Assembly (NCBI GenBank): GCA_049668345.1 | Contig: JBATJF010000087.1 | Coordinates: forward strand, 1 to 32,704 | Reading direction: 5' to 3' | Length of the DNA stretch: 32,704 nt | DNA from: Gammaproteobacteria bacterium | Lineage (GTDB): Bacteria; Pseudomonadota; Gammaproteobacteria; UBA9214 | Notes under the pieces: model-generated | What the model was told of the DNA's origin: nothing | What the model saw: only the letters and a program-made list of their open reading frames with translations | Database searches by the model: none | Shown: piece by piece, positions 1-32,704 of the stretch | Position numbering within the stretch: the first letter of the stretch is position 1 | How the letters are laid out: the number at the start of each line of letters is the position of its first letter | Translations under genes and position numbers: made by a program

Positions 1-2245
1 GGCTGGTATCCTCGACTTCTCCTACCAGCATCAGCGGATTGCCGTGCGCATCCCGCACCAGACCGGCACGTGCCCGCCCGGTGATGATGACACCGTCACG
101 CCGGATATAGCGTTTCTCCTGTTCATAGCTGTCGATGTCACCGCGCGCCAGGGCCTGAATTCTTGTCCTGGTTTCCTCCCGGTCATCGGGGTGGGTGATG
201 TCCTCGATAGTCATTCGGGTGAGTTCATCGGCGCTATAGCCAAGAATATTGCAGAAGGCCGGATTGACGCTGAGCAGACGGCCATCCAGCCCGGATGTCA
301 CTATGCCAATAGGGGCGTTTTCCAGCGTCAGGCGCAGTTGTTCCTCGCGCTCCCTGAGTTGCTCCTGTGCCTGCTGCCGTACCGTGATGTCCTCGCCGGA
401 ACTCAGTGTCGCGGAAATGTTGCCCTCCTCGTCGTACAGAATGGTGTTGTGCCAGGCGATCAGCCGTTCCTCGCCACTGTGGGTCATAACCGGATTCTGG
501 TAGTACTCGAGGAGTTCACCCTTCTGTGTCATCAGCTTCAGGAATAATTCCCTGATTTCCTCCCTGACATCAGCCGGTATGTAATTGTCAAACCAGTTCT
601 TGCCAATGATATCCGATTCGCTGGCGCCCAGCAGTTCACAGCCTTTTCTGTTGATCAGGCTGATCCGCTGATCGGCGTCAATAACCAGCATGATGACGCC
701 GGCGACATCGAGATAGCGCTGTGCGTTGTTTCTCTCCAGCTTGAGGGCCTGTTCAGTCTGCTGGCGGTAGATCTCGCTGCCGACCCATTGGCTCATCAGC
801 CGCAGGATTTCCACGTCGGCGGCCGTAAACCGGTCCTTGCGTGGCTGCGGGCTGGAAAAGTTGAGGGTTCCGTAGACCTCGCTGCCCGCGACCACCGGTA
901 TCCCGAGGTAGGTTTCCAGTTTGAATTCCCGGTAGCAGGGATGACTCTTCCAGTCCGATTGCGCGGCATGCTCAAAGCCGATGGGACCGTCGGCCCTGAG
1001 TGTTTCACGGCAATAGGTATTGCCAAGCTCAAGCACGGTGCCCGGGACGATGGATTCGTCGGGTGAGATGGCCTGAACGATCTCGTACTGGTCCTCATGG
1101 ATATGCGCGAGTATCCCGATCGGCAAATTGAATTGCCTGCAGCCGTTTTCAATCAATGCCCTGACCCTGTCGTGAAAGGGCAGGTTGTGCGCCGAGGTGA
1201 TTTCATGCAGCGCGCGCAGTGCTTCCTCGGTTTGCCTGCGCTCGGATATTTCCTTTTTCAGCGCCCGTTCTGCCCGGTGTCGTTCATTTATCTCCGATTC
1301 CAGCTGGGTGTTGATGGTCGATAATTGCTGGGTGCGGCTGGCGACGCGTTTTTCAAGCTGGTCGCGGGATTCGCGCAGCGCCCGCTCGGCGCTGCTGCGC
1401 CGCAGCTCTGCCTGCCTGATCAGCACGGCCATGACGCCGCTGAACAGAAGAAACACCATCAAGATCGTGATTGCCTTGCGTTGCAGCGATCTTTTGTTTG
1501 AGGCAAACAGATTGGCGGCAGGCAAATCGGCAAGCGTCCACAGGGTTCCTTCGACATCGGCCGAGAAACCGGTGCGTGCCAGCTCCTCGGGGCCCAGGGT
1601 GGTTTTACCCTTCAGATCTGAACGTGTGCCATCGGCTGTAACTTCAATAAGGCCCGGCTTGTCACGGTGCAGCAGGATGAGTTGGTGGTCGTGCAGCTGG
1701 CTGTTGGCAAGGATGCGTGCCAGGAGCGCCGGATCGAGGCTGATAAAGAAAATACCCCGGTCTCCGACCGTATCCTGCCAGTTGGCCATGATGTCAAAGT
1801 GATAGCCAAGCGGGTTGGGATGGATGAAAACCTCTTGATCTTCACCGGCGGCGAAGTGATTGATGTCAGTCTGGCACAGGTCGGCGACCTTGCCCTCGAG
1901 ATCATCCAGCAGCACCTCTCCCTGATCATTGGTGATGGTATAGGCGAAAAAGTCGGGGAAATGCCGTTTGACCCTGTCGCTAAACTGCTCCTGCAGTGCT
2001 TCCTCCGCCTGGTTCCGGGACAGTTTGCCGATGGTCTCGCCTTCCTCTTCGGCAAACAGGTCTACGCGTCGGCGGACCTCCCTGATATAGATTTCAATGA
2101 TACTGGCCGCACCCCGGGTGGATTGCTCCATCTGGACCTGCTGGCTGTTCAGGTAACCTACCTGGCTCCTGTCCACATACCCGAACAGGAAAAAGCCGAT
2201 CAGGATCAGCGTAACAATGATCAGAATCGAGGTGTAATTCTTCAT
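1..2245 (-). CDS. Membrane sensor protein, N-terminal part (TM, extracytoplasmic Cache-like region, TM, coiled coil, GAF, PAS, PAS); the output domain lies beyond the left window edge
   Basis: Absent from the ORF track because it has no stop inside the window. Manual minus-strand translation from ATG at 2245 (an in-frame TGA lies 7 codons upstream) stays open to position 1. It reads MKNYTSILIIVTLILIGFFLFGYV (TM1), ~230 aa, AITILMVFLLFSGVMAVLI (TM2), then a GAF-like block (ETYLGIPVVAGSEVYGTLNFSS). Two PAS S-box blocks follow (GKNWFDNYIP...LIAWHNTILYDEEGN; LENAPIGIVTSGLDGRLLSVNPAFCNILGYSADEL). The + ORFs 44-547, 1185-1802 and 1667-2284 are antisense shadows. Confidence 0.85.
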   Translation of the reverse strand, partial: MKNYTSILIIVTLILIGFFLFGYVDRSQVGYLNSQQVQMEQSTRGAASIIEIYIREVRRRVDLFAEEEGETIGKLSRNQAEEALQEQFSDRVKRHFPDFFAYTITNDQGEVLLDDLEGKVADLCQTDINHFAAGEDQEVFIHPNPLGYHFDIMANWQDTVGDRGIFFISLDPALLARILANSQLHDHQLILLHRDKPGLIEVTADGTRSDLKGKTTLGPEELARTGFSADVEGTLWTLADLPAANLFASNKRSLQRKAITILMVFLLFSGVMAVLIRQAELRRSSAERALRESRDQLEKRVASRTQQLSTINTQLESEINERHRAERALKKEISERRQTEEALRALHEITSAHNLPFHDRVRALIENGCRQFNLPIGILAHIHEDQYEIVQAISPDESIVPGTVLELGNTYCRETLRADGPIGFEHAAQSDWKSHPCYREFKLETYLGIPVVAGSEVYGTLNFSSPQPRKDRFTAADVEILRLMSQWVGSEIYRQQTEQALKLERNNAQRYLDVAGVIMLVIDADQRISLINRKGCELLGASESDIIGKNWFDNYIPADVREEIRELFLKLMTQKGELLEYYQNPVMTHSGEERLIAWHNTILYDEEGNISATLSSGEDITVRQQAQEQLREREEQLRLTLENAPIGIVTSGLDGRLLSVNPAFCNILGYSADELTRMTIEDITHPDDREETRTRIQALARGDIDSYEQEKRYIRRDGVIITGRARAGLVRDAHGNPLMLVGEVEDTS

Positions 2246-3056
2246 CGCAAGATTGCAGCCGCTTCAGAGGTGATGACGCTGTAACACCTTATAATTTTAA
2301 TGGAATTCTGATGAGTATAGCTATTGTAAGAAGTGTTTGGCCCATGAGTTGGCTTTACTTGCATGCAGGCTGGCATGGTCTTGATTGACAAGAGGTGATG
2401 ATAAACAGGCCGAATAATCCGCCTTTGCCATGCATCCCGGCTTATGAAGCACTACTGATTACTCATATTTTCCGGTGCCCCCGTATTTACGGTGTCCCCT
2501 GCTGCAGTTCCTTGAGCTGCCGTGATCCCTTGACTGTCGAACGCGGATGCCATTGCATCACCCTGAATGAACTGTAAAAAAGATTGTACTGGTCGGCATG
2601 GACCGGGTCGGTATCAGCCTGGCGCGGGCATGAGCGACATCCAACACCTCCATCAAGCCCGTGTTGCGGGTAGTGCCGGAATTCCAGCAACTGCTGGTAC
2701 TCTTCCTGACATGAGCCCAGGCGTATGGACAGCAGGGTTTCCTGTACAGGCAGACGGACATCACCACCGCAATATCCCCCTTATTCCCGTGGCTAATGAA
2801 TAACATACAACAACAACGCGGCAATCAACGCCGGATATACACCTGCGATCACAGGGTATAAAGGAAGCTTTCATCTGCTATACATATTTTTAACTTTCTA
2901 CAAACGCTGTTAAAGAAACTGTATGAGACTGATTACAGGATGGCGCGTTTCGATTGCTTGTCCATTCATTGGAAAGTTGAGGTTATACGGCACAGTAAAC
3001 TGGCCGCATTGTTAGCGGATACCTGCTGATTATCTGAATTCAAAAAAGGAGTGACC

Positions 3057-3392
3057 ATGATGATACCCGGTCGTGTACACACCATTGCAGACAACGGGTC
3101 TTTGACGATCAGGATCAGCGGCCCATTGGATCTGCTGCTGACCCTGGCGTTGAGAGAATCCTGCCATGATACCGGTGCAGCCTACCGTCGCTATATCGTG
3201 GACTTCCAGCAAGTCAGCGTCGTTCGTGATTCCGGCTTTGCGCTGCTGCTCATGCTGAAGCGCTGGGCAAACCAGGCCGGAGCCACATTGTATGCAATCA
3301 ATGGTAACAGCGAGTTGATGCACCGCTGCTTCTCGCTGGGTATCCAAATGGCCAGACGGGATGCCGGCAGAGTGTCAGCCTGCTCACGCTAA
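3057..3392 (+). CDS. STAS-domain protein (anti-sigma-factor-antagonist-like)
   Basis: ORF 3051-3392. AAGGAG at 3046-3051 sits 5 nt before ATG 3057. The sequence has STAS-like features: LTIRISGPLD...IVDFQQVSVVRDSGFALLLMLKRWANQAGATLYAING, including the D-S-G phosphorylatable-Ser context. Confidence 0.7.
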   Translation: MMIPGRVHTIADNGSLTIRISGPLDLLLTLALRESCHDTGAAYRRYIVDFQQVSVVRDSGFALLLMLKRWANQAGATLYAINGNSELMHRCFSLGIQMARRDAGRVSACSR

Positions 3393-3773
3393 CAGCTGCG
3401 GATTCTGGCCGAATTACAACATTCCGCAAGCAAGTCCGGGCAAGCACTGCCCGTTGCTGTAGCCGGAAAGCAGAAAGAATCAGTCCGGGTACATACTCAC
3501 GGCCATGCCTGTGGATTCGATAGACCTGTTCTATGCGGAGGGCTGCCAGCATAGCGCTGTGTTTTCACGCCGGGTGTAAACAGGCGACTACTACCTTCAC
3601 TGTCTGACTCATTGCGTTAGTGCCGCAAGGTATCTTTCTGTGTGAGGGCGAGGCTTGCAGGGAATCCGGAAGCAGATGATGCAGCATTATCAGCCCCGCT
3701 TTAACGAGTTTATGCCTGCAGATATCCTCCCCTGGTTGGATTCCGGTCTGGATTGTGAGGCCCCTGCATGAAT

Positions 3774-3793
3774 GAGGCTCCCGAAGGAGCCTC
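3774..3793 (+). terminator. Rho-independent-type hairpin GAGGCTCC-CGAA-GGAGCCTC followed by a T-rich tract on the + strand
   Basis: Perfect 8-bp GC-rich stem with a tetraloop, then TTTAATATTATGAATTTATTTATATAT. It lies between the STAS/small-ORF region and the 3' end of the minus-strand tRNA, so it may also serve the tRNA. On the minus strand the trailing tract is poor in T. Confidence 0.5.
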
Positions 3794-3820
3794 TTTAATA
3801 TTATGAATTTATTTATATAT

Positions 3821-3895
3821 TGGTGGGCGATACTGGGATTGAACCAGTGACCCCTGCCGTGTGAAGGCAGTGCTCTCCCGCTGAGCTAATCGCCC
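3821..3895 (-). tRNA. tRNA-Val (anticodon CAC), CCA encoded
   Basis: The reverse complement is GGGCGATTAGCTCAGCGGGAGAGCACTGCCTTCACACGGCAGGGGTCACTGGTTCAATCCCAGTATCGCCCACCA. It folds as a cloverleaf: acceptor GGGCGAT/ATCGCCC, D arm GCTC/GAGC, anticodon stem CTGCC/GGCAG with loop TTCACAC, and T arm ACTGG-TTCAATC-CCAGT. Confidence 0.93.
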
Positions 3896-3913
3896 GTATC
3901 AATGCGAGTCGAT

Positions 3914-3942
3914 AGGGTATTGGTTTAGTCAGGCTCGGTCAA
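3914..3942 (-). promoter_or_regulatory. Possible sigma70 promoter for tRNA-Val: TTGACC (-35), 17 nt, TACCCT (-10)
   Basis: On the minus strand TTGACC is at 3942-3937 and TACCCT at 3919-3914, with a 17-nt spacer, about 18 nt upstream of the tRNA 5' end. The -10 hexamer is weak. Confidence 0.3.
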
Positions 3943-4020
3943 TCACCGGCACGGACAGGCTGCGTCCGGTCTGCCAGTTTGCCGCTCCCGCGTCCCAATT
4001 TGCACAGACTTTCCTGTAAC

Positions 4021-4776
4021 ATGCGGGCCACCGCAACCCTGCTTCCGAAAGCCATGCGCCACAGCCAGCTGACAACAGAAACGCGCAGTGATGCACGCCA
4101 GTGCCTGCGGCGCTGTGTGCTGTTCTCGAAGCTGCCCGATGCGCAGTTCGAGCGCATCCTGGAGCATACCCGCGCAGTAGCGCTCGACGAGGGCGATGTG
4201 CTGTTCGAGCAGCACCAGCCGGCGAAGGAGGTCTTCCTGTTGCGCAGCGGACAGGTGAAACTCGCGCTGGTGTCTCCCGAGGGCCATGAGAAGGTCATCG
4301 ACCTGATCTCGCCCGGCGGTTCCTTTGCCGAGGCCATCATGTTTTCCGGCACCCGTGTCTACCCGGTTACGGCCACGGCACTGGTCAGCAGCAGCGTCTG
4401 GGGGGTCAACGCGGGGACCTACGAGGACATCCTGCGGGTATCGACCGATGCCTGTTTCGCGGTGCTGGCGCAGATGAGCCGGCGCCTGCACTGGCAGATC
4501 GCCGAGATCGACCGCCTGACCCTGCACAATGCCGCCTTCCGGGTGATCGCCTATCTGCTGGACCAGGTGCCCAGCACCGACCTGGACGCCAGCGTGATCC
4601 ACCTGGATACGCCCAAGCATGTCATTGCCTCGCGCCTGTCCATCACGCCGGAAACCCTGTCGCGTACCTTCGCCAGGCTGGGCCGGGACGGTTATCTGCA
4701 GATCGAGGACAACGCGGTACGCATACAGGACATCGAGAAACTGCGTACCTACATACGCAACGGCGGTGTCGTCTAG
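4021..4776 (+). CDS. Crp/Fnr-family transcription factor, DNR/NnrR-like (no FNR-type N-terminal Cys cluster)
   Basis: ORF 3979-4776. It has a cNMP-binding-like beta-roll (LFSKLPDAQFERILEHTRAVALDEGDVLFEQHQPAKEVFLLRSGQVKL). The C-terminal HTH is HVIASRLSITPETLSRTFARLGRDGYL, with the FNR-class E-x-x-S-R recognition motif. The start is uncertain (TTG 3979, ATG 4021 or ATG 4054). Confidence 0.85.
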   Translation: MRATATLLPKAMRHSQLTTETRSDARQCLRRCVLFSKLPDAQFERILEHTRAVALDEGDVLFEQHQPAKEVFLLRSGQVKLALVSPEGHEKVIDLISPGGSFAEAIMFSGTRVYPVTATALVSSSVWGVNAGTYEDILRVSTDACFAVLAQMSRRLHWQIAEIDRLTLHNAAFRVIAYLLDQVPSTDLDASVIHLDTPKHVIASRLSITPETLSRTFARLGRDGYLQIEDNAVRIQDIEKLRTYIRNGGVV

Positions 4777-4880
4777 ATAAAAATGCCTGCGCGACTAATG
4801 AAGACGAAGCTGGCGATCCGGATTTACAGTGTTTCGCTGACGACCAGGACCACACGGTCGCCAGCATGCACATCGACAGG

Positions 4881-5855
4881 TTATGAGGATGTCCGGCTTC
4901 TGGTGGGCGTCACCAGATGGTTGAGATTGACCAGTGACAGTAACAGCATTGCACCGATGCCGTTGTGAGCTGTCACCAGGAGCAGGGGCAGTTCGGCGAG
5001 TACTGCTGAAATACCCAATGCCGCCTGTAAAACCAGAAAGCCGAGTATGCTCACAGCCGTGTTACGCAGGCGGTCCTGTTTCCAGGCCCGGATGGCCAGC
5101 CATCCAAGGTACAGAAGCGTCAACATGGCGCCAAAGCGGTGTGCCATGTGTACGGTTCTCTGTATGCTGCCGGTAACGATCCTGCCCTGCTCATCCACGC
5201 CAAGCCTGTCGAACAGGTTGAATCCCTGCATGAGGTTGGTGAAAGATGCCCAGTCGCCGTTGCAGCCGGGCAGCACTGAGCAGGACGGTCCGGCAAAATC
5301 AGCACTGACCACTGCACCCAGGGCAATCTGTCCGGCCACGACCAGCAGGCCCAGCCGTGCCCAGGGTCTTAGTGTCGATGCGGCGTCGTCAGCGGCGTCT
5401 ATGGTTTCCACCGAACGCTGGCCAATCCACCACAGCAGGGCGAGCATCGTCATGCCGCCGAAAAGGTTACCGAACGTGACGGCAGGTATGTCCGGTGACG
5501 GCGTACTGTATCCCAGTACCGAGAGAAACACAGTCAGGGCAAGGACTGAAAGCGGTGCGAGAAGACCAACACCGGCCGGGCGACGTCCACGCAGGGCCAG
5601 GAGCGTGATAGCCAGAATAATCACGCCCAGCAGGCTGGCCGTGAACCGGTGAACCGCACCTGCCGTGGTGCGAGGTACCAGTCCATGATCCCGGGTCGCG
5701 GGCAGCTGTCCGAAACAGCCCGGCCATTCTTCGCAACCGAGGCCAATGCTTTCAAGACGCAGGTAGGCGCTCAACAGCACAGCCGCCAGTGTCAGTACCA
5801 GTGCCACAAACACAAGCAAGGTGAAAAGGCTGCCAGATTGTGTCCTGTCATTCAT
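4881..5855 (-). CDS. ctaA: Heme A synthase (COX15/CtaA family)
   Basis: 324-aa polytopic membrane protein. It carries the CtaA-type periplasmic Cys pair motif GLGCEEWPGCFG and a second pair (GPSCSVLPGC). Conserved His-containing helices are present (AVHRFTASL, HMAHRFGAM, TAHNGIGAM). Confidence 0.8.
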   Translation of the reverse strand: MNDRTQSGSLFTLLVFVALVLTLAAVLLSAYLRLESIGLGCEEWPGCFGQLPATRDHGLVPRTTAGAVHRFTASLLGVIILAITLLALRGRRPAGVGLLAPLSVLALTVFLSVLGYSTPSPDIPAVTFGNLFGGMTMLALLWWIGQRSVETIDAADDAASTLRPWARLGLLVVAGQIALGAVVSADFAGPSCSVLPGCNGDWASFTNLMQGFNLFDRLGVDEQGRIVTGSIQRTVHMAHRFGAMLTLLYLGWLAIRAWKQDRLRNTAVSILGFLVLQAALGISAVLAELPLLLVTAHNGIGAMLLLSLVNLNHLVTPTRSRTSS

Positions 5856-6054
5856 GGGCCGGGCTTCGTCGCTGTGGGAGTGCCGTAATTACAAGGGGCT
5901 GCGGGCACGGGATTCCTGTTATTACACTGGCTGGACAAGATTGTCAAAAAGCAGGCTGGTAGTTTTATTTTCTAATCGTTATAGTCTCTTACAGCGCGAA
6001 AGGCAGTGTTTTTTCACCTGTCGGTTTTCCTTCGATTGGGTAGTCAATGCGGTG

Positions 6055-7428
6055 ATGCATGAAGAATACGTTTTAGACGTACCTGCTGGCAACCGTCGTC
6101 AGCTGGGCAAAGGCTGGCTGTGGCTGGGAATCATGGCGTTGCTGGGTTCGGGTCTGTTTTCCCTGCTGCTGGTGCTGTCACGTACACCCTACATCCAGGA
6201 CAGCATTCCATGGATTGACTTTTTCCATACGGCACTGGTTGTGCACGTGGACCTGTCGGTGCTGGTGTGGTTTCTGGCGTTTGGCGGCGTACTGTGGACC
6301 CTGAATTCCACCCCGCGTTTCATGTATCTCGGATGGGCAGCGCTGCTGCTGGCCGGACTGGGCGCCGCGCTCATGGTCGTGGCGCCGTTCCTCGGTCCGG
6401 GTAATCCGCTGATGAGCAACTATATCCCGGTATTGCAGACACCGCTCTTTACCGTGGCATTGCTGGGATTCGGCTTTGGAATAACCTTGCTGGTCCTGCG
6501 CGGCATGATCGCCAACCCGCTGGTTGGTTTGCGTATGGAAGGCGCGGGCGCATTGCGCTTTGGTTTGAATACCGCTGCCGTGTCGGCCGTTATGGCGGTG
6601 TTCGCCTTTACCTGGTCGTATCTGGCGATACCCGACACCATCACGGGTAACTACTATTTCGAGTTGCTGTTCTGGGGTGGCGGTCATATGCTGCAATTCA
6701 CCTACACCCTGCTTATGCTGGTGGCCTGGCTCTGGCTGGCATCCGCCTCCGGCGTACATCTGCCGCTGAGTCCGCGGGTGGTATTGGTGTTGTTTGTTTT
6801 CGGGCTAATGGCCGTGTTTATGGCGCCACTGATTTACTATGCCCATCCGGTTCTCTCGGCTGAACATATCAAGCTGTTTACCTGGCTCATGGCCTATGGT
6901 GGCAGTCTGGCGCCCGTGCCACTGGGTCTGGCGGTCTTTTACGGCCTGTTGCGCAGTGCCTCCGCATCCGCATTGCAGCTTCCCTTGCGCTCGGCCCTGT
7001 GGTGCTCGATGATCCTGTTCGGAATCGGCGGTGGTATCGGTTTTATGATCCAGGACAGCAATGTCACCATCCCCGCGCACTATCATGGTTCCATCGTCGG
7101 CGTCACACTGGCCTTCATGGGTTTGACATATCATCTCTTGCCACGCCTGGGATACGCCCGGCCGAACATGAGGTGGGCCGCCATACAGCCTTACGTGTAT
7201 GGCGGTGGTCAGCTGTTGCATGTTCTGGGGCTGGCGTGGTCGGGCGGCTACGGCGTGCAGCGGAAAGTGGCGGGTACGGAGCAGGCTCTTGACGGCCTGG
7301 AAAAGATTCTGGCGATGGGGCTGATGGGCTTTGGCGGGCTGGTTGCTATCATCGGCGGTCTTGTTTTCCTGGTGGTGGTGCTGGCGGCCATGACCAGGGG
7401 GCCACAGTCACAGCAGGGTGCGGCTTGA
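6055..7428 (+). CDS. Divergent heme-copper oxidase subunit-I-like membrane protein lacking the His-His CuB pair
   Basis: ORF 5821-7428. The likely start is ATG 6055, because the upstream 78 codons are Arg/Cys-rich and overlap the divergent ctaA promoter region. It is a ~12-TM protein with HCO-like motifs: FFHTALVVH (helix II), LFWGGGHMLQF (helix VI), TIPAHYHGSIVG (helix X H-x-H heme ligands). The helix VII equivalent reads YYAHPVLS instead of AHH. There is no HH dipeptide anywhere in the ORF. Confidence 0.75.
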   Translation: MHEEYVLDVPAGNRRQLGKGWLWLGIMALLGSGLFSLLLVLSRTPYIQDSIPWIDFFHTALVVHVDLSVLVWFLAFGGVLWTLNSTPRFMYLGWAALLLAGLGAALMVVAPFLGPGNPLMSNYIPVLQTPLFTVALLGFGFGITLLVLRGMIANPLVGLRMEGAGALRFGLNTAAVSAVMAVFAFTWSYLAIPDTITGNYYFELLFWGGGHMLQFTYTLLMLVAWLWLASASGVHLPLSPRVVLVLFVFGLMAVFMAPLIYYAHPVLSAEHIKLFTWLMAYGGSLAPVPLGLAVFYGLLRSASASALQLPLRSALWCSMILFGIGGGIGFMIQDSNVTIPAHYHGSIVGVTLAFMGLTYHLLPRLGYARPNMRWAAIQPYVYGGGQLLHVLGLAWSGGYGVQRKVAGTEQALDGLEKILAMGLMGFGGLVAIIGGLVFLVVVLAAMTRGPQSQQGAA

Positions 7429-7454
7429 TACGCCCGGGGATCAATGCAGCGTCA

Positions 7455-7820
7455 ATGAATCTGCCGTGCAGCCGACGGACAGGATTTGCCCTGCTCGCAC
7501 TGCCGCTGGTCTTCATACTGGCCGGAGTGCCACCGAGCGAAGCGGATCTCCCGGGCCCGCAACCATCACCAGCCCTGCACAGCTCACCAACGGTGACTGA
7601 AGCCGGCGCGAATATCGCCGGTGCTGTTGCGGGCCTGACTGCGCCTGCCGCGGGCGCTTCGGTAACGAAATTTCCCGCTCCGGTGGCGAAAGAAACGCCA
7701 GTCAATGACGAACGCGAGGATTTGACGGCGTTCTTTTTCATCGGTGCGGTAATTGACGTGCTGCTGGTGGCGGCCTTCCTGATCTGGGCCGTCGGACAGT
7801 GGCGCAAGGCGAATAAATAG
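7455..7820 (+). CDS. Hypothetical secreted, C-terminally membrane-anchored Pro/Ala-rich protein
   Basis: ORF 7425-7820; TTG 7425 overlaps the upstream stop as TTGA. ATG 7455 gives a signal-peptide-like N-terminus (MNLPCSRRTGFALLALPLVFILAGV). The C-terminal TM is FFFIGAVIDVLLVAAFLIWAV. Confidence 0.5.
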   Translation: MNLPCSRRTGFALLALPLVFILAGVPPSEADLPGPQPSPALHSSPTVTEAGANIAGAVAGLTAPAAGASVTKFPAPVAKETPVNDEREDLTAFFFIGAVIDVLLVAAFLIWAVGQWRKANK

Positions 7821-7833
7821 GAGCTTGAGACCG

Positions 7834-8469
7834 ATGTCTGAAACTACACCCAGGCCGTACGGAACACTGCTGATTTTCCTTTTCCTGTGCCTGCTGCTGG
7901 CAGCGGTTTACTACTGGATGCTGCCTGGCAAGTCGGTTCCGGATGAACTCCAGGGCGTGCTCCGCCCCGGGCCGACTCAATTGCAGGCGTTCGAGCTGAT
8001 CGATCAAAACCGGCAGCCCTTTGGCCTGGAACGCCTGAAAGGGAAGTGGAGTCTGGTTTTCTTCGGCTATACATCCTGCCCTGACATCTGTCCAACGACA
8101 CTCTCGACCCTGAACGGGGTGGTCAAGAAACTGCGAGCCGATCCGCAGGGGCTTGCCGGCATGCAGGTCGTATTCGTTACCGTGGATCCCCGGCGCGACA
8201 CAGCGGATGTCATAGACGGCTACCTGAAGTACTTCAATGAAGCCTTCCTGGGTGTCACCGGCGCGCAGCAGGATATCGACAGCCTGGCCCGGCAGTTCGG
8301 CGCCGGCTACGTAACCGAGCCGGAAACCGTCGCTGGTCAATACCTGGTCAGCCACACCAGTTCGATTTTCCTGGTCGATCCGCGCGGACGCCTGCTTGCC
8401 GCATTTTCCCCGCCGCATGACCCCGGCACCATTGCCGACCAGTTTCGGCAGATTCGTGCGCTTTTCTGA
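7834..8469 (+). CDS. SCO1/SenC-family copper chaperone (thioredoxin fold)
   Basis: AGGAG at 7819-7823 precedes ATG 7834. There is an N-terminal TM. The SCO motifs are WSLVFFGYTSCPDICPTT (C-x3-C), VVFVTVDPRRD and YLVSHTSSIFLVDPRGRL (Cu-ligand His). Confidence 0.88.
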   Translation: MSETTPRPYGTLLIFLFLCLLLAAVYYWMLPGKSVPDELQGVLRPGPTQLQAFELIDQNRQPFGLERLKGKWSLVFFGYTSCPDICPTTLSTLNGVVKKLRADPQGLAGMQVVFVTVDPRRDTADVIDGYLKYFNEAFLGVTGAQQDIDSLARQFGAGYVTEPETVAGQYLVSHTSSIFLVDPRGRLLAAFSPPHDPGTIADQFRQIRALF

Positions 8470-8879
8470 TGCATTTGTCCGCCGGCAGGTTTATCCCCGC
8501 TGTTCTCGTGGCTCTGGTTCTCCTGGCCGGTTGCGGCCAGGAGATCAAGTACACACCGGCTGAACTGGGTGCATTCATAGACGAGTTGAAGGCAAATGGC
8601 GTTGACGGTTCGTTGCTGATACGGGCGCCTCTCAACGAGGACATGGAGTACATCGCGGAATATACAATAGCAAGGTATGCAAGCACGCGTGTCGTATCCT
8701 TCTTCAAATTCAAGGATGCTGAAAAGGCTGAGGCGGGCCTGCGGGAGGCCTTGAAGAATGACAAGTTGTCCGGACAGGCAAGCAATGCGTCATTTGTCAT
8801 GGCGGCGACATTTTACCCCCCGGATGACGAGGCGGTAGCGAAGATAAAAGCGCGGTTTCTCGCGCACAAATTTGACTGA
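8469..8879 (+). CDS. Hypothetical lipoprotein
   Basis: The start overlaps the upstream stop (TGATG). It has a lipobox (VLLAGC|G) after a signal peptide. No recognisable catalytic motif. Confidence 0.6.
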   Translation: MHLSAGRFIPAVLVALVLLAGCGQEIKYTPAELGAFIDELKANGVDGSLLIRAPLNEDMEYIAEYTIARYASTRVVSFFKFKDAEKAEAGLREALKNDKLSGQASNASFVMAATFYPPDDEAVAKIKARFLAHKFD

Positions 8880-9640
8880 TGAAAAAGACCCGCGCTCTGC
8901 CTGTGCTGCTAGTCCTGTGCATTGCAGTTGCCGGTGTCGTATACCTGGTGACGCCGCAGCGCGATGCAGCGCAGGAGTGGGAATCGCGTAAACCCCGTTT
9001 CCAGCAGGCGGCCGTGCATGCCGAGCCTCTGGTGAGGGCCATCACCGCGTACGTGTCTGCGTTCGGCCATCCGCCATCGGCACTCGCCGACCTTGTTCCA
9101 GGCTTTATTCAGGAGCTGCCCGCCACGGGGCTGCAGGAATGCAGCAGGTTCGAATACCGGTCTCTCGTGCACAAACAGGGGTCGATCGTGTGGTATGACC
9201 TGGGTTCAAGGCAGGGCGAGCCCTATTCCGGGGCGAGCCATTACAGCGATGGTGATCCGGGTCATGCCATCCTGGTGTTCGTACTGGATGCGAAGGGGCA
9301 AATCACCAGTGCCCTGATCGACCGGATACCGAAAGGCCGCGATCCGCTGGATTTTGATCCGCAGCGCTGGAAGGAAGGTGAGAACCGCATCGAGATGGCG
9401 CTGGCGCTGGCTGATACCTACAGACTGTATGGCATGCCCAGAGACGTGTTCGAGCGTCTGCTGGGGGCGCCTGACGGCAGTCGGTCCGTGCACGGCACGC
9501 CCTGGGAACTGCGTATCAATTGCCCGACCGGTCTGCTCAACCACGATAGCTTTGTTTACTGGCCCAGCGGGGAGTATCCGCAGCATCTGTATGGCGGTTT
9601 TACCGAGTCCGTTGGCAGATGGGTCTATGTCCACAGCTGA
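8879..9640 (+). CDS. Hypothetical N-terminally anchored (signal-anchor) protein
   Basis: The start overlaps the upstream stop (TGATG). The N-terminus is MKKTRALPVLLVLCIAVAGVVYLV. The composition is protein-like and no motif was recognised. Confidence 0.55.
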   Translation: MKKTRALPVLLVLCIAVAGVVYLVTPQRDAAQEWESRKPRFQQAAVHAEPLVRAITAYVSAFGHPPSALADLVPGFIQELPATGLQECSRFEYRSLVHKQGSIVWYDLGSRQGEPYSGASHYSDGDPGHAILVFVLDAKGQITSALIDRIPKGRDPLDFDPQRWKEGENRIEMALALADTYRLYGMPRDVFERLLGAPDGSRSVHGTPWELRINCPTGLLNHDSFVYWPSGEYPQHLYGGFTESVGRWVYVHS

Positions 9641-9768
9641 ATTTCCATCTCTGGAGTGGAACGCTTTCCGGCGGCAGATATGCTAGCATTGCTGCTGCGA
9701 AAAGATGCAGGATGCCGGCCCGGAATGCGGCCCGGCCATCCGCTCGGAGTCAATGTCGGAGGTCCGCC

Positions 9769-10221
9769 ATGTTCGGTTTCAAGAGTTCTTCTGCCAGGGA
9801 TAGCTCGCATTGCCTGCTGAAGGAGGTGGGCATCGCCGAGATCAACAAACAGCACCTGCGCCTGGCGAGTTATGCCGTGGATTTCAGCCTGATCGTGGAA
9901 GAGTTGTCCGGCAGGGAAGTCACCAACCAGGACTGGCGTCGTATCGACGCGCTGTTCAACAAGATCATGCGCTACGTCGAGACGCATTTCTCGGAGGAAG
10001 AGGCCTTGATGCGCGAATACGGCTACCCGGACTATGCCGCGCACAAGAAGCTCCATGACAAATTTTCCGCGGAGATGATAAAACTGCAGTCGGACATCAA
10101 TAACCGGAATATCAAGTTCAAGAAGAAAATGAGCAGCCTGCTCTGGGACTGGCTGTACCACCACATCAATGAAGTCGATTACCAGTACCGGGAATTCTTC
10201 CAGAGCAAGGGACTCAGCTGA
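9769..10221 (+). CDS. Hemerythrin-like di-iron domain protein (bacteriohemerythrin)
   Basis: GGAGG at 9757-9761 sits 7 nt before ATG 9769. The hemerythrin ligand pattern is present: EINKQH, ETHFSEEE, AAHKKLHDKF, WLYHHINEVD. Confidence 0.8.
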   Translation: MFGFKSSSARDSSHCLLKEVGIAEINKQHLRLASYAVDFSLIVEELSGREVTNQDWRRIDALFNKIMRYVETHFSEEEALMREYGYPDYAAHKKLHDKFSAEMIKLQSDINNRNIKFKKKMSSLLWDWLYHHINEVDYQYREFFQSKGLS

Positions 10222-10229
10222 ACTGTCGT

Positions 10230-11267
10230 TTATTTCCTGCCGGCGGCCAGGCTTTCGCGCAAAGCGTCCAGCGATTCAACCGGCCGGGAACTGCCTTCCG
10301 ATTCATAAACACCATCCTGGAACGATGCCGTGAGCGGCGTGTTTTCCGGTTCCGCGTTCATGGCAAAATAAAGAATGCCGCTGTTGCCATCGGTATCGTT
10401 GAAACGGATTTCGGCGCATGGTGCGGAGGACGCTTGCCCACCGCCCCCGGGTCGCTTGCCGCAGGCGGTTGGTGCGTCCGGCCATATCACCATGCTGCCG
10501 GGAGGCAACGCTGACTCAAGCCAGTCCACCAGGCTGACGTCACGCATGCCCTTGCCCGGTGACGCAACCGGAAGTGACCGGACGGTATCCGGTACCGGTT
10601 TCCGGGCATCAGTATCGAGTCCCGCCGTATCCACATGCCACACGGCGCCATTATTCCCGGTTTGAACACGCAGCCGTTCGACACCCTTGAAGGTCTTTGA
10701 CCTGACTGTGAAGCTGACCTGGCCCCGGCCGGTTATGCTGACCTGTTCATAGACTGGCGCGCGGTCACCCTCGAAATCAAGGTGGCGGCAGTCCACCGGG
10801 CCGTTGGGCGCACAGGAATCCGGCTTCTCCACCGGGTCGATCATCGATTCCGGCAAATGGCCGGGGTCCCAGCTGGCGAAATGACCGCAGGCATCGAAGC
10901 TGATATTGAAGGCATGTGTTGTTGCGATCAGGGTATGGTCGTCCGGCACTTCGTACCTGTCCTGCTCACCCAGGGCGACTGTCCTTGCACTGTCACTGTC
11001 CCGGCCGCCCGCTGCCCACAGCATCCGCCACCCGGCATCCCGGGGGTCGTCTGAATGTGAGTCGGCGGTGTGTTGCGACCGGCACATCACGACGGCATAT
11101 TCACCCAGATAATTGAAAGGAATATTGCGGAAATAGCGCACGACCTTGAGACTGAATTGCGGTCCGTCATAGAACACATGCTCATCCAGCCGTCGATTGG
11201 GCTCGCCGCAGGCGAGCAGCAGGGCAACAAGCATCATTACACCGGCATACAGGACTGCTCTTTTCAT
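10230..11267 (-). CDS. Hypothetical lipoprotein
   Basis: ORF 10230-11531. ATG 11267 overlaps the stop of the SirB-like gene (ATGA). It gives MKRAVLYAGVMMLVALLLAC|G, a signal peptide plus lipobox. The longer N-terminal extension overlaps the SirB-like gene out of frame. Confidence 0.6.
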   Translation of the reverse strand: MKRAVLYAGVMMLVALLLACGEPNRRLDEHVFYDGPQFSLKVVRYFRNIPFNYLGEYAVVMCRSQHTADSHSDDPRDAGWRMLWAAGGRDSDSARTVALGEQDRYEVPDDHTLIATTHAFNISFDACGHFASWDPGHLPESMIDPVEKPDSCAPNGPVDCRHLDFEGDRAPVYEQVSITGRGQVSFTVRSKTFKGVERLRVQTGNNGAVWHVDTAGLDTDARKPVPDTVRSLPVASPGKGMRDVSLVDWLESALPPGSMVIWPDAPTACGKRPGGGGQASSAPCAEIRFNDTDGNSGILYFAMNAEPENTPLTASFQDGVYESEGSSRPVESLDALRESLAAGRK

Positions 11268-11647
11268 GACAGCACCAGCGGGTTCTTCGTCAGCGCCACG
11301 GCGACGATATACATGAAGCAGAGCTGTGCGGCGATCCAGCTGCCTACGCGGATTCGCCTTGTTTTGCCGTAGGTCAGGGCCAGCATGCCAAGTCCGATAT
11401 AGAAAAACAGGAGCACGACCTTGGTCGTTAGCCAGGCGTGCACAAAGGGATACTGCCTGATGGTGAAGCAGAGAACGATTGCGGATACGAGCAGAACCGT
11501 GTCGATCACCGGGGGCAGGCGCCGGGTCCACTTGCGCTGCAACAGGTCCGGGTCAATGATCATCCATATGCCGCGGATGAAGAACAGCAGGAAGGTGATG
11601 ATCACGCAAGCGACATGAATATATTTTGCTATCACCGGATCAGTCAC
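11264..11647 (-). CDS. SirB-like small integral membrane protein (4 TM)
   Basis: 127 aa. MTDPVIAKYIHVACVIITFLLFFIRGIWMI... resembles the SirB/YchQ family N-terminus (KxxHv.cv.ls..lF..Rg.wm). It has four hydrophobic helices. Confidence 0.6.
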   Translation of the reverse strand: MTDPVIAKYIHVACVIITFLLFFIRGIWMIIDPDLLQRKWTRRLPPVIDTVLLVSAIVLCFTIRQYPFVHAWLTTKVVLLFFYIGLGMLALTYGKTRRIRVGSWIAAQLCFMYIVAVALTKNPLVLS

Positions 11648-11749
11648 CGTCGGGCGTTTGCTGTTTCTGGCGGTGTGGTATGCTCATGTACAGGTCCGGG
11701 CACCGTTTGGTCATCTTCGATACATTCAGCTTCGAACAGGTTGCAAACA

Positions 11750-11995
11750 ATGGAAATGCTGTATTTCACACTGGCCGCCATTTTCCTTTACCTGTTTTCC
11801 GACTGGATACTCAACCAGCTCGAGATCAGGCGCGGTGAACGATTCGAGCACCGCACGCTGATATTTTTTGCAATCATCCTGCTGCTGTCCCTGGTGCTCT
11901 TCCAGTTGATCCAGCGATTATATCCAACCCCGGGCCCCGGCGATGCAGTGGACGCGGAGCGGATCGAGCAGGGGGCCGGGGCCGAACGGCAATAA
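11750..11995 (+). CDS. Hypothetical small two-TM membrane protein
   Basis: Internal ATG 11750 of ORF 11438-11995, whose upstream part is antisense to the SirB-like gene. It reads MEMLYFTLAAIFLYLFSDWILNQL...LIFFAIILLLSLVLFQLI. Confidence 0.4.
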   Translation: MEMLYFTLAAIFLYLFSDWILNQLEIRRGERFEHRTLIFFAIILLLSLVLFQLIQRLYPTPGPGDAVDAERIEQGAGAERQ

Positions 11996-12013
11996 GTCGC
12001 CTGGAAATTCGGG

Positions 12014-12517
12014 CTAGCGGCTGAAGAAGCTGCCGGTCTCGGAATTGAAATTGATGAACAGCAGCTGGGCCGGTTCCAGGGTCACGGTTTCCTCGTCGGT
12101 ATGCGTGGGGCCCTTCACGTGCACGTCGTCGTTCATTTCCACGCCCAGCCGGTGTTCGCCGACGGGCACCTTGGCACTCAGGTAGACATCCACCCCGAGG
12201 TCGTTGTACAGGCCGGGCGGGTTGAAGACCTTCCCCGCAATTTGCTTGCCGTCCAGCAGCAAACTGACAGTGACAGGGGAACGTTCACGCGGGCAGTCCA
12301 TGGGCGCGCGCATGTTGGGCGGCAATCTGGCCAGTTCTTCCTGGGACAGGGTGTGGCACGGCTCGATGCGTGCACCGGCATGGGAATAGGCCACCGTGAC
12401 GAGCGCCTGGTCAGGTTTCAGGTGCGTGTAGGCGGGCGCGGCCGAGAAATACCACACCAGCAGCATGAAGATGCTGTAGTTCAGGGCCTGCAGCAGATAG
12501 CGCAGCGCCTCAGGCAT
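12014..12517 (-). CDS. Hypothetical membrane-anchored protein, last gene of the HCO operon
   Basis: ORF 12014-12748. ATG 12517 overlaps the upstream gene's stop by 8 nt. It reads MPEALRYLLQALNYSIFMLLVWYFSAAPAY (TM), followed by a ~130-aa beta-rich soluble part. The longer N-terminal extension is Ala/Arg-rich and overlaps the upstream CDS. Confidence 0.55.
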   Translation of the reverse strand: MPEALRYLLQALNYSIFMLLVWYFSAAPAYTHLKPDQALVTVAYSHAGARIEPCHTLSQEELARLPPNMRAPMDCPRERSPVTVSLLLDGKQIAGKVFNPPGLYNDLGVDVYLSAKVPVGEHRLGVEMNDDVHVKGPTHTDEETVTLEPAQLLFINFNSETGSFFSR

Positions 12518-14060
12518 TGCGCGCTTCCCGGGGGTGCGGATCGTCCAGTCCGTGCGTGGCGATCTGGCGCTGGAAGTCGGCAAGCTCGCGGCGCAGCCTG
12601 GCGCCGTCGGTGACGGCGCCCTGGAATATCCTGATGCGTTCGCGACTGGCGCGTTGCCGCAGCACCGGCTTGCGCAGACCCTCGAAGCGCTGATCCATCC
12701 AGGCATTGCCCAGGCGGTAGAAGCAGTCGCCGCCGCGGCAGCCTGCAATCATGACGCCACCTGCACCGTGCCGTTGCGCGTATTCCACGAGGGTCAGTGG
12801 CAGCATGCCCGTGCAGAACAGGCTCAGTACCGCGACGTTGTCGGCCTTCAGCTCGCTGATATCGGCGGCGTTGTCGCAGCCGAAAATCATGATGCCGTTA
12901 TCGTCCTTGAGTTCTGCCAGGGCGGACCGGGTCCGTGTCCGGATTTCGTCAATCGGGAACTGGGGCATATCGATGCCTGTTTCCAGCGGCGTTGCATTCC
13001 TGAACGGGTTGGATGAGTAGCAGGAGGCGACACAGATACCGCAGGCGGCACACTGGGCGGGATTGACAATGACTTCGTTTTTCCAGCGTGCCCCGTCGGT
13101 GCGTGCCTGTACCGAGATGGCGTCGAAGGGGCAGTCCTCGGCGCACTGGCCGCAGCCGTTGCATTGATCGAGATGAACCTCGGCCGCGGGGCCGGTTTTT
13201 CTGGGCGGCAGCCAGGGCAGGATGATCAGCAGCAGGGTGACGCTCGTGGTCAGTATCCAGACCTGGTTTGCCGACCACGTGTCGAGCAGGGGGTAGACGT
13301 TGAGATAGAACCAGTCGAGTCGCAGTACCGCGGGTACCCTGGAAAGGTCTGCGGGCGCATGGCTGGTCGCCGGCATCAGCAATGACAGTGCGAGCAGCGC
13401 CAGGAAACTGCCCACGGCCAGGCCACGGGGAGCACTGATCTCGACATGGGAGAGCCGCTTGACGTGCAGCCAGATGACACCGATCAGCATGATCGGCTGT
13501 CCCAGCAGGTGCAGGAAACCCATCAGGGTGAACATCCGGTCGGTGAGCTGACCCGCCAGGAAATCACGGGCCATGGAACCGGTCATCACCGGCACCGCAT
13601 CCATGAGCAGGGAGGAGAGCACCGCGACGTACAGGCCCAGTTCATCCCACACCAGCCAGTAACCGGTGATGCCCAGGGTGATAACGACCCACAGGGTCGG
13701 TATGCCGGTAACCCAGGACCACCAGCGGAAGCCATGGTAACGGCCGAGGGCGAATTCGCGAAACATGTGCAGCAGGATGGTGACGACTGCGGCATCCGAG
13801 GCATAGCGGTGCAGGCTGCGCATGATGCCACCCGCGTACCACTGGTGGTGGGTTATTTTCTCTACCGAGCTGTATGCGCCGGCGATGCTGGTGTCGAAGA
13901 AGATGAACAGGTAGAGGCCGCTGACCAGCACGACCCAGAAGAAGAAAAAGGTCAGTGTTCCGAGATGATAGAGTGGATTCCAGGCCGTTCCAAACGACAG
14001 GTTGAACCATTCCTCGAGCAGGAGGTAACTGCGCTTGACGGGATTAACGCGTTTGTTCAC
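12510..14060 (-). CDS. Fusion protein: cytochrome b(6)-like di-heme membrane domain, two [4Fe-4S] ferredoxin motifs and an MvhD/FlpD-like domain
   Basis: ORF 12510-14213. The first 50 codons are Arg-rich and overlap the senC-like gene, so GTG 14060 is the proposed start (uncertain).
- Cytochrome b helix B: IMRSLHRYASDAAVVTILLHMFREF.
- Cytochrome b helix D: FLHLLGQPIMLIGVIWLHV.
- A GYWLVWDE segment matches the cytochrome b GY.LPW region.
- Fe-S motifs: CNGCGQCAEDCP and CAACGICVASC.
- MvhD-like tail: IMIFGCDNAA...LFCTGML...GAGGVMIAGCRGGDCFYRLGN. Confidence 0.8.
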   Translation of the reverse strand: MNKRVNPVKRSYLLLEEWFNLSFGTAWNPLYHLGTLTFFFFWVVLVSGLYLFIFFDTSIAGAYSSVEKITHHQWYAGGIMRSLHRYASDAAVVTILLHMFREFALGRYHGFRWWSWVTGIPTLWVVITLGITGYWLVWDELGLYVAVLSSLLMDAVPVMTGSMARDFLAGQLTDRMFTLMGFLHLLGQPIMLIGVIWLHVKRLSHVEISAPRGLAVGSFLALLALSLLMPATSHAPADLSRVPAVLRLDWFYLNVYPLLDTWSANQVWILTTSVTLLLIILPWLPPRKTGPAAEVHLDQCNGCGQCAEDCPFDAISVQARTDGARWKNEVIVNPAQCAACGICVASCYSSNPFRNATPLETGIDMPQFPIDEIRTRTRSALAELKDDNGIMIFGCDNAADISELKADNVAVLSLFCTGMLPLTLVEYAQRHGAGGVMIAGCRGGDCFYRLGNAWMDQRFEGLRKPVLRQRASRERIRIFQGAVTDGARLRRELADFQRQIATHGLDDPHPREARNA

Positions 14061-14175
14061 GGATAGTCGTCTCTGGGTTTCACCGGTGTGCGAAGCAGGC
14101 CGCACGTGCAGGGTCTTGCAGGTGATTGTACCGCCAGAGCCTAATCGATGACGGGAAAGTCGTCCTTGATATGTC

Positions 14176-15027
14176 TCAAGAGTGAGCCGAGCGCCGGCCG
14201 TGCCTGACTTCACGCGCCAGGAGCACGATCCCGATCAGTATGATGGACCCGCCGATCACCATGCCGATGAACAGCGAGTAGTCGAAATAGTAGCCGTCCC
14301 GTGCAGGATCGTAGGTGGTGCAGAAGAAGTTGACCTTGTCGATCAGTTCGGACAGCAGGCCCTGGTTCGGCTTGGGTCGTCCGAGCACGAGCTCCTTGAG
14401 TGGCTCGACCAGTATCGGCGTCTCGAACACCTCGCCGTAAACCTGCCGGTAGACATGTCCCTCGGCGTCGATTACCGTGGCCTGCGTGATGTGGTCGAAG
14501 CCATTGGGTGATGCGTAGAACTCGAATCCAAGGTCCTTGCTCAGGGCCTTGACGGTATCCGGGCTGGCGCTGAGCAGGTACCACCCCCGGTCATCGATTC
14601 CCTGTGTCCGCGCGAAATGGATCATCGCCTGCGGGTTATCGTTGTAGGCATCGAAGCCCAGCACAGCGACGTTGAAGCTGTCTTCACCCAGGGCCTTGCG
14701 GGCCTTGTCGACCACCTTGGCGAGATGGCGGGTGGTCATGGGACAGATCTGGTAGCAGCTGGTATAGATCAGGCTCAGCACCAGCGGCTTGCCGCGCAGG
14801 TCGTCCAGGGTCAGGGCGCGGCTCTCGTGGTCGGTCAGGCGGTGGTTGCCCAGTACGCGGCCGATGGCGTCCTGGCTGCGCTGCAGGGCTTCCTTGTAGC
14901 GGAACGCCTGGACCGGGTCCTGCGGCTGTATAGCGTCGACCGGGCCGGGTTCTGCGGCGGCAGCCGGAACAAGCGCCGAGCAGAGTAATGCAAGGAGCAG
15001 GGCAAGAGGTCTGGATGAGTACCGCAT
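14176..15027 (-). CDS. SCO1/SenC-family copper chaperone with a C-terminal extension and TM anchor
   Basis: ORF 14176-15051; ATG 15027 gives the signal peptide MRYSSRPLALLLALLCSALVPAAAA. SCO motifs are PLVLSLIYTSCYQICP (C-x3-C) and FDHITQATVIDAEGHV. There is an extra ~70-aa tail with the TM FIGMVIGGSIILIGIVLLA. Confidence 0.85.
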   Translation of the reverse strand: MRYSSRPLALLLALLCSALVPAAAAEPGPVDAIQPQDPVQAFRYKEALQRSQDAIGRVLGNHRLTDHESRALTLDDLRGKPLVLSLIYTSCYQICPMTTRHLAKVVDKARKALGEDSFNVAVLGFDAYNDNPQAMIHFARTQGIDDRGWYLLSASPDTVKALSKDLGFEFYASPNGFDHITQATVIDAEGHVYRQVYGEVFETPILVEPLKELVLGRPKPNQGLLSELIDKVNFFCTTYDPARDGYYFDYSLFIGMVIGGSIILIGIVLLAREVRHGRRSAHS

Positions 15028-15065
15028 GATTGTGTGACTCGGGGCGGACAACGCCTGCCACGGTA

Positions 15066-15977
15066 TCAGCCAATCAACGTGGCGTCGAGTACGGCGAATA
15101 CCAGCAACACGATCAACTGTACCAGGGAGGCAAAAAAGGCGCGCATGCCGTTGCCGGGCGAGGTGTCCTTCACCAGCAGCAGGCTGCGATAGATGAAATA
15201 GCCGCCCCCGATAAGGGCGCCGGCCAGGTACAGCCAGCCGAGACCGAAGAAAAACGGCAGGACGGATACGCCGGTCAGCAGCAGCGTGTTGGCCAGCACC
15301 ACCCGGGCGGCCGCCGTGTTACCCACCTGCACCGGCAGCATGGGCACGCCGACGGCCTCGTAATCCTTGTGCCGCGCGATGGCCAGGCTCCAGAAGTGGG
15401 GCGGCGTCCACAGGAACAGGACAACGGCCAGGATGAGCGGTACCGCGCCCAGGTGGGGGTCGACCACGGCCGCGCCGGCCAGCACGGCAAAACTGCCCGA
15501 GGCGCCGCCGATCACGATATTCATTGATGTGCGGCGTTTCAGCCACACGGTATAGACGATGGCATAGAAGAAGGCGCCGAGAAAGATATACAGGGCGGCC
15601 ATGCCGTTAAGCAGCCAGCCGGCGGTGCCCACGCCGGCCAGCAGCATGGCACCGATCAGCAGCAGCCACCAGCGGCTGTGCACAAAGGCGCCGGTCACGA
15701 AGGGCCGGTCGACGGTGCGGCGCATGCGTGCGTCGATATCGGTTTCGTAATACTGGTTAAAGGCGCCCGCACTGCCGGCGGCCAGTAATACGGTGATCCC
15801 CAGTACCAGCACCTGCCAGGTGGCTACCGACTGCCCGGGGGTCACGATCAGGGTCACCACGGAGGTGAGGGCCATCACGACGCCGATGCGGAACTTGAAA
15901 AGATTCGACAGCTGATGCAACGTCGCCGACAAATCAAACGGTTGTCCGATGGCGCCCTCTATGAGTTGTCTCTGCAT
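15066..15977 (-). CDS. ctaB: Protoheme IX farnesyltransferase (heme O synthase, CtaB/CyoE)
   Basis: 303-aa UbiA-family polytopic protein. It carries NQYYETDIDARMRRTVDRP (the CtaB N..D..iD..M.RT..RP motif) and a second Asp-rich region. Confidence 0.88.
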   Translation of the reverse strand: MQRQLIEGAIGQPFDLSATLHQLSNLFKFRIGVVMALTSVVTLIVTPGQSVATWQVLVLGITVLLAAGSAGAFNQYYETDIDARMRRTVDRPFVTGAFVHSRWWLLLIGAMLLAGVGTAGWLLNGMAALYIFLGAFFYAIVYTVWLKRRTSMNIVIGGASGSFAVLAGAAVVDPHLGAVPLILAVVLFLWTPPHFWSLAIARHKDYEAVGVPMLPVQVGNTAAARVVLANTLLLTGVSVLPFFFGLGWLYLAGALIGGGYFIYRSLLLVKDTSPGNGMRAFFASLVQLIVLLVFAVLDATLIG

Positions 15978-16000
15978 GTTCGCGTACCCGGATGTTTAAT

Positions 16001-16030
16001 GCGGGGCGGACATGGTGCCATCCGCCCCGC
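16001..16030 (-). other. Intra-operon GC-rich hairpin between HCO subunit I and ctaB (possible attenuator or mRNA-processing element)
   Basis: GCGGGGCGGA (16001-16010) pairs perfectly with TCCGCCCCGC (16021-16030) across a 10-nt loop. On the minus strand it is followed by ATTAAACATCC, so there is no clean U-tract. Confidence 0.4.
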
Positions 16031-16050
16031 CTGGGCCCGGGTCCGGCTGC

Positions 16051-17775
16051 CTAGCTGAGCGGCCAGACCGAGGACAGATACTTCCAGTTGATGAAGTAAT
16101 AGACGACGAAGGAAACCAGCAGCAGCATCGCCAGGGCAAAGGTGCCCGGGGCTTCAAAACCGGCCGAACCGTGCTCCTCAACCGGCTTCGCCATGGGCAG
16201 GATTTCCGGTACCGCCGAGTAGGTGCCCGACGACAGCGGGAAACCGAAGCTCTGCAGCAGACCGGCGGATTCATCCAGCTTCTTGCCGAACACAAGCGAT
16301 CCCACGGTGATGAGCAGAAAGGCGCCGCCGGCGACCACGGCCAGGACGGCGCCGATACCGGCGATGCCCATCATGGTGTAGGCCATGCCCGAGTACTCAA
16401 AGCTCAGCGCCGCTCCGGTGAAGTCCATATCCCAGTGACGTCGCGAGACCCCCAGCGTGCCCGCACCCAGCATGAACAGGATCAGGATCGTCATGCCGCC
16501 GCCGAACAGATAGGGCTGCCATTTGGCCAGCGTGGGCAGGATCATCTTGCGCCGGAACAGTACCGGAATAAGGTAGAAGGTCAGTCCCATGAAGGTCAGG
16601 GTGGTACCGACCGCCACGGTGGCGTGGAAGTGGGCGGGGACGTAGATCGTGTTGTGGATAATCAGGTTGATCTGCTCGGTTCCCATCACCACACCCGTGA
16701 TACCGCCGATAAATCCGAAAATGAGGATAGAGAGGAAGGTGGAGGAGAACGCCGGATTACCCCACGGTGCCTTGCGCAGCCATTCGAACATGCCGCGGGT
16801 ATAGCCCTTCTTGCGCAGGGCAATTTCCATGGAGCCGGGCACGGTCAGTCCATGGATCATGCTGGCCAGGACCGCCAGGTACATGGCGTAGCTGGTGTTG
16901 AATATCTTCCATTCAGCGCTGATGCCCGGGTCCACCAGGATGTGGTGGGCGCTGGCCAGCTGCAGGAACAAGATGTAGAGCAGGAAGGCGAAACGGCTCA
17001 CTTTTTCCGACATGGGGCGGGCGCCGAGCGTGAGTCCGGCCACCAGGTACCAGACCGATACATGCGCGGCGACGTTGATCTGCTGGGACGAATGGCCCAT
17101 CCCCCACCAGATGACGCGGTACATTTCCGCATCGATGTGCCCGATGTAGCCGATCGACCACAGGAAGGTCGGGATCAGGATGATGGCGCCGCTGGCAATG
17201 GTGAATACCGCGATAATGGCGGCGGTCATTGCCCCGAAGGTGACCAGCGGAATGGATCCCTCATAGGTGTGCTCGTCCTTCGCGACGACCAGTGTGCCGA
17301 AGAAGACGAAGCAGCCGATCAGGGCGCCCACTGCAAACAGGATCAGGCCCAGGTAAAAATGCGGTGCCGCCTGCATGGGAACATAGGACGTCATCATGAC
17401 ACTGGAATTGCCCTGGAAGACGGCGACGTTGGTCGTGACCGCGCCGATCAGCATCAGGGCGAACCCCAGCCAGGCCCAGCGCGGGGCGGCCAGCCGGCAC
17501 CGCAGCAGGGTCGATGACGCGAAATAGAGAATCGCGATTTCGAAGAAGATGATCCAGAAGATCAGCGCATCGATACCGTGGGCGGTCAGGAACATGTAGA
17601 ACTGGTCAGCAGGCAGCAGGTGCACCGCGGGCCAGCGTGTCAGTGCCACGCCGAGCGCCAGCAGGCCGGCCACCAGCAGGGCGACGGCGGCGGCCACCGC
17701 GTTGGCCTTCATCAGGCTTTCCGCGTTTCTGTCGAAATACAGGCCCGAGTCGGGACAGAGTCTAAAGTTTGCCAT
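16051..17775 (-). CDS. Heme-copper oxidase superfamily subunit I, B-family-like, with the cross-link Tyr replaced by Gln (candidate NO reductase catalytic subunit)
   Basis: 574 aa; AAGGAG sits 9 nt upstream of ATG 17775. Ligands are H66 (LTAHGIDA), H228 (WWGMGHSSQQ), H277-H278 (ASAHHILV) and H382/H384 (VPAHFHATV). The spacing nearly matches Thermus ba3 numbering. The residue at H228+4 is Gln232, not Tyr. Confidence 0.85.
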   Translation of the reverse strand: MANFRLCPDSGLYFDRNAESLMKANAVAAAVALLVAGLLALGVALTRWPAVHLLPADQFYMFLTAHGIDALIFWIIFFEIAILYFASSTLLRCRLAAPRWAWLGFALMLIGAVTTNVAVFQGNSSVMMTSYVPMQAAPHFYLGLILFAVGALIGCFVFFGTLVVAKDEHTYEGSIPLVTFGAMTAAIIAVFTIASGAIILIPTFLWSIGYIGHIDAEMYRVIWWGMGHSSQQINVAAHVSVWYLVAGLTLGARPMSEKVSRFAFLLYILFLQLASAHHILVDPGISAEWKIFNTSYAMYLAVLASMIHGLTVPGSMEIALRKKGYTRGMFEWLRKAPWGNPAFSSTFLSILIFGFIGGITGVVMGTEQINLIIHNTIYVPAHFHATVAVGTTLTFMGLTFYLIPVLFRRKMILPTLAKWQPYLFGGGMTILILFMLGAGTLGVSRRHWDMDFTGAALSFEYSGMAYTMMGIAGIGAVLAVVAGGAFLLITVGSLVFGKKLDESAGLLQSFGFPLSSGTYSAVPEILPMAKPVEEHGSAGFEAPGTFALAMLLLVSFVVYYFINWKYLSSVWPLS

Positions 17776-17781
17776 GTCTCA

Positions 17782-18324
17782 TCACTCCTTAACGTAGATT
17801 CTGCCGAGCATGGTATGGTGGCCAATGCCGCAGAATTCGTTACAGACCACGCCATACTCACCGGCGACATCGGGTGTAATGTTCAGCACCATTTCATAGC
17901 CAGGAACCACCTGCATATTGATGTTGACGGGCTGCAGCGAGAAGCCGTGCTGCCAGTCCATGGATGACAGGTGCAGGCGGTAGGTCTTGTCCTTTTCCAG
18001 TTCCAGGATCGGCCACCATTGCCACAAACGCCCCAGCATGTAGATGTCGCTGCCAGCCGGCGGATGCACAACCGGGATCTTCTGTTCGGTTTCGGTACGG
18101 ACGGTATACTGGTCGATCATGGCCTGGACCTTGGCGCCAAACGCAGCGGGCGTGGTTTGATAGGCCTCGGTAGACAGGTTCTGTTTCCCGTAGACGTGCC
18201 AGAACGGCATCATGAAAAACAGGATCAGGCACCATATCAGCGCGATGGCGATCCAGACGATCTCCTGGCGTCCAACGGGCACCTTCCACCAGATGCGATC
18301 GGCGGGCGGTAAATAGGAAGTCAT
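17782..18324 (-). CDS. HCO subunit II, single TM plus cupredoxin domain with a complete CuA site
   Basis: 180 aa; AGGAGG lies upstream of ATG 18324. The TM is IVWIAIALIWCLILFFMMPFW. The CuA signature H-X34-C-X-E-X-C-X3-H-X2-M is present exactly (DWQH...[34]...CNEFCGIGHHTM). Confidence 0.88.
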   Translation of the reverse strand: MTSYLPPADRIWWKVPVGRQEIVWIAIALIWCLILFFMMPFWHVYGKQNLSTEAYQTTPAAFGAKVQAMIDQYTVRTETEQKIPVVHPPAGSDIYMLGRLWQWWPILELEKDKTYRLHLSSMDWQHGFSLQPVNINMQVVPGYEMVLNITPDVAGEYGVVCNEFCGIGHHTMLGRIYVKE

Positions 18325-18348
18325 GGCCGGTTTTCCTCCTGGGCGTCG

Positions 18349-18516
18349 TTATTGGGCAACGGGTAAGGTGGCGATTTCCATAATGCCCCAGACGATGTAG
18401 AACACCGTGGGCATAGCGACACCGATGAACAGCAGCAGGAACGGGTTCTCCAGCAGTGATTGCATCGCCGGGATGCGTTCTTCTTCTTCGCGGGGTTTAT
18501 TACCTTGATTAGCCAT
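18349..18516 (-). CDS. Small single-TM protein, first gene of the HCO operon (analogous in position to ba3 subunit IIa)
   Basis: AAGGAGAG sits 5 nt before ATG 18516, which is internal to ORF 18349-18552. It reads MANQGNKPREEEERIPAMQSLLENPFLLLFIGVAMPTVFYIVWGIMEI. Confidence 0.6.
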   Translation of the reverse strand: MANQGNKPREEEERIPAMQSLLENPFLLLFIGVAMPTVFYIVWGIMEIATLPVAQ

Positions 18517-18607
18517 GGAACTCTCCTTTGAGGAACGCCGTTTGACGGGCAATCATTTGGTATGTGACCAATTGTCGCAATCATCGTGAATGCGCGCTGA
18601 ATACTCC

Positions 18608-18621
18608 TTGATATATGTCAA
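18608..18621. promoter_or_regulatory. FNR/DNR-type box TTGATATATGTCAA upstream of the HCO operon
   Basis: 9/10 match to TTGAT-N4-ATCAA. Its centre is 98 nt upstream of ATG 18516. A GATGAT -10-like hexamer (18585-18580, minus strand) lies about 32 nt downstream of the box centre, which fits a class II (-41.5) arrangement. Confidence 0.65.
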
Positions 18622-19312
18622 GACGCTATTCAAGCAGAACAGGCCTTGCGCTGACACGAGCATTGTTCAGCACCGGCAATGTCGCTGGGCCAGCAGACCG
18701 GGTTGGCCGGGCCTGTGTTTCCTGCCTTAGCGGTTCAGGCAGCCTGCGCCGGTTGTGGAGGTGTTACATACGTTCCGATCCACGTGCCACGGGTGCAGTA
18801 TGCTATCAGCGAGCTGGGCTGTGCCTGCCAGCCGCCGGATTCGTCCGCCGGGGCGCGTCGCAGTTCCGGGCCGGTGGATCGGGCAGGGTCGGGATGTATC
18901 CGCTTTACCGCGCGCCGTTAACGGGGGCGGGCCATGTGTGCTGGTGTCGGGTTTTACTGTGCGCGTTGAGCAATCGGCATTTGGCACAAAGCGGCCGGTA
19001 TTACTCGCGGCAGTCACTGTACGACAAGACCTGGCTCCCTGCAGGCAATTGAGATTCGGGGTAGCAAGCAACAGGAAAAAAATTATCTCTGGAATTGTAA
19101 ACGCCCGGATTATCAGCGCTAAGCTGTACACGGTATGCGGCTGGCCGCACCCGGGGCGAAACAGGCCGGGCAGCGTGGCTGCATGAGCCGGATACCTACC
19201 GGCATGCTTCCGGTCGCCGGTCGCGACAAACAGCAATCAGGAACTATCCGCTGGCTTATTTATCCAATCTGCTCGATACCGGCCGGGGTAGACGATACGG
19301 GAGTATGGCGTC

Positions 19313-20266
19313 ATGAATTTGTCAGTAAAGGAAAACATCTATCTGCAGCGTGAACAGCTTGCGCGCATGCTGCATGAGCCGCTTGCGCAGCTGGCCGGCC
19401 ACTGCGCACCGGCCTGGGGCGATCGCCAGAAACTCAATGCCGTGCTGCTGAAGGGCTTCCCCAGCATCCCGCATTGCAGCTATCTTTACTGTGTCGGCCC
19501 GGATGGTGTGCAGATTTCAGACAATATTGGCGAGCACGGCGTGGCAGCCGGGTATTTCGGGCGCGACCGCTCCCAGCGACCCTACATGAAGGAGTCGGTG
19601 CCGATCTGGGGATTCCTGCTCTCGGATGCCTACATCAGTCTTTCCGAGCACCGGCCCTCGCTCACGGCCCTGGGGGTCGTGCGCGACGGTTCCGGTACCC
19701 TCGGCTACGTAGGGGCCGATTTCGACCTGCGCAACCTGCCGGCGACATCGAAGCTCTACGAGGAATCCGCGATCTGGCGACAGATCAAGGGTGATCCGGC
19801 CATTCGCGGGGTGGTGTTTCAGCAGCAGCGCATCGAGAGTCCGATGGATCGGCATCTCGAACAGGCGCTGTCCATCCTCGAGGAATTGCTGACCCTGCGC
19901 GGCGTATTCCAGTGCCAGATCCATTTCTCCAGCAGCCAGGCCACCATCTGGACGATCGACGACCCGTTCCGTTACCGCATTCTCGATCACGAAATGCTGA
20001 GCGACCCGGATATCTGCCTTGTATACCCGCCGTGCGACTATCCCGCCGCTGCCGCCACTCCGCAGGACGCCGTCGCGCGCGTCCTGGAGATGCTTCACCC
20101 ACTGCGCATGACCGATGAGAACCTCTACTTGCGCATGTTCTCGATCAACATCTTCAACGGCATGATCAGCCTGACGTTCTCCTGCGACGGTTCGCACTAT
20201 ATGCGCTATGACGAATTCCTCGCCAAGAACACCGCGTTCTGGTTCGGGGCCGCCGCCTGCGCCTGA
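19313..20266 (+). CDS. Hypothetical cytoplasmic protein with an N-terminal Cache/PDC-like sensor-fold signature
   Basis: 317 aa with no TM or signal peptide. The segment GRDRSQRPYMKESVPIWGFLLSDAYISLSEHRPSLTALGVVRDGSGTLGYVGADFDLRNL resembles the Cache/PDC core (R.yf..., s.py.s..t....it...pv....g.lGv.g.D..l..l). The C-terminal ~140 aa are unassigned. Confidence 0.6.
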   Translation: MNLSVKENIYLQREQLARMLHEPLAQLAGHCAPAWGDRQKLNAVLLKGFPSIPHCSYLYCVGPDGVQISDNIGEHGVAAGYFGRDRSQRPYMKESVPIWGFLLSDAYISLSEHRPSLTALGVVRDGSGTLGYVGADFDLRNLPATSKLYEESAIWRQIKGDPAIRGVVFQQQRIESPMDRHLEQALSILEELLTLRGVFQCQIHFSSSQATIWTIDDPFRYRILDHEMLSDPDICLVYPPCDYPAAAATPQDAVARVLEMLHPLRMTDENLYLRMFSINIFNGMISLTFSCDGSHYMRYDEFLAKNTAFWFGAAACA

Positions 20267-20285
20267 CAGCGATCAGGTAGCAGGT

Positions 20286-20310
20286 CGCGTCTGCCTACAC
20301 AGGCAGCGCG
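20286..20310. terminator. Weak hairpin between the convergent genes 19313-20266 and nirN
   Basis: CGCG(T)CTGCCT-ACAC-AGGCAGCGCG forms 10 bp with one bulged T. There is no U-tract on either strand. Confidence 0.25.
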
Positions 20311-20319
20311 TAACCGGTG

Positions 20320-21900
20320 TCAGTGGCTGGTGCCTTCGGAACGCGTGATCTTGTTGAAGACATTGTACTTGCCGACCGGTTTTTTCATCGGGATGCGCTT
20401 GACCTCTTCCAGTGAAGCGGCATCGTAGACGACGATGGCGCCGTCCATCTCCTGGATGCTCAGCAGCGCGTACTTACCGTCACGGGTGAATTCGACATGG
20501 GCCGCGGTCATGCCGGGCTCGGGTCGCAGGGTTTTGACAATTTCCAGCGTCTGCTTGTCGATGATGTGCACGGCGTCCCTGTTCGGCCCGAAAAACACGT
20601 CGACCCAGGCATAAGGCGTTTTTTCGTGACTGCGCATGAAAAAGCCCGGGCCGAGCGTTTTGATCTTCACCACCGTCTTCCAGTCTTTCATGTCGATGAC
20701 AGTCACCACGCCTTCTTTCAGGTTCGGCGTGGCGAGCACGGTCGTGTCACCATAGGGCCAGGTGATGCCCGAGCCCAGGTGCGGCATGCCGGTCAGCTCC
20801 ACGTCGGCGATCTTGCGCCCGACGATCAGGTTCACTACCTGGCCATTGTTGCTGTTGCGCGCGGCGCCGATCAGGTGCTCGTAGGACGCGTCGAAGAAAA
20901 AGTCATCCAGGTAGTCATCCAGCCTGATACGCCGCACCGGGAAGCGGCCGGTATCGGCCAGACCCTCACCCATCCGGTAATCGTGCACCATACCGCGGTA
21001 TACCGGCTCGGGGTTGCGGGCATAGCTGATCTCCCAGACTTCCCTGAGATCCTTCAACGCCACGATGAAGCTCTCGCGCGGTGGCGCGGTGTAGACGGCG
21101 CTGACCCGCGAGACCTGGCCGGAATCGTCCTGCACCGGGATCACCCTGACCAGGCTGAGGTCACGGGCATCCAGCACGACCAGCGTGTGCGGCAGGTAGT
21201 TGCCGACCATCACGAAACGGTCATCGGCGGATACCGCGGCGTTGCGCGTGTTGATGCCGGCGCGTATCTCGGCGATGGTCTCCAGCCGGTACATGTCGAA
21301 CTTGCTGATCCAGCCGTCGCGCGAGGCGAAATACACATAGCGCCCGGTGGATGAGTACTTGGGCCCGCCATGCAGCGCGAATCGTGACCTGAAGCGGTGA
21401 ATCGGTTCCAGCCTGTCGCCGTCCAGTACCGTGACATGGTGATCGCCGGCCTCGACCACCAGGAACAGGTTGAGCGGATCGGCGCTGTAGACCGGCTTGA
21501 GTTCCGCGGCGCCTGCCTCCAGCAACGCCGGCTTGTGAATGACATGGCTGGCGCGGATCTCGGTCTCGCCCCAGACGGGTAGCTGTGCGGGGGCCGTGTA
21601 GATGTAGGTGACCAGGGCGTCGATCTCTGCCGCATCGAGCCTGTCGCTGAAGGCCGGCATCTGCGTGGCCGGCAGGCCGCCGCTTATGACCGTGGCCGCG
21701 TTGTCCTTGCGCAGGCGTTGCAGGTTGTCGGGCAGCAGTGCCGGTCCCGTGCCGCCGAGGCGATCGGCGCCATGGCAGCCGGCACAGTGTTCCAGGTAGA
21801 GCGCCGTGGTGTCCGGTTCGGCAGCGATGGCATGATTGAGGATACCGACGCTTAAAGCTGTAATGAGCGCGTTCAGGTATGCCGTTAGTGCATGTTTCAT
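20320..21900 (-). CDS. nirN: NirN, cytochrome cd1-like c-heme/beta-propeller protein (dihydro-heme d1 dehydrogenase)
   Basis: 526 aa with a signal peptide and a single CxxCH (EHCAGCHGADRLGG). The long d1-type beta-propeller region is paralogous to NirS and NirF in this window. It sits at the end of the nir operon. Confidence 0.85.
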   Translation of the reverse strand: MKHALTAYLNALITALSVGILNHAIAAEPDTTALYLEHCAGCHGADRLGGTGPALLPDNLQRLRKDNAATVISGGLPATQMPAFSDRLDAAEIDALVTYIYTAPAQLPVWGETEIRASHVIHKPALLEAGAAELKPVYSADPLNLFLVVEAGDHHVTVLDGDRLEPIHRFRSRFALHGGPKYSSTGRYVYFASRDGWISKFDMYRLETIAEIRAGINTRNAAVSADDRFVMVGNYLPHTLVVLDARDLSLVRVIPVQDDSGQVSRVSAVYTAPPRESFIVALKDLREVWEISYARNPEPVYRGMVHDYRMGEGLADTGRFPVRRIRLDDYLDDFFFDASYEHLIGAARNSNNGQVVNLIVGRKIADVELTGMPHLGSGITWPYGDTTVLATPNLKEGVVTVIDMKDWKTVVKIKTLGPGFFMRSHEKTPYAWVDVFFGPNRDAVHIIDKQTLEIVKTLRPEPGMTAAHVEFTRDGKYALLSIQEMDGAIVVYDAASLEEVKRIPMKKPVGKYNVFNKITRSEGTSH

Positions 21901-21932
21901 AAATTATCCGGCAGACGTATGGGTAATAGATC

Positions 21933-22030
21933 GGTGCGCAAAGCGCACCCTACATGAACTGCGCAGGTGTGTTACTGGTGCGCAGAGCGCACCCTACATC
22001 CCGATTTAATTTCGCAGGGTGCGCTCTGCG
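21933..22030. repeat. Cluster of three REP-like palindromic elements (two direct, one inverted) between nirJ and nirN
   Basis: GGTGCGCAAAGCGCACCCTACAT (21933-21955) and GGTGCGCAGAGCGCACCCTACAT (21977-21999) are direct copies. AGGGTGCGCTCTGCG (22016-22030) is an inverted partial copy. Each unit is itself a hairpin (GGTGCGC/GCGCACC). Copies 2 and 3 can pair over 15 bp. Confidence 0.8.
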
Positions 22031-22041
22031 GGCCGTCATGT

Positions 22042-23259
22042 TCAGCTCGCACGCCGGATAGTGCGCACCTGCAATGGCAGCGGCTCCGGCTGCGCGTCGG
22101 CGTAGTCCGCCGGGTCGATGTCCAGTTCCCGGTCATCGAGGTAGCAGGCCGGGTCTTCCCACCACGGGTCGCCGGTCATCTGGAAGGCGCGCACGCGGGT
22201 GTTGCCGCCACACACCGTCCGGTATCCGCACACACCGCAACGTCCGCGCAAGGGCCGCGGTGAGGCCTTGAGGCCCGCCATCAGCGGATCGCGGGTGTCG
22301 ACCCAGATATCGGAGAACGGCCGTTCCCTGACATTGCCCAGGTTGTAGTTCCACCAGAAGGTGTCCGGGTGCACGTTGCCCAGATTGTCGATATTGGCGA
22401 TGTTGACGCCGGAGGAATTGCCGCCCCAGTTCACCAGCCGTTCGTGCAGCTCGGCATGCCGTTCCGGCAGGTGGCGCGCCACCCAGTGCAGCAGGTAGAC
22501 CGCATCGGCGTCGTTGTTGCCGGTGACGAATTCGCGCTTGCCGCCGGCCTGCACATCGGTCCAGCAGGCGTCGAACAGCTGGTCCATGACCTGCCGGGTG
22601 GTGCTGTGGATGACATCGGAGGCGCGATGCCGGTTGCCGCGGCCGCCGTAGTTCAGGTGTGACACGTACAGCTTGTCGACGCCTTCCGCGTCCATCAGCT
22701 GCAGGATGTCCGGCAGTTCCTGGGCGGTGTCCTGCGTCGGGGTGAAACGCATGCCGACCTTGATGCCGGCGTCGCGGCACAGGCGGATGGCGGCCAGCGA
22801 GGCGTCGAACGCCCCCTGTTTCTGCCGGAAGCGGTCGTGCGTGGCGCGCATGCCATCGAGGCTGATGCCGACATAGTCGTAGCCGATGGACGCGATGCGT
22901 TCGATGTTGTCCGCGTCGATCAGCGTGCCGTTGCTGGACAGGCCGACGTAGAAGCCCATGGCCCTGGCGCGCGCCGAGATGTCGAAGATATCCGGGCGCA
23001 GCAGCGGTTCGCCGCCCGACAGGATCAGCACCGGCACACCGAAGCGCTTCAGGTCGTCCATCACCGAGTAAATCTCGGTCGTCGACAATTCACCGGGGAA
23101 ATCAATATCCGCGGAAATCGAATAGCAATGCTTGCAGGTCAGGTTGCAGCGCCGGATCAGGTTCCAGATCACCACCGGGCCGGACGGCCGGCGCGCCGCC
23201 GGGATGGTGTCGGGCGGCGGTTGCGACAGCAGTTGCATGTAATGCGAGATGCGGAACAT
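22042..23259 (-). CDS. nirJ: NirJ, radical SAM enzyme of heme d1 biosynthesis
   Basis: 405 aa with the radical SAM motif CNLTCKHCY near the N-terminus. A C-terminal Cys-rich SPASM-like region is present (CGVCGYRTVCGG). It follows nirH directly. Confidence 0.88.
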   Translation of the reverse strand: MFRISHYMQLLSQPPPDTIPAARRPSGPVVIWNLIRRCNLTCKHCYSISADIDFPGELSTTEIYSVMDDLKRFGVPVLILSGGEPLLRPDIFDISARARAMGFYVGLSSNGTLIDADNIERIASIGYDYVGISLDGMRATHDRFRQKQGAFDASLAAIRLCRDAGIKVGMRFTPTQDTAQELPDILQLMDAEGVDKLYVSHLNYGGRGNRHRASDVIHSTTRQVMDQLFDACWTDVQAGGKREFVTGNNDADAVYLLHWVARHLPERHAELHERLVNWGGNSSGVNIANIDNLGNVHPDTFWWNYNLGNVRERPFSDIWVDTRDPLMAGLKASPRPLRGRCGVCGYRTVCGGNTRVRAFQMTGDPWWEDPACYLDDRELDIDPADYADAQPEPLPLQVRTIRRAS

Positions 23260-23260
23260 A

Positions 23261-23770
23261 TCAGCCTCCCAGCCGCAGGCCGGTTTTTTTCAGGATACGG
23301 CTGCTGAACAGGATATCATGGCCGCGCTGCCGTGCACCGAGCAGGCCGGCGATCCGCTCCACCAGCGCGGCCACCTCGGGCCGGCTGTGGCCATGCACCA
23401 TGGCGAACAGGTTGTAGGGCCAGTCCGGCAGCACCCGCGGGCGGTGGTAGCAATGACTGACGAAATCGAGCCTGCCGACTTCCGCGCCGACAGCGCCGAT
23501 TAACTCGTCCGGGATGTCCCACACCGTCATACCGTTCGCCGTGTAGCCCAGGCGGTAATGGTTGGGTACGGCGCCGATGCGGCGGATACGGCCATCGGCC
23601 AGCATGGCGTTGAGGCGCTCCATCACCCGTTCGGGCGTGACGCCGAGTTCGGCCGCGAGCCAGTGATAGGGGCGGGAGTCCAGCGGCAATCCGGTCTGCG
23701 TGGCCAGCACCAGGCGCCGGTCCAGATCCGGCAGTGACTCTGTCGCGCATGCTGCCTTTCCGGTCGTCAT
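23261..23770 (-). CDS. nirH: NirH, AsnC/Lrp-like siroheme decarboxylase subunit
   Basis: 169 aa. It is a paralogue of the NirD/L/G repeats (LDRRLVLATQTGLPLDSRPY...RRIGAVPNHYRLGY...NLFAMVHG). Confidence 0.8.
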   Translation of the reverse strand: MTTGKAACATESLPDLDRRLVLATQTGLPLDSRPYHWLAAELGVTPERVMERLNAMLADGRIRRIGAVPNHYRLGYTANGMTVWDIPDELIGAVGAEVGRLDFVSHCYHRPRVLPDWPYNLFAMVHGHSRPEVAALVERIAGLLGARQRGHDILFSSRILKKTGLRLGG

Positions 23771-23773
23771 GCA

Positions 23774-24217
23774 CTAAACCTCGAAATGCAGGCCGACATA
23801 GAACTCCTCCAGCTTCGGCAGGTTCAGTACCGCCAGTCCGGTGGCCTGTTCGATACGCGCGATGGCCGACTGCAACGCCGCGGGTGTTTCCGTGGCCAGC
23901 ACGAACCACATGTTCATGTGATGATCGCGCCGGTAGTTGTGCGCGACCTCGGGAAAGGCATTCACCGTTTTCGTCACGGCCTCGAAGCGCTCCTGCGGGA
24001 CGTGCATTGCGCACAGGCTGAGTGCGCCACCCAGGTGTTCGGCATGAAACAGCGGGCCGAAGCGCGTCAGCAGGCCGTCATCCAGCATGCAACCGATGCG
24101 CGTGATCAGCTCGCTCTCCGTGCTGCCGAGCCGTTCGGCAACCTCGAGGAAGGGCTGCTCGCAGACCGGGAAACCGCCCTGCAGTTCGTTGATGATGCGG
24201 CGGTCCAGCGCGTCCAT
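23774..24217 (-). CDS. nirG: NirG, AsnC/Lrp-like siroheme decarboxylase subunit
   Basis: ATG 24217 overlaps the nirDL stop (TGATG). It reads MDALDRRIINELQGGFPVCEQPF...FPEVAHNYRRDHHMNMWFVLA. The longer ORF-track version (to 24427) overlaps nirDL. Confidence 0.8.
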   Translation of the reverse strand: MDALDRRIINELQGGFPVCEQPFLEVAERLGSTESELITRIGCMLDDGLLTRFGPLFHAEHLGGALSLCAMHVPQERFEAVTKTVNAFPEVAHNYRRDHHMNMWFVLATETPAALQSAIARIEQATGLAVLNLPKLEEFYVGLHFEV

Positions 24218-25206
24218 CAGCCGGGTATCCGGTAATGTGCGCCGCGCTGCCTGAAGCGCCGGCCGCTGAACAGTATTTCGTGCGGGGTCTCGCCCAGACC
24301 GAGCGCGGTGGTCATGCGTTCGATGCAGGCCAGCACCTCGTCGCGGTCCTGGCCGTGCACCATGCAGAACAGGTTGTAGCGCCAGTCGGGCAGGCGGCGC
24401 GGCCGCTGGTAGCAGAGCGTGACGCAATCCTGGTCGCCCAGTTGCCGGCCGATCCGGTCGACCTGGTCATCCGCCACATCCCACACCACCATGGCATTGG
24501 CACGGTAGCCGAGCTCGTGATGGCGCACGACCACACCCAGGCGCTTGATGATGCCGCGCTCGAGCAGGCTGCGCAGCTGCTCGATGACCCCGGCTTCGGT
24601 ACAGCCAATGCGTTCGGCGATTGCCTGGTAGGGTCGTGTTACCAGCGGCAGGCCGTCCTGGATCGCCTCGATCAGGTCCTCGGCGCTGCCAGCCAGGTCT
24701 GCCACGGGATGTGTTCCGGTGTATGCCGGGTCACGGTCAACCGTCATGTTCGCCGCACGGTCAAAGCGCAGATGGAAACCCAGGTCGATGTGATAGTCCC
24801 GGACCAGCGGCAGCGACATGACATCAAGGCCGCTCTGCTGCCGGATGGCGTTGAGGGTGGCCGCGATGGCCTCCTGATGCGGCGCCGTAAGCACGAACCA
24901 GAGGTTGAAACGATGTTCGCGCTCGTAGTTGTGGTTGACCTGGGGGAAACCGTTCACGAGCGCCGCGACCCGTTCCAGATGCGCGGCGGGTACCGCCATC
25001 GCCGCCAGGGTGCTGGCGCCGATGGTATTGGGCCGGAACACCGCTCCGACGCGGCTGACCACGCCCTGGACCTGCAGGTCGCGCAGATGGTCGAGCAGGG
25101 TGGCAGTACAGGTGTCCAGCTCCCGCGCGATATGGTCAAACGGCTGCGGCTCGAGCGGGAATTCCCTCTGGTAGTCGTTCAGCAGGCGTTGCGTCAGCGG
25201 CGTCAT
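24217..25206 (-). CDS. nirDL: NirD-NirL fusion, siroheme decarboxylase subunits
   Basis: 329 aa with two tandem AsnC/Lrp-like modules. They read LLNDYQREFPLEPQPF...FPQVNHNYEREHRFNLWFVL and LIEAIQDGLPLVTRPY...RRLPDWRYNLFCMVHG. Confidence 0.82.
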   Translation of the reverse strand: MTPLTQRLLNDYQREFPLEPQPFDHIARELDTCTATLLDHLRDLQVQGVVSRVGAVFRPNTIGASTLAAMAVPAAHLERVAALVNGFPQVNHNYEREHRFNLWFVLTAPHQEAIAATLNAIRQQSGLDVMSLPLVRDYHIDLGFHLRFDRAANMTVDRDPAYTGTHPVADLAGSAEDLIEAIQDGLPLVTRPYQAIAERIGCTEAGVIEQLRSLLERGIIKRLGVVVRHHELGYRANAMVVWDVADDQVDRIGRQLGDQDCVTLCYQRPRRLPDWRYNLFCMVHGQDRDEVLACIERMTTALGLGETPHEILFSGRRFRQRGAHYRIPG

Positions 25207-25208
25207 GG

Positions 25209-26372
25209 CTATAACCCGATGCGGTGGGCGCGGTCAGTGAAGAAAATACCGCTCGGCTTGACGGCGGGCAGCGTAGCCGTTTTCTCCAGGCTGGCGGTGT
25301 CATACACATCGATGCGGTCCTCGTCGCGCACCGACAGCCAGAGCTTCTCGCCGCGTGGTGTGAATTCCATGTGCAGGACCGCCTTGCCGGGTTTCAGGGT
25401 CTTGATGATGGCGTGCGACTCGACGTCGATGACCTGCACGGTGTCGTTGTCCGGATGGGCGAAATTGACCCACACCTGGCGGCCGTCGGGGCGGGCCATG
25501 ACGAACACCGGCTGTCCGTGTACCTCGATGGCGTCCTGCTGCTGCCAGCTGTCGGTGTCCACCACCAGCACCCGGTGCTGGCCGACGGCGGGGACGAAGG
25601 CGTGGCGTCCGGCCATGGCCCAGCCTTCGAGATGCGGCATCTTGTAGACGGGTAACTTTTCATCATGTGCCGCGTAGCCCTCGAGGATGCGGCGCACACC
25701 GCGTTCCGGATGCCACAGATCGAGCAGGGCCATGCTGTCGTCGCCGAACAGGCCGGCGATGTAGTAGCGGCCATCCGGGGTGATCAGCGCGTCGTAGGGC
25801 GCGCGCCCGATGTTCTCGAAGCGGGTCAGCTGCGGCTTGCGCGGTTCGGCCATGTCGGCGATCCAGATCTGGTCGGCGTCGTACAGGCTGAACACGAAAC
25901 GGTTGCCGGGGGCGTCGACCAGGCCGATGACCTTGGAAAATCTGCCGGGTGCGTATTCGGCAGGGATGTCGGCGACCGGCTCGAGCGTGGCGGCATCGAA
26001 GACGCGTACGCCGCCCGGTTCGTAATTCGACACGGCGACCAGGCGGCCGTCCTGCGAGATCGCGCCGCCGATGCTGTTGCCGGCCTGCAGGATACGCTTG
26101 TCGATGCGGCCGGCCAGCAGGTCGACCCGCGTGAGTCCGCCATCGCGGCCGAACACGTAGGCATAGCGGGCATCCCGCGAGAACACCACGGAGGCATGCG
26201 ACAGGTCGCCGAGGCCGTCGATCTCCGCCAGCCGGGTGTCGGTGCTGTGCTCGACCACGAGCAGCTGGCCCGTGGCGCGCTCGATGACCACACCGAGGTC
26301 GCCGGTGCCGCGCAACTCCGCGAGCAGCGGCAGGCTGAGCAGGCAGGCACAGATCAACAGCAGTGCCCTCAT
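25209..26372 (-). CDS. nirF: NirF, periplasmic d1-type beta-propeller protein required for heme d1 maturation
   Basis: 387 aa with a signal peptide (MRALLLICACLLSLPLLA) and no CxxCH. The propeller region is paralogous to the C-terminal parts of NirS and NirN. Its start overlaps the nirC stop (ATGA). Confidence 0.82.
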   Translation of the reverse strand: MRALLLICACLLSLPLLAELRGTGDLGVVIERATGQLLVVEHSTDTRLAEIDGLGDLSHASVVFSRDARYAYVFGRDGGLTRVDLLAGRIDKRILQAGNSIGGAISQDGRLVAVSNYEPGGVRVFDAATLEPVADIPAEYAPGRFSKVIGLVDAPGNRFVFSLYDADQIWIADMAEPRKPQLTRFENIGRAPYDALITPDGRYYIAGLFGDDSMALLDLWHPERGVRRILEGYAAHDEKLPVYKMPHLEGWAMAGRHAFVPAVGQHRVLVVDTDSWQQQDAIEVHGQPVFVMARPDGRQVWVNFAHPDNDTVQVIDVESHAIIKTLKPGKAVLHMEFTPRGEKLWLSVRDEDRIDVYDTASLEKTATLPAVKPSGIFFTDRAHRIGL

Positions 26373-26689
26373 GGTGTTTGTCCCGCCTGCATCAGGGTCT
26401 CCACCAGCCAGGCGATGTCGTCCTCGCCGAGCAGGGTTTTCCAGGGTGGCATGGGTGTGCCCGGGCGGCCGTCGCGGATGGTGGCGACCAGCAACTCGCG
26501 CGGTTTGCCGGCCAGCGCCTGCGCGGTCAGTGCCGGTCCCAGTCCGCCGGTCAGGCGCATGCCATGACAGGAGCCGCAGTCCTGCTGCAGCAGGTTTTGC
26601 AGTTCCTGTGCACGTTCAGCCGACAGGGGTGCGGCAGCTGCCGGCAGGCAGGGCAGGATGGTAAGCAGCAGGCAGGTTAATCTAGGCAT
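26369..26689 (-). CDS. nirC: NirC, monoheme c-type cytochrome (c55X)
   Basis: ATG 26689 is 8 nt inside the nirE 3' end. It reads MPRLTCLLLTILPCLPAAAA (signal peptide), then CGSCHG heme c motif, then PMPPW. Confidence 0.78.
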   Translation of the reverse strand: MPRLTCLLLTILPCLPAAAAPLSAERAQELQNLLQQDCGSCHGMRLTGGLGPALTAQALAGKPRELLVATIRDGRPGTPMPPWKTLLGEDDIAWLVETLMQAGQTP

Positions 26690-27461
26690 ATTGCAGCTCG
26701 GCTTCGTCCGAATCCGGCTGCGCAGCGCCCAGTTCGGCGGCCAGCGCGACCACGTCACCGATGACCAGCAGGGCGGGAGGTTGGATGCTGCCGCGGGCCG
26801 CCGTTGTCTCCAGCTGGCCGATGGTCGTAATGAAATTGCGTTGTCGCGGCGTGGTGCCGCGCTCGATGATGGCTGCCGGTGTGCTGCTGTCGCGCCCGGC
26901 GGCCAGCAGCTTGGCCACGATCAGGCCCAGGTTGGACAGGCCCATGTAGATGACCAGGGTCTGGTCACGGTCGGCCAGGGTGTGTCTGTCGATGACGAGT
27001 TCATGGTCGTCGCGGCGATGACCGGTAATGAAGCGTACGCCGCTGGCCAGTCCGCGGTGGGTCAGCGGGATGCCGGCGTAGGCCGTGCAGGCCTGGCCGG
27101 CGCTAATGCCGGGAACGACCTCGAAGTCGATGCCAGCCCGTACCAGGGCCAGTGCTTCCTCGCCGCCGCGGCCGAAGATGTACGGGTCGCCGCCCTTGAG
27201 GCGGACGATGGTCTTGCGGGCATCGGCCTGTTCGATGAGCAGGGTGTTGATTTCATCCTGGCTCAGGGTGTGGTGGCAGGTTGCCTTGCCGACGTAGATG
27301 CGGTCGGCGTGTGGCGGAATCAGTCGCTGGATTTCGCCCGATACCAGCCGGTCGTAGATGACGGTGTCGGCCTGCTGTATCAGGCGCAGGGCCTTGACGG
27401 TCAGCAGGTCGGGATCACCGGGACCGGCCCCGACGAGATAGATCCTGGCGCGTTGAGACAT
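26682..27461 (-). CDS. nirE: Uroporphyrinogen-III C-methyltransferase (SUMT; NirE/CobA)
   Basis: 259 aa. The N-terminus VYLVGAGPGDPDLLTVKALRLIQQADTVIYDRLV and the segments VVRLKGGDPYIFGRGGEE and VPGISA are classic SUMT motifs. Confidence 0.9.
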   Translation of the reverse strand: MSQRARIYLVGAGPGDPDLLTVKALRLIQQADTVIYDRLVSGEIQRLIPPHADRIYVGKATCHHTLSQDEINTLLIEQADARKTIVRLKGGDPYIFGRGGEEALALVRAGIDFEVVPGISAGQACTAYAGIPLTHRGLASGVRFITGHRRDDHELVIDRHTLADRDQTLVIYMGLSNLGLIVAKLLAAGRDSSTPAAIIERGTTPRQRNFITTIGQLETTAARGSIQPPALLVIGDVVALAAELGAAQPDSDEAELQYA

Positions 27462-27488
27462 GGTTGTCAGGCTCCTCGGGATGAGAGG

Positions 27489-27525
27489 CCGGGCATGGAA
27501 AACCGTAACGGTCTTCCATGCCCGG
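27489..27525 (-). other. Strong hairpin between nirS and nirE (partial terminator or mRNA stabiliser candidate)
   Basis: CCGGGCATGGAA (27489-27500) pairs with TTCCATGCCCGG (27514-27525). The loop contains a further ACCGT/ACGGT pairing. On the minus strand it is followed by CCTCTCATCCC (no U-tract) and then GAGGAG and the nirE ATG. Confidence 0.5.
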
Positions 27526-27533
27526 CACCATGG

Positions 27534-29312
<1,779 letters not shown>

Positions 29313-29335
29313 TCACCATTGCATGTCCGGAAATC

Positions 29336-29349
29336 CTTGATTTATATCA
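29336..29349. promoter_or_regulatory. Perfect FNR/DNR box TTGATTTATATCAA upstream of nirS, overlapping the stop codon of the nosR-like gene
   Basis: 10/10 match to TTGAT-N4-ATCAA. Its centre is 69 nt upstream of the nirS ATG. The ATCAA half contains the TGA stop (29349-29347, minus strand) of the upstream CDS. Confidence 0.8.
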
Positions 29350-30975
29350 AGGGCTGTCAGGGCGTTGATTTACTGTAGATTTCATGTTCGTTTCAGCGGT
29401 CCTGATCCTGTTCAGCGCCGCCTTGCTCTTTTCCCGCCGGATGCGTTTCTCCGACAGCGGCGGGCATTGATGATCGTCCCAGTAGGTCACCTGGCAATCC
29501 AGGCAGTAGTGACATTCGTTGGGATTGATCTCGCCGGTCGGGCGTATGGCCTGTACCTCGCACTGTCTGGCGCAGATCTGGCACGGCCGGCCGCACTCCT
29601 TGCGCCGCCGCAGCCATTGAAAGATGCGCAGCGGGGCCGGTATCGCCAGCGCGGCGCCGAGCGGGCACAGGTATTTGCAGAAAAACTTGCGATAGAAAAT
29701 CCCGATCACCAGCAGGCCAATGGCATAGGCCAGGAAAATTGCCTCCCGGTTGAAGTGCAGCACGATCGCCGTCTTGAACGGTTCCACCTCGGCGGCCCTG
29801 GCCGCATATCCGATGGACTGCAGGGACAGGCCGAACAGGGCGACGAAGATGACATATTTCACTGCCGTCAGCCGCTCGTGCACCACATCCGGGAATTCGA
29901 ATGCCGGGATCTTCAGTCGCTGGGCCAGCTGATGGATCAGTTCCTGCAATGCGCCGAAGGGACACAGCCAGCCGCAATACACGCCCCGGCCCCACAGCAG
30001 CAGCGTCAGCGCGACGAAGCCCCAGAGAATGAATATCAGCGGGTCGACCAGGAACGATTCCCACGTGAACTGGTGCAGGATGGCCGTGATGAAGGTCAGC
30101 ACATGAATGACCGACAGCTGGGCCAGGGTGTACCAGCCGATGAAGAACAGGGTGAACAGCAGGTAACCGGTGCGCACGACCCTGAGCAGTCCTGGACGGC
30201 GGGTCAGCCAGTCCTGGAACAGCAGGATCAGGGTAAGCACACCCAGTGCAAGGCACAGGACCACGATCTGCCACCAGCGCGCCTGCCAGACCGACACCCA
30301 GAAGGGCTCCGTTTTCTCGCCCAGCCACCAGGCCGGCGGCGCCGCTGCCTGTCCGGGCTGCTGCGGGCCTGCTTCGACATCCGCCGGGCCGGTGCCGGGC
30401 ACGCCGGCCACCGCCGGTATGCCGCGTGATTCGGCCACCTTCTTGATCGCCTTCATGACCGTGGCATTCATCACCATCGCGGTGATGGTGGCGCCGGAGA
30501 TGCTATCGACGGTGACATAGCCCTCGCGCTCCGCGCCGCCCAGTTTGACGCGTTCCAGCACCGACACCCCCCGGTACTGGTCGACATACTCTCTCAGGTC
30601 CTGTTCGGAAACACCCACGACAAGAATGGGCTCGGAATGCTCCAGGATATGCAGGCCGGCGATATGGCCCGTCAGGTCGAGTCCGACCAGCAGGGTGATC
30701 GGCTTCCCGGAATAGGCCGGTATCGGTGCGATATCGCTGGTACGGATGACATAAGCCAGCAGCTGTTCACCCTGATATACGGGGGCAGCCAGCGGGTCGC
30801 CGGCAAATTCACCGACCCTGTCCGCTTGCGGAAAATAGCGTTTTGCCAGATCGAACACCGGCTCGGCAGTAACCGTGCTGAACATGGCGGTCAGCAGTAC
30901 CAGCGCGGCAAGGCGGCCGAGCCAGCCGCGTCGCAGGGTGTGCGTGTTGCTGTGCCCGGTCATGCGAGACTTCAT
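29347..30975 (-). CDS. NosR/NirI-family membrane flavo-iron-sulfur protein (periplasmic FMN-binding domain, polytopic NapH-like core, C-terminal 2x[4Fe-4S])
   Basis: 542 aa.
- FMN_bind-like segment: VTVDSISGATITAMVMNATVMKAI.
- Two CxxCP membrane-proximal motifs: VYCGWLCPFGALQE and FFCKYLCPLGAAL.
- C-terminal Cys clusters: CGRPCQICARQCEVQAI and CHYCLDCQVTY.
The start is ATG 30975 or ATG 30963. Confidence 0.85.
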   Translation of the reverse strand: MKSRMTGHSNTHTLRRGWLGRLAALVLLTAMFSTVTAEPVFDLAKRYFPQADRVGEFAGDPLAAPVYQGEQLLAYVIRTSDIAPIPAYSGKPITLLVGLDLTGHIAGLHILEHSEPILVVGVSEQDLREYVDQYRGVSVLERVKLGGAEREGYVTVDSISGATITAMVMNATVMKAIKKVAESRGIPAVAGVPGTGPADVEAGPQQPGQAAAPPAWWLGEKTEPFWVSVWQARWWQIVVLCLALGVLTLILLFQDWLTRRPGLLRVVRTGYLLFTLFFIGWYTLAQLSVIHVLTFITAILHQFTWESFLVDPLIFILWGFVALTLLLWGRGVYCGWLCPFGALQELIHQLAQRLKIPAFEFPDVVHERLTAVKYVIFVALFGLSLQSIGYAARAAEVEPFKTAIVLHFNREAIFLAYAIGLLVIGIFYRKFFCKYLCPLGAALAIPAPLRIFQWLRRRKECGRPCQICARQCEVQAIRPTGEINPNECHYCLDCQVTYWDDHQCPPLSEKRIRREKSKAALNRIRTAETNMKSTVNQRPDSP

Positions 30976-30981
30976 GCACGC

Positions 30982-31022
30982 ATTATCGGTGCCTGCCGGC
31001 GCCGGGCCTTGATCTTCATCAA
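30982..31022 (-). promoter_or_regulatory. FNR/DNR-dependent promoter of the nosR-like gene: perfect box TTGATCTTCATCAA (31009-31022) plus GATAAT -10 (30987-30982)
   Basis: 10/10 box. The -10-like GATAAT is centred 31 nt downstream of the box centre (class II geometry). Only 6 nt separate the -10 from ATG 30975. Confidence 0.7.
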
Positions 31023-31114
31023 TGCAGTATCACCGGGACCGGCAGCCGCCAGGTATGATGTGCGTGTATATCCGGGATGCAGCCGGGCTTGACGCGTGGC
31101 TGCCGGCGCCGGGC
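30993..31114. repeat. Two exact copies of CTGCCGGCGCCGGGC (30993-31007 and 31100-31114), each containing the palindrome CCGGCGCCGG, flanking the nosR-like promoter
   Basis: Exact 15-nt direct repeat spaced 107 bp apart, read directly from the sequence. The proximal copy lies between the FNR box and the -10 element. Confidence 0.6.
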
Positions 31115-31264
31115 GCGTGCAGCCAAGCCGCGGCGTTCAGGGCAGCGGCCTGCGGGTGAACGGATCATGGCCAGGGGAATCAGCGGCAGGGCCAATCAGT
31201 GCTGTGGACAACTGTCCGGACCGACAGGCCGGGTCTGGCGGCTGCCAATGTGCGCAGCCGGGCG

Positions 31265-32167
31265 TCACAGGTCTGCCGCCGGGACCAGGCTGGACTCGAG
31301 CCGGCGCCGGTATTTGCCGGGCTTGAGATGATACAGTGTGCGGGCAATGCGCATGGCCTTCGACAGGAGAGCAATCCGGCGACTCTCGATCAGGGCGTGC
31401 AGCAGTTCGCGGCGCACCCGGTCCGGGCACAGGTCCGGATGTGTTGCGAGTGTCTCTTCCAGCACGGCCAGGTCATGATCCTTGCCCAGGGTGTCCTCGA
31501 GCCGGTGAAAATCGTTGATCGCGGATTTCAGTTCGGCCCCGTTCCACGCGTCCAGCATATGCAGCTGGTAGTACTGATACTTCGCCTGCCTGCGCAGGGC
31601 ATGTCCATTGCCGGTGTCGGGTGATGCCTCCATTCGGGCGAGCGCGCGCCGGCCACGCCGGTAGCAGTCCGCAATGCCGGCAAGCATGTTCCTGCTGTCG
31701 ATGCGTCCGAAATCCGTTTGACCGGCCACCGCCAGGATCTCCGCCAGCTGTGTCTGCAGGGTCGCCGGATCCGGTGCGACGGCCGCGGCACCGGCATGTT
31801 TTACCGGGTTGTGGCGCAGGGCCTCGTGCACCGCTGCCAGGGCCTGTTCATGGAGCACGGGTGCGAAGTGACGGTCGATGTGTTCGAGGGTATCGAGCAT
31901 CACCTTCCTGTCACGCAGCGAGGCAAGCTGGCGGGCGAAATCACGAATGTTCCCGTTCAGGATGCGGAAACTGTCGTCTTCCAGTGCCGGCCGTATCATT
32001 CTCAGCAAGGCACGCAGCTTTTTGCATGTCTTGCGCATTTCATGGATATTGCTGTCGGATATGGCCGACGGGGCAATCAGGCGCTCGCCGATACCGCCCA
32101 GCAGGCCTGTCAGGATGCGGCGGGAGCCGGTGGCTGGCGATTCGATGGAAGGGCTATGGTATTGCAT
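31265..32167 (-). CDS. CHAD-domain protein
   Basis: 300 aa and all-helical. CHAD-type conserved His/Arg helices are present (IHEMRKTCKKLRALLRM, FARQLASLRDRKV, GHALRRQAKYQYYQL, LEDTLGKDHDLAVL). Confidence 0.75.
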   Translation of the reverse strand: MQYHSPSIESPATGSRRILTGLLGGIGERLIAPSAISDSNIHEMRKTCKKLRALLRMIRPALEDDSFRILNGNIRDFARQLASLRDRKVMLDTLEHIDRHFAPVLHEQALAAVHEALRHNPVKHAGAAAVAPDPATLQTQLAEILAVAGQTDFGRIDSRNMLAGIADCYRRGRRALARMEASPDTGNGHALRRQAKYQYYQLHMLDAWNGAELKSAINDFHRLEDTLGKDHDLAVLEETLATHPDLCPDRVRRELLHALIESRRIALLSKAMRIARTLYHLKPGKYRRRLESSLVPAADL

Positions 32168-32362
32168 GATTTTTCATCCAGTATCCCATTTGACATAATA
32201 ATGGCATGGCAAGGCACCTTTTTTGCTGAAAATCAATAAATGTGCGGTGAAGGGACGATATAGCGCTTTTTTGGCCGGTCTATCGCGCTTCTGCCGGGTG
32301 CAGCGGCCTGTGGATCGGCGATTGCGGTGCGCCAGTGCGCGGTTACACGAACGGAGGAATCG

Positions 32363-32704
32363 ATGGCCAAGAACATGAAGGAACAACGCAGGAAGAAAGC
32401 GAAAACCATGGCGCAGTCGGCCGACCGGCACAAATTGTACGAACAGTCGGTTCAGGATCCGGCGCTGGAGTGCAAATTCATCCGCAAGACCTTTCGCAAG
32501 CTGCGCAACCGGCCACCCCGTTTGCTCAGGGAGGACTTCTGCGGCACCGCCGCGGTCTGCTGCGAGTGGGCCCGGCACAGTGACAAGAACACCGCCATCG
32601 GCGTGGATATCGACGCGGACGTGCTGGAGTGGGGCCGCCAGCACAACCTGTCGCGGCTCAAGCCGGATGACCGCATGCGGGTGCGGCTGATGCAGGAAGA
32701 TGTC
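32363..32704 (+). CDS. Class I SAM-dependent methyltransferase-like protein, N-terminal part (continues beyond the right edge)
   Basis: Absent from the ORF track because it has no stop in the window. GGAGG at 32353-32357 sits 5 nt before ATG 32363. It reads MAKNMKEQRRKKAKTMAQSADRHKLYEQSVQDPALECKFIRKTFRKLRNRPPRLLREDFCGTAAVCCEWARHSDKNTAIGVDIDADVLEWGRQHN. The segment FCGTA...AIGVDID resembles methyltransferase motif I and post-I. ORF 32174-32644 (minus) is its antisense shadow. Confidence 0.7.
   Translation, partial: MAKNMKEQRRKKAKTMAQSADRHKLYEQSVQDPALECKFIRKTFRKLRNRPPRLLREDFCGTAAVCCEWARHSDKNTAIGVDIDADVLEWGRQHNLSRLKPDDRMRVRLMQEDV

Follow-up and report, generated by a model that had tools for sequence, protein, structure and literature searches.

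A divergent haem-copper oxidase subunit I paralogue with conserved haem ligands and no copper site, encoded beside genes of haem handling

We found that the window, a 32,704-nucleotide stretch of gammaproteobacterial DNA (GCA_049668345.1, JBATJF010000087.1:1-32704), encodes a 457-residue paralogue of haem-copper oxidase (HCO) subunit I without a copper site (HCOL; 6055-7428, + strand). This protein of 12 transmembrane helices keeps the ligands of both haem sites of subunit I, a pattern suggesting that it still binds haem, and its copper site is lost. Few membrane proteins have been studied as thoroughly as HCO subunit I, and to our knowledge its three-His metal site has long been regarded as universal; gNOR, in which one His is replaced, was the first reported exception. 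In the HCOL family two of the three His are lost, yet the family is highly conserved, and the genes around it point to a helper in haem handling rather than an O2- or NO-reducing enzyme.

HCOL is a very divergent homologue of HCO subunit I, in agreement with what a sequence-only reading of this DNA had recognised as a 457-residue reading frame. The ATG start agrees with the N-termini of homologues, the protein matches COX1 (Pfam PF00115) at 43.2 bits against a cut-off of 34.8, and it aligns with the 574-residue HCO subunit of the window at 28% identity (BLASTP, E = 9e-25). Its AlphaFold model (pTM 0.85) returned subunit I of ba3, aa3, bo3, cNOR and cbb3 enzymes as top Foldseek matches, with Thermus ba3 subunit I as the best structural match (TM 0.70-0.77, query-normalised). 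A sequence search of HCOL against PDB oxidases gave no match, whereas the sNOR-type subunit I (sNOR-I) matches ba3 at 1e-40. HCOL belongs to no known oxidase or cytochrome c assembly-factor family: PF00115 was its only Pfam match, with none to Surf1, Cox11/CtaG, Sco, CtaM or CcsA/CcmF, and NCBIfam likewise returned no match.

By sequence comparison, the closest relative of HCOL is the sNOR-type (B-family-like) subunit I of the window (574 residues; 16051-17775, - strand). Profile-profile alignment gave E = 1.7e-47 and ~26% identity with sNOR-I (NorS/NorY of norSY) (hhalign probability 100%), compared with E = 6.6e-13 for A-type subunit I. Common to HCOL and sNOR-I are the 12-helix fold, the haem His of helices II and X, the helix-VI W-x-x-G-H-x-x-Q motif, the haem-propionate Arg pair and many other invariant residues, and the two genes usually lie in one operon. 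Unlike sNOR-I, HCOL lacks both helix-VII His and a dedicated CuA subunit; it also has ~115 fewer residues, its loops being shorter and the C-terminal extension missing. Identity to Thermus thermophilus ba3 subunit I (PDB 1EHK/1XME) is 17-18%, and this O2-reducing enzyme differs from HCOL in possessing the full His3-Tyr CuB site.

Conservation was assessed in 121 members with 31-50% identity to the window protein. The conserved core comprises R43, H64, N122-Y123-x-P125, E203, W207, H211, Q214, H342-Y343-H344 and R403-K404. H64, H211, H342, H344, R403 and K404 are each conserved at 95-100% (97-99% for the haem His ligands H64, H342 and H344), and N122, Y123, P125, W207 and Q214 at 97-100%. H64 and H344 align with the canonical low-spin haem ligands of helices II and X and H342 with the high-spin ligand, while the propionate-binding pair R403-K404 is kept across the family. 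Alignments and conservation thus confirm that the haem ligands are retained, and BLASTP and profile alignment reproduced three pairings first made by eye (H64/H66, GH211xxQ/GH228xxQ and H342xH344/H382xH384). R43 corresponds to an Arg in helix I of A-type enzymes that forms a hydrogen bond with the haem a formyl group. Y123 falls on the Tyr of a W-x-x-Y-P-P segment that in ba3 lies close to the gas channel and the active site, and T276 and S318 recur in sNOR-I. The retained helix-VI His, Gln214, T276 and S318 could reflect residual catalysis by HCOL.

The copper site is a different matter. In BLASTP and in two profile-profile alignments the canonical helix-VII His-His falls on Ile260-Tyr261, and His264-Pro265 aligns with Asp-Pro, so that the pairing of AHPVLS with AHHILV proposed by the sequence-only reading is wrong in all three. 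Across the family the consensus at position 264 is Tyr and His264 is not conserved; His271 is invariant in the close clade only (His in 38 of 121 members family-wide), and 28 of these 121 diverse members have no His whatsoever in residues 250-285. No conserved replacement for the two lost helix-VII ligands was found in any HCOL clade. The helix-VII His-His pair is conserved in no clade. The three-His CuB/FeB feature is therefore missing, with the helix-VI 'CuB' His211 as the sole conserved metal-site His; the site had rightly been called degenerate, but it holds one conserved His rather than two, and no His-Pro ligand pair. The cross-link Tyr position (helix VI, +4) is Phe215, as had been read from the sequence (F in 75% and Y in 9% of members), and the Tyr at position 261, which bears on the helix-VII Tyr of C-family enzymes, occurs in only 54%. 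Because the cross-link Tyr is absent, HCOL is not expected to be an O2 reductase.

HCOL also differs in its ligands from every characterised oxidase and NO reductase subtype considered (A, B, C, sNOR, gNOR and cNOR/qNOR/nNOR). An sNOR assignment fails on the three His and on a subunit II of its own, both of which HCOL lacks. In cNOR, qNOR and nNOR three His and a Glu bind FeB; in HCOL two of these His are missing, and Phe takes the place of Glu four residues after H211. Replacement of an active-site His has been described in one HCO family only, gNOR, in which one His is replaced by Asp and the cupredoxin-fold subunit II lacks CuA (Murali et al., 2024; PMC11214002). HCOL and gNOR both occur in Methylomirabilis. 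In HCOL, however, two His are gone, nothing conserved takes their place, and a second subunit is absent. Descriptions of gNOR set HCOL apart, as it shows neither the conserved helix-VII Asp nor a cupredoxin partner and occupies a different Methylomirabilis locus: in M. oxyfera gNOR is Damo_1118-1119 and sNOR Damo_0801-0802 (PMC6094997), and HCOL in Methylomirabilis MAGs lies within an sNOR-type cluster.

Far from being an orphan, as the sequence-only reading had it, HCOL belongs to a large and deep family of at least 753 clusters at 50% identity in at least 593 GTDB species, for which we found no description in the searchable literature. Carriers include Alpha-, Beta- and Gammaproteobacteria, Magnetococcales, NC10 and Bacteroidota MAGs. 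Among those in culture are Noviherbaspirillum sp. ST 5-3, Quisquiliibacterium transsilvanicum DSM 29781, Seongchinamella sediminis and Pelomicrobium sp. G1. Identity among related genera is 56-90%, the reading frame is unbroken in hundreds of species, and dN/dS values of 0.09-0.12 indicate strong purifying selection.

In the window, HCOL is divergent from the haem A synthase gene ctaA (4881-5855, - strand; Pfam COX15-CtaA, 142.5 bits) across an intergenic region of 199 bp, and no other neighbour of the family is conserved as widely as CtaA. Downstream on the + strand follow a 131-residue Pro/Ala-rich protein that has a signal-like segment at its N-terminus and is anchored by a transmembrane helix at its C-terminus (7425-7820; start uncertain, TTG 7425 or ATG 7455), which had no Pfam match and is confined to the window clade, and a SCO1/SenC copper chaperone (7825-8469; Pfam 141.4 bits) whose translation holds a CPDIC motif and the conserved His. 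Next are a 136-residue lipoprotein with lipobox LLAGC (8469-8879), conserved in the window clade only, and a signal-anchored protein of 253 residues (8879-9640), whose 118 homologues all fall within that clade and whose model (pLDDT 84) found no fold match in the PDB. TGATG overlaps join SCO to the lipoprotein gene (8467-8471) and the latter to the 253-residue gene (8877-8881). The chaperone, the divergent ctaA, the lipobox protein and the overlaps had all been spotted from the sequence. A bacteriohemerythrin (9769-10221, + strand; NCBIfam, 90 bits) is probably the last gene of the operon; elsewhere it lies between the cytochrome b/Fe-S and 167-residue genes, upstream of HCOL. The sequence-only reading also noted that no cupredoxin or cytochrome c accompanies HCOL, which holds for this operon but not for most genomes, where the operon that contains HCOL also encodes a canonical subunit I and a cupredoxin subunit with CuA.

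The implied lack of an oxidase partner did not hold even in the window, where an sNOR-type operon lies 4.6 kb from HCOL on the other strand, with its subunit I gene 8.6 kb away; HCOL is usually the last gene of such operons. Its members, all on the - strand, are a 167-residue single-helix protein (U167; 12014-12517) without a Pfam match; a fusion of an N-terminal cytochrome b domain with 2x[4Fe-4S] and FlpD/MvhD (CytbFeS; 12510-14213); a second SCO1/SenC of 291 residues (14176-15051); the haem O synthase CtaB (UbiA family; 15066-15977; Pfam 162.8 bits); sNOR-I; and a subunit II (17782-18324; Pfam COX2) whose translation contains the intact CuA motif CNEFCGIGHHTM. The three-His site of sNOR-I is intact (H228, H277, H278) with no +4 Tyr and, together with its B-family relationship and CuA-type subunit II, gives this enzyme the features of an sNOR. 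The window as a whole is a denitrification island with nirS, nirF, nirDLGH, nirJ, nirE and a NirI/NosR-like gene.

Across genomes, sampled with a bias towards relatives of the queries used, the sNOR-type operon runs COX2-COX1-CtaB-SCO-CytbFeS-U167-HCOL, sometimes then CtaA, and in most genomes U167 is directly upstream of HCOL, as tblastn and phmmer synteny showed. Of 63 well-flanked loci, 46 have CytbFeS no more than 1.5 kb from HCOL, and this spacing is seen at most sNOR-type loci. Divergent CtaA-HCOL pairs recur in distant clades; in the two largest distant clusters, from Alphaproteobacteria/Rickettsiales MAGs, such pairs stand alone, with no oxidase genes within 7-9 kb. Elsewhere HCOL is wedged between CtaA and CtaB, adjoining aa3 operons, and at these loci SURF1 is also encoded, so HCOL does not simply stand in for Surf1. 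One protein joins HCOL to CtaB (P0258; CtaB part 39% identical to the window CtaB, E = 3e-60), and another joins it to cytochrome b (P0121, on two contigs). The CytbFeS neighbour and the cytochrome b fusion fit electron transfer at least as well as haem maturation. In a further clade HCOL sits among System II cytochrome c maturation genes, with the order ResB-CcsA-HCOL-thioredoxin-like-TPR or a CcsA-HCOL::TPR fusion at all four loci examined. No N-oxide genes were found near the distant members in haem A/O synthase or cytochrome c maturation contexts. Haem handling is the theme common to the five context types, and this points, as the main functional evidence, to a role there.

We therefore propose, tentatively and at somewhat less than an even chance, that HCOL is a copper-less, haem-binding mimic of subunit I with a helper function in the maturation of haem cofactors, which in this window would benefit the sNOR-type enzyme encoded nearby. 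HCOL would keep haem in its two subunit-I pockets and act as an accessory factor, not a terminal reductase. In the window it might take haem O or A from CtaB and its divergent neighbour CtaA and hold it, possibly redox-poised, for insertion into sNOR-I, while the copper sites of this enzyme would be the task of the co-transcribed SCO; the clients of the module in other lineages may be aa3 oxidases or CcsBA, the cytochrome c synthetase of System II. The haem type and the mechanism of holding or hand-over are deduced from ligands and gene context. A broader version, which we regard as doubtful, is that HCOL founds an unrecognised class of haem-trafficking proteins, receiving haem O/A from CtaB/CtaA, or haem b in the CcsBA-linked clade, and delivering it to a client or keeping it reduced. 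Among the functions suggested by the sequence-only reading, a cofactor-assembly scaffold fits the comparative context best, and NO chemistry or sensing is favoured by the denitrification setting of the window alone. Counting against transfer, the haems of canonical HCOs are buried, with no obvious transfer-protein geometry. The sNOR clusters of AOB and Bacillus (norSY-senC; cbaCBA-senC-cbaD) are listed in the literature without an HCOL-like gene, so HCOL is not universally required for sNOR.

Functional analogies can be proposed with two known systems. Like the haem a insertion factors Surf1/Shy1 and CbaX, HCOL would be a membrane protein on which haem A rests briefly on its way from CtaA to subunit I, and it is encoded beside oxidase and ctaA/ctaB genes as they are; the folds are unrelated. 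The b-haem of CcmF with the TPR module of CcmI (System I) may parallel CcsA-linked HCOL, as in both a haem-handling PF01578 protein would be accompanied by a haem-binding module in the membrane and a TPR domain in the periplasm; there is no homology, HCOL has no WWD motif, and we know of no requirement for an HCOL-like component in System II.

Other roles can be weighed against the same contexts. HCOL could be a di-haem redox helper, fed by CytbFeS and passing reducing power to haem-processing enzymes with no haem holding or transfer, which we consider unlikely. CtaA needs electrons for O2 activation and CcsBA needs ferrous haem, and the dependence of mitochondrial Cox15 on ferredoxin and its reductase is a precedent for Fe-S electron supply to a haem A synthase. 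The frequent proximity of CytbFeS, the cytochrome b fusion, the thioredoxin-fold gene that follows HCOL both in the window (SCO) and in the System II operon, and the conservation of both haem sites with Tyr343 between two His ligands all fit this role. However, CytbFeS is missing from the CtaA-pair, aa3 and CcsA contexts, the side-by-side haems of HCOs at one membrane depth would not form a transmembrane wire, and no donor or acceptor site was identified on HCOL. Decidedly unlikely, in our estimate, is the main idea of the sequence-only reading, that HCOL binds or converts NO or O2 at the high-spin haem, with distal His211 and Gln214 and no second metal; NO scavenging, NO sensing or new N-oxide chemistry are possible forms of it. 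The nir genes, the hemerythrin in the operon, the position of HCOL at the end of sNOR-type operons, and Y123, T276 and S318 speak for such a role. Against it, two of three metal ligands are lost in every clade, there is no dedicated electron-input subunit, the largest distant clades lie in housekeeping, aa3 or cytochrome c maturation contexts free of N-oxide genes, and the ctaA-HCOL intergenic region has no FNR/DNR-type box, although nir and sNOR genes in the window are preceded by such boxes.

If HCOL were a pseudo-subunit with a lasting structural or regulatory place, pairing with canonical subunit I, for example as a heterodimer or supercomplex scaffold, and handling no cofactor of its own, this would account for the co-operonic subunit I at most loci and for the shared fold and closeness to sNOR-I. 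The lone CtaA-HCOL pairs and System II operons offer no such partner, however, and a scaffold would not need strictly conserved haem ligands and a propionate-binding pair, making this quite improbable. The idea that the sNOR subunit I gene was duplicated and that HCOL is the decaying or untranscribed copy, as the lost copper ligands and low Pfam score (43 bits) might suggest, is refuted by a dN/dS of ~0.1, the unbroken frame and a deep family with its own invariant residues, and we give it practically no weight.

No factor resembling subunit I appears in a review of oxidase assembly from 2022, which describes haem A insertion into subunit I as unexplained (PMC9145763). The repeated linkage of HCOL to haem A/O synthases and cytochrome c synthetase makes it a testable candidate for haem A delivery to subunit I. 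If the haem-trafficking reading is true, HCOL would fill an acknowledged gap, namely how two haem A groups reach subunit I, and the linked hemerythrin and cytochrome b/Fe-S proteins could allow haem A supply at very low O2 in denitrifiers. In denitrifying sulfur oxidisers, HCOL also adds a conserved component to the gene clusters of sNOR-type NO reductases. Annotation pipelines mislabel it as 'cytochrome c oxidase subunit I' or 'cbb3-type oxidase subunit I', and as a result metagenomic surveys overcount terminal oxidases and NO reductases.

The 457-aa protein encoded at 6055-7428 on the forward strand (hereafter HCOL, for haem-copper oxidase (HCO) subunit-I-like, a name also used for its family) is a genuine, very divergent homologue of HCO subunit I, as had been proposed from the sequence alone, and the similarity is far above chance. 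We conclude this because Pfam COX1 covers nearly all of the protein (43.2 bits; cut-off 34.8), because its modelled fold matches known subunits I, and because BLASTP aligns it over its full length (28% identity; E = 9e-25) with sNOR-I, the 574-aa canonical sNOR-type subunit I encoded at 16051-17775 on the reverse strand. The AlphaFold2 model, built on a 21-sequence alignment, is a 12-helix bundle (pLDDT 78.7; pTM 0.85) whose best structural match is Thermus ba3 subunit I (TM 0.70-0.77), followed by aa3, bo3, cNOR and cbb3. No NCBIfam model matches HCOL. Its ATG start agrees with the N-termini of the closest homologues, which start with MH(E/D)EY.

HCOL had been called an orphan, a description that homologue searches overturn. 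Of 8,000 candidates from a word-indexed search, 7,467 scored as relatives (E ≤ 0.001), and the best 120 of these are 65-90% identical to the window protein. When 1.84 billion cluster representatives were searched with a profile, 1,676 clusters passed E ≤ 0.001, 1,299 passed 1e-10 and 753 passed 1e-30; almost all have lengths of 430-480 aa. Since the profile ends at about 1,700 clusters, HCOL appears to be a separate family that does not grade into mainstream oxidases. At least 593 loci were confirmed by a pattern scan of GTDB species genomes and 576 by a metagenome scan. Among the named carriers are Thiohalobacter, Thiogranum, Acidiferrobacterales, Sulfuricaulis, Halieaceae, many Burkholderiales (cultured examples being Noviherbaspirillum, Quisquiliibacterium and Pelomicrobium), Methylomirabilis, Magnetococcales, Rickettsiales-like Alphaproteobacteria and one Bacteroidota MAG; the window is itself a contig of a Gammaproteobacteria MAG. 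The dN/dS of HCOL against four close relatives is 0.09-0.12, and the gene is therefore not the pseudogene that the sequence-only reading had allowed for. Public annotations label family members "cytochrome c oxidase subunit I", "cbb3-type cytochrome c oxidase subunit I" or "hypothetical protein", and a full-text search of an open-access library found no account of the family; the feature is real and conserved, and apparently undescribed.

Because searches of PDB sequences with HCOL, whether as a single protein or as a 21-sequence profile, matched nothing even at E = 10, ligands were mapped by aligning HCOL with sNOR-I and A-type subunit I (hhalign and BLASTP) and not onto a solved structure. 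The HCOL profile aligned with 36 sNOR-type subunit I sequences at 100% probability (E = 1.7e-47; ~26% consensus identity) and with five A-type subunit I sequences at 98% probability (E = 6.6e-13; 16% identity). By this comparison HCOL is far nearer to the sNOR-type subunit I, with which it also has the helix-VI G-H-x-x-Q motif in common. The two profile-profile alignments and the pairwise BLASTP gave one and the same residue mapping. Among 121 aligned full-length representatives, only 31-50% identical to the window protein, the residues conserved at 95-100% are W21, R43, H64, V65, W72, N122, Y123, P125, W207, G210, H211, Q214, M279, G325, H342, Y343, H344, G345, Q378, G385, R403 and K404; E203 is conserved in 91%. 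H64 aligns with the helix-II ligand of the low-spin haem, H342 and H344 with the helix-X ligands of the high-spin and low-spin haem, respectively, R403-K404 with the Arg-Arg pair at the haem propionates, Y123 with the Tyr of the W-x-x-Y-P-P segment, H211 with the helix-VI CuB His, and R43 with the helix-I Arg of A-type enzymes, which forms a hydrogen bond to the formyl group of haem a.

The sequence-only reading had described a degenerate CuB site with the haem ligands kept, which stands, but had placed His264-Pro265 at the helix-VII His-His pair, which does not. In all three alignments the canonical pair lies opposite Ile260-Tyr261, and His264-Pro265 lies opposite an oxidase Asp-Pro; the sNOR-type counterpart of the pair, H277-H278, is intact in 36 of 36 sequences. 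Across the 121 representatives, position 264 is Tyr in 45, Phe in 13 and His in 12; His271, though fixed in the close clade, is present in only 38; and residues 250-285 hold no His at all in 28. No 50%-identity clade of HCOL conserves a helix-VII His. Phe215, four residues beyond H211, occupies the site of the A/B-oxidase cross-link Tyr and the cNOR Glu. The rigorous profile alignment that had been called for thus gave a larger loss of metal ligands than proposed: a two-His site is not borne out, and only helix-VI H211 is conserved. What is conserved, judging from these alignments, is a pair of haem sites together with a single distal His and the Gln next to it; a site for a second metal is missing. 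HCOL thus keeps the features by which a subunit I holds two haems and has dropped those that hold copper. The conserved residue set is identical in all context types.

HCOL ligands fit the defining ligands of neither the O2 reductases nor sNOR, gNOR, cNOR, qNOR or nNOR, which speaks against a further possibility that had been raised, that of an already characterised oxidase or NOR subtype, and HCOL represents a new variant inside the HCO superfamily. Its nearest precedent is gNOR, in which one His is replaced by Asp; gNOR, however, has a cupredoxin subunit, a partner that HCOL lacks, and its locus in Methylomirabilis differs from that of HCOL. A Methylomirabilis homologue with 65% identity to the window protein had raised gNOR as a candidate identity, which we rejected because its ligands, its partner subunit and its locus all differ. 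HCOL falls in no known assembly-factor family. No factor resembling subunit I appears in a 2022 review of how bacterial oxidases are assembled, which calls the route of haem A from the haem A synthase CtaA into subunit I unknown (PMC9145763).

The canonical enzyme of the window is a complete sNOR-type (B-family-like) haem-copper enzyme with a CuA subunit II (16051-18324, reverse strand). sNOR-I is a B-family relative (ba3 match at E = 1e-40) that has an intact three-His site, no active-site Tyr and the helix-VI motif GHSSQQ, and subunit II carries the full CuA motif CNEFCGIGHHTM. The operon continues with the haem O synthase CtaB, a SCO1/SenC copper chaperone (SCO) and CytbFeS, a cytochrome b/2x[4Fe-4S]/FlpD fusion protein. 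We call this enzyme sNOR-type because it fits the published description of sNOR (PMC11214002), a match to a description and not to a reference sNOR sequence, and because the same cluster occurs in MAGs of Methylomirabilis, a genus for which sNOR has been reported (PMC6094997). The operon is closely preceded by a near-perfect FNR/DNR-type box at 18608-18621, TTGATATATGTCAA.

Genomic context is the decisive evidence on HCOL. Neighbours were scored by tblastn, phmmer and Pfam in 175 HCOL loci, which show five recurrent arrangements. Automated statistics on gene context are rough, as stop-to-stop ORFs and overlap resolution drop some true genes and sampling is skewed to sNOR-type loci. The majority pattern, seen in Beta- and Gammaproteobacteria, Methylomirabilis and the Bacteroidota MAG, is an sNOR-type operon, COX2(CuA)-COX1-(CtaB)-SCO-CytbFeS-(hemerythrin)-U167-HCOL, often with CtaA after or before it (U167 is a 167-aa single-TM protein). 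In the window's clade (Thiohalobacter, Thiogranum and relatives) HCOL is split off as CtaA← →HCOL-131 aa-SCO-lipoprotein-253 aa-hemerythrin, with the other genes of the sNOR-type operon, as far as U167, close by on the opposite strand (here 12014-18324). A third arrangement is a bare divergent CtaA-HCOL pair among housekeeping genes, oxidase genes being absent from the 7-9 kb around it (L089-L091, L093-L095, L097, L104 and L153); these are the two largest distant clusters, which a homologue search placed in Alphaproteobacteria/Rickettsiales MAGs. Elsewhere HCOL stands next to A-type aa3 operons, between CtaA and CtaB or adjoining CtaB, as in CtaA← →HCOL ←SCO-CtaB-COX1-COX2-SCO-COX3 (L131), SCO-CtaA← →HCOL ←CtaB (L154) and the single-strand COX3-SCO-COX2-COX1-CtaB-CtaA-HCOL (L163); three such loci (L115, L116 and L164) additionally carry Cox11 and SURF1. 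Lastly, all four loci examined from one clade place HCOL within System II cytochrome c maturation operons: ResB-CcsA-HCOL-thioredoxin-like-TPR protein (L175), ResB-CcsA-HCOL::TPR adjoining multihaem cytochromes (L173, Magnetococcales) and CcsA-HCOL::TPR (L174 and L088), double colons marking fusions. The CcsA-like proteins bear the haem-handling motif WGRYWxWDPxE. In the Magnetococcales MAG (L173, 1-8957), a run of multihaem cytochromes c (Cytochrome_C7; an 817-aa paired-CXXCH protein) precedes ResB-CcsA-HCOL::TPR, which suggests a maturation system dedicated to those cytochromes.

Three kinds of fusion support these associations: HCOL::CtaB (P0258; 39% identity to the window CtaB, E = 3e-60), cytochrome b::HCOL on two contigs (P0121; 36% identity to the N-terminal part of CytbFeS, E = 9e-59), and HCOL::TM-TPR in at least seven 50%-identity clusters. 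Every HCOL scores about 50-70 bits with an sNOR HMM, alike in each context type, so the scores do not single out the ancestral context.

What these contexts share is not NO, O2 or copper but the synthesis or movement of haem, through the enzymes CtaA, CtaB and CcsBA. A canonical haem-copper enzyme usually lies near HCOL and is likely its client, and the role of HCOL is likely non-catalytic haem handling. We tentatively favour, at a little short of an even chance, a copper-less mimic of subunit I that binds haem and aids cofactor maturation; such a protein would either hold haem and hand it over or poise its redox state. Homology, fold, ligand pattern, selection, synteny and fusions are directly supported by the analysis, whereas the binding of haem, its type and the mode of action are inferred. 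In the window it would serve the sNOR-type enzyme with haem O or A from the adjacent CtaA and the CtaB of the sNOR-type operon. Against this reading, SURF1 stands alongside HCOL in aa3-adjoining loci, buried haems sit awkwardly with a transfer function, and the sNOR clusters of AOB and Bacillus are described in the literature without an HCOL-like gene. A redox helper, passing electrons from CytbFeS via HCOL to CtaA or to CcsBA-bound haem, is a serious rival because CytbFeS is the nearest neighbour of HCOL in sNOR-type operons and one lineage has the two fused.

Only the denitrification genes around HCOL in the window and the hemerythrin favour catalysis on, or sensing of, NO or O2. The CtaA pairs, the aa3-adjoining loci and the System II operons weaken this reading, as does the lack of a conserved second-metal ligand. 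The ctaA-HCOL intergenic region holds no FNR/DNR box within two mismatches. Were HCOL purely a structural subunit, the lone CtaA pairs would go unexplained. Overall, the observation made in the sequence-only reading is partly confirmed and its interpretation partly supported.

Within the HCOL operon, SCO is canonical (CPDIC motif and conserved His), and the two TGATG overlaps noted earlier are both genuine. The 131-aa, 136-aa and 253-aa proteins were found in the window's clade only and are lineage-specific additions outside the family definition. Neither the 131-aa and 136-aa proteins nor U167 match a Pfam or NCBIfam family; nor does the 253-aa protein, a narrow, clade-specific family by homologue search, whose confident model matches no solved fold (best E 0.09; TM < 0.2). 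In CtaA (4881-5855, reverse strand), loops predicted from the sequence contain two Cys pairs (GCEEWPGC and CSVLPGC). Such a pattern marks haem A synthases of the Bacillus type (type 1), in contrast to the Cox15-like type usual in proteobacteria. A CRP/FNR-family regulator (3979-4776, forward strand; best NCBIfam match FtrB, below cut-off) adjoins ctaA, and a CRP-family gene lies near the cluster in other loci as well (e.g. L004, L019, L058 and L117).

CytbFeS (12510-14213, reverse strand; 567 aa) joins the N-terminal domain of cytochrome b to two ferredoxin motifs of the 4Fe-4S kind and to an FlpD/MvhD domain, an architecture that suggests a transmembrane electron link between cytoplasmic Fe-S centres and membrane haems; it is kept in nearly all sNOR-type clusters and duplicated in some. 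U167 (12014-12517, reverse strand), directly upstream of HCOL in most genomes, contains a conserved segment with a Cys (…MDCPRERSP…); it may act as a metallochaperone or small subunit. A bacteriohemerythrin (9769-10221, forward strand) accompanies HCOL and sNOR-type genes in several lineages (L001, L004 and L006), 3' of HCOL in the window and between CytbFeS and U167 elsewhere, and may serve the HCOL/sNOR system as a supplier or sensor of O2 or NO. Beside it, the window's clade keeps a lipoprotein-like protein of ~345-433 aa (10230-11531, reverse strand); neither this ORF nor a 317-aa one between the sNOR-type operon and nirS/nirN (19313-20266, forward strand) has a Pfam match.

A cd1 nitrite reductase island occupies 20320-29273 on the reverse strand. 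It encodes two NirS/NirN-like proteins with cytochrome c and d1 domains (20320-21900 and 27534-29273), a radical-SAM NirJ-like protein (22042-23259), NirDLGH-like siroheme decarboxylase genes (23261-25206), a NirF-like protein (25209-26372) and a NirE-like methylase (26682-27461), all on that strand. Beside nirS, a NirI/NosR-like gene (29347-30975) is flanked by two perfect TTGAT-N4-ATCAA (FNR/DNR-type) boxes at 29337-29350 and 31009-31022. Allowing up to two mismatches, the window holds 14 FNR/DNR-type sites against 7.5 expected.

Follow-up and report, generated by a model that had tools for sequence, protein, structure and literature searches.

A gammaproteobacterial heme-copper operon next to nirS very probably encodes an eNOR-family nitric oxide reductase

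The minus-strand operon described here very probably encodes an eNOR-family NO reductase together with cofactor-maturation and accessory genes, within a denitrification island under DNR/FNR control. Judged from its sequence, the enzyme appears to be a new member of this known family and no new kind of enzyme. eNORs are known relatives of ba3 oxidases and are routinely mis-annotated; public records name the present subunit I a cbb3-type cytochrome c oxidase subunit I. References for the family are Hemp and Gennis (2008) and Murali et al. (2024, PMC11214002). Our assignment draws on the signature residues, the layout of the operon and published accounts, and the biochemically characterized enzymes from Rhodothermus marinus and M. 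magnetotacticum were compared by description. We infer NO reductase function in the host because subunit I is homologous to the R. marinus eNOR, which after purification reduced NO but not O2 (PMC11214002). The preliminary description had put forward a non-canonical NO reductase of the heme-copper type that was probably eNOR-like, a reading supported by the Gln signature, a separate clade and a matching operon.

Seven co-directional ORFs occupy the minus strand at 12014-18516 behind the TTGATATATGTCAA box. Their number, strand and box are as first described, as are the gene identities, which Pfam and NCBIfam bear out (COX1, COX2/CoxB, TIGR01473, SCO1/SenC, and Cytochrome_B with 4Fe-4S and FlpD/MvhD). 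The tight or overlapping spacing claimed for them does not hold at two junctions, since gaps of ~115 nt (sco to cytochrome b, with the start at 14060) and 73 nt (subunit I to ctaB) separate the genes. The 55-aa protein has one predicted TM helix and no family match among Pfam and NCBIfam profiles. A small TM gene precedes subunit II in 75/80 loci, and by its position the protein is likely the counterpart of ba3 subunit IIa. Heme O synthase, which scores above the TIGR01473 cutoff of 210 bits, is found at the same position in 65/80 loci, and the SCO1/SenC gene, whose product has predicted TM helices at both termini, in 67/80. The longest ORF of the cytochrome b fusion spans 12510-14213 (567 aa), but the start is most likely GTG 14060, giving 516 aa, because orthologue N-termini point there. 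The fusion, present in 60/80 loci, has four Cys in addition to its Cys motifs (C351-361 and C388-398). The gene for the 167-aa protein (62/80 loci) has 874 homologues, every one named hypothetical and none with a Pfam domain. The protein itself matched no Pfam or NCBIfam family, and its AF2 model (pLDDT 89) found no Foldseek match in the PDB at E <= 0.001; C54 and C75 are invariant among orthologues.

Table 1 Features of the analyzed DNA and the evidence for each
Feature	Position	Strand	Evidence or description
Crp/FNR-family regulator	~4021-4776	+	Pfam cNMP_binding 5.7e-16, HTH_Crp_2 5.1e-12
Heme A synthase (CtaA/Cox15)	4881-5855	-	Pfam COX15-CtaA 2.1e-41
CuB-less heme-copper subunit I paralogue	6055-7428	+	Pfam COX1 4.7e-11, highly divergent
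167-aa protein	12014-12517	-	N-terminal helix and Ig-like beta-sandwich, two invariant Cys
Cytochrome b (b6/ExtP-like), two [4Fe-4S], MvhD/FlpD-like fusion	12510-14060	-	Pfam, NCBIfam
SCO1/SenC-family copper chaperone, 291 aa	14176-15051	-	Pfam SCO1-SenC 1.1e-13
Heme O synthase (CtaB/CyoE), 303 aa	15066-15977	-	TIGR01473 7.4e-71, 239 bits
Predicted eNOR subunit I, 574 aa	16051-17775	-	heme-copper superfamily catalytic subunit, Gln232 for cross-link Tyr
Predicted eNOR subunit II, 180 aa	17782-18324	-	one TM helix and cupredoxin domain, complete CuA site
Single-TM protein, 55 aa	18349-18516	-	ATG start, AGGAG ribosome-binding site 8 nt upstream
FNR/DNR-type box TTGATATATGTCAA	18608-18621	.	centre ~98 nt upstream of the first gene's ATG
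nirS and heme d1 cluster	20320-29273	-	Pfam Cytochrom_D1, NirDL-like HTH, radical SAM, TP_methylase

Subunit I matches Pfam COX1 (E = 4.5e-63), and searching it against the PDB returned ba3 oxidases as best matches (E about 1e-40 to 1e-39) and no significant match to NorB. The closest solved structure for both subunits is ba3 from Thermus thermophilus (1EHK, 1XME). Its His 72/233/282/283/384/386 align with residues 66/228/277/278/382/384 of our subunit I, preserving the ligand spacing and reproducing the near-ba3 numbering noted earlier; all six canonical His (H66, H228, H277, H278, H382 and H384) were located at the positions first named, along with Q232 and Y267. HSSQQ is encoded by nt 17094-17080, and Gln232 aligns with the cross-linked Tyr237 of ba3, so both sequence and alignment place Gln at the cross-link site as originally read. 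The six His, Q231 and Q232 are invariant across 84 orthologues, and the motif GHxxQQ(I/V)N occurs in all cluster representatives down to ~41% identity, including one haloarchaeon. The view first taken that Gln is the eNOR-like state matches the published residues at this site, i.e., Q in eNOR, N in sNOR and CuANOR, D in gNOR and E in cNOR and qNOR (PMC8756737 Table A4). Equivalents of the Thermus R449/R450, Y248, S261, S309 and T315 are kept; besides Tyr237, Tyr244 (here Val/Ile) and Thr312 (here His) differ. The K-channel Ser309 equivalent is S305, which according to the literature eNOR and bNOR retain but sNOR does not. A homologue on the Thermus thermophilus NAR1 plasmid (44% identical) carries GHGAQQVN together with H-F-K on helix X, the latter being the His/Lys ligation of the low-spin heme described for some eNORs (Murali et al. 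2024, PMC11214002); we count this for the family.

The ba3 neighbors among solved structures, the database name and the oxidase-like set of CuA subunit, K-channel analogue and heme O/A synthases would also suit a specialized O2 reductase of the ba3-like (B-family) type that serves microoxic respiration, either without the canonical Tyr or with Tyr267 cross-linked as in cbb3. High-affinity oxidases are likewise found under FNR boxes, and Tyr267 is nearly invariant among the 84 orthologues. We nevertheless hold this reading to be highly improbable, as the invariant Gln stands where ba3 has Tyr237, subunit I falls outside the ba3 clade (see below) and purified R. marinus eNOR did not reduce O2 when supplied with several donors (PMC11214002). 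That Tyr267 has taken over as cross-link partner, the C-family-style caveat raised in the preliminary description, is unlikely. It aligns with ba3 Phe272, and it is no replacement since the Gln-Tyr relatives P0132, P0133, P0134 and P0149 hold both Tyr267 and the canonical Tyr, while the cbb3-type site six positions before the HH pair is Leu271 (L in 81/84 and I in 2/84 orthologues). From the sequence, an alternative cross-link Tyr in subunit I appears unlikely.

In a neighbor-joining tree of 37 sequences, subunit I lies inside the Gln-Gln clade with 90% bootstrap, and Thermus ba3 groups with all GHP(L/V/I)VYFW proteins in a clade of their own at 100%, which answers the placement check proposed at the outset in favor of a position outside the ba3 O2 reductases, enzymes that reduce O2. 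The tree was built without sNOR, bNOR, gNOR, nNOR, cNOR and qNOR references. This leaves some room for another NO reductase derived from the B family (sNOR, bNOR, nNOR or gNOR), all of which lack the Tyr and descend from B-type scaffolds. Known sNOR clusters have the form norSY-senC-orf1, and the operon here has a SenC gene too. Such an assignment is exceedingly improbable, however, given that Asn takes the Tyr site in sNOR and bNOR, gNOR replaces one ligand His by Asp and lacks CuA, and nNOR combines a cNOR-like Glu with His/Met heme ligation, whereas the subunits here show Gln, six His, a full CuA and the Ser309 equivalent missing in sNOR. cNOR (NorBC, P. aeruginosa 3O0R) belongs to the same superfamily, catalyzes the overall reaction predicted here and, like subunit I with its Gln, has a polar non-Tyr residue (Glu) four positions beyond the first His of the B site. 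It differs in its cytochrome c subunit in place of CuA, its C-family kinship and the lack of a cytoplasmic proton channel.

Subunit II matches COX2/CoxB domains and has Thermus ba3 subunit II as its closest solved relative (4e-14). The exact CuA signature described for it was found as H126-X34-C161-X-E163-X-C165-X3-H169-X2-M172. None of these six named residues varies among 79 orthologues, of which 78 also have E21. In the features compared, i.e., a subunit I that resembles the B family and has six His ligands and Gln at the cross-link site, a CuA subunit II, a K-channel analogue with its Ser309 equivalent, operon genes for heme O synthase and Sco1, and CtaA nearby, we saw no difference from the eNOR family.

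The order small TM protein, II, I, heme O synthase, Sco1, cytochrome b/Fe-S fusion, hypothetical is conserved in 52/57 informative genomes spanning Gamma-, Beta- and Alphaproteobacteria, Magnetococcales and Bacteroidota, and its first three genes follow the ba3 order. It equals the published eNOR operon of Ferrigenium straubiae KS, which likewise starts with a hypothetical gene and has a cytochrome b/Fe-S-type gene (bioRxiv 10.64898/2026.01.22.701106); the two were compared by published gene order and description. In Ferrigenium the operon continues with a COX1-like 'eNOR scaffold protein', its cytochrome b fusion has FAD and NAD(P)H domains where ours has an MvhD-like end, and PerM and a further cytochrome b/Fe-S gene are present as well.

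The window, i.e., the whole 32,704-nt stretch analyzed, contains neither norCB nor norZ, as the preliminary description had it; that account passed over a second heme-copper homologue, CtaA and a Crp/FNR regulator. The homologue is a CuB-less paralogue (hhalign probability 99.8% against eNOR subunit I) that keeps both heme His sets, with Leu/Ile replacing the HH pair and Phe at the Tyr site. By AF2 and Foldseek its best match is ba3 subunit I (TM 0.71-0.74). In other genomes it is usually the last gene of the operon, and in 37/50 loci it immediately follows the 167-aa gene; it is detached here, ~4.6 kb from the operon on the opposite strand, and is probably the scaffold protein of the Ferrigenium preprint. 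Many eNOR operons carry CtaA (PMC11214002).

Three matches to TTGAYNNNNRTCAA occur in the window against 0.10 expected, and 0/100 shuffles reach three. Upstream of nirS, a perfect FNR box occupies 29337-29350. Among orthologous loci, TTGA-N6-TCAA is found <=300 nt upstream of the first gene in 47/73 genomes (background 0.03 per 300 nt). The Crp/FNR regulator has an E-x-x-S-R recognition helix and lacks the FNR-type four-Cys cluster, which suggests a DNR/NNR-like protein. The nirS/heme d1 island is real: reading from 29273 to 20320 on the minus strand, Pfam identifies nirS, TP_methylase, nirC-like, nirF-like, nirDL/G/H-like, nirJ-like and nirN-like genes. This cluster would be the source of NO for the operon enzyme.

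An eNOR-clade enzyme could still act outside respiration, in NO detoxification, another N-oxide reaction or electron disposal via the cytochrome b/Fe-S/MvhD partner. The low turnover of R. marinus eNOR (0.68 NO per second; PMC11214002) would fit this, as would the conserved accessory genes of unassigned role (cytochrome b fusion, 167-aa protein, CuB-less paralogue) and the presence of a cd1 nir gene <=10 kb from the operon in only 22/80 loci. We consider it very unlikely, as the operon here is directly adjacent to the nirS/heme d1 genes and shares FNR-type boxes with them, and R. marinus produces N2O although its genome has no other NOR (PMC11214002). Ferrigenium also expresses its eNOR under autotrophic denitrification, with subunit II transcripts strongly up in most denitrifying versus microoxic replicates and both subunits found in the proteome (bioRxiv 10.64898/2026.01.22.701106).

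For a respiratory eNOR, homology suggests the following course, from regulation and CuA reduction to electron path and NO chemistry. At low O2 or with NO, a Crp/FNR-type regulator, for which the gene at ~4021-4776 is a candidate, would bind the TTGAT-N4-GTCAA box and turn transcription on. Periplasmic cytochrome c would reduce the CuA center, from which electrons would pass to the bis-His low-spin heme (H66/H384) and on to a binuclear site of high-spin heme (H382) and a metal, Fe or Cu, bound by H228, H277 and H278. With Gln232 where O2 reductases carry their cross-linked Tyr, four-electron O2 chemistry would be lost, and the site would run 2 NO + 2 e- + 2 H+ -> N2O + H2O, an activity measured on purified R. 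marinus eNOR (PMC11214002). Protons would probably enter from the cytoplasmic side by way of a K-channel analogue (subunit II E21; subunit I T311, H308, S305, S256, Y243 and perhaps Y267), which would render NO reduction electrogenic. CtaB and the nearby CtaA would supply modified heme O/A and Sco would insert copper at CuA. Further conserved partners appear to be the CuB-less paralogue, the cytochrome b/Fe-S/MvhD fusion and the 167-aa beta-sandwich protein. Because heme A synthesis requires O2, the enzyme may work in microoxic conditions only. A cNOR or qNOR may be encoded elsewhere in the genome, beyond the window, in which case the operon enzyme could be auxiliary or detoxifying. The host genome is that of a sulfur-oxidizer-like gammaproteobacterium.

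The site of the active-site tyrosine tells the heme-copper families apart: O2 reductases have Tyr there, cNOR and qNOR have Glu, sNOR and CuANOR (bNOR) have Asn, and eNOR has Gln, while in gNOR an Asp takes the place of one ligand His (PMC8756737 Table A4; PMC11214002). The eNOR of R. marinus was purified by Murali et al. and found to reduce NO, not O2, and to contain heme As; members of the family have CuA subunits and a K-channel analogue, and their operons frequently include CtaA (PMC11214002). A PDB search with subunit I of the window operon returned the ba3 oxidases of Aquifex and Thermus as nearest solved structures (E ~1e-40), and ba3 subunit II was the nearest solved relative of subunit II (4e-14). 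In the alignment with Thermus ba3, the six His ligands correspond as H72 to H66, H233 to H228, H282/H283 to H277/H278 and H384/H386 to H382/H384, so that all three B-site and all three heme histidines are kept, and R449/R450 correspond to R445/R446. Since ba3 Y237 aligns with Q232, this glutamine occupies the exact site of the cross-linked Tyr of A- and B-family oxidases. The preliminary description had listed the six His, the Gln substitution and the CuA motif of subunit II by eye; every residue was correct and the motif is exact. Its suggestion that Gln is the eNOR-like state agrees with the published family definitions (PMC8756737 Table A4).

These features are strongly conserved. Among 84 subunit I sequences (80 GTDB species genomes, three cluster representatives and the window protein) the six His, Q231, Q232, N234, R445 and R446 are invariant, and Y243, Y267, S305 and H308 are kept in 83, the remaining sequence having a gap. 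Cluster representatives with as little as 41% identity, one haloarchaeal protein among them, still show the motif GHxxQQ(I/V)N, and the CuA motif is invariant across 79 orthologues of subunit II. In the proton channel the equivalents of ba3 Y248, S261, S309 and T315 are kept and T312 is replaced by His; conserved K-channel-like polar residues are S305, Y243, S256, T311 and H308 as well as E21 of subunit II, a Glu ahead of the transmembrane helix.

A ba3-type O2 reductase was weighed against this assignment by phylogeny as well as by residue. In a neighbor-joining tree of Gln-Gln, Gln-Tyr and ba3-type sequences (536 columns, 100 bootstraps), the window protein falls into a Gln-Gln clade with 90% bootstrap support. 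The ba3-type proteins with the motif GHP(L/V/I)VYFW, including Thermus ba3, form a separate clade (100%). Placement among the ba3 O2 reductases, raised earlier as the outcome that would count against an NO reductase, is thus not what the tree gives, and together with Gln232 instead of Tyr four residues after the first B-site His, on helix VI, this argues against a B-family O2 reductase. Gln-Tyr proteins of Asgard and Thermoproteota archaea branch between the two clades, a position that fits the O2-reducing ‘K family’ described as the neighbor of eNOR (bioRxiv 592808).

The public record names the exact subunit I ‘MAG: cbb3-type cytochrome c oxidase subunit I [Gammaproteobacteria bacterium]’, which would make it a C-family enzyme with a migrated tyrosine. 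In cbb3 oxidases this Tyr lies on helix VII, six residues ahead of the HH pair (Y251 and H257/H258 in the P. stutzeri structure), and the partner subunits are the cytochromes c CcoO and CcoP. The window protein has Leu271 at this position (Leu in 81 of the 84 sequences, Ile in two) and is paired with a CuA cupredoxin, and no cbb3 chain occurs among the PDB matches of subunit I; the C-family assignment was therefore rejected. Tyr267, which had been noted as a possible substitute, precedes the HH pair by ten residues; its ba3 counterpart in the alignment is Phe272. It is shared with Gln-Tyr relatives that still carry the canonical Tyr and is thus probably no compensatory migration. Helix geometry would place it deeper than the cbb3 Tyr by roughly one turn, where it may serve as a proton-channel or packing residue. 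Overall, the sequence evidence argues against a migrated Tyr able to cross-link in subunit I.

The remaining NO reductase families are distinguished by their ligands. For sNOR and bNOR, Gln232 stands against their Asn, and S305 is present where sNOR has lost the equivalent of ba3 Ser309, a residue that eNOR and bNOR retain (Murali et al., PMC11214002). The SenC gene of the operon had suggested an sNOR of the norSY-senC-orf1 type, an idea dropped on the same two grounds; Geobacillus and Deinococcus plasmid matches considered as sNOR references turned out to be canonical GHP(L/I)VYFW B-type oxidases and were set aside. A gNOR, with Asp for one B-site His and a subunit II devoid of CuA ligands, does not fit the three His and full CuA site found here. 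The active-site Glu that ligates FeB in nNOR, cNOR and qNOR is Gln232 here, and the bis-His low-spin ligation by H66/H384 and the CuA subunit further argue against nNOR (His/Met ligation) and cNOR (cytochrome c subunit). Taken together, these comparisons support the window operon as an eNOR-type NO reductase operon within a denitrification island. The enzyme family is already described and biochemically validated, and the window adds one member.

In the window, a 32,704-nt contig from a metagenome-assembled gammaproteobacterium, ORF and domain analysis confirmed the seven co-directional genes described earlier, as well as their position next to a nirS/heme d1 cluster, which lies immediately upstream on the promoter side. 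The genes are separated by 24, 6, 73, 14, ~115 and -8 nt in order; from orientation and spacing we infer that they are co-transcribed. Terminator and sigma-70 scans across the operon gave counts no higher than the shuffled expectation and are thus uninformative on its boundaries. For the cytochrome b fusion gene, the most likely start codon is GTG 14060; the longest ORF would begin at 14213. The SCO protein of the operon is atypical, with a weak SCO1-SenC match (1e-13) and an additional predicted C-terminal transmembrane helix, while the second SenC of the window is canonical. Beyond the promoter box, ~690 nt are devoid of convincing ORFs or Rfam matches, followed by a divergent gene for a 317-aa protein that belongs to no Pfam family and had no counterpart in the best 80 related loci. 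Near the tRNA gene, ~1 kb has a G+C content of 0.50 compared with ~0.60 and may mark an edge of the island.

Features of the window in forward-strand coordinates
Feature	Position	Strand	Remark
Stretch of lower G+C	2001-3000
tRNA gene	3824-3895	-	sole Rfam match in the window
CtaA gene	4881-5855
CuB-less heme-copper subunit I homologue	5821-7428, likely start 6055	+	very divergent; Pfam COX1 4.7e-11
Cluster 3' of the CuB-less homologue	7425-10221	+	five genes
167-aa protein	12014-12517	-	no known family
Cytochrome b fusion	12510-14060	-	cytochrome b, two [4Fe-4S] motifs, MvhD/FlpD-like domain
TTGATATGTCTCAA box	14166-14179		FNR-like, one half-site imperfect
SCO1/SenC protein	14176-15051	-
Heme O synthase	15066-15977	-
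Heme-copper subunit I	16051-17775	-	574 aa; Pfam COX1 4.5e-63
Cupredoxin subunit II	17782-18324	-	180 aa
55-aa protein	18349-18516	-	single transmembrane helix
TTGATATATGTCAA box	18608-18621		ahead of the eNOR operon
Stretch beyond the promoter box	18622-19312
317-aa protein	19313-20266	+
nirS/heme d1 cluster	20320-29273
nirS	27534-29273
TTGAT-N4-ATCAA box	29337-29350		perfect; upstream of nirS
NosR/NirI-like gene	29347-30975		FMN-binding/4Fe-4S membrane protein
TTGAT-N4-ATCAA box	31009-31022		perfect; upstream of the NosR/NirI-like gene

The TTGATATATGTCAA box was found ahead of the operon, as the preliminary description had it. Three such boxes occur in the window compared with 0.10 expected by chance, and the location of the other two, ahead of nirS and of the NosR/NirI-like gene, suggests that these genes form one regulon with the eNOR operon. 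Likewise, 47 of 73 genomes have a TTGA-N6-TCAA box in the 300 nt that precede the first gene, compared with a background density of 0.03 per 300 nt. The Crp/FNR-family protein of the window has an E-x-x-S-R motif in its recognition helix and lacks the FNR-type four-Cys cluster, which suggests a DNR/NNR-type regulator responding to NO or low O2. The TTGATATGTCTCAA box overlaps the sco stop codon in the ~115-nt gap ahead of the cytochrome b fusion gene and may mark a promoter within the operon that serves its last two genes.

To place the operon among its relatives we used the 80 best matches of a genome-contig scan (66-92% identity), a set that does not contain the characterized enzymes and spans Gamma-, Beta- and Alphaproteobacteria, Magnetococcales and Bacteroidota. 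Of the 57 loci whose sequence extends far enough downstream, 52 preserve the gene order. The eNOR operon of Ferrigenium straubiae reads hypothetical protein, eNOR II, eNOR I, heme o synthase, Sco1, cytochrome b/Fe-S fusion, hypothetical protein and a COX1-like ‘eNOR scaffold protein’ (bioRxiv 10.64898/2026.01.22.701106), and its first seven genes are in the same order as those of the window, where heme O synthase, Sco1, a COX1-like ‘scaffold’ gene and CtaA are all found in the region. Across several phyla, eNOR comes with FNR/DNR-type control and with a constant set of accessory genes. The closest of the 80 genomes are Thiohalobacter and Thiogranum MAGs (89-92% identity), from which we judge the host to be a Thiohalobacter/Thiogranum-like sulfur oxidizer.

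The window encodes a second heme-copper subunit I homologue, which the preliminary description had passed over together with CtaA and the Crp/FNR regulator, whose genes adjoin its plus-strand cluster. A sequence search of the PDB with this protein returned nothing at E <= 1, so its relationship had to be established by profile comparison, which matched it to eNOR subunit I with 99.8% probability, and by fold search. The AF2 model (pLDDT 81.6, pTM 0.87) has ba3 subunit I as its best match (TM 0.71-0.74). Of the heme ligands, the protein retains both low-spin His (H64/H344) and the high-spin H342; the R/K pair that binds the propionates and H211, the first B-site His, are also present. The HH pair is replaced by Leu/Ile and the Tyr site is Phe; the paralogue therefore has no CuB/FeB site. 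It directly follows the 167-aa gene in 37 of 50 genomes; in the window it stands apart from the operon as the first gene of its own cluster. Judged from its position and its KEGG number, K02274 (cytochrome c oxidase subunit I), it probably corresponds to the ‘eNOR scaffold protein’ described for Ferrigenium. Its more than 7,000 database relatives are all named oxidase subunit I or hypothetical. The genes 3' of it encode a 131-aa protein with two transmembrane helices, a SCO1/SenC protein (Pfam 2e-41), a 136-aa lipoprotein-like protein, a 253-aa protein and a hemerythrin. In other genomes, too, hemerythrin genes adjoin the eNOR cluster: on a Defluviimonas plasmid (L081) one comes right behind the 167-aa homologue, and the related loci L003, L004, L011, L015, L021 and L025 have hemerythrins of 60-88% identity.

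Three conserved accessory proteins thus stand beside the eNOR core: the cytochrome b fusion, the 167-aa protein and the two-heme CuB-less paralogue. The 167-aa protein has a confident predicted fold, composed of an N-terminal helix and an Ig-like beta-sandwich, and two invariant Cys; a fold search gave generic beta-sandwich matches only, none at E <= 0.001. Conceivably, though we regard it as improbable, these proteins would be more than assembly factors and would form with eNOR an undescribed respiratory module, linking NO reduction to the quinone pool or to a low-potential carrier in the cytoplasm, or would provide the electrons or O2 for making heme A anaerobically. In that event, denitrification by eNOR would possess a route of energy coupling or maturation that has no counterpart in cNOR and qNOR systems. 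In any case the accessory set, including the CuB-less paralogue, provides concrete targets for studying eNOR assembly and electron supply.

Thousands of relatives of subunit I are annotated as cbb3-type or subunit I cytochrome c oxidases. With such an annotation, gene-based surveys would count no NO reductase in this genome; recognition of the eNOR likely makes the organism an N2O producer or a complete denitrifier. What remains of interest is the conserved accessory genes and the scale of the mis-annotation.

The same annotation is found on a plasmid of Thermus thermophilus NAR1. Its plasmid 4, a megaplasmid (L082; NZ_LR027520.1, 8307-10668), carries an eNOR-type gene set of a 41-aa protein, a CuA subunit II and a subunit I with GHGAQQVN that is 44% identical to that of the window and carries the cbb3-type oxidase name. 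The neighbors of this set are nirS and the genes for a multicopper oxidase and an Rrf2 regulator. In helix X the subunit I homologue, which is outside the neighbor-joining tree, reads H-F-K, with Lys as the second low-spin heme ligand, matching the His/Lys ligation reported by Murali et al. for ‘some eNORs’ (PMC11214002). A further subunit I with GHGAQQVN (43% identity to the window) is encoded on the megaplasmid of Thermomicrobium roseum DSM 5159 (L085, 5980-9619), where it is followed by an unusually long ‘heme o synthase’ of ~600 aa, to which another heme-modifying domain may have been fused.
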